From Psilocybe cubensis (Eukaryota): a stretch of 64,000 nt of DNA. The notes beneath the pieces are model-generated. The model was given only the letters and a program-made list of their open reading frames with translations, did no database searches and had not been told where the DNA came from. The stretch covers positions 248,001 to 312,000 of the forward strand of contig CM039009.1 in NCBI GenBank assembly GCA_017499595.2, in the 5' to 3' direction. How positions within the stretch are numbered: the first letter of the stretch is position 1; every line of letters begins with the position of its first letter. Shown one piece after another: positions 1 to 64,000 of the stretch. The position numbers and the translations under genes are program-made.

Positions 1-975
1 ATGTCACGTAGTGTTTGACAGAGAAGAAAATTGAGAAAGAAACTTATGTAGACAACTTGGGGCGAAATATAAACATACTTTTGGCAGGGTGTCTCCAGAG
101 TCCAGGTAAAACGCCATATGCCCCGTCAAGAAACACGTTTTGAGCATATCTCTCAGATGAGATAAGAATACCAGTCTAGTCTACCGTGACACCTACTGTA
201 CACGGTATGTCTGTTTCTTTACTCTACTACCAACATCGTTGGTTACTTACCAGAGTTTTGGTCACAAATAGGGAGCCTCTAATTCATCAAATTCAATGAC
301 ATAATATGCCAGCTCTCAGGGCAGGATATTTTTGGGCGCTTGGGGTTGGTGGCGGCATGGTAACCCACTGCTGTAGTACGGACAGCGCTATTTTAAGAGA
401 ATCTTAAAATAACTGCGGCAACGGCTGACCGAGACAGATGTTTGAAAACTGAATGGTTTTCAGGGAGAAACAGAACAACAGTGAATGATTTGCTGAGATG
501 AAAAGGGTTGTTCATGCATAAAAAAGATTATCATCGTATCATGACTCAAGCAACTAGTCTACGGCTCTAAAAGCCGAACATATGGGAAGCTGCATGTTGA
601 CCGCTTCAGGGAAGAAGCGAGTATGAAGTGGTTGCTCCGGACATTGTGGGTCTGTTAGAGTCCTTGTAGGTAAGCGGACGTGAGATGGTTGGATGTGGAG
701 TAAGAAAAATAGCAACAAAAGGAGCATATCTTTCTAGAACTATAGTTTAAAAGCCAGTCACCAGGTCCAAAAGTCTCATTCGTTCTCCCTTTCGATTTTC
801 TCCCCTTCTCACATCTTCCTGGCTGTTGACAAAGACAGTCGCCTAGTGCGCCAAGGTCTACCACTCTCCGACACTGGTGTCGCCTTCTATATTCTGCTGC
901 GTCTGAATACTTCGATAGTCCCCATTACACCATCGTTTCTCTCTAGTTTTTTTACTTTTGCCGTTAACGTTGATC

Positions 976-2318
976 ATGTTCTCCAAAACAAGCCTTCTTT
1001 CTTTCTTGACACTTGTCATCTCGGTTTCAGCTGCAGCAACCAAGCAACAGGCTGCCCAAAAGGCCTCGACCAGTAAAGCTGCTGCCTCCACTGCTGCTGC
1101 TGCTGCTTCCGGAAAGGGTGGCGATGCTCAAAGCTCATTGAGTATGTTATCTATTCCGAACAGTGTACTTGTCATTTAACTCTATATATCACACTCTCTA
1201 GCGCTTGATCCAAAAGTCATTGCCTCGGGGTTTGCAAATAACGGTCAAGATGTCCCACAAGCCGGACAAGTGGCATCTTTGACATCAACAAATAACTTCA
1301 TAAACTTTTGTTTGACCGTTCCTAACCTACCTATTACCAACGGCCTGCAAATTACCACTGGATCATGCAATCCCGCCCCGATGGGTGTCATCCCTTCCAC
1401 GGACAATATGCCCTCTTCCAAGTTTATCAACCCCCCTAACTTTGGAACAATTCAGGCTGGTCAAACGTTCAACATCGAGATGAACATCAAGGGAATGCAG
1501 ACAGGGTTCTTTGTCAATGCAAACGAAAACTACTTCGCGGCTCCTCAGCAGCTGAACGCTCAGGGACAGATCCAGGGACACTCTCACGTCGTCGTCGAGC
1601 AGCTTGATTCTTTGACCCAGACGACTCCGTTAGACGCTAAGAACCATGTTTTCTTCAAGGGTCTCAATGACGCTGCATCAAATGGGGTCCTCTCCGCAAC
1701 TGTCGAAGGTGGACTGCCGGCTGGCGTGTACAGACTAGCATCCATCAATACAGCAGCCAACCACCAGCCTGCTCTTGTTCCGATTGCCCAGCACGGATCT
1801 TTAGATGACTGGGTCTATGTAAGTTATCATGGTTGCTGTTCAAAGAAAAGTCGCTCAAATCTATCATGCCCTAATAGTTCACTGTTACCGATGATGGCAA
1901 GCCAGCGTCTAGTGCAGGTGCCAGTGCTTCCAGTGCTTCCAGTGCAGTGGCAGCTTCCTCGTCCGCTGCTGCTGCTACAAGCGCCGCAGCCTCCAAGGCT
2001 AGTGCCACTGCCGCTGTTGGAAGTGCCGGTGCCAAGAAGATCGCTTCTCGTCCTTCCAAGGCTGCACCCACCGCAGCGGCTGCTTCCTCTGGTAAGCAGT
2101 CTTCGAAGTCCAGCTCTTCCTCGAAAGGTGCCGCATCTGGTAAAAATGCCTCCGCTGCGTCGTCGGCGAAGAACTCTGCCAGTGGAAAACAGGGCCAGGC
2201 TGCCGCACAGCAGAAGGCAGGTGCACAGACATCGAAGAGTGGTACTGCTTCCAAAACATCCGCCCAGAAGGGACAAGGTCGATCACGACGGGAAGTTAAC
2301 CGCTTGACCCAGTTTTGA
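976..2318 (+). CDS. Secreted protein of a conserved uncharacterised fungal family (NNFINFC / GSCNPxPMG / GHxH / NHQP motifs) with an Ala/Ser/Lys-rich tail; 3 exons
   Basis: Signal peptide MFSKTSLLSFLTLVISVSA. GT-AG introns at 1142-1201 and 1819-1877 join ORFs 958, 1270 and 1947. Confidence 0.85.
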
Positions 2319-3134
2319 GTTTCGTTACCGGGCATTTCGAAGGATGGTGCTGACTATCCTTATTTATTCGCTTTCTTATATGACGCAGTATGATGATATA
2401 TACCAAAATGCTTTTGTCATTGGATGAAATTAGCATGGTGTAGAAGGGCAGGCTTTTATAAAATTCAAATAGTTATTCAATCCTAATATAATTAAGCGCA
2501 TTGTAAAAATGCCGTTTCGCTACAAAGTTTGCGTGCCTCGCCAAGCGCTCGCTGTTCGAACTTCGGCCGGCGCTAAATCTTACGGAAAATTCCGTTGATG
2601 AGTGTATCAAAATTATCTCTTGATTGACCTGCATTTTAGTTTCCATAATGTACACGGAACATTCATTCGACACGACTTTAATACATCTGTCAATTACGGA
2701 TATTTAGCACATCTGGCGCCTATTATTATTTTAATTTTAAAGACGGGTTAGATTACATGCATGAGGCTCAGTGTTTCACCCTCCGCGCACACACCCAAAT
2801 TCCTGATAAATCCCCTTGATACTAATATCCAGTTATTTAAAATAACAATGACCTATAGGCTACTCTACTACTGCTTCAATGCTTGTTGGTTGTTGTGGGT
2901 CCTAAAACATTGATCATCGGCAAGAGACGGCATATTACAACCGGAGATTAAAATCCTGCCCTTTGTTATGACATATTTATTTCAAAGGATTTCAACATTT
3001 CTTGTTCTTTCAACTTCCCTCCCTCCGTTGTCGAACCTTCTTCTTACGCACCACCTTCTACAACTTCTTCCTGTCCCCTCTGTTTGAAACACGTATACTG
3101 TCCACATATTTGCCTCAAAGAAAACAATCTAACG

Positions 3135-4963
3135 ATGAGCGGACACGAAAGGACGGTGATGCACCGAGTTCTAAATATCCCGGAACTTCTGGACATGGTT
3201 TTTAGTTTCCTGGAGCCACCATCAAACGCTGTGAATGCTCGAGTATGCAGGAGGTGGTCGGAAATAGCTTTAGATGCTCTTTGGAAGGATGTTAGAGATT
3301 TGGAATTGCTATTTGGGCTTTTGGCTCCACTGCGGATCTCGGGGGGAAAGGATGGATACTTGGTCAGTGGCCTTCGTCTCGTACTTTCATTATTCCATGC
3401 TACCCTTTTTGCCACCGTGTCCTAAAATTCTCATATGCGTGGTACTAGGAATTCGAACGAATGCCTGATTCATCGGATTGGAAACGCTTTGACAGGTACA
3501 CTAAACGTGTAAGGCGAGTGGAATACGATGCCCTTGGCTGCAAAATTCCCCTACATAAAAGCGTCTTTGACGACGTTGCGCGTACACGTACCCGTCTCGA
3601 CATTTTACCCAACATGCATACCCTGCACTGGAAAGCATCCCTGGAACTTGCTGTCATGTTTATGCACAAAGCGATCAAGAACTTTGCCGTCTACCTCCCT
3701 GAACTTAATGAAATTTCGCCACGTCCGTTCTTCGAGGATGTTTCAACCCGAATGCCCAATTTGACTTCCCTTGATATCCGCACCAATATTCCTGTGCAAA
3801 GGATTGAAAATGAAATGGTCAACCTCTTTCAGCAATTACCCAAGATTCAGAAAGTCACTTTCCCTCGGTACTACTTCACCACGCGTATTGCAGAGGTTTT
3901 ATCGAAACTCGAAAATCTTGGGGTCGTAGAATTTCAGTATTTGGATTACCAAGGCTCTGGTGATGTTCAGGATGTAATCCCTTTTGTCCCGTCGTTCACG
4001 GAAGGCGCCTTCCCAGCATTATGGGATCATTCCATGGCCGTGTCATTCGATGATGCAGCCCGTTTCCTTGATATCCCCTTCTCGCCTACAAATCTCACCA
4101 TGCTCTACCTAGACTCCTACATGATCGAATCACCCTTTGCAATTCGGAAATTGCTTAACGTCATTTCTGAGAATTGTCAGCTATTGACATTCCTTGCCCT
4201 CGTGTCGCTACGCGACGCAGGATCTCCTTCGCTCCCTGAACCACAAAGTGACACAAGTCACCCTGACCACGCAATCACCGTTAATACTTTGAAGCCGTTA
4301 TTCAAGCTGCCGAACCTGACCTCGCTCGAGCTGGTGCATCAATTCCCACTGGCGCTTAACAGCGAGGATATCAGGCTTTTTGCCGTTTCGTGGCCATCTA
4401 TCCGAAGCCTTATGCTCAACACTGAACCCGCCCACCTTACGAAATCTAATCTCACCCTCCATGACTTACTACCTTTTGCTCAACATTGCACCAAATTGCG
4501 ACATCTGGGACTGTTTATTGACTCCCGTCTACCGACCAGTGAACAGCCGTCGACGCCATCAAGCTCCTCAACTTCTTCAGCTGTTCCCAATTCAACGCCT
4601 GCTGTCCAGTTCAAGTCTCTCGAGCGCTTATCCATGGGGGTGAGTCTCATCGACGACGAAAACGCTGTCACACTTTTCCTTTCCCAAATACTGCCTTTGA
4701 ATTGCCAAATCGATTCTGGCATAACGTGGGATGAGACCCTCCCCGTCCATCCGGGCATCTCTTCTGTTGTACAAGATCGTTGCATGCTATGGTTAAAGGT
4801 CTCGGAGCTTCTTCCCGTGTTGACCAAGCTACGAGCAGAGGAGAGGGCGCGGACGCGAGCTATGGAAATGGAGCTTGAGGATCTGAGGATGCGGACGAAA
4901 GTTTTGAATGACAGCGCCTCAATAGGGGTCAGGTTGGATATTTCGAGTTGTGTCATGATTTGA
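3135..4963 (+). CDS. F-box / RNI-like (LRR) protein
   Basis: F-box-like N-terminus HRVLNIPELLDMVFSFL...ARVCRRWSEIALDALW; intron ~3363-3449; 500-aa second exon with LxxLxL repeats. Confidence 0.9.
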
Positions 4964-5315
4964 AGTCTGATGTATGAGGTTTTTGGCTTTACAGACCTAA
5001 TTAAATTCTTTTTGCAATGAATGATATGCTGAATAGCTTACTCTTTTACGCCTCAAGTGTTGACGGCGCGACTCGAACACTCGACTTCAATGGTGACAAT
5101 TCGACGCGTCCAGGCACGTGAGATTATCGGAAAATTGCGGTTGTTAGCGCTTCGTCATCAATGCCTATTTTCAACTCACACCTCCAACCTCTCACCTAAT
5201 TTAAGAACCATTGGGCATATGTTTCTACCCCATCGCTTCCTTGGAATTGCACAAAAATTGCCGCATCGATGGATATCCGTTTATTCTGCGCGATTATCTA
5301 CTCCTGTAACAACAA

Positions 5316-6960
5316 ATGCCAAATGCCCTACGAATGGAATTCTTGGAATATTCCAGCGACGCGGCGTTGCTTGTTTCTCGGGAAATTCGCATCTGCCTAG
5401 GACGGTGCTTATACTTCTATATCTGTGCATGTTTCTCTGACAAGCAGCTCTATAAAACACTTATCATGCGTCTATTCTGGGGGTGGCATCTCGTTCTGGG
5501 GCTCTTCTTTCTTGTATCTGGTACTCATTCTTTTCTGACCGGCGACTATCTGGCGAACACATGTGCACGGACGCATTCAAAAGTAACATATCAAAGTCCA
5601 GCATTGTTTATGATTCCAAATTTCCGCCAAAAATCCCAAGAGTAGCGCGGACTGTCATACTGATATTCCGCTGCTGCCCAATTCATATCCACATACCTTG
5701 ACGTCCTGCCACCTAATGACTTTCGCTTAGTCACTGTAAAGGTGGACGACCTTCTGTTTTACAGCGGATTCAGTACGGGAGTCCAATGGACCGCCGGCCC
5801 GCGTCTTAATCCTGGATGTTTTGTCATTTTCTCCAGGTCGTTCCTACCCCGCCTCCGATTGCATTTTCAGGTTTATTGATTACATCCGAAACCTGGGGTT
5901 CAGCATTTTTCCTTATCTCCATTCCGTGAGCCTTTTGGAACACCTGAACTGGCGCTAAAGATGGCGGTATACATCGACTTTCTCACCGGGGGTGTTATAT
6001 CTTCCTTAGGGAAAATTTGTCTTTCTTGTGTTCTTAATCGTCTATCTTACTGCACCCATGGGATTTTCACGCCCCTACCATGTGGATCTCGCTCACAAGC
6101 GGGCCTGAAAGAAGACCCATTGTTTGCAATTATTGATACGATATTACCTGAATAAAGATGGTCTGACGTTCGCTATCTTGGTGAGGTCCTCCTTAATGGA
6201 TACTAAATCCGTCATTTGGGAACGCTGCCCGCAAAACCGTTTTACAGACGATGCATGCAATCAGACACATTTCCATCTTCATATTCTTCCTTTCTCATCG
6301 TTCTCTAGGAAAGGAGGCTTCACATGAAATCGAATGTGATGCTATACTTACATAGATTGAAACGAATGTTATACCTAACTCCAAGTTGATTGATCAATAT
6401 CCGGTCACTTACAGCACTACCGTTGGTTTCAAATAGACTCTGGGGTTCTAAGTACATATCTGACCAAATTTGTACATCTGGTTGCGATGTTGAGGTTCAG
6501 GACTTATGGGGACAGAATCCCTTCATGAAATCAATTTGGTTTCAGCTGTTCCTGCTCACATAGTACAGTGCGTCTGCTATAGGCGCTTGGTATGCGGATC
6601 CTCTCGGGTCCGCGCTGCATCCCAAATGCAAAGTCTCACAGTTGCCTAATCATACGATGTCCATGCTTGAACAGTATTGCGATTGTTTTGACTGCGTTTG
6701 TCGACTAAGATGCCAGCTTCGTTTACGTTTTCATGGATCCGACATTCATTCTACAAGTTATTTGCAGCGGCATCATTCGTATTGTGATACACATAATAAT
6801 GCCCATGACCTGCCGTTTACTGAGCATATGGACATTTCTATTCTCAGCAGGTATATATAGATCAACAAGTTCGACGAATTCGGACCTCTGCAAAACATCT
6901 TCCTCTGTGCTCTTCTCTTCTTTGGCCAATGCCACCGGCGACGACAAGCCAAATTGTACA
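5316..6960 (+). pseudogene. Possible decayed multi-pass membrane protein gene (DUF6533-like Agaricomycete family)
   Basis: Scattered hydrophobic fragments (YSSDAALLVSREIRICL; YLNKDGLTFAILV; MTCRLL) in the expected order, but no intact gene model. Confidence 0.25.
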
Positions 6961-7323
6961 TGAATCTATGCTCTTGGTGCGCAAAACAACCTCGGAAAAA
7001 CACAGAGTCAAGCAACTTGAGAGTTCATCCACTCAAACCCACCCCGGGCCGCGACGGAAAGCCGACCGATGAGGGAGAACGTTTTGCTGCCCCATCCGAC
7101 TTCTACATATCCGTGTCCAAAACCTGATCCACACGCCTCACATGCCCCACTAACTCTATTAAGGTGTGAGAAAAATGTGAACTATTCCGTAACCTTTATC
7201 CTTCAGAAGCTCCGTAGATTGTATAAGTACATAGGACTCCAATGACCTGTCTACCCCTTGGTTCGAACTTCGTTCATCCAACCCCTTCGCGTGCTTGTAC
7301 TGAGCGCTGGTACTGCATCCATC

Positions 7324-9785
7324 ATGAAAGGAAAGGCCACGGAACAGATTTTCAAGAACATTAGGGTCTATTGTGAGTGCACCAGTCTTTACTCAGTCAT
7401 CGGGGCGCTCGTAAAACGCGTTGCAAAACAGGGCTGGCGTTCATAGTGTATTGGGGAATTGTCCTGTTTGGATACGACACGTAAGTTACTCAATTTATCC
7501 GCACCTGCATCCAATCCAGTAATTGACATTCCATTGCTATAGGGGAATTGGGTATTGTAGCCGCTGTCCTGATCTCTTACCCATCCGCTGACGTTTCCGC
7601 CCTTAATTACTTCAGAGGTGGCGTAGTTAGCGCGCCATTTTTCCAGCAGCATTTTGGATTGATACATCCCGATGGCACGAAGAATACTGGCAGAGTTAAC
7701 GCAGTCTCGTCCAACGTCGTGTCTGTTCTCCAGGCAGGCGCGTTCTTCGGGGCGCTGGGCAGTGCACCAATATCGTGTATGTCAAGCTTAAATCTATTCC
7801 AAGCAAACTCCGGCACATGACTCACTGACATACTTCTTTTCAGCGAAAATAGGACGACGTATGACATTATTCGGCTTTAGTATCATTTTTTGCGTCGGTG
7901 CAGTGCGTAAATGAACCTTTAATAATTGTGTACATCGTAACTTACGCCACAGTCATCTTAGATACTCACAACAGTTGCACATAATCTGGGGGAGATTTAT
8001 GCTGGCAGAGTCATTTCTGGCGTTGGTGTTGGGGCTATCTCAGCCGTTGCTCCAGCATACGTATCTGAATGCTCACCTAAAGATGTGCGAGGAAGAATCA
8101 CGGGTCTATTCCAGATAATGGTGCGCCGCTTTGTTGCCTATGTAGCTTTGAGGATGTGTTGTTAACTAGTCACTGAACATCACATAGGTTGCGTTTGGCG
8201 TCATGATTTCTTACTTTGTGAACTGTGAGTATCGCGTGATCAGTCAGTTGCCTTTGATCTTAAGTTTTATATGATATTGTCCAAAGTTGGAGTTGGGATA
8301 CACGAAGCCAACAGTCCAAACGTATGGAAAATTCCTTTTGGATTCCAACTTGTCCCAGCAGGAATCATGGTTTTGGGACTTTTATCAGTCAAGGTTTGTC
8401 GTTTTTGATGCTACAACTCAAGACCTCACCACATTCCCTGCAGGAATCGCCCCGTTATCTCGCATCTGTTGGAAGAAATGAGGAAGCGCTTCAGAATTTA
8501 GCCTATCTACGACGAGACCGGACGGACTCGATAGATGTACTCCACGAAATGGCAGAAATTGAAGCTGCCATTTTTGAAGAGAAAGAATCCAGAAAGGGTT
8601 TAGGACTGAAGGAAGCTTTCTTCGGAAAGGGGAACTTCGTTCGGTTTGTTATCGCCTTCTTTATCTTCTTCCTCCAGCAATGGGCAGGACAAAACACCGT
8701 CAAGTGGGTCGGATCGTCCTATTGTTTTCATCAGATCAACTCAATACCGTTCATAGTTATTATGCCCCTCAGATCTTCGCCTCCGTAAGCTGATTGTTCT
8801 TACCACAAAAAATGCTATCTTAACGATTTTCAGATTGGATTTACTGCGCGAAAAAACTCTTTGCTTGCCAGCGGTATATATGGTATGTTCCTTGCTACAG
8901 ACATTTTTGGAACTTTGCCTTAAGCAATTGACTAGGTGTCGTCAAGCTGGTCGCAACCTCGCTCTTCATATTTTTCGGCGTCGAAACCTTGGGACGTAGA
9001 ATCTCGTTATTCATCTCCGCCATGGGAATGGGCACCCTGTTCTTCATCATTGGTGCTATTTTAAAAACTCACCCACCTCCGGCAAGCGATGCGAATACTG
9101 TAGTATCCGATCCACCACCGGCTTCGAAGGCCATGGCTGCTATGCTTTATATATACGTCTGTTTCTACTCCATGGGATGGGGTGCGTCGGAACTTTGAAA
9201 TTCTCAGTCAATCAGTTTCTGATAAAGGAATCACTCCCTTGTTTTAGGCCCATTGCCATGGGTATATGTATCTGATATCTTCCCGACCAGAACGCGGCAT
9301 TTTGGTCTGGCTCTTGCCAGTGCCTCACAATGGCTATGGAGTGCGTTCAAATCTGCTTAAATTATACTTTGGCTGATCCTGGCATCATGACAGATTTCGT
9401 CGTTTCAAAAGTTAGCCCTACCCTGAACACGAACCTAGGATATAAGATGTTCCTGATGTTCGCGACGATTAACGTGGGAGGAATGGCTGTGTTTTCGCTG
9501 TAAGTTGGCAGATCATCTGGTGTACATTTTTCACTCAGCACCCTGATGAACTCCAAAAATAGACTCATACCAGAGACCAAAGGGCGAAGTTTAGAAGAGA
9601 TGGACGTTATATTCGGTGCAATCTCATCTGAACAGAGGCAAATTGATATTTCCAATAGGGAAAGAGGTCAGTCTGATATCTTCTGAAGCGTGCCTTCCTG
9701 TTGCATGTATCTAACGTATCTCAAATTTACTACAGAATTCAACCGCATCTCCTCCCACCCTTCGTCTTCTAATGATAAAGTCTGA
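7324..9785 (+). CDS. MFS sugar porter, quinate permease-like; many introns
   Basis: LFGYDTGIGGG, VSVLQAGAFFGAL, ESPRYL, FFLQQWAGQN, GRR, YSMGWGPLPW and PETKGRSLEEMD motifs across exons. Confidence 0.92.
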
Positions 9786-10182
9786 TAATCATTCCTACCT
9801 TGTGCTTGCTGCATTGATATATTTAATGTCCATGACGATGTATCTTCAATTTTTAATATGTTGGATTTACTAAACCAGGAGACCATCAGCAACAAAATCT
9901 TCACGACAGATGAGTGATTGACCTTCAGTTCCGGGTTGATGAAATTAGAACGCTTGACCGCTCATACAATCAGCAATGTGCCTTTCGAGCAGTAAAATAT
10001 TTGCAAACATATCGCAAATGAGATCCTATATAAATTCCAGTGGGTGCAACTGATGTCGGTAGGATTCTCTTCCCTCACTTCGTTCTTTGCTGTTTCTTGG
10101 ACCAGGCGTCCCCGTCTTCTTTCATTTCCATTTTCCTCTTCGAATTTTTTGCTTGTTAGCCTCACTTTTAGCTTTCATTGTC

Positions 10183-11047
10183 ATGTTTTCCCTCCGCATT
10201 TTGTCCATCCTAGCTTTGGCTTCGGCTTGCTGTGTATATTCGGCCCCCATCGAGCAATTGAACCGACGGATAGACCAGATCATTTCAGATTCAACTAAAC
10301 CATGGCAAGACGCATGCGTGAGTTAAAGTCCTACCTGATCAATATTTGTGCTAGCATCGCTGACATATCTATAGGTTAAGGCTGGTGGAACACAGGACAA
10401 ATGTAGTAATGTTGCGGTAACCGCATTCACAAGCCTCCTCGAAGCGGGGGGTGCCTGCGACCAACAAAATTCGGCTGACGCCATGATCGACCTCGCTAAA
10501 CAGCTGGGTAGTGATCCTGATATGATTCGATTGGCACAGATTTTTGTGCAACAGCCTCGCAATTCGGTAAGTCGTTGGAACTCCCACTTCGGTCTCAATT
10601 GTGTTTTGACCCACCACGTCGTTCTCGTAACTTAGCCTGATAAGTTACAAGTCCCATACTGTCAGGTTGCTCCAAGAAATGAGGAGCTCAATGGACTCTT
10701 CCACTGCCAGTTTTCTGGATCTGATTTTACGAAATTTAGCGGTGATCAAACTGGTAACGTGCCACTCGGGCTCACTTCTTTGAGTCCTGCTGGATCTTGT
10801 CCGGCAAACCCTCAAGGTCCTGTTCCCGATGGCGTACAGCTCAACACTCTGGTTCAAGAACCTGTCGCCAATACGTGAGAGTTCTTTCCTGAAAAGAGGA
10901 ATCAGGTACTAATGCGAATTCAGTGGGAAAGCAGGGACAACCACAGGCGCAAATAACATACAGGCGACTCAAATCCAGTCGGCAGCAGTCGTGCAAAGCA
11001 CAGGCACCACAGGCACTGGAGTGATCCAATGCAACGCAAATGCTTGA
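10183..11047 (+). CDS. Small secreted Cys-containing protein of a conserved uncharacterised basidiomycete family; 4 exons
   Basis: Signal peptide MFSLRILSILALASA. Exons read GACDQQNSADAMIDLAK...QQPRNS|PDKLQVPYCQVAPRNEELNGLFHCQF. Thr/Gly tail ends at TGA 11045-11047. Confidence 0.8.
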
Positions 11048-12129
11048 CAAATAACTGTAAACGAATGGAACGAAAATGATAAGAAGATTGAAAAGGAAAA
11101 TTTCCAGAGATGGACAGTGAATAACAAACAGTGTCACAATGGCAAAGAAATTGAATAAATATAGCGTTCTATACGATACTTGTCAATGCTTTTCTATGAG
11201 AAATGGGTTGAAAGCCCCAGGCGGTCAGTATTCTCTGAGATTCAAGAGCGTTCTGGTGTAGGGTTGAATTGGTGGATATTTCTTGGTACAATTTATCTAA
11301 GGCCTGAGACAAGCTAGTTATCATGCCGCCTCAACGGTCACACCCGCAGTCTCCGCAAATTCTCCAGCGTTATCCCTAATCTTGAAAACAACCGAAGTAC
11401 CTTGTATAATATGAATATCAGCAAAATGTTACCATATGGATTGTTAAAGACAGTATGCGTAGACGCACCGGGTGCGACGTTCGTAAGCCATTCGGCGTTT
11501 CGCGCACTGTGTTCTCCTAAGTTGGCAATCAGCCCCCCTCCAAGTTCATCTACTCTATTAAATCAAGGGATTAGTTGATTTCAATTGCATGACAATTCCA
11601 AACTTACTCCTATAAACAAAAATGAACCGAAGGAATATTGGTAAGAATCAAGTTATTTAAATTTTTACTCACCACAGCGAAAGGGCCTGTCAAAAAATCT
11701 TCAGGAAAGGTTTCCAAAGCCAAATCAATACATATACTTACCGACACCTCCACTCCACTGAATCACAGTGAGATGATTGGCTACCACATTGATACTGTAA
11801 AGTATATTTAATAGGCTGAAATGCATCGAAGGAACTCGAGGGTTACGGAGTGGCGACTAAAAGTTCAGCAAATGCATTTGGGAAGCATAACACCGCAGCC
11901 ACAGCAACAGAAGAGGTGATAAACTTCATTGAAAGGTTGTGTAGGTTTCAAGTCAGAGTCAAGAAAAAATGCAATTAGAATATGATACTTATGTTGTACA
12001 TTGGCTGGCATCCATTAAAAGTTCTATTGCAATGTGAACTTGATATGAGTATAAAAACACCGTGAGCGGCTTCGTAATCCCTTGAACTTTGGAATCTTCA
12101 CATGTCAGAAATTTCAATGAGGAATCTAG

Positions 12130-12840
12130 GTCTTAACCTTTCCCTATGGGTGTTCTCTTCTTCCACAACCTTTGGTCATTCTCCGACGGCGTCGTTCAAT
12201 CCCTACATCCCATACCTCCCATTTATCTGTAATATGTCCCGAAGGTAGCTAAAATAATAACCGTTCTAGTCAACATTATTGTAAAATACATTCTAGTAGT
12301 CTTTTGAACGGTCTCAGATCTGTACATTTTTGCATCATTGGAAGACGTACAAAACACTGTGACTAATCGACAAAGCAAGTTTAGATAATGAATATTATTT
12401 CAAAGTCAATCATAAGTCCGCGCTGCTGAGATTCAACTGAGTTTATAAAATATGGGTCACTCCGTGATTCACTGATGCCGAAATATTCCGACCTTATTTA
12501 TCTGGATCTGAACTTGGTCGACTGGAAGTTTTTTAAACACTGTCATCACCATAGAATGCGTGGATTTTATGGTTTTATTATAGTACCACATCTCATATAC
12601 GCGTGAGGTATTCGATATACGGAGCAAATTCTAAAAATACTAGCCGAACAGGATTTCAAATCGACCAGAGTCCTCTTAGATTAACTGAATCCACACAAGG
12701 CTACGCAGTTTGTCAGGAGCCGGAAAGTGTTTCAAAACCTTCCAAGAGTGAATAGGAGAACCGAAGTCAGGTCCAAAATGTAGTAGTCATTCGTATTTTG
12801 TCCATAGTTTCCGCGAAATAACGAAGTCTCTTCCATGTCA
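12130..12840 (-). pseudogene. Degenerate F-box/LRR-type gene remnant
   Basis: Minus-strand fragments WKRLRYFAETMDKIR and HFPAPDKLRSLVW resemble the F-box family at 3135; multiple stops. Confidence 0.3.
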
Positions 12841-12981
12841 GACATACTGTATATTGTTGACTTTTGCGTTTATTAAATATTATCTGCGTAGTACTACTGC
12901 TTCCTTCGGCTATTTAAAGCAAAACATATTTGTCTCACGCTTAATCCAATGGGTGCGGCGGTGACCTAAATTTTGCAGAGG

Positions 12982-13287
12982 ACTTTCATTCAGATCAGCA
13001 TGACCGCAAGATTCACACACCGCTGGCGCTCATATATATTTTCAAAGAAAATAAGACCCAGTAATTATGTTTCCTACATTTTTTTGACGTATTTTATTGG
13101 AATATAGGCTTCGGGCTTCCCTAATTGGGTAACCCCGGACTCTATATACGAGAAAAATACGTCAAAAACCAACAGGAAACATAATTACCAATACATATTT
13201 TTCTATCAAATATGTATCAGCGCCAGCAGTGACATACTCTTAACCTAAGCTTGCACGCACCGCTCCTAGTATGATGTCAATGAAAGT
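12982..13287. repeat. Long imperfect palindrome (foldback or MITE remnant)
   Basis: Paired arms GTAATTATGTTTCCT (13061) / AGGAAACATAATTAC (13174), TTTTTGACGTATTTT (13081) / AAAATACGTCAAAAA (13154) and GCTGGCGCT (13022) / AGCGCCAGC (13219), all centred at ~13124. Confidence 0.8.
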
Positions 13288-14401
13288 TTATTCATAGATT
13301 GACAGGCTGCGGCGCTTCACGAAATCGCCGTGTGGACTTTGGCTGCGTCTGGATAACTTATTACTGGAGCGATGGCCGCCGAGGGTGAGTCCTTTCGATC
13401 CTTCTCTTTGGCCATTGTTTAAACTATGATACCGAACTATGTGAATGGATTAACTCAAATAATAGCTGTCTGGTGCTTGACTGCTTTTAAAAATATGACG
13501 AACAACAGCATGTCTGGTGCTTCGGAGTTCAGTGCTTCAGAGTTCAGTTGTATGTCAGGAAGTTCCGGGGAAGCTACCCCAGAGCTACCCCAATTTTTGC
13601 AAGAAGTTGGTGCTTCAATGTGCAGAACGAAATAAGCCTTCCTCAAAACCCTCCAAGTTAAACATTATTTGGAGCCTTTGGGAAATAGTAATATGGTTGA
13701 AAATTTTGAGCGTTTAATAGGCAAATCGTGGTGAGCAGAGAATTTTTCCTGAAGAGTAATTGTTGATTCTATGACAATACTCAATGCTTAGTGACCGCAG
13801 TTATGGAGATCAAATGCGTACGATGGTTATGAAAATCCGGAGAACTTGGTGTTAGAATAGCTTCCCTGTGGAGCCTATTGGATTACTCATAGGTCCGATA
13901 ATCGAGAAAATATAATCTAGCTTAGAACCTGTGATTAATGTGCCATTCTTGAATAAAAGTACTACGCAATAACTGAATAGTGGAAACTTGACAGAGGTCA
14001 ATCCAGTTCGGCCCCTGAGCAACGTGTTCTTTAAGGGCACGTGATAACTGAGCGCGTTCTAACGACGCGTCGAAGGAATAGGGGCTATGCATTATCTTCG
14101 TTAACCGTAATGAGATATTGTGGTCTAAATCCTTAGACTTCTGTGACTAACATTTTTCTGACACTCTGTTGTAGTTTAAAGTGGAACACTATCTGATTAA
14201 CCTATTATCTGGGATTGCGACCGCTTGGTCGCTGCCGATTGGACCAGCTAATATTTTTTATAATGCCCAAAGAAAAATGCACGACACTAAGAAAGCTAAT
14301 AGCTGCTCCTAAAACATCGTTTTCGACATAATTAAATTATATGGATACTTTTTATCTTGCGATCACGTTTTGAATTTCGTCAGGCGCCACATGCAGGCCT
14401 C

Positions 14402-15364
14402 ATGTCTTCCTCGTGGGCTTCCGTATATGTATGGCTAGGTCCCTTGATCATACCAGAACAGTCGTTGGTAGATTCTGAACGACAAAAACTGCTTCTTGAA
14501 GATCCCAAGTCTGTATATCAAGATCCAGAATACTCAAAATGTCTACTCTGTCTCTTTCGGGCATGATTCTAGGAGCGGACACAGAGGATGTGGACCTTAT
14601 TTTTCGAAATATCAACCCAAGCAAGCTGCACACGTCTCGAGAATCCATTGCTGAATTCCACAGCAAGTCCACTTTGCCAGTGAGCACGCAGGCTAATGTA
14701 CCTTCTAACCCTTGTGTGTATTACTGATTGTTATTCAGACGTGCGGAGTATGCATTCGTAGCCCAGATGATTGTACGCGCGACCCCAAAGGATCCTACCG
14801 ATGTAAACGTTGCGTTATACGCAAAGAAGAATGTAGCTGGAAAGGAGAGATAGCGGTTTTGGAGCTGATACGCATGTTTCCACGCCTTACACCCACCATT
14901 GCTAGGGACGCTTATAACAGGTGGCACGATAGCTCACGCCGGAAGCGACAAAGACCAATCGAGGATGAATACTCGCCGGAACCCTCAAAAAAGAGAAAAA
15001 GGTGAGTGCCAGAGTATTATTCTTTTAGAATACGATCCTCAGTGGAAATGCTCTCAGAACTCGGGCGCCCTACCGTACTTGGACACATGGCGTCTTAATA
15101 CCTGCCTCCCCGTCCGAATCCCCTGCCCCGAGCACCGATCCGGAAAAAATCAAAATTACCAGTCTTGAAGATTTAAAGGCTTTCAACTACTCCACATTGA
15201 AAAAGGAGAAAGAAAGAGCGGAAGATGCGCGCGAGCAAATGGCGAAAAGTCTAGAAGCTGCACTGCACAAAATAGATGCACTGGAGCTAGAAATCGAGCG
15301 TCTTAAAACGCAAGCAATGCTCCAGCCTGACCATGCATTGGGTCCGGTGATACTCACGCCGTAA
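14402..15364 (+). CDS. Small Zn(II)2Cys6-type protein with basic NLS-like segment and C-terminal coiled coil
   Basis: CGVC-x6-C-x9-CKRC-x6-C pattern; introns ~14680-14739 and 15002-15057; last exon LKKEKERAEDAREQMAKSLEAALHKIDALELEIERLK. The 5' exon structure is uncertain. Confidence 0.65.
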
Positions 15365-15479
15365 AATAGCTTGTAAAATTTTAATTCTTACCTGCGGTAT
15401 ATTTAATATGTTCTCCTAAGCTCGAAAGTGCCGTCAGACAAAGGAGTATATTACATTCATGTCTACCCTGGATATAACC

Positions 15480-18053
15480 TCAGAATGAAGTTACAATATC
15501 CTTGAGTTTTTCGAAGTTGGGTGTACCGAAACCAGTAACTGGAACATGATGTATCAAATCGATGAATTGGAAACAAAATCCGAATCAATTACCTGGATCC
15601 CAGCCCTCAGTAGCCTGTAAGAAAATGGATGGACATTATTGTATACCCCGAAGAAAACCGAAATTACGTACATTAAACCCAGATGTCAAACATCCAGAGT
15701 TATGCCCAACCGTAATATCATTGAATCCAGCTGCACCGCGAGAATATATCATAGGATTTAAAAACCCTAAGGGACTCAGCCCAGCCCCCAGGCGAGCGTC
15801 ATTCAGCATCGCTACGATTCCGGCGACTACTGGTGTAGCTGCAGAGGTGCCTCCAATCATATGTGGACGTCCAAATTGAAACGAGCGAAAATTATCTGAT
15901 TGAGCAGAAACATCGGGATATGCCTATATATAAGGATGATCAATAGATGTTGCTTCCTAGGAAAATACATAGCAGACAACGCACCCGTCCTTTCCTAATA
16001 TCACTCTAAGAGGGATCAATGTATGTTAAGTTTGATAGATACGCACGGATTATAAAGCCCCTGATATGTTCCATTCGGGAGACTCGATAGATATTTTGAG
16101 ACGACTTCGTCTTGGTACGGTGGTCTCTCAAACTGTAATTTGCGAGGTTAGAGATAGATAACTACTATCAATAGTGTTTTGCCAACATACATAATCACTG
16201 AAGCCACCACCAGAGTACCAGGTAGATACAGCAACTTCGGGAATGTATGACGTGCCTCCAACAGCTGTAACGCTTAAATATTGAAAAAGGTGAAAATGAG
16301 ATACGCTTTGATTATAAAATCGTTCTCACTAGGGGCAACTGGCACGAGCAAATCAGTTATGTTTTCTTCTCGTCAAAGTAATCGAAACATACCTCGCTGG
16401 GAACGAGGGCAAAAATTTGGTTGTGTTTTTGCCGTCGTTTGAGATACATGTGGAAGTACTATGGGGGTTCCAAACCCCATCCCCTACCCCAGTGTCCCCT
16501 GAAGAGAACAACAACGACACACCGCGCGCACCCAACTGAGCAAATTGGGCACAGATCCGTCTGGCATAACTCTCGGGAACTACATCCCCCTCTTAGCCAC
16601 ATCATGAAATATTTCTGACTACATGCCTACCTGTTTGTTCATCATCTCCATAACTAGTGGATATAGTCAACGGGAGATTATCTTGTTTCAGAACAAAATC
16701 AAGCCAGTCGCCATATGGTCTACATATCTCATTAGTGACCTACTGAATGTTCGAACGGAGAACGGAAATATTTACTCATTGGTATTGATCGTGGTTTTGG
16801 CGTCAGCGAGGAAAGGAGGTCTCCCAGCAGTTGAATAAAATGTGGCCTGTGTACAGTGATATATCACTGTGATGACGACAGAAATCCTAATGACATACTG
16901 GAATGGGGTATGAAATCCCAAAAGCGAATTGAACGTCGAGATTGGACTCAGAGCCTGCTTTCCATGAAGTTTGGTCGTTGAGTCCTCCTGCATATGCATA
17001 GTCTATTTCAATGAATATTCAGCGAAAGGGCTCATAGATCCTTACCAGCTACAGAAATAAATGTGAAAGATGAGTTGAGAGCTTCAGGACGTTGCTCAGC
17101 ATAAAATGATTGTAGGTCCATCAAGTTCGCAAATTCTTCCTGGATAGATAGTCAAGTTTGTCAGACCCCCATTGGTTTCATTATGAAAGGGTACAGACTA
17201 GGTAACCAGCGACCGCAATCGAGTTGTTCAAATTATGTGAAGGAACATATCTATCGGCGTTATAAAGCTTGAGGAGACACGGAATGGTTATAGTGTGGTT
17301 ACAGCTGGCGTCGACAGTGATATTCGATGCCACATCGGCAACTATTTGCGTACTTTCTTCCGATGACACTCTAGGTGCATCATCGACGGCGAATATTGTC
17401 GATCTCCGGGATTGTAATCCACCAAACGTAGTTGTTGGCTGGATGACGTCGACATGGGCTTCAAGTTGCGCAGGTATCTTGTAGCTCGTAGTCCGTACCA
17501 GCTTATCTCCGCTGGCTACGTGCTCCCATACGTGGTAGGTCTTTCGTACAGTTTGGTCGATAAGCATTGAAACGAAGGGAAAGAGCGGACGTACCGTGTC
17601 CAGCATTTCCTCCACAGTTTGCACCGGTAAGGTGACTTTGATCCAATCTTTTGCAGGAGAGTATGTGATGTCTTGATCTTCGACATTGAAAGATTTCAAC
17701 CATCGGGAAACTGCACTGAGGCTTCTGGGATGAGGAGAGACTAACGCCTCGACTTCCTGCCTTGACAGATGCTGACCATAATCGCTATGCTTTGGGTCGC
17801 TTACCTCGTATAAACGTTTCTCCAATTTTGGGAAGTTGTGTTGAGGAAGACCGATTTGCAAGGCTATTAGATGGTCTGGAGTAGGTCTCCCGAGTTTGAT
17901 CCACCCCAGTGGATGATGTACTACCTCTTTGATTGTGTTGTTCCCCCATTCATCAATAATTTTAGAGGTAAAGGCGAATCGTGGTAACAAAAAAGCCAGT
18001 GCATGGCAGAAAATGGCGAACTGCAATGTTGTAGGCATAAAGAATGGGAGCAT
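15480..18053 (-). CDS. Sedolisin / tripeptidyl-peptidase (S53) with pro-kumamolisin domain
   Basis: [17 protein letters not shown] prodomain; ESNLD, SSGD, GGTSA catalytic motifs; [13 protein letters not shown]. Confidence 0.95.
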
Positions 18054-19542
18054 GTATGAGCCTCGGACAGTTTATATAGGTGCGAGTTAGCATAGGCTGT
18101 AGACTAGGTGGCGCATGCTAGGTTCAACTAGTCAAAATCTGTTCAAACCAACGTGTCAGATAATAGGCCATCTGGAGTCAATTATATCCTTCATAAAGTT
18201 AGTAGCATTGTAGATGTTCCAGTAAAAGATTGTGTGAGCAATTATGGAGCCAATCGAAGATGTGCGCACCCTCCCATAGAATCTACAGATGCAGGAACGA
18301 CTGTGACTAGAGTTGCGCAACACGGCTCAAGGAAGGGGTCCCAACCTGGTCCCAGGAGTACCCCGCCATTCCCCAATAGTTGAGGCTAAGAACTAATAGA
18401 AGGAACAAGGATATTGTGGGGCCGCTACTATTAGATCTGGGCAAGAAAGGCTTCGGGAAGCTCCCCTTGAGTCTTGCTTGAATCTTGATAATATTGAGGC
18501 ACTGAGTCGGAGAGAACATACGTGGACGAACCCCTGAGGAGGTGCGCGGAGTTTTGCAGAATGTTTGACTCCGACTTTGATCTCCGCTTATTAGTCCCGG
18601 GTCTCTCACAGGAGTGGAGATCGTGCCCTAGACTCGCTAGCCAGTCGGTCTGAGCCCTTTGTTTGCGCATTGTTGTGGTTGTATTTAGATGGCAAACATC
18701 ACGCGGACTTTAATCGGAACAACGGCTGGGTACGAGCCTAATCGTGCCCTATAAAACGTGACTCCATGATGGCCTTCTCACTTCGAATCCACAGTCCGTA
18801 TTACTGCACGGCACAGCTCCTACAAAAATAGACAAAATAGGCCCAAGGAAGCATAATTTGGGGTTTAGCACTCCGGTTCCCATGGCCTGCCTTACGCGTA
18901 AGTATTGAACTTGAACAGTAATGATATATCGAGTAACGATGTGCCAGAAGGAAGAATTTTGAAAACCAGACATCATATAGACGATATACACTCTCGACAG
19001 TAGATCCGCTTCACTATTGAATCTTGAAAATTCCAAATTTTTGGAGAATTCTTCGAAAGGCTTAGAATCCTATGCGGTGAGGTCTGACAGGTGTCGTCCT
19101 ACTATTTGACCTAAATATACATGTGTAATTTCAGTTTTGAATGATCATACAGCCAATGTTTCAAAAGGGTTCCTTCCGACATTCTGTGGTGTCTCGTCGC
19201 CATAAATGCAGTCGGTCCTCGTAACATACCCGCTAAGGTTGGATCGACACGGGCTGTGAAGCGAGAGATAGATCTATAGCCAGTCTTATACAATGGTCAG
19301 TGGGCATTTCACATCAATTAACGTACAAGATGATTGTTATTCAATAGAATCACAGCAGATAAAACGCGAAATCAACATTTATGTCAGTATTCTCTTCAAT
19401 GAGGTTACTCATGTCGTGCAATCGCCGACCAACCCGACACACATGAAAAATGCTGTTTAACTCGCTTACTTGAGTTCTCTGCAGGTCTCTTCCTCACTCT
19501 GCGTACCATCTGTGCCCCCGTTGAAGACTTGTATCTAAGGGC

Positions 19543-20801
19543 ATGGCTGATATCCAAACATACGATGACCGTGATCCCAGTGTCGTGTATAGCGGCGGAG
19601 ATTGGCAAAAAGGTGGAACTGAAAACGAATACTTCCAAACAACAAGTTACGTTCGCAATGCTACTGGCTCCACTGCAACTTTCAAGTTCACTGGTGAGTC
19701 AATCATAAAAGTGAATTTGCATGTTTGCACTAACATTATCATCATGGTAATAAGGGACAAGTGTCAGTGTATTTGGTACCCTTGATAGCGCAGACTTGGG
19801 TCGTGGCACTCCCATTTCTTCATACCGCATTGATAATGGACAACCAGTTATTTACACAGGACCCACGCCAGACTCAGAACAGTACAAACAGCAGTTTTTT
19901 CAGTCGCCTACATTGCCGCCGGGGCCACACACGCTGGTTATTGTTGTCCAGTCAGAGGCAGGATATTACCTCGACTATTTCACCGTCACCCCAGACCCTG
20001 TCGTCGTAGTAAGCTCTTCCGCACCTCTGGCATCTTCTTCCAGTGAGTCATCTTCTCCTGTACCTAACACCAACCACAACCCTTCCACCTCTGCTTTCTC
20101 CACATCTACCACATCCACTACTACATCATCATGGTCATCATTCACCACAACCTCCTCATCACATCCCTCCGATTTCACAAACACGTTTACATCATCTGCA
20201 ACATTATCAGGAGCATCCACCTCCTCTGGTCCTGGCGCTACATCGACACCAGAACAAAGTTCAAGAAGCACGGTAGAATCTTCGAAAGTTGGCATCGCTG
20301 TAGGGGGGGCGATAGGTGGTCTTGCTCTCCTCTTGGTCGCATTCATTACGGCATTATGCATGCGAAGGCAGCTGAGAGCTAAACATTCGACTCGCTTACC
20401 GGATAATAATCAGAATCAAGCTGAAATGAATAGCCATAATCGTGCGTTTCAAGGATTTTAATATGTTGGCACAATGGGCTACTGACATGATATGTGCTCC
20501 AGCATATTCACAGGTCTCCGTGTCACCTTTCGTTAACTCCCCACCCCCACAAACAGTTTCCAGCTCTGAACTGGGTATGGATTCTGCTCGGAAGCCAACT
20601 CCTGGGATCATTCCCCCATCAAAAGCCATGATGGCGAGGCCCACAGCTGGCACTGCAGTGCGGCATGTAGCTTCTGACTCTATGGGAAGTGTGTCAGTCC
20701 TCAATCAGAGCCCTAATGACAACGAGGAGTTGGCAAGGACATCAAATAGCGACCGTCAATCACGGCCCTATTCACTTCCTCCAATGTATGAGCAGCTCTG
20801 A
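19543..20801 (+). CDS. Single-pass membrane protein: beta-rich N-domain, Ser/Thr stalk, TM helix, cytoplasmic tail
   Basis: DDRDPSVVYSGGDW...GSTATFKFTG...YYLDYF; TM segment VGIAVGGAIGGLALLLVAFITALCMRRQ; C-terminal PPMYE. Confidence 0.85.
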
Positions 20802-21131
20802 GATTCAAATCGTTGGACTTTTACTTGATGAACTTGATGATGTCACATATATGACAAACATAGAAACATCAATGAGTACCGTGTATCCGTGGATCCGTGT
20901 ACTATCCTGCGCGCTAAAGTCAGCGCCCGTTGCCCAACAGAGTATAAAAATAGACATTATATTGACTAACATGTAGCTTGGCTCGGTTGTCTGCATTTGC
21001 CGTGTTGCAGTAGCAAATCTTTACAACGGGCGCTAATCCTTGACGGTAGCAAAACAATATTCCATCGGTAGGCCGAAGAATAACAGTCGTAGGGTTGATG
21101 ACGTTCAAAGTTCAAACCCCAATGCGTCCAA

Positions 21132-21155
21132 TTTTTTTTTTTTTTTTTTTTTTTT
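21132..21155. repeat. Poly-T tract (24 nt)
   Basis: Seen directly. Confidence 0.9.
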
Positions 21156-21742
21156 CGTTTTTCAGAGGTTTAAACCATCCTAAACGATCCGTTTACGCAG
21201 TCTTATTGAAGATTCATTTTCCTTTGAGAACCCGCATTGCGCCAATTTTATCGTTTCTTTCCATCATTATCCCACTAGCGTGGTCAATTGCGGTCATTGT
21301 CTATCTTTCTTACCGAGGTCACACTCGTTGACAGTTGCAAAAATCTCCCTTTTATATGCTATGTAGTTGCCATTGCACTTTGGTTCAACTTGGATTGCTA
21401 GTGGAAACATGTGGTTAAGATAATTGTTTAGTATGTAGAGGACATCAATGGAGTGAGACGAGGCAGTTAGCGAACTAAAATGCTAGAAAATACAGATATA
21501 GTCATACGTGGATGATCAAAAACAATACGTCTACAAGAAGATTTTACAACAAAATTTGGTTTATGTTCGGGGTATAGGTTATAGTACAAGTGAAAAAAAT
21601 ACACGCACAATACAACTGACACGTCGGGCCAGTAGAGAAAAGCTTGAATGATTTGAGATGCAAAGGTATGATTGAAAGACCTTTGCGTGGTATCTTGAGT
21701 TATCAGGTGCATGGGTCACAGATCGTGCTGAGCATTGAGCAT

Positions 21743-24700
21743 CTATGGCATCGTACTTCCTCTGGTCACGATTCTTTTCGCAATCCGGTTCATGGTATCT
21801 TTGACTGATTGTTCATACTGTCTTTCGCGTTGAAGCGAGCGCATTTGTTGCTCGAATTGGTACTGGGCAAGTTGTGCAGCGTTTGCATTTGGAGGTACCT
21901 GTAGAGTTGCTGCTTCGGGTTGAGGGGTCGGGTATGGGGTCGGAATCGACCGCTGCGTTGCTTCGAGTAGATGAGGGTGTGATTGGGTTCGCGAAAGCTG
22001 CCTTTGATACGGGTTTGGCTGTAATTGTTGAGCATATGCTGGATGTTGTTCACCATGCGATTGCTGAAGAGCTTGTTCATTCGTCAAAGGAGGTGGAATA
22101 TCCAACGCTGGTGGCCTCTTCTTGCCTGGGCCATAAATATTAGCCTGCCTCCAGGCGCTTTCTCGATCACGGTTCTCTTTATCTCCTTCATCGTCAGTAT
22201 CGTCAGTATCGTCGCCACTATCGTCGCTGCCACTTTCATCGTCGGTATCGAACGGAATAATCGGAGGCATAGCCCATCCGGAACGCTCTTCTTGTCGGCG
22301 TTGCTGGTCCATTCGTCGCTGCTTATCACGCTGTCTAGCCTTTCGATCCCTTTCCGTGTTTCGGGGGCGCGAGGTAGAGCGTCGTCTCCAAAGTCGTGGG
22401 CCATGGGTGCCTGTCGCCTGCGCGATATGCTGAGGAGCATGACGATGGAATGGAGCCACGGCTGTGGCATTTGACACAGAAACTTGGCCGCCACCGCCGC
22501 TACCCACAGGGATACTACGGCTGATGTGACGAGGTTGCCCGCGCCCCCTTTCGCCTGAAGGATATTCATACCGATATTCATGTGGATAATCGTCGTCGTC
22601 GTCGTCATCAGGCGGTATGAACATCTCATGAGGGCCAGTCGACTGCGACCTTGCGCGAGATTTGGATCTCGACCTAGAGCCATAGGTAGAATTGCGCCTA
22701 GCCCTGGACCGCTCTCTCCTTTCCTCGGCTGATGCCATGCGCGCCGCCCTCACTTCATCCCTCTCCCACTCGCGGTCGTCTCTTTGCTGCGGAGGTAGTT
22801 GCTGCTGCTGAGGCGCTACTGCTGCAGGCACTCGTTGTAATGGTGGTTGAGCTGTTTGATGACCTTGAATATACAACCCAAGCTCATTTCCTCCTGTGAC
22901 GTGGCCATGTCCAGAGCCATAACCATAACCATTCATCTGGCTTTGACCCTGACTCTGTCCTGCCGTCGTTCCTGTCCCCCAACCCTCAACCATTCTGACA
23001 GCACAAGCGACCCGATCCTTAAATTCCTTAGTTCTGCTTTCATCCCACCTCGAATATCCCATAGCCCAACAATCCCTTTCTAGCACAGCTTGTAGCATCC
23101 CAGGTGTCCAACGGATGCCACTAATAGTAGTTGCTGATCTGTGAACAAAAGTATTAGTGACATGTAAAGCAAAAAGTTAGAAACATACCGGAGCAGTATC
23201 CCAACATCAGCAAAGTCCCTTCTCCCCCATCTGGCAATCTTGAGGGCGATACTCCATGCGGGCGTTACGCTGACAAGCTGTAGACGGCCATTCGGTGATA
23301 TATAAACGGAATACTGATTGATATTATGTGGCGTCACTGCTGATTTATGAATCGGATCGAACGTCTGATGTGTCTGTGGACTGGAAATAACAAAGAAAAC
23401 CATTGTCAAAATCTGATATCCTGAGAGAGACAAAAAATGGCTAGGCGTACTCAGCACCCAGAGGCAATGCAACATCGGCATCGGCATTCATCCAATCCAA
23501 ACCCAATCCAGGGAAATGACGCGCAGTGCGTCGAATGCAAGCTTTCAGACGCCCAATCGCGTCCAGCTGTGCAGCACGTTTCGGACTATCAGGGTCTGCA
23601 TCATCTGCTTGATCCATCGAATTTGGAGCAGGGGTACCATACGCCGAATATCCGGAATATCCAGGTGGTTGACTTCGATAAGCAACTGTGGCGGCGGCTT
23701 GGAGCACACGCTCAGGCGCACGTACACCAGAGTAATCATCCGCGAATGCACGCATAATTACATCAACATCCCTCGTGCTCGTGCGCCGCGCGAGATTCTC
23801 CATCTTCATGTTTTGCAAACTTTGTTGCTGCTGCATTAGCGCATCAAGGCTGGACACTTCGCCCCCTGACGCTGCCGCCATGTTGGGCATAGGAGCGCCG
23901 ACCAGAGGCATCTCCAGGCTCAGAGCATGAAAAACGGGGTGCAGGAGCATGCACGCGCCGCCATGCGCGACAAGCCGTAGCTTTCTCGGTCGTCTAGGGT
24001 TAGATCCCAGGCCATCCAATCCAGGTGAATCAGAGGCCTGTTCCGAGAAATCGAAGTAGTCAACCAGCAGCTCCGAAAACCGATCTAGAACGGGTATGAG
24101 CATCTCGCGCGTCATTTCCGTGACATTGTGAGCTGGTGGAGGTTGTGTGCCTGTGGACAGCGCGGGCTTCTGCGCTGTTGATCCATGAACAGGTGGTAGA
24201 ATGGGTTGCACGGGACCTTGAGGAACGAAAAGTTGGGACTGAGTGTGCGACATATATGCATGATGTTGCGCTGGAGGTCGGCCTTGCGGCGGCGGTGGTA
24301 GTTGAGGCTGTTGGTGTAGGGGTTGAGATTGAGGTTGAGGTTGAGGTTGAGGTTGCTGGCTTTGCTGGGGATGCTGAATAGGCGGTTGTGTATCTGTTGC
24401 TCTTTCTCCCAATTTGGACCGAACAGCAGTCGCAAAGGGGCCATTAGGGTCTGCCCATGCGCTAGCCCATCCAGGATGGGGACCTGTGATGGCATATGCT
24501 GGTGGAATAGGAGGCAGGTCAGAATCTCTGGCCTCCCGCTCCTCCTCCCGTCTATTAGCCTCTCTTCCTCTAGAGCCACTCCGAACAGTTTCTTCGCGTC
24601 GTTGTTGCTGTTGATGCATGAGCATGAAACCCTGCCCAGTCGGATTCGGGATTGGAATGACAGGCGGTTCGTTCTCAGAGACCGCATTACCTGTGTGCGT

Positions 24701-25387
24701 TGTCGAATAAGGCGAGTTGTACAAAACCGTTTGCAGGTGCTGATGATCATGATTAAGGACCTGGGCATGATTCGTGCTGGGATTGGGATACGAACGCGGG
24801 GCAGAGCGGCTTCGATTACGGCCACTCGTGTCGTTGTTATCTCCGTTTTCAACGGGACGTTGACCTTGAGTTTGGGCAAACGGTGGTGCATGCTGAGTAC
24901 CACCATAACCTTCACCTAGTTGAAATCCACCTCCAACGTATGAATTGCCTTTAGCAACGGCGGCTGCACCGCCTGTGGCAGGGAATCCCAGCGAAGAAAA
25001 CCCGTTGGGAATAACAGGGTTTGCGTTAGGGGCAAAGCTGGTCGGGTCGTGGTAAGGCGAGGGTCCATTGGGATTGCGATTCGTATTCACGATTCGCGGT
25101 TGATTTCCAGAGATACCTGGATTTCCTCCACCGTTAAGCGTGTTGGCCCCCCAACCAGACGAATTATACAGGTTTGGCGGCTGACTTGAGTATGCTTGAT
25201 GCATGTTCGGCTGGGGGCCGTAGGGCAGCCCGTTCATGGTCGGGTTCGGAACCGAATTTACGTTCTGACTCTGAGGCTGGTTCTGTTGTACCTGCGCCTG
25301 GAAAGGCGGACCAAATTGAGGATGAGATGGAGGGAATGATTGAGATATAGGTTGGGAAGAAAGATGTGAACGTGTTGGAATAGCCAT
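21743..25387 (-). CDS. ~1174-aa Q/N/P/G-rich protein with a central AbiEii/DUF1814-like (Pol-beta superfamily) nucleotidyltransferase domain
   Basis: Introns 23381-23450 and 23139-23188 give one continuous frame. Motifs LRLVAHGGACML, RRTSTRDVD, LDWMNADADVALP and ALKIARWGRRDFADVGILL. Confidence 0.8.
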
Positions 25388-27304
25388 GGCGAAAGAGTGC
25401 CACACGTTGTGTGTCTAGGTGTGAATGTGTATAAGCCGGATAGGTCAGAGGATGCACACAGCAACAAAACACGCAAATTAAAATCGTCCAGTGGCTGTGT
25501 GACCGTGGCAAGAAACTGGTCAAGGAGTAATATGGGATGAGACTCACTCGATAACAATCTATCAAGAGAACTACGATGGGACTGCAGACTGGAGTCGTGT
25601 CTGTCACTGTCAAAGCCACACAAAAGCAATAAAGTTACAATAGAGGGCCTCCCTTTCAATTGTTCAATGAGCCCGTGTGAAATATCTGTAGCAAGCTCAA
25701 CATACCGTATGTCAAGAGCCGAAAGATACAAAGAGAAAGGACAGGTCACTGGTAGGCAGGTCGGGTGAGGCAATTGAGACGACGAGCTCAGGCTTGATCC
25801 TGGGCGATGCACTGCCTACAGGTAACTGATAAGCAGCACTAAGGCTGCGCAGTGCTGGGCGCCGCTGGTGCGATCGCGTACGACGCTTGCCGTCAAGAGA
25901 CTGAGATATACTTCAGGGCAATGGTTGTTGAACTGGTAGTAGTCTACACGATGGCGATGGTGGGCGGAGGTTTACTGTGCACGTTCGCTCGTATCACTTG
26001 CTTCTCTTCGGCCGGATGAATCAAATACGGGTGTTGTTGCAACAATGCAGACTGATCCTATTTATGTATTTTCACCGCGAAAAAGAGAAAATCGTGCTGT
26101 CCTGTTAATTTAGCGTTAGCCGTGGTTATTCCAAATGAGATTCGCCTTTGTATGTCGAATCATGCGCAATGAACAATTTCATTCTGCTCAAAAGAATGGA
26201 TTCCCAATCCGAACTGGAAAATAAAGCATCGGCGATGTTACAACAAAATCTCCAACCATATGACTGAATGTGCGGCTAGCGGACAGTTCTCAGCATAGTT
26301 CACGGACACCATACCGCATACTACATAGTGTGCGCATTTGGAGATTCGAAATTGAGAGTATTGAATACACATACCTTGGGTACAGAATAAAAACAAGTTC
26401 GCAGCCTTCCTCGATTGAACTTTTCAGCAATCTCCAGCGCTGGCTGCCTCTAATCCAATCCGATCCAATCCGTCTCTGTGCCCGGACGTAGTAAGGGCTA
26501 CTCCCGATTTCCGAATACGTATTCAATAAGATCGATTCCGAGGTTGGCTTCGGAAATTGTTGAAGTCGATGGGGCCTCTGTGATATGCAAAGCAGGTGTG
26601 AGGTCGCTGGCTGTCAGCGCCTCGTTGCCTAACACGAGCTCAAATGCTTGACAAAATGCACAGCCAAACTTGGCGAGTGTGGGAATAAGACCACCGCACC
26701 TTGGGAAGGTCCATCAAAAGCAAATCAAAAGTGCAGCTAGGTATAAAAGAACAGGGTATAGCTTTCTACTTGTAAGCTGGGCCTATTCACGGCAGTTACA
26801 AGTCCTTGAATCTTGGAATTAATACTTTGGTGATTTTGATCGAAATTTGTATCAGCAATGTCTTACAGGATGTGCATTATAAGATCGTCATAATTCCATC
26901 TGACTTGAAAACTGTTGAAGACTTTGAAGGGAAGAATAAAACCACTAAAGTTGTATTTACCGTAACTATTTCATGAACACATCTATTTTTTAGGCCTTTT
27001 ATGCTAGGGAAGCCCTGGAGAACCTTGAATATTCCAAAAAATCCGAAGCAATGATGGACCATGGTCTGCCACCTTTTCTGACTCAGCATACATATTTCGA
27101 GCTCCGCTGATGTTCCGATGTGCCGCGTAGGTCTCTTTTCGCACTCCGATCAATGTTTAACAAATAAATAAATGCAACATTTGTACAATCACAACACTTG
27201 GTACATGCCTTTTCTACTAAATTCTAGAAAAGAGACAGCAAATTATTTAACACTGCGTGAGACGGTCTGATTTGCGAGGCTATAGTACAAGTTGATTATC
27301 TACC

Positions 27305-28585
27305 CTATGAGGGGTCCAGCACCGCAAGTCTGTCGGCACATTTAGCTATCTCTTGCCTCTTCTTTACAAACGTCGTAAACTCTCCACCTAGCATAACGGT
27401 CAAAGATCCATTTGAATGGCCCGATTTACTGATGACCGAATAAGCATCTTGGAAAGATGCCTTTACGTGGTTGATACCATAGGCTTTAGAACCCATGTCA
27501 ACAGAGGCATCGGCAGGATCGACGATACAGAGTAGGTATCGTTGAGTGTTGTACTTCGAGTACACAGACGTCTTCGTTGTATAAAAAGGTTTTGGCTCGA
27601 TAATAATGGCACACGAGTGATAGTCGAAATGATGTCCATAAAATGAAAGGAATCCCTTCAATGCCTCTCCATAGTATGACTGGAGAGAGTGCCCTGTATA
27701 GGAGGGGGATATAGATGTACGATCGGTAGGATACGTATTCGCGTATATTGAGAGATTTCCGAATGATGACATAATCGACGAGAGATGGTCTTCATCATCC
27801 GCCTTATGTGGTGTTTGCTTTCCCTTGATTTTTGGCCATTCAAGATTGACCCAGGCAACGATCATCCATACTAAAACGTAGGAGTTGATTCCTCCTGTAT
27901 ACGTCGACCCACATCTTCTAACCATCAGGAATGTTTTGACGACGAAAAACAACATCTTCACAATTTCTTCATCTTTCTTCATCCATTTCAAAACTGCATT
28001 GGTCGCATTAATCCCTCGTGAACCTCCATCCGAAAGGTCTATCTCAATCCCAGTGAGCTTATCAGTAACTTTGATTACGGGTATGGATGCAAGGAAGACA
28101 GTCTCCACTCTGCTGGCAAAACCAGAGCGAAGTATCTTGGGATAGAGGCTCTTGACATCGACATACGTCTAGAATGATGATCGTAGACTTCGTGGCTGTA
28201 TGACCATATCAACGTCGGATGTGGGTAAACAAAGTCCTGTAACAGAAGACCCAACCGAAACTACTGTGACCGTATCGTTTATCGATTCAATGAGAGTGGT
28301 GAAACGACTAATGACATCTTGACGGATGGCAATCTCCCGATCGGAGGGAGTCATATACTCCAGGAAATGTTTAATCTCCAAGCTTCATGAATTATTAATC
28401 TGTAATCAAGCTGAGTGTGACTGGAATTCAACATACGACAACGTTGTTGGTGATATTTGAGAACTCTTTGACCAAGGAGCCGTAGATTTTGATGTTCCCG
28501 CTTGTTCGAAGTCACCGCATAAAGGGATAGAAACTCCGGCATAGTCAGAGTAGCTTTTCATCCTGGTAGGTAGTCCGGACATCAT
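27305..28585 (-). pseudogene. Trf4/Cid1-like non-canonical poly(A)/terminal nucleotidyltransferase with one in-frame TAG (28169-28171)
   Basis: GSSVTGLCLPTSDVDM, IPVIK, IEIDLS, TGGINSY and PAP-associated LCIVDPADASVDMG; intron 28383-28436. ORFs 28381 and 28108 are in the same frame, separated only by the TAG. Confidence 0.8.
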
Positions 28586-30314
28586 GTTTCTCTTTAAAAT
28601 GAGAGATATGGGATGCATCAGGGAGTATAGTGATGTTAGTGCACAAGTGGCGCGAAGAATGGTGACGAAAAAATAAGCGCCGGAAGAGATCGCATGTTGA
28701 TTGAATGACGTGGCTCAGCTCGATATAGCTTATCGATTTACCCACGGCGACGGTGGCTCATTTGCAGCATCACTGAGAAAGGTTATATAAGACCAGAAGA
28801 TTGAAAAGAAGCAATAACCTATTTATAAATAAATGGCACAAACCATTTGTCTAGATATAGCTGGATGGCTACTGACCATGAAAACCAATTCCATAGTCGG
28901 TTAAAGAAAGCGAGCCTCACGCTCAAGTCATATATTCGTGCAAAATCATCACACACTTAAAAGGTCTTGGGTAATTGATTTTATGTAAACATGCAGATGA
29001 GCGCTTGAGAATGAGGTATCATGAGTGTTCAGCTATACTATTCCCGCATGTAGAAGAACCGTAAAATACTCATGTATACACAGAATTGTTCCACATTGAT
29101 CCATGGTTTCTGCATTTTCTAGATTTCTGATTGGAACTTGAAGTAAATCGAGTTGTTTGTCAAGTGATGAAAAATCTCTGTTAAGTAATCTCAAAGCAGA
29201 ATGCACTAGTGACCTTCGGGAAATAGCCAAGAAAAATGATAATGGAAATCATGTGAAGCCACGAAGAGGTTCGCGAACCTGGACCGTATACTCAATTGTA
29301 GAAAAGAAGCGTAAGAGAATGTGCAACAAGAATGCACAAAATACTACTATGTCCGTCCCCGGGGCCCGTATCTTGTGAGCAGACCTGCGTCAATGGCTCG
29401 GACCTTTTAAACAACGCTTAGCGCTAGGCCATCGGGTCAACCTGTAGAATGGGGACAAATATTCTCACTCATACTTGCCTTATGGCTTCCACTTTTATAT
29501 AAGAGACATACCTGAATATCACGCTGAACATGTTAGACATGCAGCCTCGGGAATGTAGTCCGTTCAAAACTTGCACTCTGCCACAGTTGGTCCCACACAT
29601 AACCGCAACTTTGATATGATATATCAAACTTTTTTTGCTCTAAGTCTGATATCTGTGGACGTTATAGCACAACGAAGTACAAAATGCTATAGCGCATTGA
29701 AATACCCCTCTTCGGATTTTGATTTATCCAGAGCTCGTAATAGACAGCCTATTGGAAGGTTTTATTGACAACGAAATTTTGAGGGTTCCCAAGTATAGGA
29801 CGAGATATAGCTTCTCAACAACGGGTATCATGTTGAGTAGTGTTAAGTTCCTTAGGTAACGGTACAGGAGCAACGCAGGTCGTACGACCAAAATGGGACT
29901 TCTTTGTCACAGATCTGGTAGTTTTATACCTATTCAATGGCCACCTTTCAGTGATATTAGAGAAGATGAACACAAGGCCATCCGCTTTCTCGCTCACTAC
30001 CGTTTAATATAGTGACCTGAGATAAAAGCTCCTGTAATGGGACCATCCATCCGATAAATAACCTACGAGTAGTCACTGATATTAAGGAATCCAAGGGCTG
30101 TAATGTCGGAGAGAAAACTGTATGGAGATTGAGAAGTGAACTCCACGTCTTTGACAACTTTGAGAAGGTTTAGGGTTACATAGAGTAGAAACAGGGACAT
30201 TTCATGCCATCCGAGCATCGGAAAATTAGTGGGGTTTGATCAGCTTTTGGCCATCGGCTGCCGACAGCATTATTTCAAACCCCGAAGTGATCCAAAGATT
30301 GAATGATGACAACC

Positions 30315-30362
30315 CTTGAAGCTTGAACCTTGAACCTTGAACCTTGAACCTTGAACCTTGAA
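30315..30362. repeat. Heptamer tandem repeat (CTTGAAC), about 7 copies
   Basis: Seen directly. Confidence 0.9.
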
Positions 30363-30934
30363 TTTATACGTCAAACAAACATGTTTTTACGCCTCTATCA
30401 CGATGTGCCACAGATATTTCCTCCTCTCGAAATAATATTTCACTGATAGAACACTAGCAATACAATGAAAACTCAAGCCATTCCCTTGGATCGGAAACCT
30501 CTTCGACCAACCTTCGTTTGAATCTGTGAGAGTGAGAACGGATGATTATTGATACGCAGAAACGCATTGAAAATATTTTATGGTAAAGGTATCAATCCAG
30601 ATTGAATCTCTTGTCATTCCAAATGCTTACTCGACGCTTCCATACACATCAGCCCGAACACAAACCCGAGTCGGACTTTCGATATCAACGGTCTCTTGGC
30701 ACGGGACATTCCAGAACCATTTACATTCGCCAAGCATGCAGGGCACTTTTTCAAAGTAGCGACGCTGTTGTTAACAACGGTGATTAAGGCGGCACTTGGG
30801 CTTCCACAGTATGAGAACTTGCAAAGCCCTCTTTTAAATCTACATATGTAAATATCTAATTATGCAATGGTGTTGATATCAAAAGATCAGTAAAGCTGTT
30901 AATTACAGTAAACTAACAAAAATGGGATGCTGGT

Positions 30935-32224
30935 TTATGGCTTATCTTTGAAAACGCTGCTCCCATATCCACCATCATCATCCACTTCTCGGTCGATGTT
31001 GACATGAATTCGCTTCATGGGAATGCTGCCTATCGTTTGCACTGGGTTATGAGTATGACCATTCGAGGTTTGCATTGTCTTCATGTTCTCCGCTGCCGAT
31101 TGTAACTTGATACGGACAGTGATGGAATTAAATGTGATAGCCTGTTGATTCATGAGCGAAGGCCAAAATGGAATCAAATATAACAAAATATTTACAACGA
31201 CCGGCGTTACCGACTCCAACAAAATGTACTGAGCATCGATATTGCTGCAGTACAGTGCCAGGAGCACAATTTCTATTATGAGCTGTAGAGCGGCCGACTC
31301 CACCAAGATTCGCAAAATAGAGAGCAGCCGTCCTTGTCCAACGTTGTAATTTGCAGATCGTTTATGTGTGATATAAATTCGCCAACCCATCAAAGCCGTG
31401 GTAATAATGTTGAGGACAACTGCAACGGAATAGAACGTTTTAATCCACTGAGTGAGACGTGGAAGGAAGACCGTTGCAGTAGGGTCAACCGATGAATAAG
31501 TTCCGCATACAACATAGCCGGCACCTAGTTGCAAAGTAAACAACATTGCACATTCGAAGAAAGCAGAACCGTTATGCGTACCGATGTTAACCAGAAGTAG
31601 AACGACGGGAAGCAATATGACCCGGTAGTCGAAGTTCCACAAAACCCATGCACGGTAGATCTTTTCATAACATGAGATTCCGTAAATGATCATGGCTGGA
31701 ATGACGTACCGCGGCAGCGCTGCCTAGATTTTCCTGTGTTGCATAGATCGTATCTTTCAGGATGTGATCCCAGAGCTTTAGGTTTCCGATATAACCAACA
31801 GGACCTCCAGGCGATAGTCGATTATCTGCATATCCACGAAGAAGTCGATATCCGTTCATAGACAAATGGAAGGTCGCCATAAAAAACATGAAGGCAGAGA
31901 TCACAATCATACTCTATTTAACAGTGAGCTACAATTTAGCAATCCTTCTCTGCGAAAACGTCCAGGCTTACCGTAGTGTGTCGATCGCGTCTGGATCCGG
32001 TTCGACTGTAATTCGGCGAGAAATAAACATACATTGTTGCGCCGAACAGACAACAGAGGAACCCTAGGTGCCGTCGGTTTAATGCAATGTTTAAACTTCT
32101 ATGAACATACCATATACGATTCCCTGGAGCGAACGATTCATATCGACATAAAATAACATTTTATTATGCTCACCTCGATGAACGTCGCCAGCAGGAAGGT
32201 CTTTTCGAGTGAGAGTTGTCCCAT
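30935..32224 (-). CDS. Seven-TM-like integral membrane protein of an expanded Agaricomycete family
   Basis: MGQLSLEKTFLLATFIE, IYRAWVLWN, NIITTALMGWRI and RILVESAAL motifs; several GT-AG introns. Confidence 0.85.
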
Positions 32225-33319
32225 TGTAGTAGATAGCGAGGGTGTGACAGCTCTGGATACAATAAGAGTTTGCAGCAGGCTGTTATATCGAAACGAAGAC
32301 TAGTAGGAAAATCAGAACGAACGGATTCGGAGAAATGGGTTCTCCAAGGCTCAGTTTTGCTAAGGCAAGGATATATAAGTAATACATTCGAAAATTTGCC
32401 ATCAGATTTGCTTCCTATATCCATGCAGCATTGGCGGATGCTATGGGCCAATGCCATCTTTGGTCCCGAAGGATTTTCTTTACAATCTGTCAGTCTGACA
32501 AGGGTTGTTGACCTACATGCCAGTTAGTCAATCCACAGCGACACTAGCGATTGAGGCGTGTGATTCGGATCCTGAATACATACTGTCATTATTAGTGGTA
32601 TATTCATTGCGCGCCGCTTCTGAATCGTTTGAAAAAGTGAAATACGAAGTGAATCACTAGTTTTTGAAAACGAAGGTTAGATAACCTTTAATGCGTATGA
32701 TAGAAATTGAGACATGGTTCGCTTATGGAATACATTGCGACGACATCAAAAACTCAGCATTTCGGAGGCTGAACGGAAACTGTTTCATCGAGACCGAATG
32801 GATTACTGTGTCCGCCGGACGCGCGGACATCCGGCGGACGGACAGGGGCACGTGACTTACTGCACATACCGTGTATTCTCAGTACATTGCGTAGATTAGA
32901 TAGCAATAAAACATTTTGAGCAAACTTGTTAGATATATTAACGTCGAACGCGACTGGTACAACATGTAACGTAACAAGTCGTGTCTATGAAAAGACCGCG
33001 CACTAGCGCAGTCTCGTTATGATAATATTTTGAAGTGTGCGTCTGTGGCTTTTACCCTTTTATTCTACTAGTATACTAGTCAAGTAAACCACAATATATC
33101 AGTTAGGAGCTCATGGGTGTAAGGCCTGTTGAATGACTTTCTTTCACAGTACATGTATTTCACACAAAACCATATTTTTCTATGTACCTGCATTCATTTG
33201 TTATCATTTACTATTGCCCTCTATAAATTCAACTCAGCTGCTAGATTTTTTCTCGCAGTCTCTTCATCTCCAACCACCACCATCCACTGCCATCCACCAC
33301 CATTTCCCTACCTTTTACT

Positions 33320-33963
33320 ATGTCTTTCATCATGCTCATCAACTTCTATATCTATGTTAAGAAGTATCTGAAGCTCTGGCTCTTGAATATCACCTACTGT
33401 CTGGGTATTCTTCTGGTCTTTTTATTTGGGGGGTTGGGTTACCTCTCCTTGTGGTTTTTTAATGGCATCCTCAAGTACTTGGGTGGAGAACCTATCCAAA
33501 CCTTTTCTGAGTTTGTGGCTAGTCTGGAAAGAGTGGAATAGGATGTTGAGTTGGATACTCTTCCTCAAGGTAAGTCTCCCTTTTTTGTCCAACTTATCCT
33601 TATTTCCTACAGATTCTATCACTCCTGCACTTGCTCCTGCGCCGTCCGTTGTCGACTCGCGCAAATTCCCTGCACTGTACTCGCACGAATTTCAGGCTGG
33701 TTAGGCCGATTTTTCTTGTCTTTTTCTTTTTTTTAATTTTGGCCACTTTTCTCTAGACATCAATACCCCGCCTGTCTAATCTCCCCCAAACGACTATTTT
33801 CCGCTCAATCGACTCGCGCAAATTGCTAGAAGGTAACAATGTTATGTTGTATTTCTCTTTTTTTTTTGGTTTTCTAACTTTCGCCCCTCAGCCGTATCAA
33901 TACTCGAACGGTCATCAAACGGATCCTCCTGTTTATCAACGAGCGCCGCTACATCTCCCTTGA
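33320..33963 (+). pseudogene. Small spliced membrane-protein gene inside the element, with premature stops
   Basis: Hydrophobic exon; TAG at 33539 followed in frame by DVELDTLPQ and a GTAAGT donor at 33570; further GT-AG introns. Confidence 0.45.
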
Positions 33964-34323
33964 TTAATGTTTTGTAACTTGTTTTTTGTTATATTACCCT
34001 GTTCTCATATTCTTTCATGACGTTATTTTCTTGGACATGTTTTCGTAATGTTTTCTTGTTGTGTTACACATCTATTCTTGTATATACCTGCTGTCACTGC
34101 TCTCTTGGACCTTTAGACCCCATTTCCATTACCTTTCTACAATAACCATCAGTATATATAGAAAAAAAAGTTCTTAATACATACATATATTTTGTGAAAA
34201 ACAACTGTTTTCAAGAACAACATAACATAAAACATATGTTGAACATGTTTTTTCAAAAACATATGTTGAAAATATGTTTTATGTTTTCCAAAACCAAACA
34301 TATGTTTTCAAAAACATCATCTT

Positions 34324-34937
34324 TGGTGGTGGAAAAACAACGGTGGGTAGACATACGTCTGCCGTACCATCGCGGTGGTGGGTAGACAGCACCACTGCGG
34401 TGGTGGGTAGACAGTACCACTGCGGTGGTGGATAGACATACATCTGCCGTACCACTGCGGTGGTGGGTAGACATACATCTGCCGTACCACTGCGGTGGTG
34501 GGTAGACATACATCTTCCGTACCACTGCGGTGGTGGGTAGACATACATCTTCCGTACTACTGCGGTGGTGGATAGACATACGTCTGCCGTACCACTGCGG
34601 TGGTGGGTAGACATACATCTTCCGTACCACTGCGGTGGTGGGTAGACATACATCTTCCGTACTACTGCGGTGGTGGATAGACATACGTCTGCCGTACCAC
34701 TGCGGTGGTGGGTAGACATATGTCTGCCGTACCACTGCAGTGGTGGATAGACATACATCTTCCGTACTACTGCGGTAGTGGGTAGACATACATCTGCTGT
34801 ACCATTGCGGTGGTGGGTAGACATACATCTGCTGTACCATTGCGGTGGTGGGTAGACATCTGCCGTACCATTGTGGTGGTGGGTAGACATACATCTGCCG
34901 TACCATTGCGGTGGTGGGTAGACATACATCTGCCGTG
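34324..34937. repeat. 35-bp minisatellite CCGTACCACTGCGGTGGTGGGTAGACATACATCT(G/T); ~14 full units plus several partial ones
   Basis: Unit starts at 34447, 34482, 34517, 34552 and so on. Confidence 0.97.
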
Positions 34938-37140
34938 AATCCAATTGCCGCATCTTTCTTAGAACATGCAAAAATCCACAGTTTCCCACCAACCTGGGTT
35001 TCAACGAAGGTTCCCAAGCCGTTACTGTTGATGTGCCAGCCGTGCCAGGCACCTTCTGAAGCCGCTAGTCCCCAGCGTGTGTGCGCTGCATTAAAGGGCA
35101 TTGGCATCATCCAATCCCCCATCGTGGCATAAAGCGCAGTATAATCAGTGCTTTCATTGGCATTGGGATATCCAAGTAGTTGACAATTTTATTCAAGGTT
35201 TCGTTCTCAACAGCATTGTGTAGCTGTTGCAACGTCCCCTGTCGGAGACAAGCGTTCAGGTTACCTCCCTCTGAAGCGAGGGACTGGTCTGCAAGTGGCA
35301 TGTTAGCAGCAACAAAACACAAGATCTGACAAATTACACATACCAGAGACAGTCCTTACAGTGGTAGGAGATCCCAGGCAAACCATTAGACAAAGGCGGC
35401 GGGGCGGGGTTAGAAGATTCCCCAGCTTCTTTGCCTTTACTGTTCTGCTTTTCTCCATCCTCACTGCCTTTCCTTTCTTCCTGGCTTCCCTCACTCTTCT
35501 CAGTGTTGCCCTTGCCCTCGCTGCCTTCATCGTCACTTTTCTCAGTATCGCCCTTGCTGTCACTGTCCTGTTTCTCATTCTCAAGTTCACCAAAGTTTTT
35601 TGGTGTGGGTTTTTTGCCATCCTTGTTGCCCTTGTCATCATTGTCTTGCGTGTCATCCTGGGTCTCCGCACTTCCTGACACGGTGGAATTTGGTAGTTGA
35701 ACTCCCATGTCTATGTCCTTCTGAACCCCCTCATTGTTACTTTGCGTCTTCTCTCCGTCCCTCTCCACATCACCCGTGTCTCCCTGCCTTTCAATGGGTG
35801 TCTTTAAAGGTTCCGAGGACAGATGTGGAACCCCCGCATCGGTACCTTGCGTATTCTCTTCGTCCATCTCGACGTCACCCGTGTCCATTTCCACATTGTG
35901 GTCTGTGTTATCAACGTGTCCCATGATGCTTTTGTTGTTTGTGTCTATGGAGTCCCCCTCCTCCTAGTTTCCTCCAACGGTGTCATCCTTTTTATTTTCA
36001 AGATCCTTCTTGTCTTTCCCTTCCACTTCCACGGTATCATTATTGTCGTCGTCGTGGTCATACATTTGTAGTTGCAAAATAGTTCGGGGGATTGAGGATG
36101 AAGTGAGCCCTGATATAGCTGAAATACAACATTAGCATTCCAAAAAAAGCTAAGAATGCAGGCATTTACGATCAAAATAACGGACTGCAACATGTCCTAA
36201 AGGTGTACATTCCCACTTCATCCATTCTGGTGATGAAACTAATTTGATAAGCTCCTGGACTGCGTCCCCATGACAGGCTATGTTCCAAATTGCACTCTAC
36301 ACCGCTGTTTCCACCTTGATTAGTAGGGCCAGTTTGTCGTTCCCTGAGGATACGCATATTTGCCACAAGTCAACCTGGCTCACGGCCTTTTTGTACAGAC
36401 AAGTAGTGTTGAAAAGGTAAAGCGGGGAGATTAGCAATGCGAGCTGCAGAGGTACGCGGACATTACGACTCCACTATTTTGTCAGAAGTGCTTGGACCTG
36501 ACCATGGATAGGCAGAGTGCAATCGTTGTTGCTCAGCCTTTGCAACACGACTGCCAGGTCATTCTCCATATTCGGTGGGTGCAACTGTTTGCCATCCATT
36601 TCCATTAAAGCCACTAGATGCAGGGCCGCCGCTTCAAAGTTACCGATTATGTTTGAATAATTTCTCGACACGTTTGTTTGAGCCAAGGCTAACAATAACC
36701 TGATGGCCATTGACGCGCTTGCTGGTGTTTGTGTCGCTGTCGTTCTCTCGCAGTAATTTATCAAAGTTTCTCTGGCAGTCTTGAGTATAGACGGCCAGTT
36801 TCATAGTTCGTCCCAACCCTATAGTATGGTACAGCATTGGTGAGCAATGGAATATATTTCCTTCACACAAGGATTTTACCTTGAAACCTTGAACCATTTG
36901 TTCTGTCCAAGAGCGGGACTTTGCCGCATTCACATTGACAGGCAAAATTCCATTTAAACCCATTACAGAAGGGGTCATGCAAACCTGGTCTATTAGGCAA
37001 TACTGTGCCAATGCAGTTGTGGCGAGGTCGTAGCAAGGACCCTTCCGTGGCGGCTCCATGTTTGACCCATGATATTCCAACAGGTAACGCGTGTTGGCGG
37101 TGTTTGTATCACTGTCCCTGATTAAATGAGTTTTGTACAT
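34938..37140 (-). pseudogene. Decayed, 3'-truncated JmjC-like (cupin-fold dioxygenase) gene preceded by an acidic linker
   Basis: RWGLAASEGAWHGWHINSNGLGTFVETQVGGKLW resembles the JmjC HxD...GxKxW core. Upstream are a D/E/K-rich segment and a PLQLALLISPLYL block, with frame breaks. Confidence 0.65.
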
Positions 37141-37621
37141 TTCAATCCGCTGGGAAAGAGACTGAGGGCGCTTGTTATTAAGCTTTGCAAAGATGATTAA
37201 TGGTTAAAATTACTTACATACAAGGGGTGTCCTTGCTGTATATGATGCGCAAATGGTTTAAATACCACCCTTGTCAAAAATGCGTATTCCTTAATTCATA
37301 GGAACTGGCAGCGGGTGGGGGTGTCTGCTTTTGGGATTATTCCATTGGGATTATTCCAGCATACACCTTTTTTTTGGCAGTTACTCACTTGTGTTGGAAT
37401 CCATTTTACTTCTTTTAACTTTAAACCGGAGTGGTATTATTCTTTGTAACATATACTAAACTATTATACTGGATTATACTCTAACTGTAGTGTATACTTA
37501 GTGTGCCCCTATGATATAACGTTGAGGGAAAAGAAGAAGTCATAAGTCAGAGATCAGTGTACGTACTCAACACTTTAGGGTAGGGCACCCCAACTAATGG
37601 CAAAAATAGGCACGCGTAATG

Positions 37622-37847
37622 GCTGTGACCTCATCATATCCCAGGAATATGATGAGGTCAACGCTGTGACCTCATCATATTCCTGGGATATGATGAGGTC
37701 ACAGCGGTGACATCAGCATTTTCCTGACCTCAACATTTTTGATATGATGAGGTCAACGCTGTGACCTCATCATATTCCAGGGATATGATGAGGTCACAGC
37801 GGTGACATCAGCATTTTCCTGACCTCAACATTTTCCTGGGATATGCT
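37622..37847. repeat. Nested palindromic repeat cluster (TGACCTCATCATAT-n-ATATGATGAGGTCA)
   Basis: 37622-37660 is the exact reverse complement of 37667-37705; a further hairpin copy starts near 37758. Confidence 0.95.
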
Positions 37848-38614
37848 GGTAGAACCAGGGAGGGTTCTTGCAAGGAAACACCCCAACCGATACATGAGGT
37901 ATCAGCAGGGTGTGTGCAAAGGCTCAAGCCGGGGGAAGTTGTATGTACGGAATGCACTATGTAGTAAACGAGCATGGACATAAATAATAGGCTAAACTCT
38001 CATCTTCGACGACTTTGTTAGTTAGGAAAGGGATAGAGACGATGTAAAAACGAGGAGTTTCAAGTCTCTTGTCCAGTCGTCACCAGCTAATGCTAAGGCT
38101 GGTACTTGGTGATATGCTGATGTCAAAGCAATTTTTTATATATATATTTATCTTTGTTGACGTTGTTGTGGTGAGAATTACTTGCGTAGATCCACCACTG
38201 GAGTGATGGTAGTGATATTTATAAAAGATTTTTGACATGTTTGGGTAGAAATCTGTTAATTCATTGTGTACATTGATACAACAGTGCAGTGAGATATGTT
38301 ATCTAAGGTGAATGGAATTACCGTGTCTTGGAAGCGTGTGGTGAACTGCTACAACATATATTTGTAAGACATCCACCTCGGTGATTTACACAAAGGGGAG
38401 ATAAGCCACTGCTATGCTGGGGGAAAGGTGTTGCCTGCCAGAACCTCAGTGGTTGCGCCAACATAATCGTGGTCAGCCCTGAGGTGGCGGAATAAACATG
38501 TCAGTGGCTATCACTGGAGTGGTGGTGTACACCTGCTTTGTGCCATAACCACAGTGGCGGGCCTGACATCTGTTGGACCTCCAACCCAGTGGTGAAATCC
38601 GCCGGATGTTGTCA

Positions 38615-38840
38615 ACCACCGCGGGGGTGGCTCAAGGTTGGCTGATCCTGCCACCGCGGTGGTGGAATATGGTTGCCTGATCCTGCCACCGCAGTGGTGG
38701 AATATGGCTGCCTGATCCTGCCACCGCGGTGGTGGAATATGGCTGCCTGATCCTGCCACCGCGGTGGTGGAACATGGCTGCCTGATCATGCCACCGCGGT
38801 GGTGTCTTAAATCAGGCAAATCTGACCACCGCGGTGGTCA
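38615..38840. repeat. Second 35-bp array CTGCCTGATCCTGCCACCGCGGTGGTGGAATATGG; ~5 units plus degenerate cores
   Basis: Seen directly, next to the right TIR. Confidence 0.95.
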
Positions 38841-38949
38841 CGTGGGTCACGTGCTGTCCGGCGGACAGATTTATCCGGCGGATATATAATTTATAATAAT
38901 CCATTCAATCTGGTTTCATCTCGTAAGCTCGCTATGACAGCCTGTGAAT

Positions 38950-40460
38950 GTTAAATGATGACCCTGGGGACTAAATACAAAAGAGTCAATGTACCTGAAG
39001 GATTGAATGATGCCTATTGCAGATCGACAAAGTCTTGAGTCTGGTTGTCGCGAAAGATATGCCGCTAAAATCCTCCATATCAGAGGATGATAGCAGATGA
39101 TAGCGGTCGCTCGATAATGAGCGAACATGGCAAAATTTGCGAAGGCAAGGTACCAAGAAAGTTGAATCAGCTCAAATGCGAACATGACTTTATCGTTCTA
39201 TATATGCGAATAAAAGCGAATCCTATGAGGGTGAATGGTCTGAATGTCACATGAGATACGATTGCTGTCTTGATAAAATCATTATACAACGGTTAAAATT
39301 TAACTGATTTGGATACCATGCGCATTTCGTGGAGAACTGGTCGTAAGCGCGGTGTATACTGTTAAGTAGACAACTTCCAAACCTTAGGAAACCTGCCCAG
39401 TACCTAGTCTGTAAATCAGCGAAAGGTTTTCAGACTCTAAAGGCTTGGCATGTTCCAACTGACTCTGGGACGCGTCCTACCTGCTCCAGGTAAAAACGAG
39501 AGGAAGAATTACACAAAAGGGTCTGGAAAGTTTTCGATAATCTTGAGGGAAGCATAGTCTCGATGGAAATTGTAGAAGGGGTGTTGCCAGTGACAGATAC
39601 AGGAAGATGCGTGCTAAGCCTCCGCAAGCTTTACGACGCACAGACATGGTTCGAAGATGCTTTCCATGAACTGAAAAAATGTATGCAAGATTGGAGAGCA
39701 TATGATAGAATCGCGGAGGGAAGTTGCGTGCTACGCGAACGGCGATCTGACTACAGGGGGATCATATGGGTGATATGCCGAGCACGGAAGGACATATCGT
39801 ACGGTTTCCTTTAAACATGGAGAGGTTGGAAGGCATTTTTAGCATGAAGGTACCAACAGGTGGAGAATTAGAAGAGCACTGATAATAGCTAACTCCCAAT
39901 GTCTTCCTGACCAGTGCCCCAATTCGAATGTAGATTCAAATGCTGACCAAACAAACACGTCGCCAACCAGAGCATCGTCTTCATCTTAGTCATATTGAAA
40001 TGTGAACTGCATTCTTTGACGCGTCTCGGTGCTGTTCCTTTACCTTAAAATATCTAGAACGCAGTAGAGCAAAACAAGGAACTGGATGAATGACAAGGGT
40101 CCCTCGATGTGTGTCGTTTAAAGTGGTAGGGGGCCGCATATATATTGACAAATTTGACCTTCTTGGTGGACGTAAAATAACTCACCAGTAAAAGTGTGCT
40201 CCCAGTACCTTGCTTCCGAATTGTCAAATCCATCGCATTAAGTGCGTTAGCGAGTTTCGATAAGCCTTCTCTTGCGAATGAGTCTCTTAAAGTGAAAGAA
40301 AGCAATGAGATTTCTGATCCTGATGCATAGCAATTAACAGCATATACATTTATGTTCTGATGCTGATCATGCCAATACCGAGCACTCCTGACTACTGTTC
40401 GGGAAATGACCATGATAGTCTTCCCTTCGATAACTCCGATTCGAGACAATCTAGAAAGCA
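38950..40460 (-). pseudogene. Possible degenerate F-box/LRR-type gene remnant
   Basis: Fragments FSVHGKHLRT and LRRLSTHL in different frames; no intact model. Confidence 0.25.
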
Positions 40461-41778
40461 CGATGATAACGTCCTAACAAATTTGAAAAAGAAATGCGTC
40501 CTAGTTTCACAGTCGGATGGGTTGTACGTTGTAATGTGTGGTTGTGCCTAGGCGAGAATTGGGGCGATGAAGGGTAGCAGTAACTGGTAAGTCTTATGTA
40601 GTTCAAGGTAAGGTACGCCGAATTTCGGAAAATTTACTCCTGACTGACATGTCGCGAATAACTTCACGAGACCAGATAGTTTTGATAGTGTCACAGTCAC
40701 ACGGGTCTAGATCCGCCTTGAACGTTGAACTTCTAATTCGAATTACTTATTACGCGCATGAGCGACAATGCTGTGGCTCAATATAATAAATGTACTCTCC
40801 ATATCTTTTTATTTGAATGGACCACAGCGATATGAGGGCAAGTATCGTTAGAGGTACTTGACTTACAGTGAAGGTCATAAGAGCGGTGACCCCGGGAGTA
40901 ACACAAAAGTTAGCATTATTTAATTTGCAGGCGCTGATCTATGGTGTCAAAATCAATGAGGTTATTAGTATCACTGTTAGTTTTTGAATACATTCGATAT
41001 TTGCCTTGACGGTAGTAATTTTCCGAGGGTACTATCTGGTACTATACCTGATGATCGGACGTGATTAAAATGGGTACAACATGTTCATATTTACCGCCTA
41101 GCCAACACGGTATGTCTGCCCGAAAACGTGAGCGAACAGATTAATACTTTTAATCAATGAATTGTCTACATAATATCACGGCTCTGACAAGTCGAACCAA
41201 GACATTGTACAATGTGGGATGTTTTCAAAGGGTAACAATAGCGCGTGAATGGGAACTTGAATGGACTCTGGCGTGGAAACCATCAAACGATTACTCCCGC
41301 AGTCCTGCATGGGTCACCACTAGCTCTGGAATAGTTTCAAAACTTCTCTGTTCATCGGAGAAATATCTGGAGTACGTTAAAACTTATATCTAGCTTTATC
41401 CCTCTTGGCATACATGTTGATGAAGCAGTTGAGGCTAGGAAGAGATACAAATAAAGCATAGTTTCATAAGGGCACCGAATCTGTGATGACAAATTCCAAA
41501 TGCAAGCCGATATCCCGTGAGAACATTATTTGAATCAAGATAATTAAAGAATAAGATGCATTGTAGTAGTATATCCACTCAATGTAGCGACATCCAATGA
41601 CCAATAACTGGCTAAGATATATCTCACTTGACATTCAGACAATGGGCGGAAAATGTGATAATACCCCAAACGGATCACTAGTAGTACGACACTCAGATCG
41701 ATATTAGCAGATTCGATTACACAGCCGGCAGAATTTACGAAATGTTCGTGGGTTATAGATCAGATCCATTGCATCAGT

Positions 41779-42653
41779 TAGTGCTGCCGCCACAGTGCAG
41801 TGCAGTGACAGTGCAGCGTATTTTTAGCAGTGTGACACGCTTCACAGTTATCACAGTGTGCTGTGAAGTGCTGTGAAGTGTCCAATGACGTCACATATAA
41901 TCACGCAGTTCCTCGCCCACATACCTAGCGCTTGTTACAGAAGATGGATATGTCCGATACTATTGTCTGATATTTTGTTACCTACAATTCAGAATTTATT
42001 TCTGAACATCATGTACCCTTGTTAGACGATGAACGACCCATAAATGTAGGAGAAAAACTGTTATCATGCAATGGATCCGACAAGATCATGAGATTCTGGT
42101 AGAAAGGGTGATAAGATTAGATACACTCTGCAGATAAGATCAGATACGAAAACCAGTGTTTGCACTTATAAATAAAACCGCGTTTCGTAACACCTAAGCA
42201 ACACTCTCAGGTCTCATTGTGAAAGCGTAGACACATCGCTACATGTTTTTATTCAGTTTAAGTATAATATTGCATTCTCGCCACCCAGATTGAGATGTTT
42301 CTTTCCAATTGCAGGAAGTTTTATCGAAATTGCACATTGTTGAGGGAAAAAATCTATTTAAGCTTGTATCAAGCTTGTGTAGGTCACTTAAAAAGTAATC
42401 TAGAAGAGAATGTTTGTTTCCAATTGTAATATTCCTTCATTCTAAGGTCATACTAAGGCATAATGTTGAACAGAAAGGGCGGGAATTGCATAAATGTCCT
42501 CGCAACCATGGCTTGACGAAATAACATAAATTTACGGCACACTGTGCACAGTCTTCACAGTGACTGTGGTACGCTGTGCAGTGTGTCGGAGTGTGAAAAA
42601 TCACAGTGCAGTCACAGTCACTGCACAGTGGCTGCGCTGTGGCGGCAGCACTA
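41779..42653. mobile_element. 875-bp non-autonomous hAT-type element (MITE)
   Basis: Perfect 17-bp TIR TAGTGCTGCCGCCACAG; 8-bp TSD GCATCAGT at 41771-41778 and 42654-42661; subterminal CACAGTG/CAGTG repeats. Confidence 0.93.
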
Positions 42654-43921
42654 GCATCAGTTTTGCATACGACGAAGAATGTCCCAGAGAAAAGGACTCT
42701 TTAAGTTCTTGCGGTGGATTACTGTAGGGGGGTATAGAACTCTGCAGTTTTTGAATTTCATTTATTCCATGTTAAATATAACGGTTGCGTAGAGCATTTC
42801 ACGATGAAAGCCTAAGAAGACAACACTTTTCTCTCAATTTCTTAGCAAGCATAAGAGTAGTCATCGTCCTCGTGGATGCTGTAAGGTCGCAGTATCGTAA
42901 ATGGTGATTTAAGCGCTAGGGTCATTCGTGCCACGGACACGTGGAATTATGGCGCTAAATTATGTTATGCGGGAGGCGTGACTCAATGTGTACGAGAGTG
43001 CACTGTTAAGTTACAATCGTACCTATCTCGCGCGCTTGTATCTCACGGCTTGAGAGCCACGTTGTCAAATGTAACGTTGAGGATTCCTTTTTGAAACGTG
43101 TCTATTCTTAGTAATATGGCAAAGTAAAGCCTGTTTCCCTACATTCATCGCGTTCAATGTGGATCAGAATGCGGTCAAAGTCGAGTCAGAATGGTGTCGC
43201 TGTGTTGTCGTCATTCCCACCTGTGCCGAAGAATACTCTGATATATGTACGATCAATTCGGCCTCACAGACTGCCTCTTGATCTCAAAACTTCTCAGAGA
43301 AAGTCGGAAAAATGAGAAAGTAATTAAGTCCGACTGCAAGTGCATGGGAAGCTGCGGAGTCGACTGCAATTGTATTCGGAAAAAGGCTTTGGAAGCTCTC
43401 ACGGTTGAAATGCATAACTCAATAATTATAGAATCTTACCACTGACTGAGTCGGCCGCGCTCAGAGATCCAATATCTGTAAGTCTCACAGTTTCACCGCT
43501 TGCCTTGTCACGCAAGGTGTATATTGAGCCCGCTATGTGAGCATTCAACTTATGCGAACATTATGTCAGTCTCATTCGTTACGCTAAGGCTAAGCCATTT
43601 GATTCCTGGGTCTTGTTGCTGGAGTGGAAAGTGTGGAAAGTGCGAACAGAATTGATGCTCGGCGAACTGCTCAACGCCTGTTTCAGAACACGATGCTACG
43701 AAACTTTCAAACGGGGTTAGCGAACAATCAATTTTCAGGGCACGGCGCATTTAGGGAGAGACATTTCCGCATAACGGCGTGGCATCGTTGATCGAAGAGA
43801 AGTGAAGGGGGATAAAGTTTAAAATTTAATACCCACTGGCATCGTATAAATGGCCAGTTATTCTCCTACAATATGCATCCAATTTCCACTGGAGAAATTC
43901 TTATACACCCTCTCTTTCATC

Positions 43922-45948
43922 ATGTCAGCTACGGGTATTCTGGCCTCTCCTTTCGTAGGCGCCATTTTAAAGGTGATTGCTGAAATACATTTATTATTCT
44001 TCATCTTCTAACTCCTACTGCTATATGTCCAGACGGCAGCGGCAAGTTTATTGCTTTTGGTAGCATATTTTCTAAGCCCTCCCATCCTTCGCTATTTCAT
44101 CGTTGACAAAGAGGGTAATCGCATTCCTCCTGGCCCTCCCGTACGATACGCTTTCCTTCGAAAGTATGCGGAGAGAGCACTCCATGCCTGGGCAAACGAA
44201 TATGGAGACCTCTTCTCCATTTGGATGGGGACACAGCTCTTCGTGGTCATATCGGATCCGCAGGTTGCAAAGGATCTACTCGTTACAAATGGGGCGATCT
44301 TTTCAAGCCGAAAGCGGTACTACATGAAGAATCAAGTTATTCTTCACAACCGTGCAATTACCGCTTCCGTCTATGGCAATACCTGGTAAGTTGTTTCTAT
44401 GGCTTAATTGGTGAGCTGTAACGAATGGTCTACCGTAGGAGACAACATCGCAAGCTTGCCAATCTTGCACTCAACCCGAAGGCAATGCAAGGATACGCTG
44501 GAGTTATGGACTACGAGGCTCACATGCTGATCAAATCCCTCTATGAGGCCAGTCAGCACGGGAAGCGCCCGATCAATACCTCTCATTTCACAGGGCGATT
44601 CGCCTTGAAGTAAGCATCCAACACGTCGCCTTTTGGTTCACACATTTACATGATCAATCTAGTAACATGCTCATCATGTCATTTGGAATCCGCACCTCGT
44701 CACCTACTGATCCTCTCATTGACACTGCACTTGGTTTAGCCATGGAATTCATGGAGCTTACGGGTAATTATATCTCATCTTCAGTTATTTTCAGCGGCTT
44801 AAATATATCCTAAAAGGGCCGTGGTCAAACGTGATTGACTTCTTTGAAGTCCTACAGTACCTTCCTTCCAGCAAGCGTACTCGTGGAAATCGCCTCAACG
44901 CCACTCTGCGCGAAACATATGGCGGAATGATTGTGGACTTCAAGAACAAGATGATGAAAGGCGAAGACGTGCCGGACTGCTTGGTGAAAACACTCCTTGA
45001 GAATCAGGAATCCGAGAAGCTTGACTGGGAGGATGTATGCATGCTTTCCGGCGTGTTCACTCTAGGTGGAGTTCATTCCGTAAGTCTGCATGTACGCCTC
45101 TTGCCGAATGTATTAGATCTAATTAGACGGCCACAGGTTTCTGGAATTATTCAATGGTTCATTGCCATGCTTCCCTCGCATCCTGACGTGTGCGCTCGTG
45201 CTCAGGAGGAGCTGGATCGTGTGGTTGGCCGTGATCGCTGGCCTACAATTGAGGATGAGCAAAATCTACCATATGTACGGGCAATCATCAAAGAGGTGCG
45301 TATATCTCTGCCGTGCTCAAGCCGAATCCAAGTTCTGACATTGTTAAATCAGTTGCAACGCGTTCACACTCCATTCTGGTTCGCGACACCCCACTACACA
45401 ACCGAAGACTTTACATATCGCGGTCAGTTTATTCCCAAGGATACGGCAATCGTCATGAACTGCTTCACACTGCATCATAACGAAATCCGGTATCCGGATC
45501 CGTAAGTCGCCGTGTTCATGAACAATAGCGTGTGTGCTTAATTTAATACATTGCCTTGCAGGTACACGTTCAACCCTGATAGGTATCTTGGTGACAAGCT
45601 CAGCTGCAGCGAATCGGCGAAGCTCGCCAATGTCATGGAGCGCGACCACTGGGCATTTGGAGCTGGGTGAGTCTAAGTGTTGAGTGCCTTCTCTACCCAT
45701 GTATTGACTTTCTATTTTGCAGGAGAAGGATCTGTCCTGGACTTCCTGCTGCGGAGCGTGAGCTCTGGCTCGTGTTTTCTCGTCTACTATGGACTTTCAA
45801 GTTCGAAGCTGTTCCCAATGAGCCCATCTCCCTCGAGGAATATGACGGTGTTTCTGGTCGCACCCCCAAGCCATTCAGGATCAATCTCATCCCTCGTTTC
45901 GAGGGTGTTGCCGATATTCTCAACAGTGCCGAAGACCTGCCTTTGTAA
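43922..45948 (+). CDS. Cytochrome P450
   Basis: IPPGP, IIKE|LQR (ExxR), FNPDRY, and heme motif AFGAG|RRICPG; multiple introns. Confidence 0.96.
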
Positions 45949-47859
45949 AATGATTTCCAACTTGACTTCAATTGGTCGGTTCAACCTTAATTATTCTAAT
46001 ATGCCTATTATTGCATTATCGTCCTTCTACCACTCATTTGTATCCAAAATATTGAGACACAGGTTATCTGTACCTGATGGCGTTGTTTCTTTCCTCCTTT
46101 ACACCCTTCTTTGCCATTTTATTCTTTCGTTAAATTATTCTCTAACATTCGTTTTCATTTACACACATATCGCGCAACGTCTAATTCTATCATTATTGCC
46201 TGAATTGACAATAGCTAGTAGATAGAAGCTATTTCAGTTATCCACTGTAGCCATTACTATGAATATATTTGCTCGGGTGAGCCCATTTTCGTGCATTACT
46301 CCCCGAAAGCCTTCGATTGATATGTTTCCAAAGTGAAGAATCTGGTTGACTTCTCATCGGCATATCGCCACCGTTTCCACCATGTGCTGGGCAATCTTTG
46401 GGAGCCTTTCAACCTCATAGCCTGCCGATAGCTTAGGGACATGCTAAAGCAAATAATTACTGTAAAGCCTTTGATGCATTCCAGATGTTGAAATAGCGGC
46501 TAATAGCGGTCATTCAATGATAAAGTTGGGCCAAACTTTATGAAGCGCCCACGCGCTGTGATCCATATCGGATCATTGCAGTAATGAGATGTATGGCAAC
46601 TGTCGTCATTCCTAATTTTACCCAGCAGTAGATCAGATCTACTTATTCCCCGTATACCTTGAGGTCTCTTGAGGTTCTTATTCGGTAAGAACGGAGCTTT
46701 TTGAAATCATCGCTAACGAAGATATCTTCAGCGACTACGACTTGCAGATCAAATCGAGTTTACTCCGAGTCACAGCAAAATCGAATTCATGTAAATTTGA
46801 CATGCTTTGTGATATTTGTATGATATAGCTCCCTATTATAATTGGCATAAATGTATTGCCGGAGAATTGACCCTGTATACCCACCCAACCTAGGTGATAT
46901 CCTCACGATGACCCTCCTAGTGGAGTGGATGTAATCTTTTCGACGCAACTTCAAAGCGTCTAAAACCTGGGCCGACACTCGACCACAGTCCCACAGGGAT
47001 CTGGGGATGATCACTTATAATGGACCAGAGCGTTGCACATGCCAAAATGGAAAAAGAAATTATCAATTGATTTACTTTTATTAGGCCCCGGGAAGCCGCT
47101 CCCCATGGCCAGAATTTGGTTCTGAAATTTACGAAACCCCAGAATACCGTGGTCACTAGTAATACCGATGGTAATGCATGAACTGCAACTGCATAAATAA
47201 CCCTGGCCTTTCTAGAGAAGATTATGGTACGTTGGAACAGCACCTGAAAGGTAAATATTTTCCTTCGGAAATTTTAACTGTGTATTCGAATTTTCTGCAA
47301 CTTCTTATTTTCTGCCTGTTTTCTATTGCGTTTTCTGTAACTGAATCTTACTGACCTTTGGGCTCAATTTGGGAGGTTGGTGGTCCGGATCAGTCCGTCG
47401 CATCATTGATTAATAATACGATCACCCATCGATGTTCTGTTTGGACTTCTGACTGCTTTCCTGTTTTCTTTTCTCTCCCACAAGTTCAGGCGCAAATGCA
47501 GTTCTCGCCTCCTAACGCACTTTTTATACTTTCACCATTAAAGCATAAACTATATCACTACTCAAGAACACCGGAGACGGCGATGATTACGTGGAAATGA
47601 CGCGAACTTCACGATGCAATGTAAGGCAGGAGTGTAATTTTCTTCCGAGACAACTGCGTCGACTTCTGCATCATTGATAGTATTCTTTAAAATCCAGGAG
47701 TCGATTTCATAACCAAAAAAAAAACAAATTCACTTCATTCACCCAAGGAATACCATTCCGTCAGCCCACTAAGTTAATCCATATACCTGCATCGCATATC
47801 CCCGTCCTTCTGTGAAGGCTTTGTCGTCCCCCCATTTTCTTCGGCAAGCAGGGTTACCT

Positions 47860-50236
47860 ATGTCATTATTAAGCCCACAGCAGAATCCAATACTTGTTGA
47901 GGTAGAGAGCCAGTACCACCACATGGTTGATACCGGACAAGGAAACCGCGAACTGGCTCACGAGAGGACAGAGAAGGTAGAGGACGGGAGGCATTATTCT
48001 AGTCAACCGTTGGAAGAGGATCCATTCCAGGTATTCCTGGAAGAACATGAACGTCCCGTAAACCTGCCGGTGTGGAGGAAGTGGGCGATTGTGGTGGTGA
48101 TATGCACAGCTGCTCTTTGTGTTGCCAGTGCGTCTTCTATGGTGAGCCTCTATTTTGTTTACATTCTGGTTATTTCTCCTTTTTTCTGTGTCCTTTTTTC
48201 TATAACTGCTTTCCCGTAATCATTTGATTATTCAATGAAAGTTTTATTCGACCAGGCGAGCTTTACAGAGGATGGTGTATCTTCTACCTTCCACGTTTCG
48301 CGTGAAGTCTCTATCTTATCCATCAGTCTCTTCATTGAAGGCCTCGGACTCGGTCCGTTGGTATTCGGGCCATTGTCAGAGGTTTATGGTCGAAATTTGG
48401 TATACAGGGTGTCGTATGTACTCACATTCGCATTTACATTCCCGGTAGCGTTTGCGCCCAATATCGGTGAGTGCCAAACAATAAATATAACACAGCATCT
48501 TTGTTTATTCGTAAATTGCCTTTAAAGCCATATATTTGATATTTAGGTTCATAGGAGGTTTCTGCGGATCTGCTTTCTTGAGCGTGGCGGGTGGGAGTGT
48601 CAGTGACCTCTTTGACGATAAAACAGTGGCCACGTATACTCGAATCCTCAGCTTCCGTTGACCTTCGAATTTGACTAAACAAATTTAGCCCCATGGCCTT
48701 TTATACTATGTTTCCTTTTATTGGTCCTGTATTGGGGCCGTTGCTCAGTGGGTAATTAATGGATATGTTCTCCAAGATCTTGTATTAATCCAAGCTTCTT
48801 TGATTTGAAGTTTTATAAATCAGGTACAAGTCGGGCTCGTTTGATCATGTAAATTTGTTAAACTCTTTAACCATCAACCATTCGTTTTAGGATTTAAACT
48901 GGAGATGGACGTATTACGTACTACTTATGTGGACATTCGTTGAGCTAGCGCTCGTTTTCTTGGTGTGTAAATGCTAGTGTTTTCTTTTCATTTCAGAGGT
49001 TAAATTTATGTGTGTGTACCCGCATAGTTCGTGCCGGAGACTTACCCTCCGCTACTGGTGAAGAAGAAAGCTAATAAGTACATCCACAACCTCACAACCA
49101 TATAATTTTCCTATTTAATTTAAAAATCCTTTCTCTGAATGCAGGCTTCGACAGACAGGTGAATCACGGTATTGGGCACCTCTTGAACGACAGGTATCGA
49201 GCATGGCGCGAAAAATCTTGATCTCATGTTATCGGCCATTCCGTTAGTCAATTTCATACTTTTCGAGTTATTTTAACAAATAACGTTAATGATTTCGATT
49301 ACTACCTAGAACTTTTGTTCTTTGATCAGATGGCGTTACTTCTCGACATATGGTTCATATCTTCTCGATACTTTTGACTTTTATTCTAATTTCACACATA
49401 GGAGTGCACTGGTACTCGGGATTTTATATCTTAGTTTCCAAGCCTTCCCGTTTATTTTCGGAAGGGTCCATCACTTCAACACGCAAAGTACAGGCCTATC
49501 ATTTCTCGGTATTGGGATCGGAATGCTGCTCGGGATTAGCACGCAACCAATTTGGAATAGGTAAATGGTTCTCTTGCTGCTCCTTTACACCGCCTGTAAA
49601 GTCACAGGGGACGTAGAACTTATACATTCTTGGGGATCACTATAGGCTTTACAAACGCACAGCAGCTAAGAACAATGGCAAAGTCGCGCCAGAAGTTCGG
49701 TTGGTCATGGGTGAGGTTGGAGCGATATGTGTACCAGCTGGTGTGTCTTCAATCGTCCGCTTTTATGTAAAATTAAATCTCAAGGCTTTTTTACATTTTC
49801 AAGGACTTTTCTGGTTAGCCTTTACCACGTATCCCGGCGTCCCTTGGATAGTTCCCATCATTGCCTCTGTCCCCTTCGGTGCAGGTATCTATTTCGTCTT
49901 TACTTCAACTTTCACTTATCTCGTCACGGCGTACCGTCCCATCGCTGCGAGTGCAATGGCATCGAACAGCGCTATGCGTTCTACGTTTGCCGCTGTTTTC
50001 CCCTTGTTCGCACGGGTGATGTATGTGAGGCTCGGGACAGTTGGTGCCACCGCACTGCTTGCAGGTTTGACAGCACTATTAGCGCCTTGTCCGTGAGTAT
50101 TCGCAAAGCTTTAAAATTGATTATCTGTCTTCCTGGGATAAAACCTGCTAATCTTTCCTGCTCTACTGTCTTTAGATTCATCTTCAGAAGAATTGGTGCT
50201 AGGCTTAGACACAAATCACGATTTGCGCAGCAATGA
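47860..50236 (+). CDS. MFS drug:H+ antiporter (DHA1 family)
   Basis: PVNLPVWRKW, GPLVFGPLSEVYGR, GGSVSDLF, WRW, PETY, AASAMASN and GARLRHKSRFA. Confidence 0.94.
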
Positions 50237-50652
50237 AAACATGTAGGCTCTCGCTGAGAACGTCCAAGCCATGTCTCTTACTATCATGTTCATGCACAAA
50301 AAAACGTTTCTGCACAGGGTCCTGCAGGACCCATGAACCTTCATGAACATATGTGTTTGTCTTTTTCAAACCTGCGAATTTCAGTTTGACGGTGCCGAGA
50401 CTGGGCCTTCGGTGTTTTTCTTTTGAATGTTTGTAAGCATAACATAATATCAAACAAACAACAATAATGACGTCGTCGTGAGACGGAAGGCTAACCCTAG
50501 CTAACCCTTGTTTCCTAGTGACGACCGTCGCGTCGGCAATCTTAACAGACAAAATTATCTCTTATTCTCATTAACATCTCCCGCCGTTTCAGAACGCAGA
50601 CACAACGCCCACGGTTTTATCGAAGACGTCGCACAAAGATCTCAGATTTAAG

Positions 50653-52660
50653 ATGTCAGTTGAAGGCCCAGCACCCCAAGTTTTGCAGGAACAATTGTCG
50701 CACGTTTACGACATCCATACGCGTCATAATCTACATCCACCATCTAAGCATGAAGAGCACGGGAACGTGAGGTTGAGCGACGAAATACTCCGCTTCCTAG
50801 AAAGCGTCGAGGAGGTACGTCCATTTATGGCCACCACTTCCCTGTAGTGATATAGGCTTCACCATTACAGAGTGTAGACTTAATTCTTCAAAGACCCGTT
50901 TTGCGCCCTTCCCCAGTTGATGAAACCCTTCCATTGACGCATTACTTCATTTCGTGAGTGTATTTGGCGTTGCTCTGCAATTTTTTCCCCCATTTTTCTC
51001 CCCCTCGCGGTTAGATCCTCTCATAATACTTATCTGCTCTCACGACAACTGGTGGGAAAATCGTCTGCCGCATCTTACACTCATGTTTTAGGCAGGGATG
51101 GGCGCTGCGTAGGTAAGTCATATCTTCAGTTATTCAGATTACTCGATGTGTGCCACAGTTAACCTGTTTCTCTAAAAATAGAAATTGATGTTTGGCCCTC
51201 ATCCGGAGGCTTGGTCGTAACACACGGGTATACATTTAGCAAAGGCGTGTCATTTTCTTCAGTTTGCGAGGCAATTGGTGAAGCTGCAACTCCTGGATGT
51301 TGGCCCATTTTTGTGAGCCTCGAGTGCCACGTCGATGTTGATGGTCAACAGGAAATGGTCAAGCAAATGCGCAGCGCGTGGGGGGACAAACTCGTCAACG
51401 GAAAAGTTGAGGGTGTTGAGGATGAAAAAATATCTCCGTCGGATCTGCGAGGAAAGATTGTGCTTATGGTGAGTTCTCAATATCATGCATCTACATGTCG
51501 ACAGCTTACGCGTCCGATGCCAACTTGCCTACTTACGCTGGTAATAGGTTGAATACTATCCAGCATTGATATCAGGCACAGGGGAAACCGATGATACTGC
51601 TTCAGTCGCTTCGGAATCCTCCGGGGAAGAGGAGGGTGAGGTTGCAGAAACCGCTGTGGACAAGAACAAGATGATGCCCAATCGTATTTCAGAGGAACTC
51701 GCTGAGCTCGGATATTATGCCCGAAGCATAAAACCATCAAGGGGATGGCTTTTACAAAGTTTGTCTAGTTTACCTTGGCATTTCTTTCTTCTCAGTGAAT
51801 TAAGTACAAACTTCTCCAGAAATATCTTCGCCTGCACACGTTCTGATCAACATCTCGGAATCTGCATGTCTGTCTTTAATCCCTACTTCGTTTGCATCGC
51901 TTGTAGATCATGGCTCCAGACATCTTCGTCGCATCTACCCCAAAGGGACTCGCATAGGATCAAGCAACTTTAATCCACTGATCTTTTGGAGAAATGGAAG
52001 TCAGGTTGCGAGCTTAAACTGGCAGGTGTATGATCTAGGCATGCAAGTCAACGAAGCGATGTTTTGTGGTACTTCTGGATGGGTGGCAAAACCTGTCGCA
52101 TCTAGAAAGAGGCTTGATGACGAGTATAACTTGCCTGGTGGTAGACAAAAATTAGTGGTCGACATTGCTGGCGTCAGCTCCTGTGAGTGGCCTTAATCCG
52201 GTGGTTGGAATTTACATTGCAATACTCAATAATATACGTAGTACCAGCCCCTAATGGTCGATCGGGGAAGTCCTTCTCCACTTACATACGGGCACAATTG
52301 CTTCATGGAAGCAAAGACCTCATGTGGCGCTCGAAGACGCACAAAACCAAACATCATCCTGAGTATGGTGCTGATGTCTTATGGAACACTCAGTTCGAAT
52401 GGGAGTTTGAATCCGATGAAATGGCCTTCATAAGGTGACGGGTCTTTTTCTGATTGAAATTTAGTTACACTGATTCCCATTGCGTCAGGTTTGTCGTATT
52501 CGAAGATGAGTTTGGTATAGATGACAAGATAGCGGTGTTTTGCGCCCGAATCAACCACCTAACCCTGGATGAGTGGGTTTTGGTGAGACTAATGAATATG
52601 AAAGGCAAAAATTCGGGTGCGACAGTACTTGCAAAATTTTCCTTATCCCCCGTTCAGTAA
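50653..52660 (+). CDS. Phosphoinositide-specific phospholipase C (X-Y-C2)
   Basis: HYFISSSHNTYL, RCVEIDVW, THGYT, SLECH, RIYPKG...SSNFNP...LNWQ and a C-terminal C2 domain. Confidence 0.93.
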
Positions 52661-52921
52661 TTAAGGCTACTTCAATACAACGATTAAGCTTGTATGTATT
52701 GATCATCTTGTGATGTTCCAATCACCTGATTTTTTCGGTGAGTCCCTTATACTTTTTTCCCTAGGGAGACCGTCACTGAATACAATTCGAGTTGGTGGCA
52801 TTTACGGTTACGAGCATTCTATTAATTTTTATTACAAAGATTACCGACCAAATATTAACCCTACAACTCTTCCATTTCACTACCACTCATAATTTGTGAA
52901 TTTCGAAGCACTGTATTTACT

Positions 52922-54711
52922 TCAGACGGTCATCAAAACCGTCACCACGAGCAGCAACCAGACACCAATATTTAAGGTAATAAATGATGCCGATGACGCT
53001 TTACTCTCTTCTGTCTTCTTCGCAGAGTTTGCTGAGCCAGTCAGTGTAACCTCGCCGGCTGGGAAACCCCTCACTCGTTAATGAAAAATTCTCGGGACTA
53101 ACGATGACAAAATGCTTACAGGAAATAGCTTCAGAGATTATTGGAGAATTCTTTTCCGAGCCCGCGGTCTCCAAATACGCATCTTTCATTTCCTTTTCCT
53201 GGCAGCTGATGATAGGCTGAATATTGAATGGAGGCTGGTGCGACAAGGCGTCCGGGAGAATGTAGCCCGTGGCCATCTGTACGGTCTGCTCAAACAGATC
53301 ATGTGCCAGCACAATGAAGCCGCTGGACCGGGATGTGGCATTCTTCATGATGGCTCCCCAATTTTGGAGTACTTCATGAGCCGTTGTCTTGCCGCTGCGA
53401 ATGTTAAAGTCTGGAGGTGGTAAGGGAAAAATTTTGGAAAATAGGCAATAATTATTTTTATGTCGACTTACCATCGGTATCGAACAATGATGTGTCACTT
53501 GCGCGACTCCACATGACGGGTGTGAGTCCCATAGCCTGCGAAATAGCACGAACGCGGTCGCTATCCCAATCGTCGAAATGTCAGATTAAAGAACGTCAAA
53601 GACATAGGACAAAAAACGCACTCGATATCACCGGTGGGTGGCCTCATCATGTTAGGTGTTACTCCCAACACGTCTTTAATAACCTTTTTGGTCCATCCCA
53701 ACTCTGCTATAATCTCCTCGTTGGTGAGTGTCGTCAATGATGCATGACTCCATGTATGAACCGCGATCTGGTGCCCGGCCATATACTCCGCCTGCAAAAT
53801 ATCAGGGTGCGATATAACTCTCGATCCGACGACAAAAAACGTGGATTTGATTTTGACCTCGTCAAGGTACGCAAGGAGGTCTGAGGAGTAGAGTGACGGT
53901 CCATCGTCGTATGTAAGACCCCAATCCATGGCTGCGGGACACTCGACAATGTCAGTAGGACGGGTGCAGCCACCGCACGTCCACCAGCATCTGTCGGAAT
54001 CCATTGCGAAAGCAGAGTTATTGGAACATCCCCCTTCATGTTTGGGAAGAAGAGTCTCGTTTAGGAATGACGTCAGAAGCAAATATATCAGTTTTCACAC
54101 TCACCTGGCTGCGAAGGTTCCAATCCAGGAATTACTACGCCCGTTTTCTTTACTTCTTCCACCCACATCTTAACCTGTTCAGAATCAACTGGCGGAACTT
54201 GATCGAGTGGCGGATAATCAGTTGGCTTCAACAATGCAGCTACAAAAAAACAATAAGCCATCGCCGTTTTCTAAAGAACGCGTAGATTGAATAAAGTAAC
54301 CTCACCATTCGGAAGTGCAGGTGCATCCGGGATAAATGTAGGCGTCGCTCCAGGCGCAGCCGTATGTTTTAACTGTCTAGTTGATGTCGCATGTTCATCT
54401 GTGTTTATAGCCGAAAGAGGGATAGCCGTTGGGTTAATGGAGTGGAGAGAAAACGACGCAGTCGCAGTGGCAGTCTCGCTCCCTGCAGCCTGTGCAGATG
54501 AGGTTTGGGGCGCAGTCATTTCACTGGACCTAATACCGGATCCACTAGCCGAAGCGGTTTCTCTGACCTGACGAAGAACTATTCGCGCGTTGCCGCGATT
54601 TGAAAGAGCGTCAAATCCAACATGATTATCACCGCCATAACCAGTGGCGGCGAGAATTGAGGGAGAAATTACTGTAAAAAGAGTAGTGACAGTGGTCCCA
54701 GAAAACTTCAT
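52922..54711 (-). CDS. Chitin deacetylase (CE4), secreted, probably GPI-anchored
   Basis: Signal peptide; CWWTCGGC, TYDDGP, HTWSH, RPPTGD, LAHD; hydrophobic C-terminus. Confidence 0.93.
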
Positions 54712-55009
54712 GGTTGTTGAAAGAAGGAACGAGGTGAAAGGTCAGTGCCACAAACAAAAATTTCAAGGTCGAGAGTCTTCTTTTTGCCGCCCATGATCTA
54801 AAAATAGACGTATTGATCGAGCCCCTAATCAGACAAAATTGAAGTTCAAAAAAAGATATACATTAAAAGAAATGGAAGATGGTATAAAAATGTTAAAAGA
54901 AGAGTATAAAAATTATATGGCATCGAAAATAATAGTTTGGTGACCAAACTTTGGTCAAATTAAATGGACAAAATGAACCAATGTCCATCCCAATCAGTGC
55001 ACGCACGCA

Positions 55010-57064
55010 CTACCACTGCTGAGCCATTGCACCAAGAACGACTGCGCTGATGATCCCAAGGATTATGGATGTTGTAGACGCCATAACATTGCTGAGTCCA
55101 CCCAGTGCAAGATTTGGCGCGCGCGCTGCAGCGCTTTTCTTGATGTTGTTGTTAACGGCCGTGCTGCTGGGAGTCGCGGATACTGTAGTACGAGGTGCAT
55201 TGGGGTTTACGGTTGAAGTAGCATTAGTACCGTTTTTGATGAGATTTTGGCCAATGCCGGCGACGTCTGTGAAATTTGTAAGCCGAGATATCCGATTATG
55301 ATGTGAGAAAGCATTACATTGAGCAAAGTTGGGCATCACAATATCGTTCTCGACGTACGGTTGGGTAATATTGTACCCAACAGCCACAGGGACAATGTGC
55401 TGCCAGCATCGTAAATCTCTGTCAGCAAAGAACCAATTTATCCAGCAAAGAACAAGGCTCACATCAAAGACCTCTTTCAAAAGAGGATAAAACTTCCTGG
55501 CTTCGTTCATGGTCCAGTCATCTAGCTCGTGAGCGAGGATCATCGTCCCAACTTTGTCGAATTTGCCCTTCTTTGCGTCGTTGATCATGGCCTGGTATTC
55601 ATTGTCCACCATATCTTCAGTCACGCCGGGGGTAACACCATATTGCCAGTCCTGCGAATCGTATTCCCAAAGGATGGTGCGCAGTCCCAGGCCATTGGCG
55701 ATGGCGCGGATGCGGTCGTCGACGTCACCGAACGGAGGCTGGGGACATATAATAGTAGACTATCTTTAGCAATCCGAGGAGATACACAGCAGAAGCGCTT
55801 ACCCTCCAGCATGTTGGCGTTACGCCCGCCGCTATCTTCACAGCCTGCATCTATATTACATACGCCACAATCAGCAATTCAAGAAGTCCAAAGAGTTGTA
55901 TTGCCGAGAATAGTAACCAAATGCCCGACGTGCTTACACCTGTCAAATCACGATCAGGAATCACAAGAGGGGGAACGTAATAGACGAGCACTCACTGTAA
56001 TATAACTCTGCAAAGGCATCTTCGCTGGAGAATGCGGTCACTATTCGACCGTGAGTTGTAGAAGAGAAGGAATACTGTCAAACGCGTACTGTAGTGATGC
56101 GACCAACTATCTGTTAAATTGCATAGGTAAGCTGGGTTGTGTACAGATATTCAGATTAATTATCACTCACGGACACAGATTTCATGGCCTATGATAGAAA
56201 TTGTCAGCCTCCCCGATTCCAGCCATGTACTGTGCACATAAAGAGTGCTCACCATCCGCAACCGCCCTACGCGTTTCCATTGGCCAGTCCATCACGTTGC
56301 TGCCAATGTAGAACATCGCTGTCCATACTGTCAGCCTCCATTCCATTTACCGCATTTGGAAACTCACTAGCTTTCTGATCCTGCGACTGCAAATAATCGT
56401 AAAACGCGTTATGCGAACAGTTGGGTCCATCATCAAAACCGTATCCTAAAGTTCGGGGCTAGTTACATTAGTCGTGAACTTGTTCAAAACCAAAGCACAT
56501 TGTGGTGGCGTACTTCAGGCATAATGGACACATCAGGTGGCAACCCAGCTGCTTTGGGCGTCATGCACTTAGTGTTCGTCCACCAACAATCCGGGTCCTC
56601 AGCTGGGTAATCCAGGCCCGTTGTGTTCCCTTGCAAGTCTCCCTGAAGATTTCGTTTAACAACGTTGTATAAATGGAAAGTTAGATGACATACCTTTGGA
56701 GGGATATCGGGGACGTTTGCTTTGATACTCGCCCATTTAGCGAGCGCGTTTCCATCCTCTGGGAGGATAGTCGCGGGTCCCCATATGGGCGGGAAGGAAG
56801 CGAGAGCGTCAGCAATAGGTTGGTAGAGGTACGGCTCGCATTCCTTGTTGGGATCTATGTTGAAGAGATGGTGGGTTAAGTAATATTGAAGAGATAGGCG
56901 CGTTGTGCAATTTTTTACTGAGATGAGTACAGTGGAAATGTCATACCTTTGATGGAAGATTCGCCCTTCTCAGTAGAACGATCAGGTTCACCTCTCCGCT
57001 GGTGAGCATCGACCATGCTGACAGCTGAAATTGCCAAAACGCCTAGTGTGAAAACGACTTGCAT
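55010..57064 (-). CDS. Chitin deacetylase (CE4, MP98/Cda2-like), probably GPI-anchored
   Basis: MQVVFTLGVLAISAVS signal; CWWT, GFDDGPNCSHNAFYD, HEICVHSWSH, PPFGDVDDRIR, LAHE; Ser/Thr stalk and hydrophobic tail. Confidence 0.92.
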
Positions 57065-58796
57065 CCTCTTGCTTTGGCTCTAAATGGAAAATAATTGGCA
57101 ATTGATTTAGGCGAGGAGGCTGACTGTGGTATAGGATGGGTATCTGTGGTGGTTTGGTATCTGGATTGGAGCAGTAGATAAGAGGAATTTATATTTATGT
57201 GTGTAGATTTATAAGAAATAAACGCGATAGTGAGAGAAGGGTATGGGCGTAGAATGGAATTGATGGATGATGCAAGGTAATGAAAAGAAGAGAAGATGAG
57301 CGACGCGCCTCATTTGTAGAAAGTTGGCTTGGGATATTTTTGGAATCTAAATTGATCGGCCTGAGGCTGACCAGTTTTTGAAGTACTTACCTGGTTTCGA
57401 GACTGGATTTGTCCGGTATATCTTTGATTTGGATAAGCAAAACGTGAACATTTCATTGGTCGAACGACTATCTGCCAAATATATGTGCCGACAGATGATA
57501 CGAAAGAACCTAACTGGTCGCACAAATCTTTATAACAGACGGGAGGAAGTGTCACTATCTACCAGAGAGCAGCACTTAACCTCACCATTTACACTGTGAG
57601 AGCCTGTATAAAATGTAAAATTTCTGCAGAAAAGGATGGAAAGATAACTTTTAGAGAGCCAGATTCGAAGGGCAATGACTAAAAATAGAACAGCGTGCAG
57701 CTAATCTAATCTAATCAGTGCCTCATGACGCAAACTGATGTGCTTGGCGTCGGCCATCAGCGTGAGCGCAAACAACCGCAAGCAAGCGTGCCTTCCGAAT
57801 TCAATTTTGAATAGCAACAAACACCGGTTTTTTCCTTGACTTTGCTTAGTCTTTGAGCGTCTCTTACAATTATCTTTAGGAAGTACAAGAACGCCCATCG
57901 GTGGTTCGATTCAAAATTGGTACGAGATTCCATTCAATCTTGACGCTGACCTAATGTCGGTTTCTGCATCATATTTAGGACTCTTATGGAGCCATTGTAG
58001 CATTTGAATAATCCCTAAAATGCTCCATTGGTGGGGAATGTGGTTGCTGGTATCCTAGAATCTAGCAACATGTCGCGCGTCTGGTGTAACTGGCAGAAAC
58101 GCTTCTGAAGTCATCGTTGCCGATCGAATCCGGGGCCATATCAACCCACAACATAACGATCTGCAGTCTTGAAGTTGAATCAAGTGCGACTGAATATTAG
58201 GATAACGTCGCGCTCTCTTACTGAGGGTAAATGTCCATTGAGAGATTTCAGGGCCCTTCACACTGTTACCGAATCAACTACCCCGCATGCAGTTACGAGA
58301 GCTGGTATGAAGACCTATGAGATCATCCACCAGCATCATCGGCATGTTACAGTGTCATACCGACGTCACGGTGCCTTGGCACTCTTGGATAGGGACTCTG
58401 CGTCTGCTCATGAAATACAGGTAAAGTTCAATAGTACTCATATGAACGCTATGCTCATTGCAGCAGCTCATATTATCTACGTCAAGTAGTATAGCAATAC
58501 AAGGCTCAGGTACTATTAGGCAGGCCGGAATTCATCAAGAAAAGCGAGAGGAGTTTATATATTTAGGTCCGGAGAACCTGGGATGACATCACTTCCACAA
58601 TTCGGTCAGCAATGCCCCAAACATAAAGGAAGACATTTCGAATCCGACTCAAAACATTACCCTGGACGTCGCTGAGACATCCTGGAGCTCTCTTCACCTT
58701 CGACTACTTGATTTCTGGTAGACCTCGGATTGGATACTTTGCTTTCTGCTCACCACCCATCCTGCCTCGTAATTTTCTAATCGTCATTCACTAGCA

Positions 58797-61282
58797 ATGC
58801 CTCTTTTCTATATGTGAGTAATTTTACCGAAGAGTGATCTGATCACTCATACTCGTATGACAGGCACGGCATGCCCATCGGTGGCACGGCGATCATGCTC
58901 GCCCTCGTCGCTAGTATGGGCGGGTTTATATTTGGCTACGACACAGGCCAGATCTCAGATATCCTACTCATGGAAGACTTCAAGCTGCGATTCGCGACGT
59001 GTTCCAATCCGGTCGACCATAATAGTTGTGAATTCTCGACGGTTAGAGCTGGTTTGATTGTCTCTCTACTTTCAATAGGAACTCTTGCTGGAGCGTTGAT
59101 GGGAGCACCGTACGTCGCCGTTAAATTTATGGGATCGTTCTGATTGAATCCGTTTGAATAGAATTGCAGATGGGATTGGAAGGAGGCGTGCCATGACGGC
59201 CGAATGCCTTCTGTTCTGTATAGGAATTATCGTACAGTTAACCAGCTTTCATGTGTGGCAACAGGTAGCAGTTGGGCGTCTTATATCAGGCCTTGCAGTC
59301 GGAGCTCTGAGCGCCGCTGTACCCATGGTACGTTTAGAAGGTTTTCGACCAATACGTCTATTTATTGTTATCGTCATTAGTATCAAGCAGAGACGGCTCC
59401 AACCCAGATACGAGGGACTTTGACGGCTACATACCAGTTATTCATCACCCTCGGCATTCTCGTCGCTTGTATGTAATTGATTTATCCTCAGTCACCGTTG
59501 TTCTTTGACTCCTCCTTACTTCATAGATTGCATTGCCATTGGCACTCGTAGTCTCCCTGGAGCAGCGTCATGGCGCACCCTGATTGGAATTGGATTCGTT
59601 TGGCCTGTCATCCTTGGAGTTGGCATTCTCTTCATGCCAGAGTCACCCAGGTGGCTCGTGGCGCATGGTCACACCAAAGCTGCAGAACGCTCTATCGCTC
59701 GTGCATACGGCATCAAAGCGGCAGACGAGGGAACGAATCGCTTTGTTCAAGCCGAAGTCGACGAAATTGTCAATCAGGTACAAATGGAAACCAGGCTGAG
59801 ATCTGGATGGATAGATTGCTTCAAACCGAAGAATAAGACACTGTATCGAACGTTGTTGGGTATGACACTCCAGAGTTTCCAGCAACTTACCGGTGCAAAT
59901 TACTTCTTCTACTATGGTGCCACTATTTTCCAGAGTGTTGGGATCAACGATAGCTTTGTCACCCAGATTATTCTGGGCGCCGTCAACTTTGTATGTACGT
60001 TTGGGGGATTATATGTGATGGAAAGAGTACGTTCATCGTTCTCAAGTTCCTTTAATTTTGTTTGCTAAATTTTTCTCACATAGTTTGGGCGCCGGAGACC
60101 TCTTATTTGCGGTGGAATTTGGCAAGCTGCATGGCTGTTCGTCTTCGCTGCTGCTGGTACAGCGAAGGACCCAAGAACTAATTCTAACATTGGAAAGCGT
60201 GAGTATCTCAAAGGATACATCTTGTCCAATTCCCGCTGACGTCATTGCTACCTTCTGTCGGCACACAGTCATGATTGTCAGCGCTTGTTTGTTTATCTTA
60301 GGATATGCAATGACTTGGGCCCCTGGAATATGGATTCTCATCGGAGAAACCTTCCCGACAAGGACAAGGGCTAAACAGGGTGCGCTGTCGACTGCGAGCA
60401 ACTGGTTGTGGAATTTTTTGATTGCGTTCTTCACGCCTTTCATTACCTCCGCAATTGATTTTAGATACGGGTTTGTCTTTGCGGGTAAGATTCTCATTCA
60501 CGTTGTATAGAAAGCCTTCCGAGATATAAGTGATTTATCTTTATCTAGCATGTAACCTCACTGGAGCTGTGATTGTGTTCTTCTTCTTGTACGAGAGTTC
60601 GGACCTTTCACTGGAGAGTGTCGATAACGTATGTATTGTTTTTCAAATCGAATTCAAATCTATTATCCCATTGACCCGACTTCGGCTGACCATACATTCT
60701 TAGATGTATAATGACCCACATTGCAAGCCTTGGACATCCAGTTCCTGGGCTCCTGCTGGTTACTCATCACGCTACGACCTTGTCGAACAAACAAAGGCGG
60801 CCCAGGCACGCAAGCCGCTTGCGAGTGGTGCCATTGAAGAGAAGCAAATCGAGCACGCCGGACAGCCGAATGGCGTCAATGGACAGGCGGTCCCTGGGTA
60901 TACGGCTGCCCCTGGTGTTGGAGCAGGATTCGGAAGCGACGCGGGTGCGGGAGGTCTTCAAGCTCCTCAAACGATGATGAACATGCCCGAACCTGATCTC
61001 CAAGGCACTCAGGGTTACAGACGGGCTTCGAGTCGCGTTCCACCGCCACCCAGCGATAGCTATACGCTGCCTCCTGAAAGTGGGTTCGCGACTGGGGCTG
61101 CTGTGAAACCCGGTGCTGGGGGACGTGAGATTAACGTGGACATGGATCCCAACAGGGGTCTACAGGGTGGAGTTGGTCTGACGAAGGAAGGCCCTCCAGG
61201 AGGTATTGGAATGTCGGAAGCTGATGGACACGGAAACAAGGGCAACAAATTGGAAGCGGGATACTTGGGGAGGGTGCTGTGA
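58797..61282 (+). CDS. Hexose transporter (sugar porter) with a long Gly/Pro-rich C-terminal tail
   Basis: GGFIFGYDTGQI, GRR, PESPRWL, QQLTGANYFFYYG, GETFP and SNWLWNF; 192-aa last exon. Confidence 0.95.
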
Positions 61283-61860
61283 GTTATCATGACCCTGATT
61301 CCTCTCTGCACTTACATTATTCCTCCCATGCTATATATTGGATTACTATAACAGACGACATAATGTCATGATTTCTCCTACATATCATAGTTGTACGATA
61401 GCTCGGTGTATTATTTTATTATACGGCTTGCGGGATTCAGAGACTGATCCCTCAAAATTAATGGTTTTGCGTTCCGTTCTCTTATGTGTGGATGTCAATT
61501 TAATTACTCATGGTTTTACCTTAACTCCTACCGCCAGTATGCAGGGGTGACGCGCGTCCATTGTCAGTCGTGTAGTCGTGTATACATCATATAAGTCTCG
61601 TGCTGGGAATTTTTTTTTTCCGAAAAAAAATAGCAATCGGCGCAGCATTGCCGACCTTCAGGGACAGGGGCTGTTAAGGGCCAGTTATCGACGCAGCTTC
61701 CGAGGTGGTTCATGTCTAAGCTCATGGCCGATGTACTGTGATTGGGTACCATAGGGCTACAATTCTCGATCAACGTGTGTGCAAGCGACCATGCCTCGCC
61801 TTTGGTCTGCCTTGCCTTCATACACCCCTGTGCTTCAATGCAAGTCAGTAGAGATTCCCC

Positions 61861-63642
61861 ATGACATTTGAAGAGTCCTACACTTACCCCGGGATGCAGA
61901 TGTTTGAATCTAAGTGCATGCTAGATGGAGACAAAGAGACGAGCTACTCACCAATATATCGACTCGATTTTGACGTGCTGGGATACATATTCTCGATGAA
62001 CACAGAAATGGGTGCACTGCAGCTGGCTCTAGGTGAAGGGAAACAGAACTCAACGTTCCTCCCTCTAAACATTCTACGCTCATGCTCACAAGTATGTCGT
62101 CAATGGAGACAACTAGCTTGCGGATCCTCGACATTGTGGGGACGAGTCATCCAAGTAGACTTGTTGACGCAGAGGGAGGCTTATTGGAGGGATTGTGTGA
62201 TGCGGAGAACGGGAGATGCACCATTGTGCATATCGGGAGTCATCGATGGTAGAGTGGAGGCTTGTCGTTTGTTTCTCCACGACCTTTTGCGGCGTCAATG
62301 GTGGAGAATCCGCGTGTTTGACGTGCAGATCAGCCATCATTCAAAATTCGACGGCGACACGTGGAGGGTGCTACAAAGACCTTCTCCTATGCTCCAAGTT
62401 TTCAAAGTCGTTCCTCGATGCTGGGACGATTATATATTCCTGGCATTGGAGGAGACTACAGGACGTCTGTTTGCGGATTCTGCGCCTTCTTTGAAAGAGT
62501 TTGCGTTCCCGGAGGCACCAGAGCTGTACATCTCCCTTCAAGCACCATGGATGAAGCATGTGTCGACACTTGTGCTTTTTGGAGGATTTCTTTCTTCGGA
62601 TATGATCGATGCATTGGAAGACATGGGTGATCATTTGGAATATCTAGAATTAAAGGATGGATTCATGAAGCCTCTCGTACAACCAAGACAACGTGTATCC
62701 CTCCCGCATCTTCGAAGATTGTCGGTCACCAACAGACTTCAGATATGTGTATTCCTCCTTCACTACCTCATCCCCGCGCCTGGGTGCTCTCTTTTTCTTT
62801 CGACACATAGGAACACACATATATACCGCAATATCTCGCCCAAGGATATATCCGATATCAACACACAAATTTGGCGATACGCCGATAACTTCTTGTCTGT
62901 GCACGATGCGTTTGTCGATACTCTCCGGCTTGCATATAACTCTAGGTCTTTCTCCTTCACATTGAGCCACGGTCATGCTCCCATTGCCACCGGTTCCTTC
63001 ATATCTCCAGGACGCCGTGAAAGCCCTGAATTCAGTGTCAATATTGTTGCAGGATTTAGGTTGCCCAAACAAACGTCGCGTATCTTCTTAGATGCCATTA
63101 AGCTGTCTCCACGGACAACCATTGTAACGTTTGATTTTACTCCCAGCAAAGTGGACCCTATGGACGAAGAAAATCTACGACCCACGATGGTAATCCCTTA
63201 TCTTTCTTCAATGACTACCCTTGCAACATCCGAATACGGGTTCGAATTACTTCTTCTGGAAGAAAGGAATGCATGCCATTTACCCTGTTTCATAGAGGAT
63301 ATCTTCCCTTCACTGCATACATTCACGCTCAAATATAACGGTCCGCTGGAGAATCGCCCGACTTTCGAAATTTGCATCCTTTCTTTTCTCAAGGCACGGA
63401 TTATAACCGGTAGGCCTCTACCGACCCTCGATGTATCAGATTTTGCATTAGAAAAGTTGTGGATTCGTTCTCGTGGGCGTGAAATCAAGAATTGGAAGTA
63501 TCTGGAGGATATACCCGGGCTGAAGGTAATACTCCATAGTAGGCGTTCCATCTATGGGGTTGTAGCTAACTTTAGAAATGACGGAGAATGGGAGGAATTT
63601 TATGTTTGCGGCTCAGGGGAACCGAACAGACTTGTATCATAG
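61861..63642 (+). CDS. Intronless F-box-like protein
   Basis: SPIYRLDFDVLGYIF...CSQVCRQWRQLACGSSTLW followed by LRR-like segments (LPHLRRLSV). Confidence 0.85.
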   Translation: MTFEESYTYPGMQMFESKCMLDGDKETSYSPIYRLDFDVLGYIFSMNTEMGALQLALGEGKQNSTFLPLNILRSCSQVCRQWRQLACGSSTLWGRVIQVDLLTQREAYWRDCVMRRTGDAPLCISGVIDGRVEACRLFLHDLLRRQWWRIRVFDVQISHHSKFDGDTWRVLQRPSPMLQVFKVVPRCWDDYIFLALEETTGRLFADSAPSLKEFAFPEAPELYISLQAPWMKHVSTLVLFGGFLSSDMIDALEDMGDHLEYLELKDGFMKPLVQPRQRVSLPHLRRLSVTNRLQICVFLLHYLIPAPGCSLFLSTHRNTHIYRNISPKDISDINTQIWRYADNFLSVHDAFVDTLRLAYNSRSFSFTLSHGHAPIATGSFISPGRRESPEFSVNIVAGFRLPKQTSRIFLDAIKLSPRTTIVTFDFTPSKVDPMDEENLRPTMVIPYLSSMTTLATSEYGFELLLLEERNACHLPCFIEDIFPSLHTFTLKYNGPLENRPTFEICILSFLKARIITGRPLPTLDVSDFALEKLWIRSRGREIKNWKYLEDIPGLKVILHSRRSIYGVVANFRNDGEWEEFYVCGSGEPNRLVS

Positions 63643-64000
63643 TGGTCTCTACAGGGTCAAGGTCGTTTTTTGATAATGCCAAATATTGCCATTGCCAATT
63701 TCATGAAGGATATGCATTACATCTAAGACTGATAACTCGCTATTTTCCCAAAACTTCATATGACTTTATGACAGGTGTTATAGTTGTCAAGGATATCAAA
63801 GGGAAGTCTGGATAAACTAGGAAACGTGGTTGCTTGGACCGCATTGACAATTACCAAGTCATAGCATTGACGAACAATAGACGCCCACTGATCACGTGGC
63901 TTGTAGAGTTCTTGAAGAAGTAGGTGTATATTAGTGGTGCAGATTAGCCCGGATAGTCGCCTAATTGTTTCGCAATCACCATTTCGAGTCGCATTGTGGG

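Follow-up and report, generated by a model that had tools for sequence, protein, structure and literature searches.

A predicted MenT1/DUF6036-type nucleotidyltransferase of Psilocybe cubensis in an unannotated Agaricomycete family

Described relatives of the predicted enzyme

Enzymes of the MenT type are described as bacterial toxins that a partner restrains; one of them, MenT1 (Rv0078A; PDB 8AN4), extends tRNA CCA ends with C, and phosphorylation of T39 silences it, according to the available portions of PMC10435456 and PMC11375011. MenT1 is the top fold match of the Psilocybe cubensis protein described here, with the same TRDVD, GG, Lys and DxxD elements and an equivalent of T39 in 135 of 140 homologues; however, the fungal protein has 16% identity to MenT1 in structural alignment, its gene contains introns and lacks an antitoxin gene, and it differs further in its fungal-specific inserts, an Arg at −5, a shorter K-to-DxxD spacing and, in Agaricales, long disordered flanks. 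The fungal proteins also resemble the bacterial DUF6036 subfamily, but score below the Pfam cut-off and lack the partner of the bacterial genes.

Among fungal proteins, Pb27 of Paracoccidioides (PDB 5UVD) has the same fold (Z 5.7 and 7.2), but with 16–17% identity it belongs to a separate family; the accessible literature presents it as an antigen and a structure, and it is given as DUF1814 in the available part of 10.64898/2026.01.19.700257. The Ascomycete DUF7582 (PF24483) provided the nearest clusters by language-model features (0.94) and, for 27 of 47 homologues, sub-threshold matches at the corresponding segment, the best of which scored 16.6 bits against a cut-off of 27, a comparison made by profile and features alone. 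ANT(2'')-Ia and LnuA share the core fold (Z 7.2 and 6.0), and their acceptors are small molecules. The original prediction knew of no characterised fungal member; no functional study was found, as it had implied, but fungal DUF1814 proteins are already in print in the accessible parts of PMC11375011 and PMC7205606, and the structure of Pb27 has been solved.

In fungal amyloid signalling, a short motif is common to an effector and the adjacent NLR, and the accessible text of PMC9815663 further describes enzymatic NLR effectors in fungi, calls basidiomycete immune effectors poorly annotated and offers 19 effector profiles, among which this enzyme class does not appear. In Russula-like loci, an NLR and the candidate effector are likewise neighbours, but in place of a short amyloid motif these NLRs bear a Goodbye domain.

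Gene structure, domain and predicted fold

The window, a 64,000-nt stretch of P. cubensis contig CM039009.1, carries on its minus strand a coding sequence (25387-23451 / 23380-23189 / 23138-21743) for 1174 aa with a single terminal stop:

23451..25387, minus strand: coding exon 1, running from the start codon through the N-terminal low-complexity extension into the nucleotidyltransferase (NTase) domain, of which it encodes the N-terminal half
23381..23450, minus strand: intron 1, 70 nt, GT..AG, skipped in X1 and X2 contigs
23189..23380, minus strand: coding exon 2, holding K693..R696 and D701..D704
23139..23188, minus strand: intron 2, 50 nt, GT..AG, skipped in X1 and X2 contigs
21743..23138, minus strand: coding exon 3, with the final domain helices, disordered tail and stop codon
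25495..25547, minus strand: 5'UTR intron, 53 nt, skipped in X1 and X2 contigs
25653..25705, minus strand: 5'UTR intron, 53 nt, skipped in X1 and X2 contigs

Both coding introns are A/T-rich with branch-point-like words, and their prediction was borne out by the contigs of two probable RNA runs of one study (X1 and X2, taken as RNA by guess since no run is recorded as RNA, with splicing read from the contigs), which skip them exactly together with the two 5'UTR introns; contigs of X3 and X5, from a second study, are unspliced through all these introns. The position of intron 1 is common to the family, 70 of 74 motif-bearing loci having a GT there, and 22 of 67 loci have one at the offset of intron 2. 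The NCBI P. cubensis model (P0078) is identical to residues 51-1174 of our model; the longer start at residue 1 lies in the context GCCATGG, and the 407-nt spliced UTR piece 5' of it contains no ATG.

The central part of the protein contains the predicted catalytic domain:

22973..24139, minus strand: MenT1/DUF6036-type nucleotidyltransferase domain, aa 417-765
23957..23965, minus strand: motif I, HGG (H475-G476-G477), in 139/140 homologues
23762..23776, minus strand: motif II, TRDVD (T538-R539-D540-V541-D542), T/S-x-DxD in 135/140 homologues
23206..23241, minus strand: motifs III and IV, K693..R696 and D701..D704, KxxRxxxxDxxD in 139/140 homologues

At 346 aa, the domain is longer than the family median of 228, and the low-complexity flanks (416 and 409 aa) and three internal insertions (about aa 446-466, 494-530 and 556-606) that had been described are present. 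The order hhGG, TRDVD, KxxR, DxxD was recovered as predicted, and since these motifs are near-invariant across 140 full-domain homologues from databases, the set is not a product of chance. A WMN motif (W632-M-N634) lies between motifs II and III. T538 aligns to the MenT1 phospho-acceptor T39, D540 and D542 to its metal-binding D41 and D43, and K693, D701 and D704 correspond to K137, D149 and D152. The Arg before motif II (R535) is at −5, as in most of the bacterial DUF6036 subfamily, whereas MenT3 R76 and MenT1 R37 are at −4.

Structure searches with two models agreed with the expected Pol-beta NTase fold: MenT1 came first in VIA for both, with Z 7.3 over 167–170 residues, and the top-ranked whole-domain NTases had Z 5–7.3, including TM1012 (Z 6.1). 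The models support a Pol-beta NTase core with a helical C-terminal lobe of the DUF1814/MenT kind and intact motifs; MenT1, ANT(2'') and Pb27 were tied at Z about 7.2, and the scores were middling overall (Z below 8, rmsd 3.7–4.8), so the fold picks out no one substrate class. No cGAS/OAS-type entry was among the best 50 matches listed in either VIA search, and in Foldseek searches of PDB and viral models neither model had a match at E ≤ 0.001, the top row being Pb27 at E 0.17. A Pfam scan of the unjoined exons of the window yielded no match, and PF08843, PF19502 and PF24483 gave only sub-threshold matches in scans of 29 and 47 homologues. Family searches of the P. cubensis genome were empty, that with DUF7582 matching nowhere, controls included, and NCBIfam and PADLOC models run on 48 fungal members produced a single weak AbiEii match (E 0.004). 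The proposed DUF1814/AbiEii/MenT assignment thus stood as to NTase fold and motifs, and none of the three outcomes named beforehand as refuting it was obtained, but the nearest bacterial group is the DUF6036 subfamily and the nearest characterised enzyme MenT1, not AbiEii or MenT3.

Bacterial relatives, fungal family and gene neighbourhood

The closest sequence relatives found were bacterial enzymes of the DUF6036 (PF19502) subfamily (165–185 aa; e.g. L169, L197 and L200). HHalign of fungal against subfamily profiles gave 97.8–98.5% with 23–28% identity over 133–135 columns (97.9% with the domain of the window as first row, 98.5% with compact homologues), all motifs being in register and the LG.DW(L/M)N and P..LA.KL segments lying among the aligned columns. 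The subfamily profile in turn reached MenT1 at E 1.3e-5, with an identical TRDVD word, and Pb27 at E 0.021, but neither ANT nor Lnu, and fungal profiles had no relevant match among PDB sequences. The link to MenT1 is a transitive one between sequence profiles, via a bacterial family of putative function.

A partner gene adjoins 16 of 18 bacterial subfamily loci, overlapping the enzyme gene, and is HTH-fused in four of seven partners scanned. The partner profile found nothing below E 0.7 in fungal proteins, the flanks of 31 long loci or the frames of the window, and one query against the P. cubensis genome returned only a stop-ridden piece (E 0.017). The fungal profile had 0 and 1 match over 301 and 201 bacterial genomes, respectively, indicating no close bacterial relatives among the genomes searched; unpublished genomes G006, G023, G093 and G151 sit in some search denominators, and no claim is based on them. 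No relative appeared in a GTDB pattern scan or among the phages searched, and the sole tblastn match to plasmids (E 1) was an unrelated gene. A tree built on 136 columns from 21 fungal and 30 bacterial sequences, which omitted five duplicate or unpublished loci and four with no usable frame, placed the fungi on a single long branch that lies within none of the bacterial groups, so that no donor can be named.

On sequence criteria, the domain is a member of an unannotated Agaricomycete family that has no Pfam model and includes compact natural members of about 240 aa. The family tree tracks fungal taxonomy, as in an old, vertically inherited and near single-copy family. One copy was found in P. 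cubensis, and strain variation drawn from four runs of two studies comprised 11 synonymous and 5 non-synonymous differences, none in a catalytic motif (pN/pS about 0.14), a pattern of purifying selection. Schizophyllum paralogues have lost the second Asp, suggesting that activity is dispensable in some copies. Linkage with a neighbouring poly(A) polymerase-like gene was considered and rejected: no frame of the window matched 80 loci (25 of at least 8 kb).

The sequences flanking the domain contain the following elements:

24140..25387, minus strand: Q/N/P/G-rich N-terminal extension, aa 1-416, subclade-specific
21746..22972, minus strand: disordered C-terminal tail, aa 766-1174
22610-22678, minus strand: RS-rich stretch and EMFIPP, in the C-terminal tail
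22277-22387, minus strand: basic Arg/Asp run, in the C-terminal tail
22181-22249, minus strand: acidic Asp/Ser run, in the C-terminal tail

The N-terminal flank (Q 12%, N 8%, P 16%, G 9%) has four charged residues in aa 1-130, and its best 80-aa window holds 27 Q+N with 12 Pro; a Q/N prion-like domain is expected to have at least 30 Q+N in 80 residues or a PLAAC core, and high Pro disfavours amyloid. Among 140 full-domain database proteins, whose N-flanks have a median length of 14 aa, one has such an N-terminus, as does one of 24 non-Russulaceae genomic loci, L020, whose 691-aa extension has near-identical composition and 33 Q+N in 80, suggesting that composition is retained in that subclade. 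No alignment was obtained between the two extensions (best E 1.1), and a single FQLG word in that of P. cubensis, which we take to resemble an RHIM-type core, has no counterpart in L020. Prion-like control, as first envisaged, is not supported as a family trait by this distribution.

The C-terminal flank is rich in R (13%), Q (11%) and D (7.5%), and the order of its elements recurs in Agaricales homologues (basic run in 34/44, acidic in 33/44, basic before acidic in 21/27). It contains 841 R-D/E/S dipeptides versus at most 740 in shuffles, a comparison in which shuffling inflates significance for any low-complexity run. The RS/RD-rich and acidic runs hint at a location in nuclear RNA bodies; the C-flank is shorter than 100 aa in 70 of 140 homologues, and so this reading is limited to Agaricales.

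NLR pieces were found in 16 of 21 Russulaceae-type loci of at least 7 kb versus none of 10 other-type long loci, a comparison between locus types using probes taken from the same loci. At 14 loci a Goodbye-NACHT-ankyrin NLR stands head-to-head with the enzyme gene, its 5' end on the opposite strand and 1.2–1.5 kb upstream of the WMN motif, and the 17.6-kb locus L027 is a tandem amplification with two NLRs and four copies of the enzyme gene, two of which have decayed. Amplified copies keep a dN/dS of about 0.2, also where dS is about 0.1, and show no diversifying selection. As three assemblies with adjacent prefixes, probably of one lineage, supply 15 of the 16 NLR-linked long loci, the linkage may reflect one co-duplication; named Lactarius and Russula genomes have one or two copies in the clusters examined. 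Five Agaricales-type loci share a neighbour different from NLR, and no NLR piece was found in the window, the P. cubensis NACHT matches being on other contigs.

Possible functions

Building on the gene model, the fold, the intact motifs, the profile chain to MenT1 and the near single-copy inheritance established above, we tentatively favour a domesticated, regulated RNA 3'-end nucleotidyltransferase whose bacterial partner gene was lost. Such a protein would descend from the enzyme of a bacterial DUF6036 module of two genes, may bind Mg-NTP through GG, D540/D542 and K693, and would extend an RNA 3' end by one or a few nucleotides, the most likely acceptor being a tRNA-type CCA end as for MenT1, so that translation is dampened or the RNA marked for turnover. 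Because the gene is transcribed with no antitoxin, presumably either phosphorylation of the conserved T538 or the fungal-specific insertions restrain the enzyme, and the disordered flanks would most likely set location and phospho-control instead of forming a prion switch. If true, a eukaryote would have tamed a tRNA-end-modifying toxin, conserved, expressed and partner-less across mushroom-forming fungi, and this could represent a new step in RNA tailing or translation control, or a new NLR effector class in basidiomycetes. A purely housekeeping role leaves the NLR linkage of the Russula-like loci unexplained.

That linkage speaks for the main novel alternative, an immune effector or guarded bait downstream of an NLR, which would shut down translation, or be the watched enzyme, under attack by viruses, bacteria or fungi. 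The head-to-head pairs would then expose a link that is unlinked elsewhere; constraint on the amplified copies, weak matches of bacterial relatives to models of AbiEii defence, 5 of 14 of them to a single model, and the known fungal enzymatic effectors fit this picture. We nevertheless consider it rather unlikely, given the near-single-lineage origin of the linked loci, the lack of diversifying selection, the low copy number in named Lactarius and Russula, the different neighbour in Agaricales and the NLR-free window; the defence role originally suggested gains indirect support from the tandem amplification beside NLR genes in Russula-like relatives. Slightly more doubtful is a composite in which NLR signalling or T538 dephosphorylation releases a tRNA-tailing immune effector of bacterial toxin-antitoxin origin that extends CCA ends and halts translation, with NLR pairs in Russula-like fungi and a prion-like N-terminus for condensate control in the Psilocybe subclade. 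An allorecognition effector whose toxin domain is turned on by prion or amyloid aggregation of the Q/N-rich N-terminus seems very improbable: the nearly uncharged aa 1-130, the similar L020 extension and the FQLG word speak for it, but the extension is confined to one of the 140 database proteins and one of the 24 non-Russulaceae loci, and Pro reaches 16–17%. Het-type allorecognition genes show high amino-acid polymorphism between strains, and the mostly silent variation of the single P. cubensis copy, with no NLR piece in the window, disfavours the suggested allorecognition role in this species.

A small-molecule or protein nucleotidyltransferase of ANT(2'')/LnuA type, detoxifying a metabolite of bacteria or fungi or adding AMP or UMP to a protein, is about as improbable as the immune effector. 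ANT(2'') has the lowest rmsd (3.7) among the tied folds, LnuA and TM1012 follow, single-copy conservation suits a metabolic or signalling enzyme, and the helical and hairpin inserts beside the active site could reshape an acceptor pocket; however, the sequence chain leads to MenT1 and Pb27, the C-terminal K..DxxD and the Thr before DxD are the MenT pattern, and RS/RD-rich tails are better suited to RNA work. A nucleotide second-messenger synthase, cGAS/OAS-like in role, with a product sensed by an NLR or other receptor, is the least probable reading of all; it would accord with the broad Pol-beta fold and the NLR adjacency in one lineage, but the top whole-domain matches are all of MenT, ANT, Lnu or Pb27 type, and characterised relatives transfer to acceptors and do not cyclise.

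Gene structure and the chain of homology to MenT1

The minus-strand nucleotidyltransferase (NTase) gene has three coding exons that give 1174 aa after removal of a 70-nt and a 50-nt GT..AG intron. Translation of the spliced gene reproduced every motif and flank size of the original prediction, which described a real feature correctly. Its two introns were likewise borne out: both coding introns, together with two 53-nt 5′UTR introns, were skipped exactly in contigs of sequencing runs X1 and X2 (one study, of guessed RNA nature) and retained in contigs of X3 and X5, the comparison covering four of the five listed runs. Residues 51–1174 are identical to database protein P0078 (Psilocybe cubensis JR316_0012092 according to its source). 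Relative to the start of the NCBI model, an in-frame ATG lies 50 codons further upstream (window 25238–25387), in a GCCATGG context and with transcript contigs covering it. Two queries found a single locus in the 46.6-Mb genome of the species, and strain differences in the coding sequence were 11 silent and 5 replacing (pN/pS ~0.14), none in a catalytic motif.

No Pfam family reached its cut-off in the window exons or the homologues; of 47 homologues, 27 had sub-threshold matches to DUF7582 and 10 to DUF6036, at corresponding places. In the Atlas, a compact homologue ranked closest to clusters of Ascomycete DUF7582 (0.94) and of bacterial DUF6036 (0.93), with weaker similarity for the window's exon (0.88–0.90). 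AlphaFold pLDDT was 84.9 for the window domain and 92.8 for the compact homologue P0119. The proposed AbiEii/MenT-type assignment was upheld in part by these models: the best structure match of both was the mycobacterial tRNA-tailing toxin MenT1 (Z 7.3, rmsd 4.4–4.8, 167–170 residues aligned), but Foldseek gave nothing significant for either. MenT3, MenT4, the Paracoccidioides protein Pb27, the antibiotic NTases ANT(2″) and LnuA, and TM1012 followed closely, the top three being tied for P0119, and the Z values are middling.

The sequence chain provides firmer evidence than the fold matches. A fungal profile searched over 502 bacterial genomes retrieved one protein, L169 (185 aa), which lies above the DUF6036 cut-off and aligns with the fungal profile at 97.8% probability. 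Relatives of L169 were present in 26 of the 301 genomes searched from one phylum. A 14-member bacterial alignment matched the fungal profiles with probabilities of 97.9% and 98.5%, all motifs lining up; its matches to MenT1 and Pb27 had E values of 1.3e-5 and 0.021. Through it, T538, D540, D542, K693, D701 and D704 map onto MenT1 T39, D41, D43, K137, D149 and D152, described in the accessible text of two studies as phospho-acceptor, metal-binding and catalytic residues (PMC11375011, PMC10435456); the motif definitions of the DUF1814/MenT class are those in the available part of PMC7205606.

The literature searched, with subscription journals mostly outside its coverage, held no study of the fungal NTase family and no mention of DUF6036, DUF7582 or their accessions. 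In the portions accessible, DUF1814 is reported present in fungi (PMC11375011, PMC7205606), and fungal genomes are noted to carry AbiEii-like annotations, with no functional study attached (PMC13448219, PMC11822852). The statement that no characterized fungal member was known holds for function within this literature, but Pb27 is already listed as a DUF1814 member (10.64898/2026.01.19.700257, text seen in part) and is an antigen with a solved structure (PMC7913102, likewise). The supplements of PMC9815663, available in part, may list enzyme neighbours of this kind.

Conservation and flanks in the fungal family

Three protein searches and one profile search gave 307 proteins among the matches listed (best 120 of 426 and best 150 of 321), and 140 of these cover the whole domain. 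Within this full-domain set of listed matches, GG and KxxRxxxxDxxD are each conserved in 139 and T/S-x-DxD in 135. Named members belong to Agaricales, Boletales, Atheliales, Polyporales and Russulales, plus Plicaturopsis. A FastTree of 73 chosen members largely mirrored fungal taxonomy; in it, the window protein groups with Gymnopilus, Galerina and Agrocybe pediades (support 0.997), a subclade that evolves faster. Of 74 metagenome loci with the motif, 70 have the GT of intron 1 at an unchanged offset, and the remaining four are uninterrupted and transcript-like. Schizophyllum paralogues are clustered and carry DxN instead of DxD; P0139, P0152, P0169 and P0187, with DxN or without the motif II acids, are probably pseudo-enzymes. 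In S. commune, a genetic model organism, the paralogues lie about ten genes apart on one contig. Homologue P0120 has a C-terminal protein kinase domain (a fusion or a merged gene model), and P0081 (dehydrogenase) and P0179 are apparently merged gene models.

The N-terminal extension does not characterize the family: the median N-flank is 14 aa. Among the 140 full-domain proteins listed, whose database models are perhaps truncated, a long Q/N/P N-terminus is unique to P0078. In 23 of 24 non-Russulaceae loci, the open frame ahead of HGG, counted from its first Met, is no longer than 162 aa, although three are cut by contig ends and an upstream exon could escape detection. The exception, L020 (1025–7309), belongs to the same subclade as the window's protein; its Q/N/P extension is 691 aa long, and its tail contains long repeats of the RD dipeptide. 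Because this extension is almost identical in composition to the window's yet unalignable with it, what the subclade keeps is prion-like composition rather than a motif. Of the 140 full-domain proteins among the matches listed, 70 have a C-flank shorter than 100 aa and 44 one of at least 250 aa. Among the 44 long C-flanks, 34 contain a basic run and 33 an Asp/Ser run, the basic run comes first in 21 of 27, and [FV]IPP words occur in 22; all of these, and R-D/E/S dipeptides as well, are above shuffles. Such RS/RD and acidic tracts are typical of proteins that process RNA in the nucleus and of kinase sites, a lead only.

Neighbourhoods in the window and in bacteria

The window shared nothing with 80 metagenome loci, including the polymerase gene adjacent to the NTase gene.

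Neighbouring features in the window
27305–28600, minus strand: non-canonical, Cid1/Trf4-like poly(A) polymerase whose GS and DxD are intact; co-oriented with the NTase gene and ~2 kb upstream of it; shared by no related locus
17184–18071: S53 peptidase pro-domain
44768–45502: cytochrome P450
51163–52193: phospholipase C
59481–60065: sugar transporter
61852–63639: F-box protein
34256–35963, minus strand: 311-aa frame without Pfam match, beside an acidic low-complexity frame

The peptidase, P450, phospholipase, transporter and F-box genes are ordinary neighbours, and the 311-aa frame looks like the JmjC-like genes of mushroom repeats. Five Agaricales-type loci (L011, L016, L032, L034, L040) share a convergent neighbour ~2.5–3.2 kb downstream that is not in the window; it has no Pfam match and looks G-alpha-like.

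In bacteria, 16 of 18 subfamily loci have a conserved partner gene that the enzyme gene overlaps, and six of these loci seeded the partner profile. The partner (130–200 aa in L169:1246–2200 and L195–L211) is fused to an HTH in four of seven scanned and matches no Pfam family apart from this optional HTH. Enzyme and partner resemble a toxin–antitoxin pair, likely undescribed. The partner was not found in fungal proteins, locus flanks or the window, nor, with one query, in the P. cubensis genome, and membership in a toxin–antitoxin system was rejected; the fungal protein is a eukaryotic form of a known kind of enzyme. Transfer from bacteria is plausible, but the joint tree nests the fungi in no bacterial group and points to no donor or date.

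Candidate function and NLR-linked loci

Structure, homology and conservation are established. As to substrate, control and role, we infer, at slightly under an even chance, a domesticated MenT1-type RNA 3′-end nucleotidyltransferase that is quiet without antitoxin. Its activity might be held off by threonine phosphorylation or by the domain inserts, and the tails would set its location. A transferase acting on small molecules or proteins is unlikely, with antibiotic NTases close behind MenT1 in the fold search, and a second-messenger synthase is the least probable reading. The suggested prion-like control by the N-terminus probably does not operate, the extension being confined to P0078 (1/140) and L020 (1/24), and a prion-switched allorecognition effector is scarcely more credible than the synthase. 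An intact, partner-less toxin fold across mushrooms, paired with NLRs in one lineage, is what gives the family its significance.

This pairing concerns loci with a WMNDH variant, closest to a named Russula protein (84–95%). NLR pieces occurred in 16 of 21 WMNDH-type loci of at least 7 kb vs none of 10 other-type loci, and none were found in the window; the probes derive from WMNDH-type loci themselves, one of them detecting P. cubensis NACHTs. The NLRs are Goodbye-NACHT-ankyrin genes whose 5′ end faces the enzyme 5′ end in 14 loci of any length. The enzyme could be an NLR-linked effector or bait, which we consider doubtful: three assemblies, probably of one lineage, account for 15 of the 16 loci, several linked NLRs are fragments, named Lactarius and Russula genomes have one or two enzyme copies in the clusters read, and fungal NLRs cluster anyway (10.1101/2024.11.26.625400, available in part). 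For sets of 38 and 35 exon stretches, all distinct and intact, dN/dS was 0.13–0.23, stretches with stops being dropped and other species included at high dS. Tandem enzyme arrays head-to-head with NLRs, with intact and decayed copies, were seen in L027 (four enzyme copies and two NLRs), L033, L035, L048, L073, L079 and other WMNDH-type loci. The Russulaceae-type enzyme repeatedly has an epoxide hydrolase gene in its vicinity (L033, L043, L046, L069, L073); the presence of this gene also in L046, which shows no NLR, suggests that the NLR joined an older locus.
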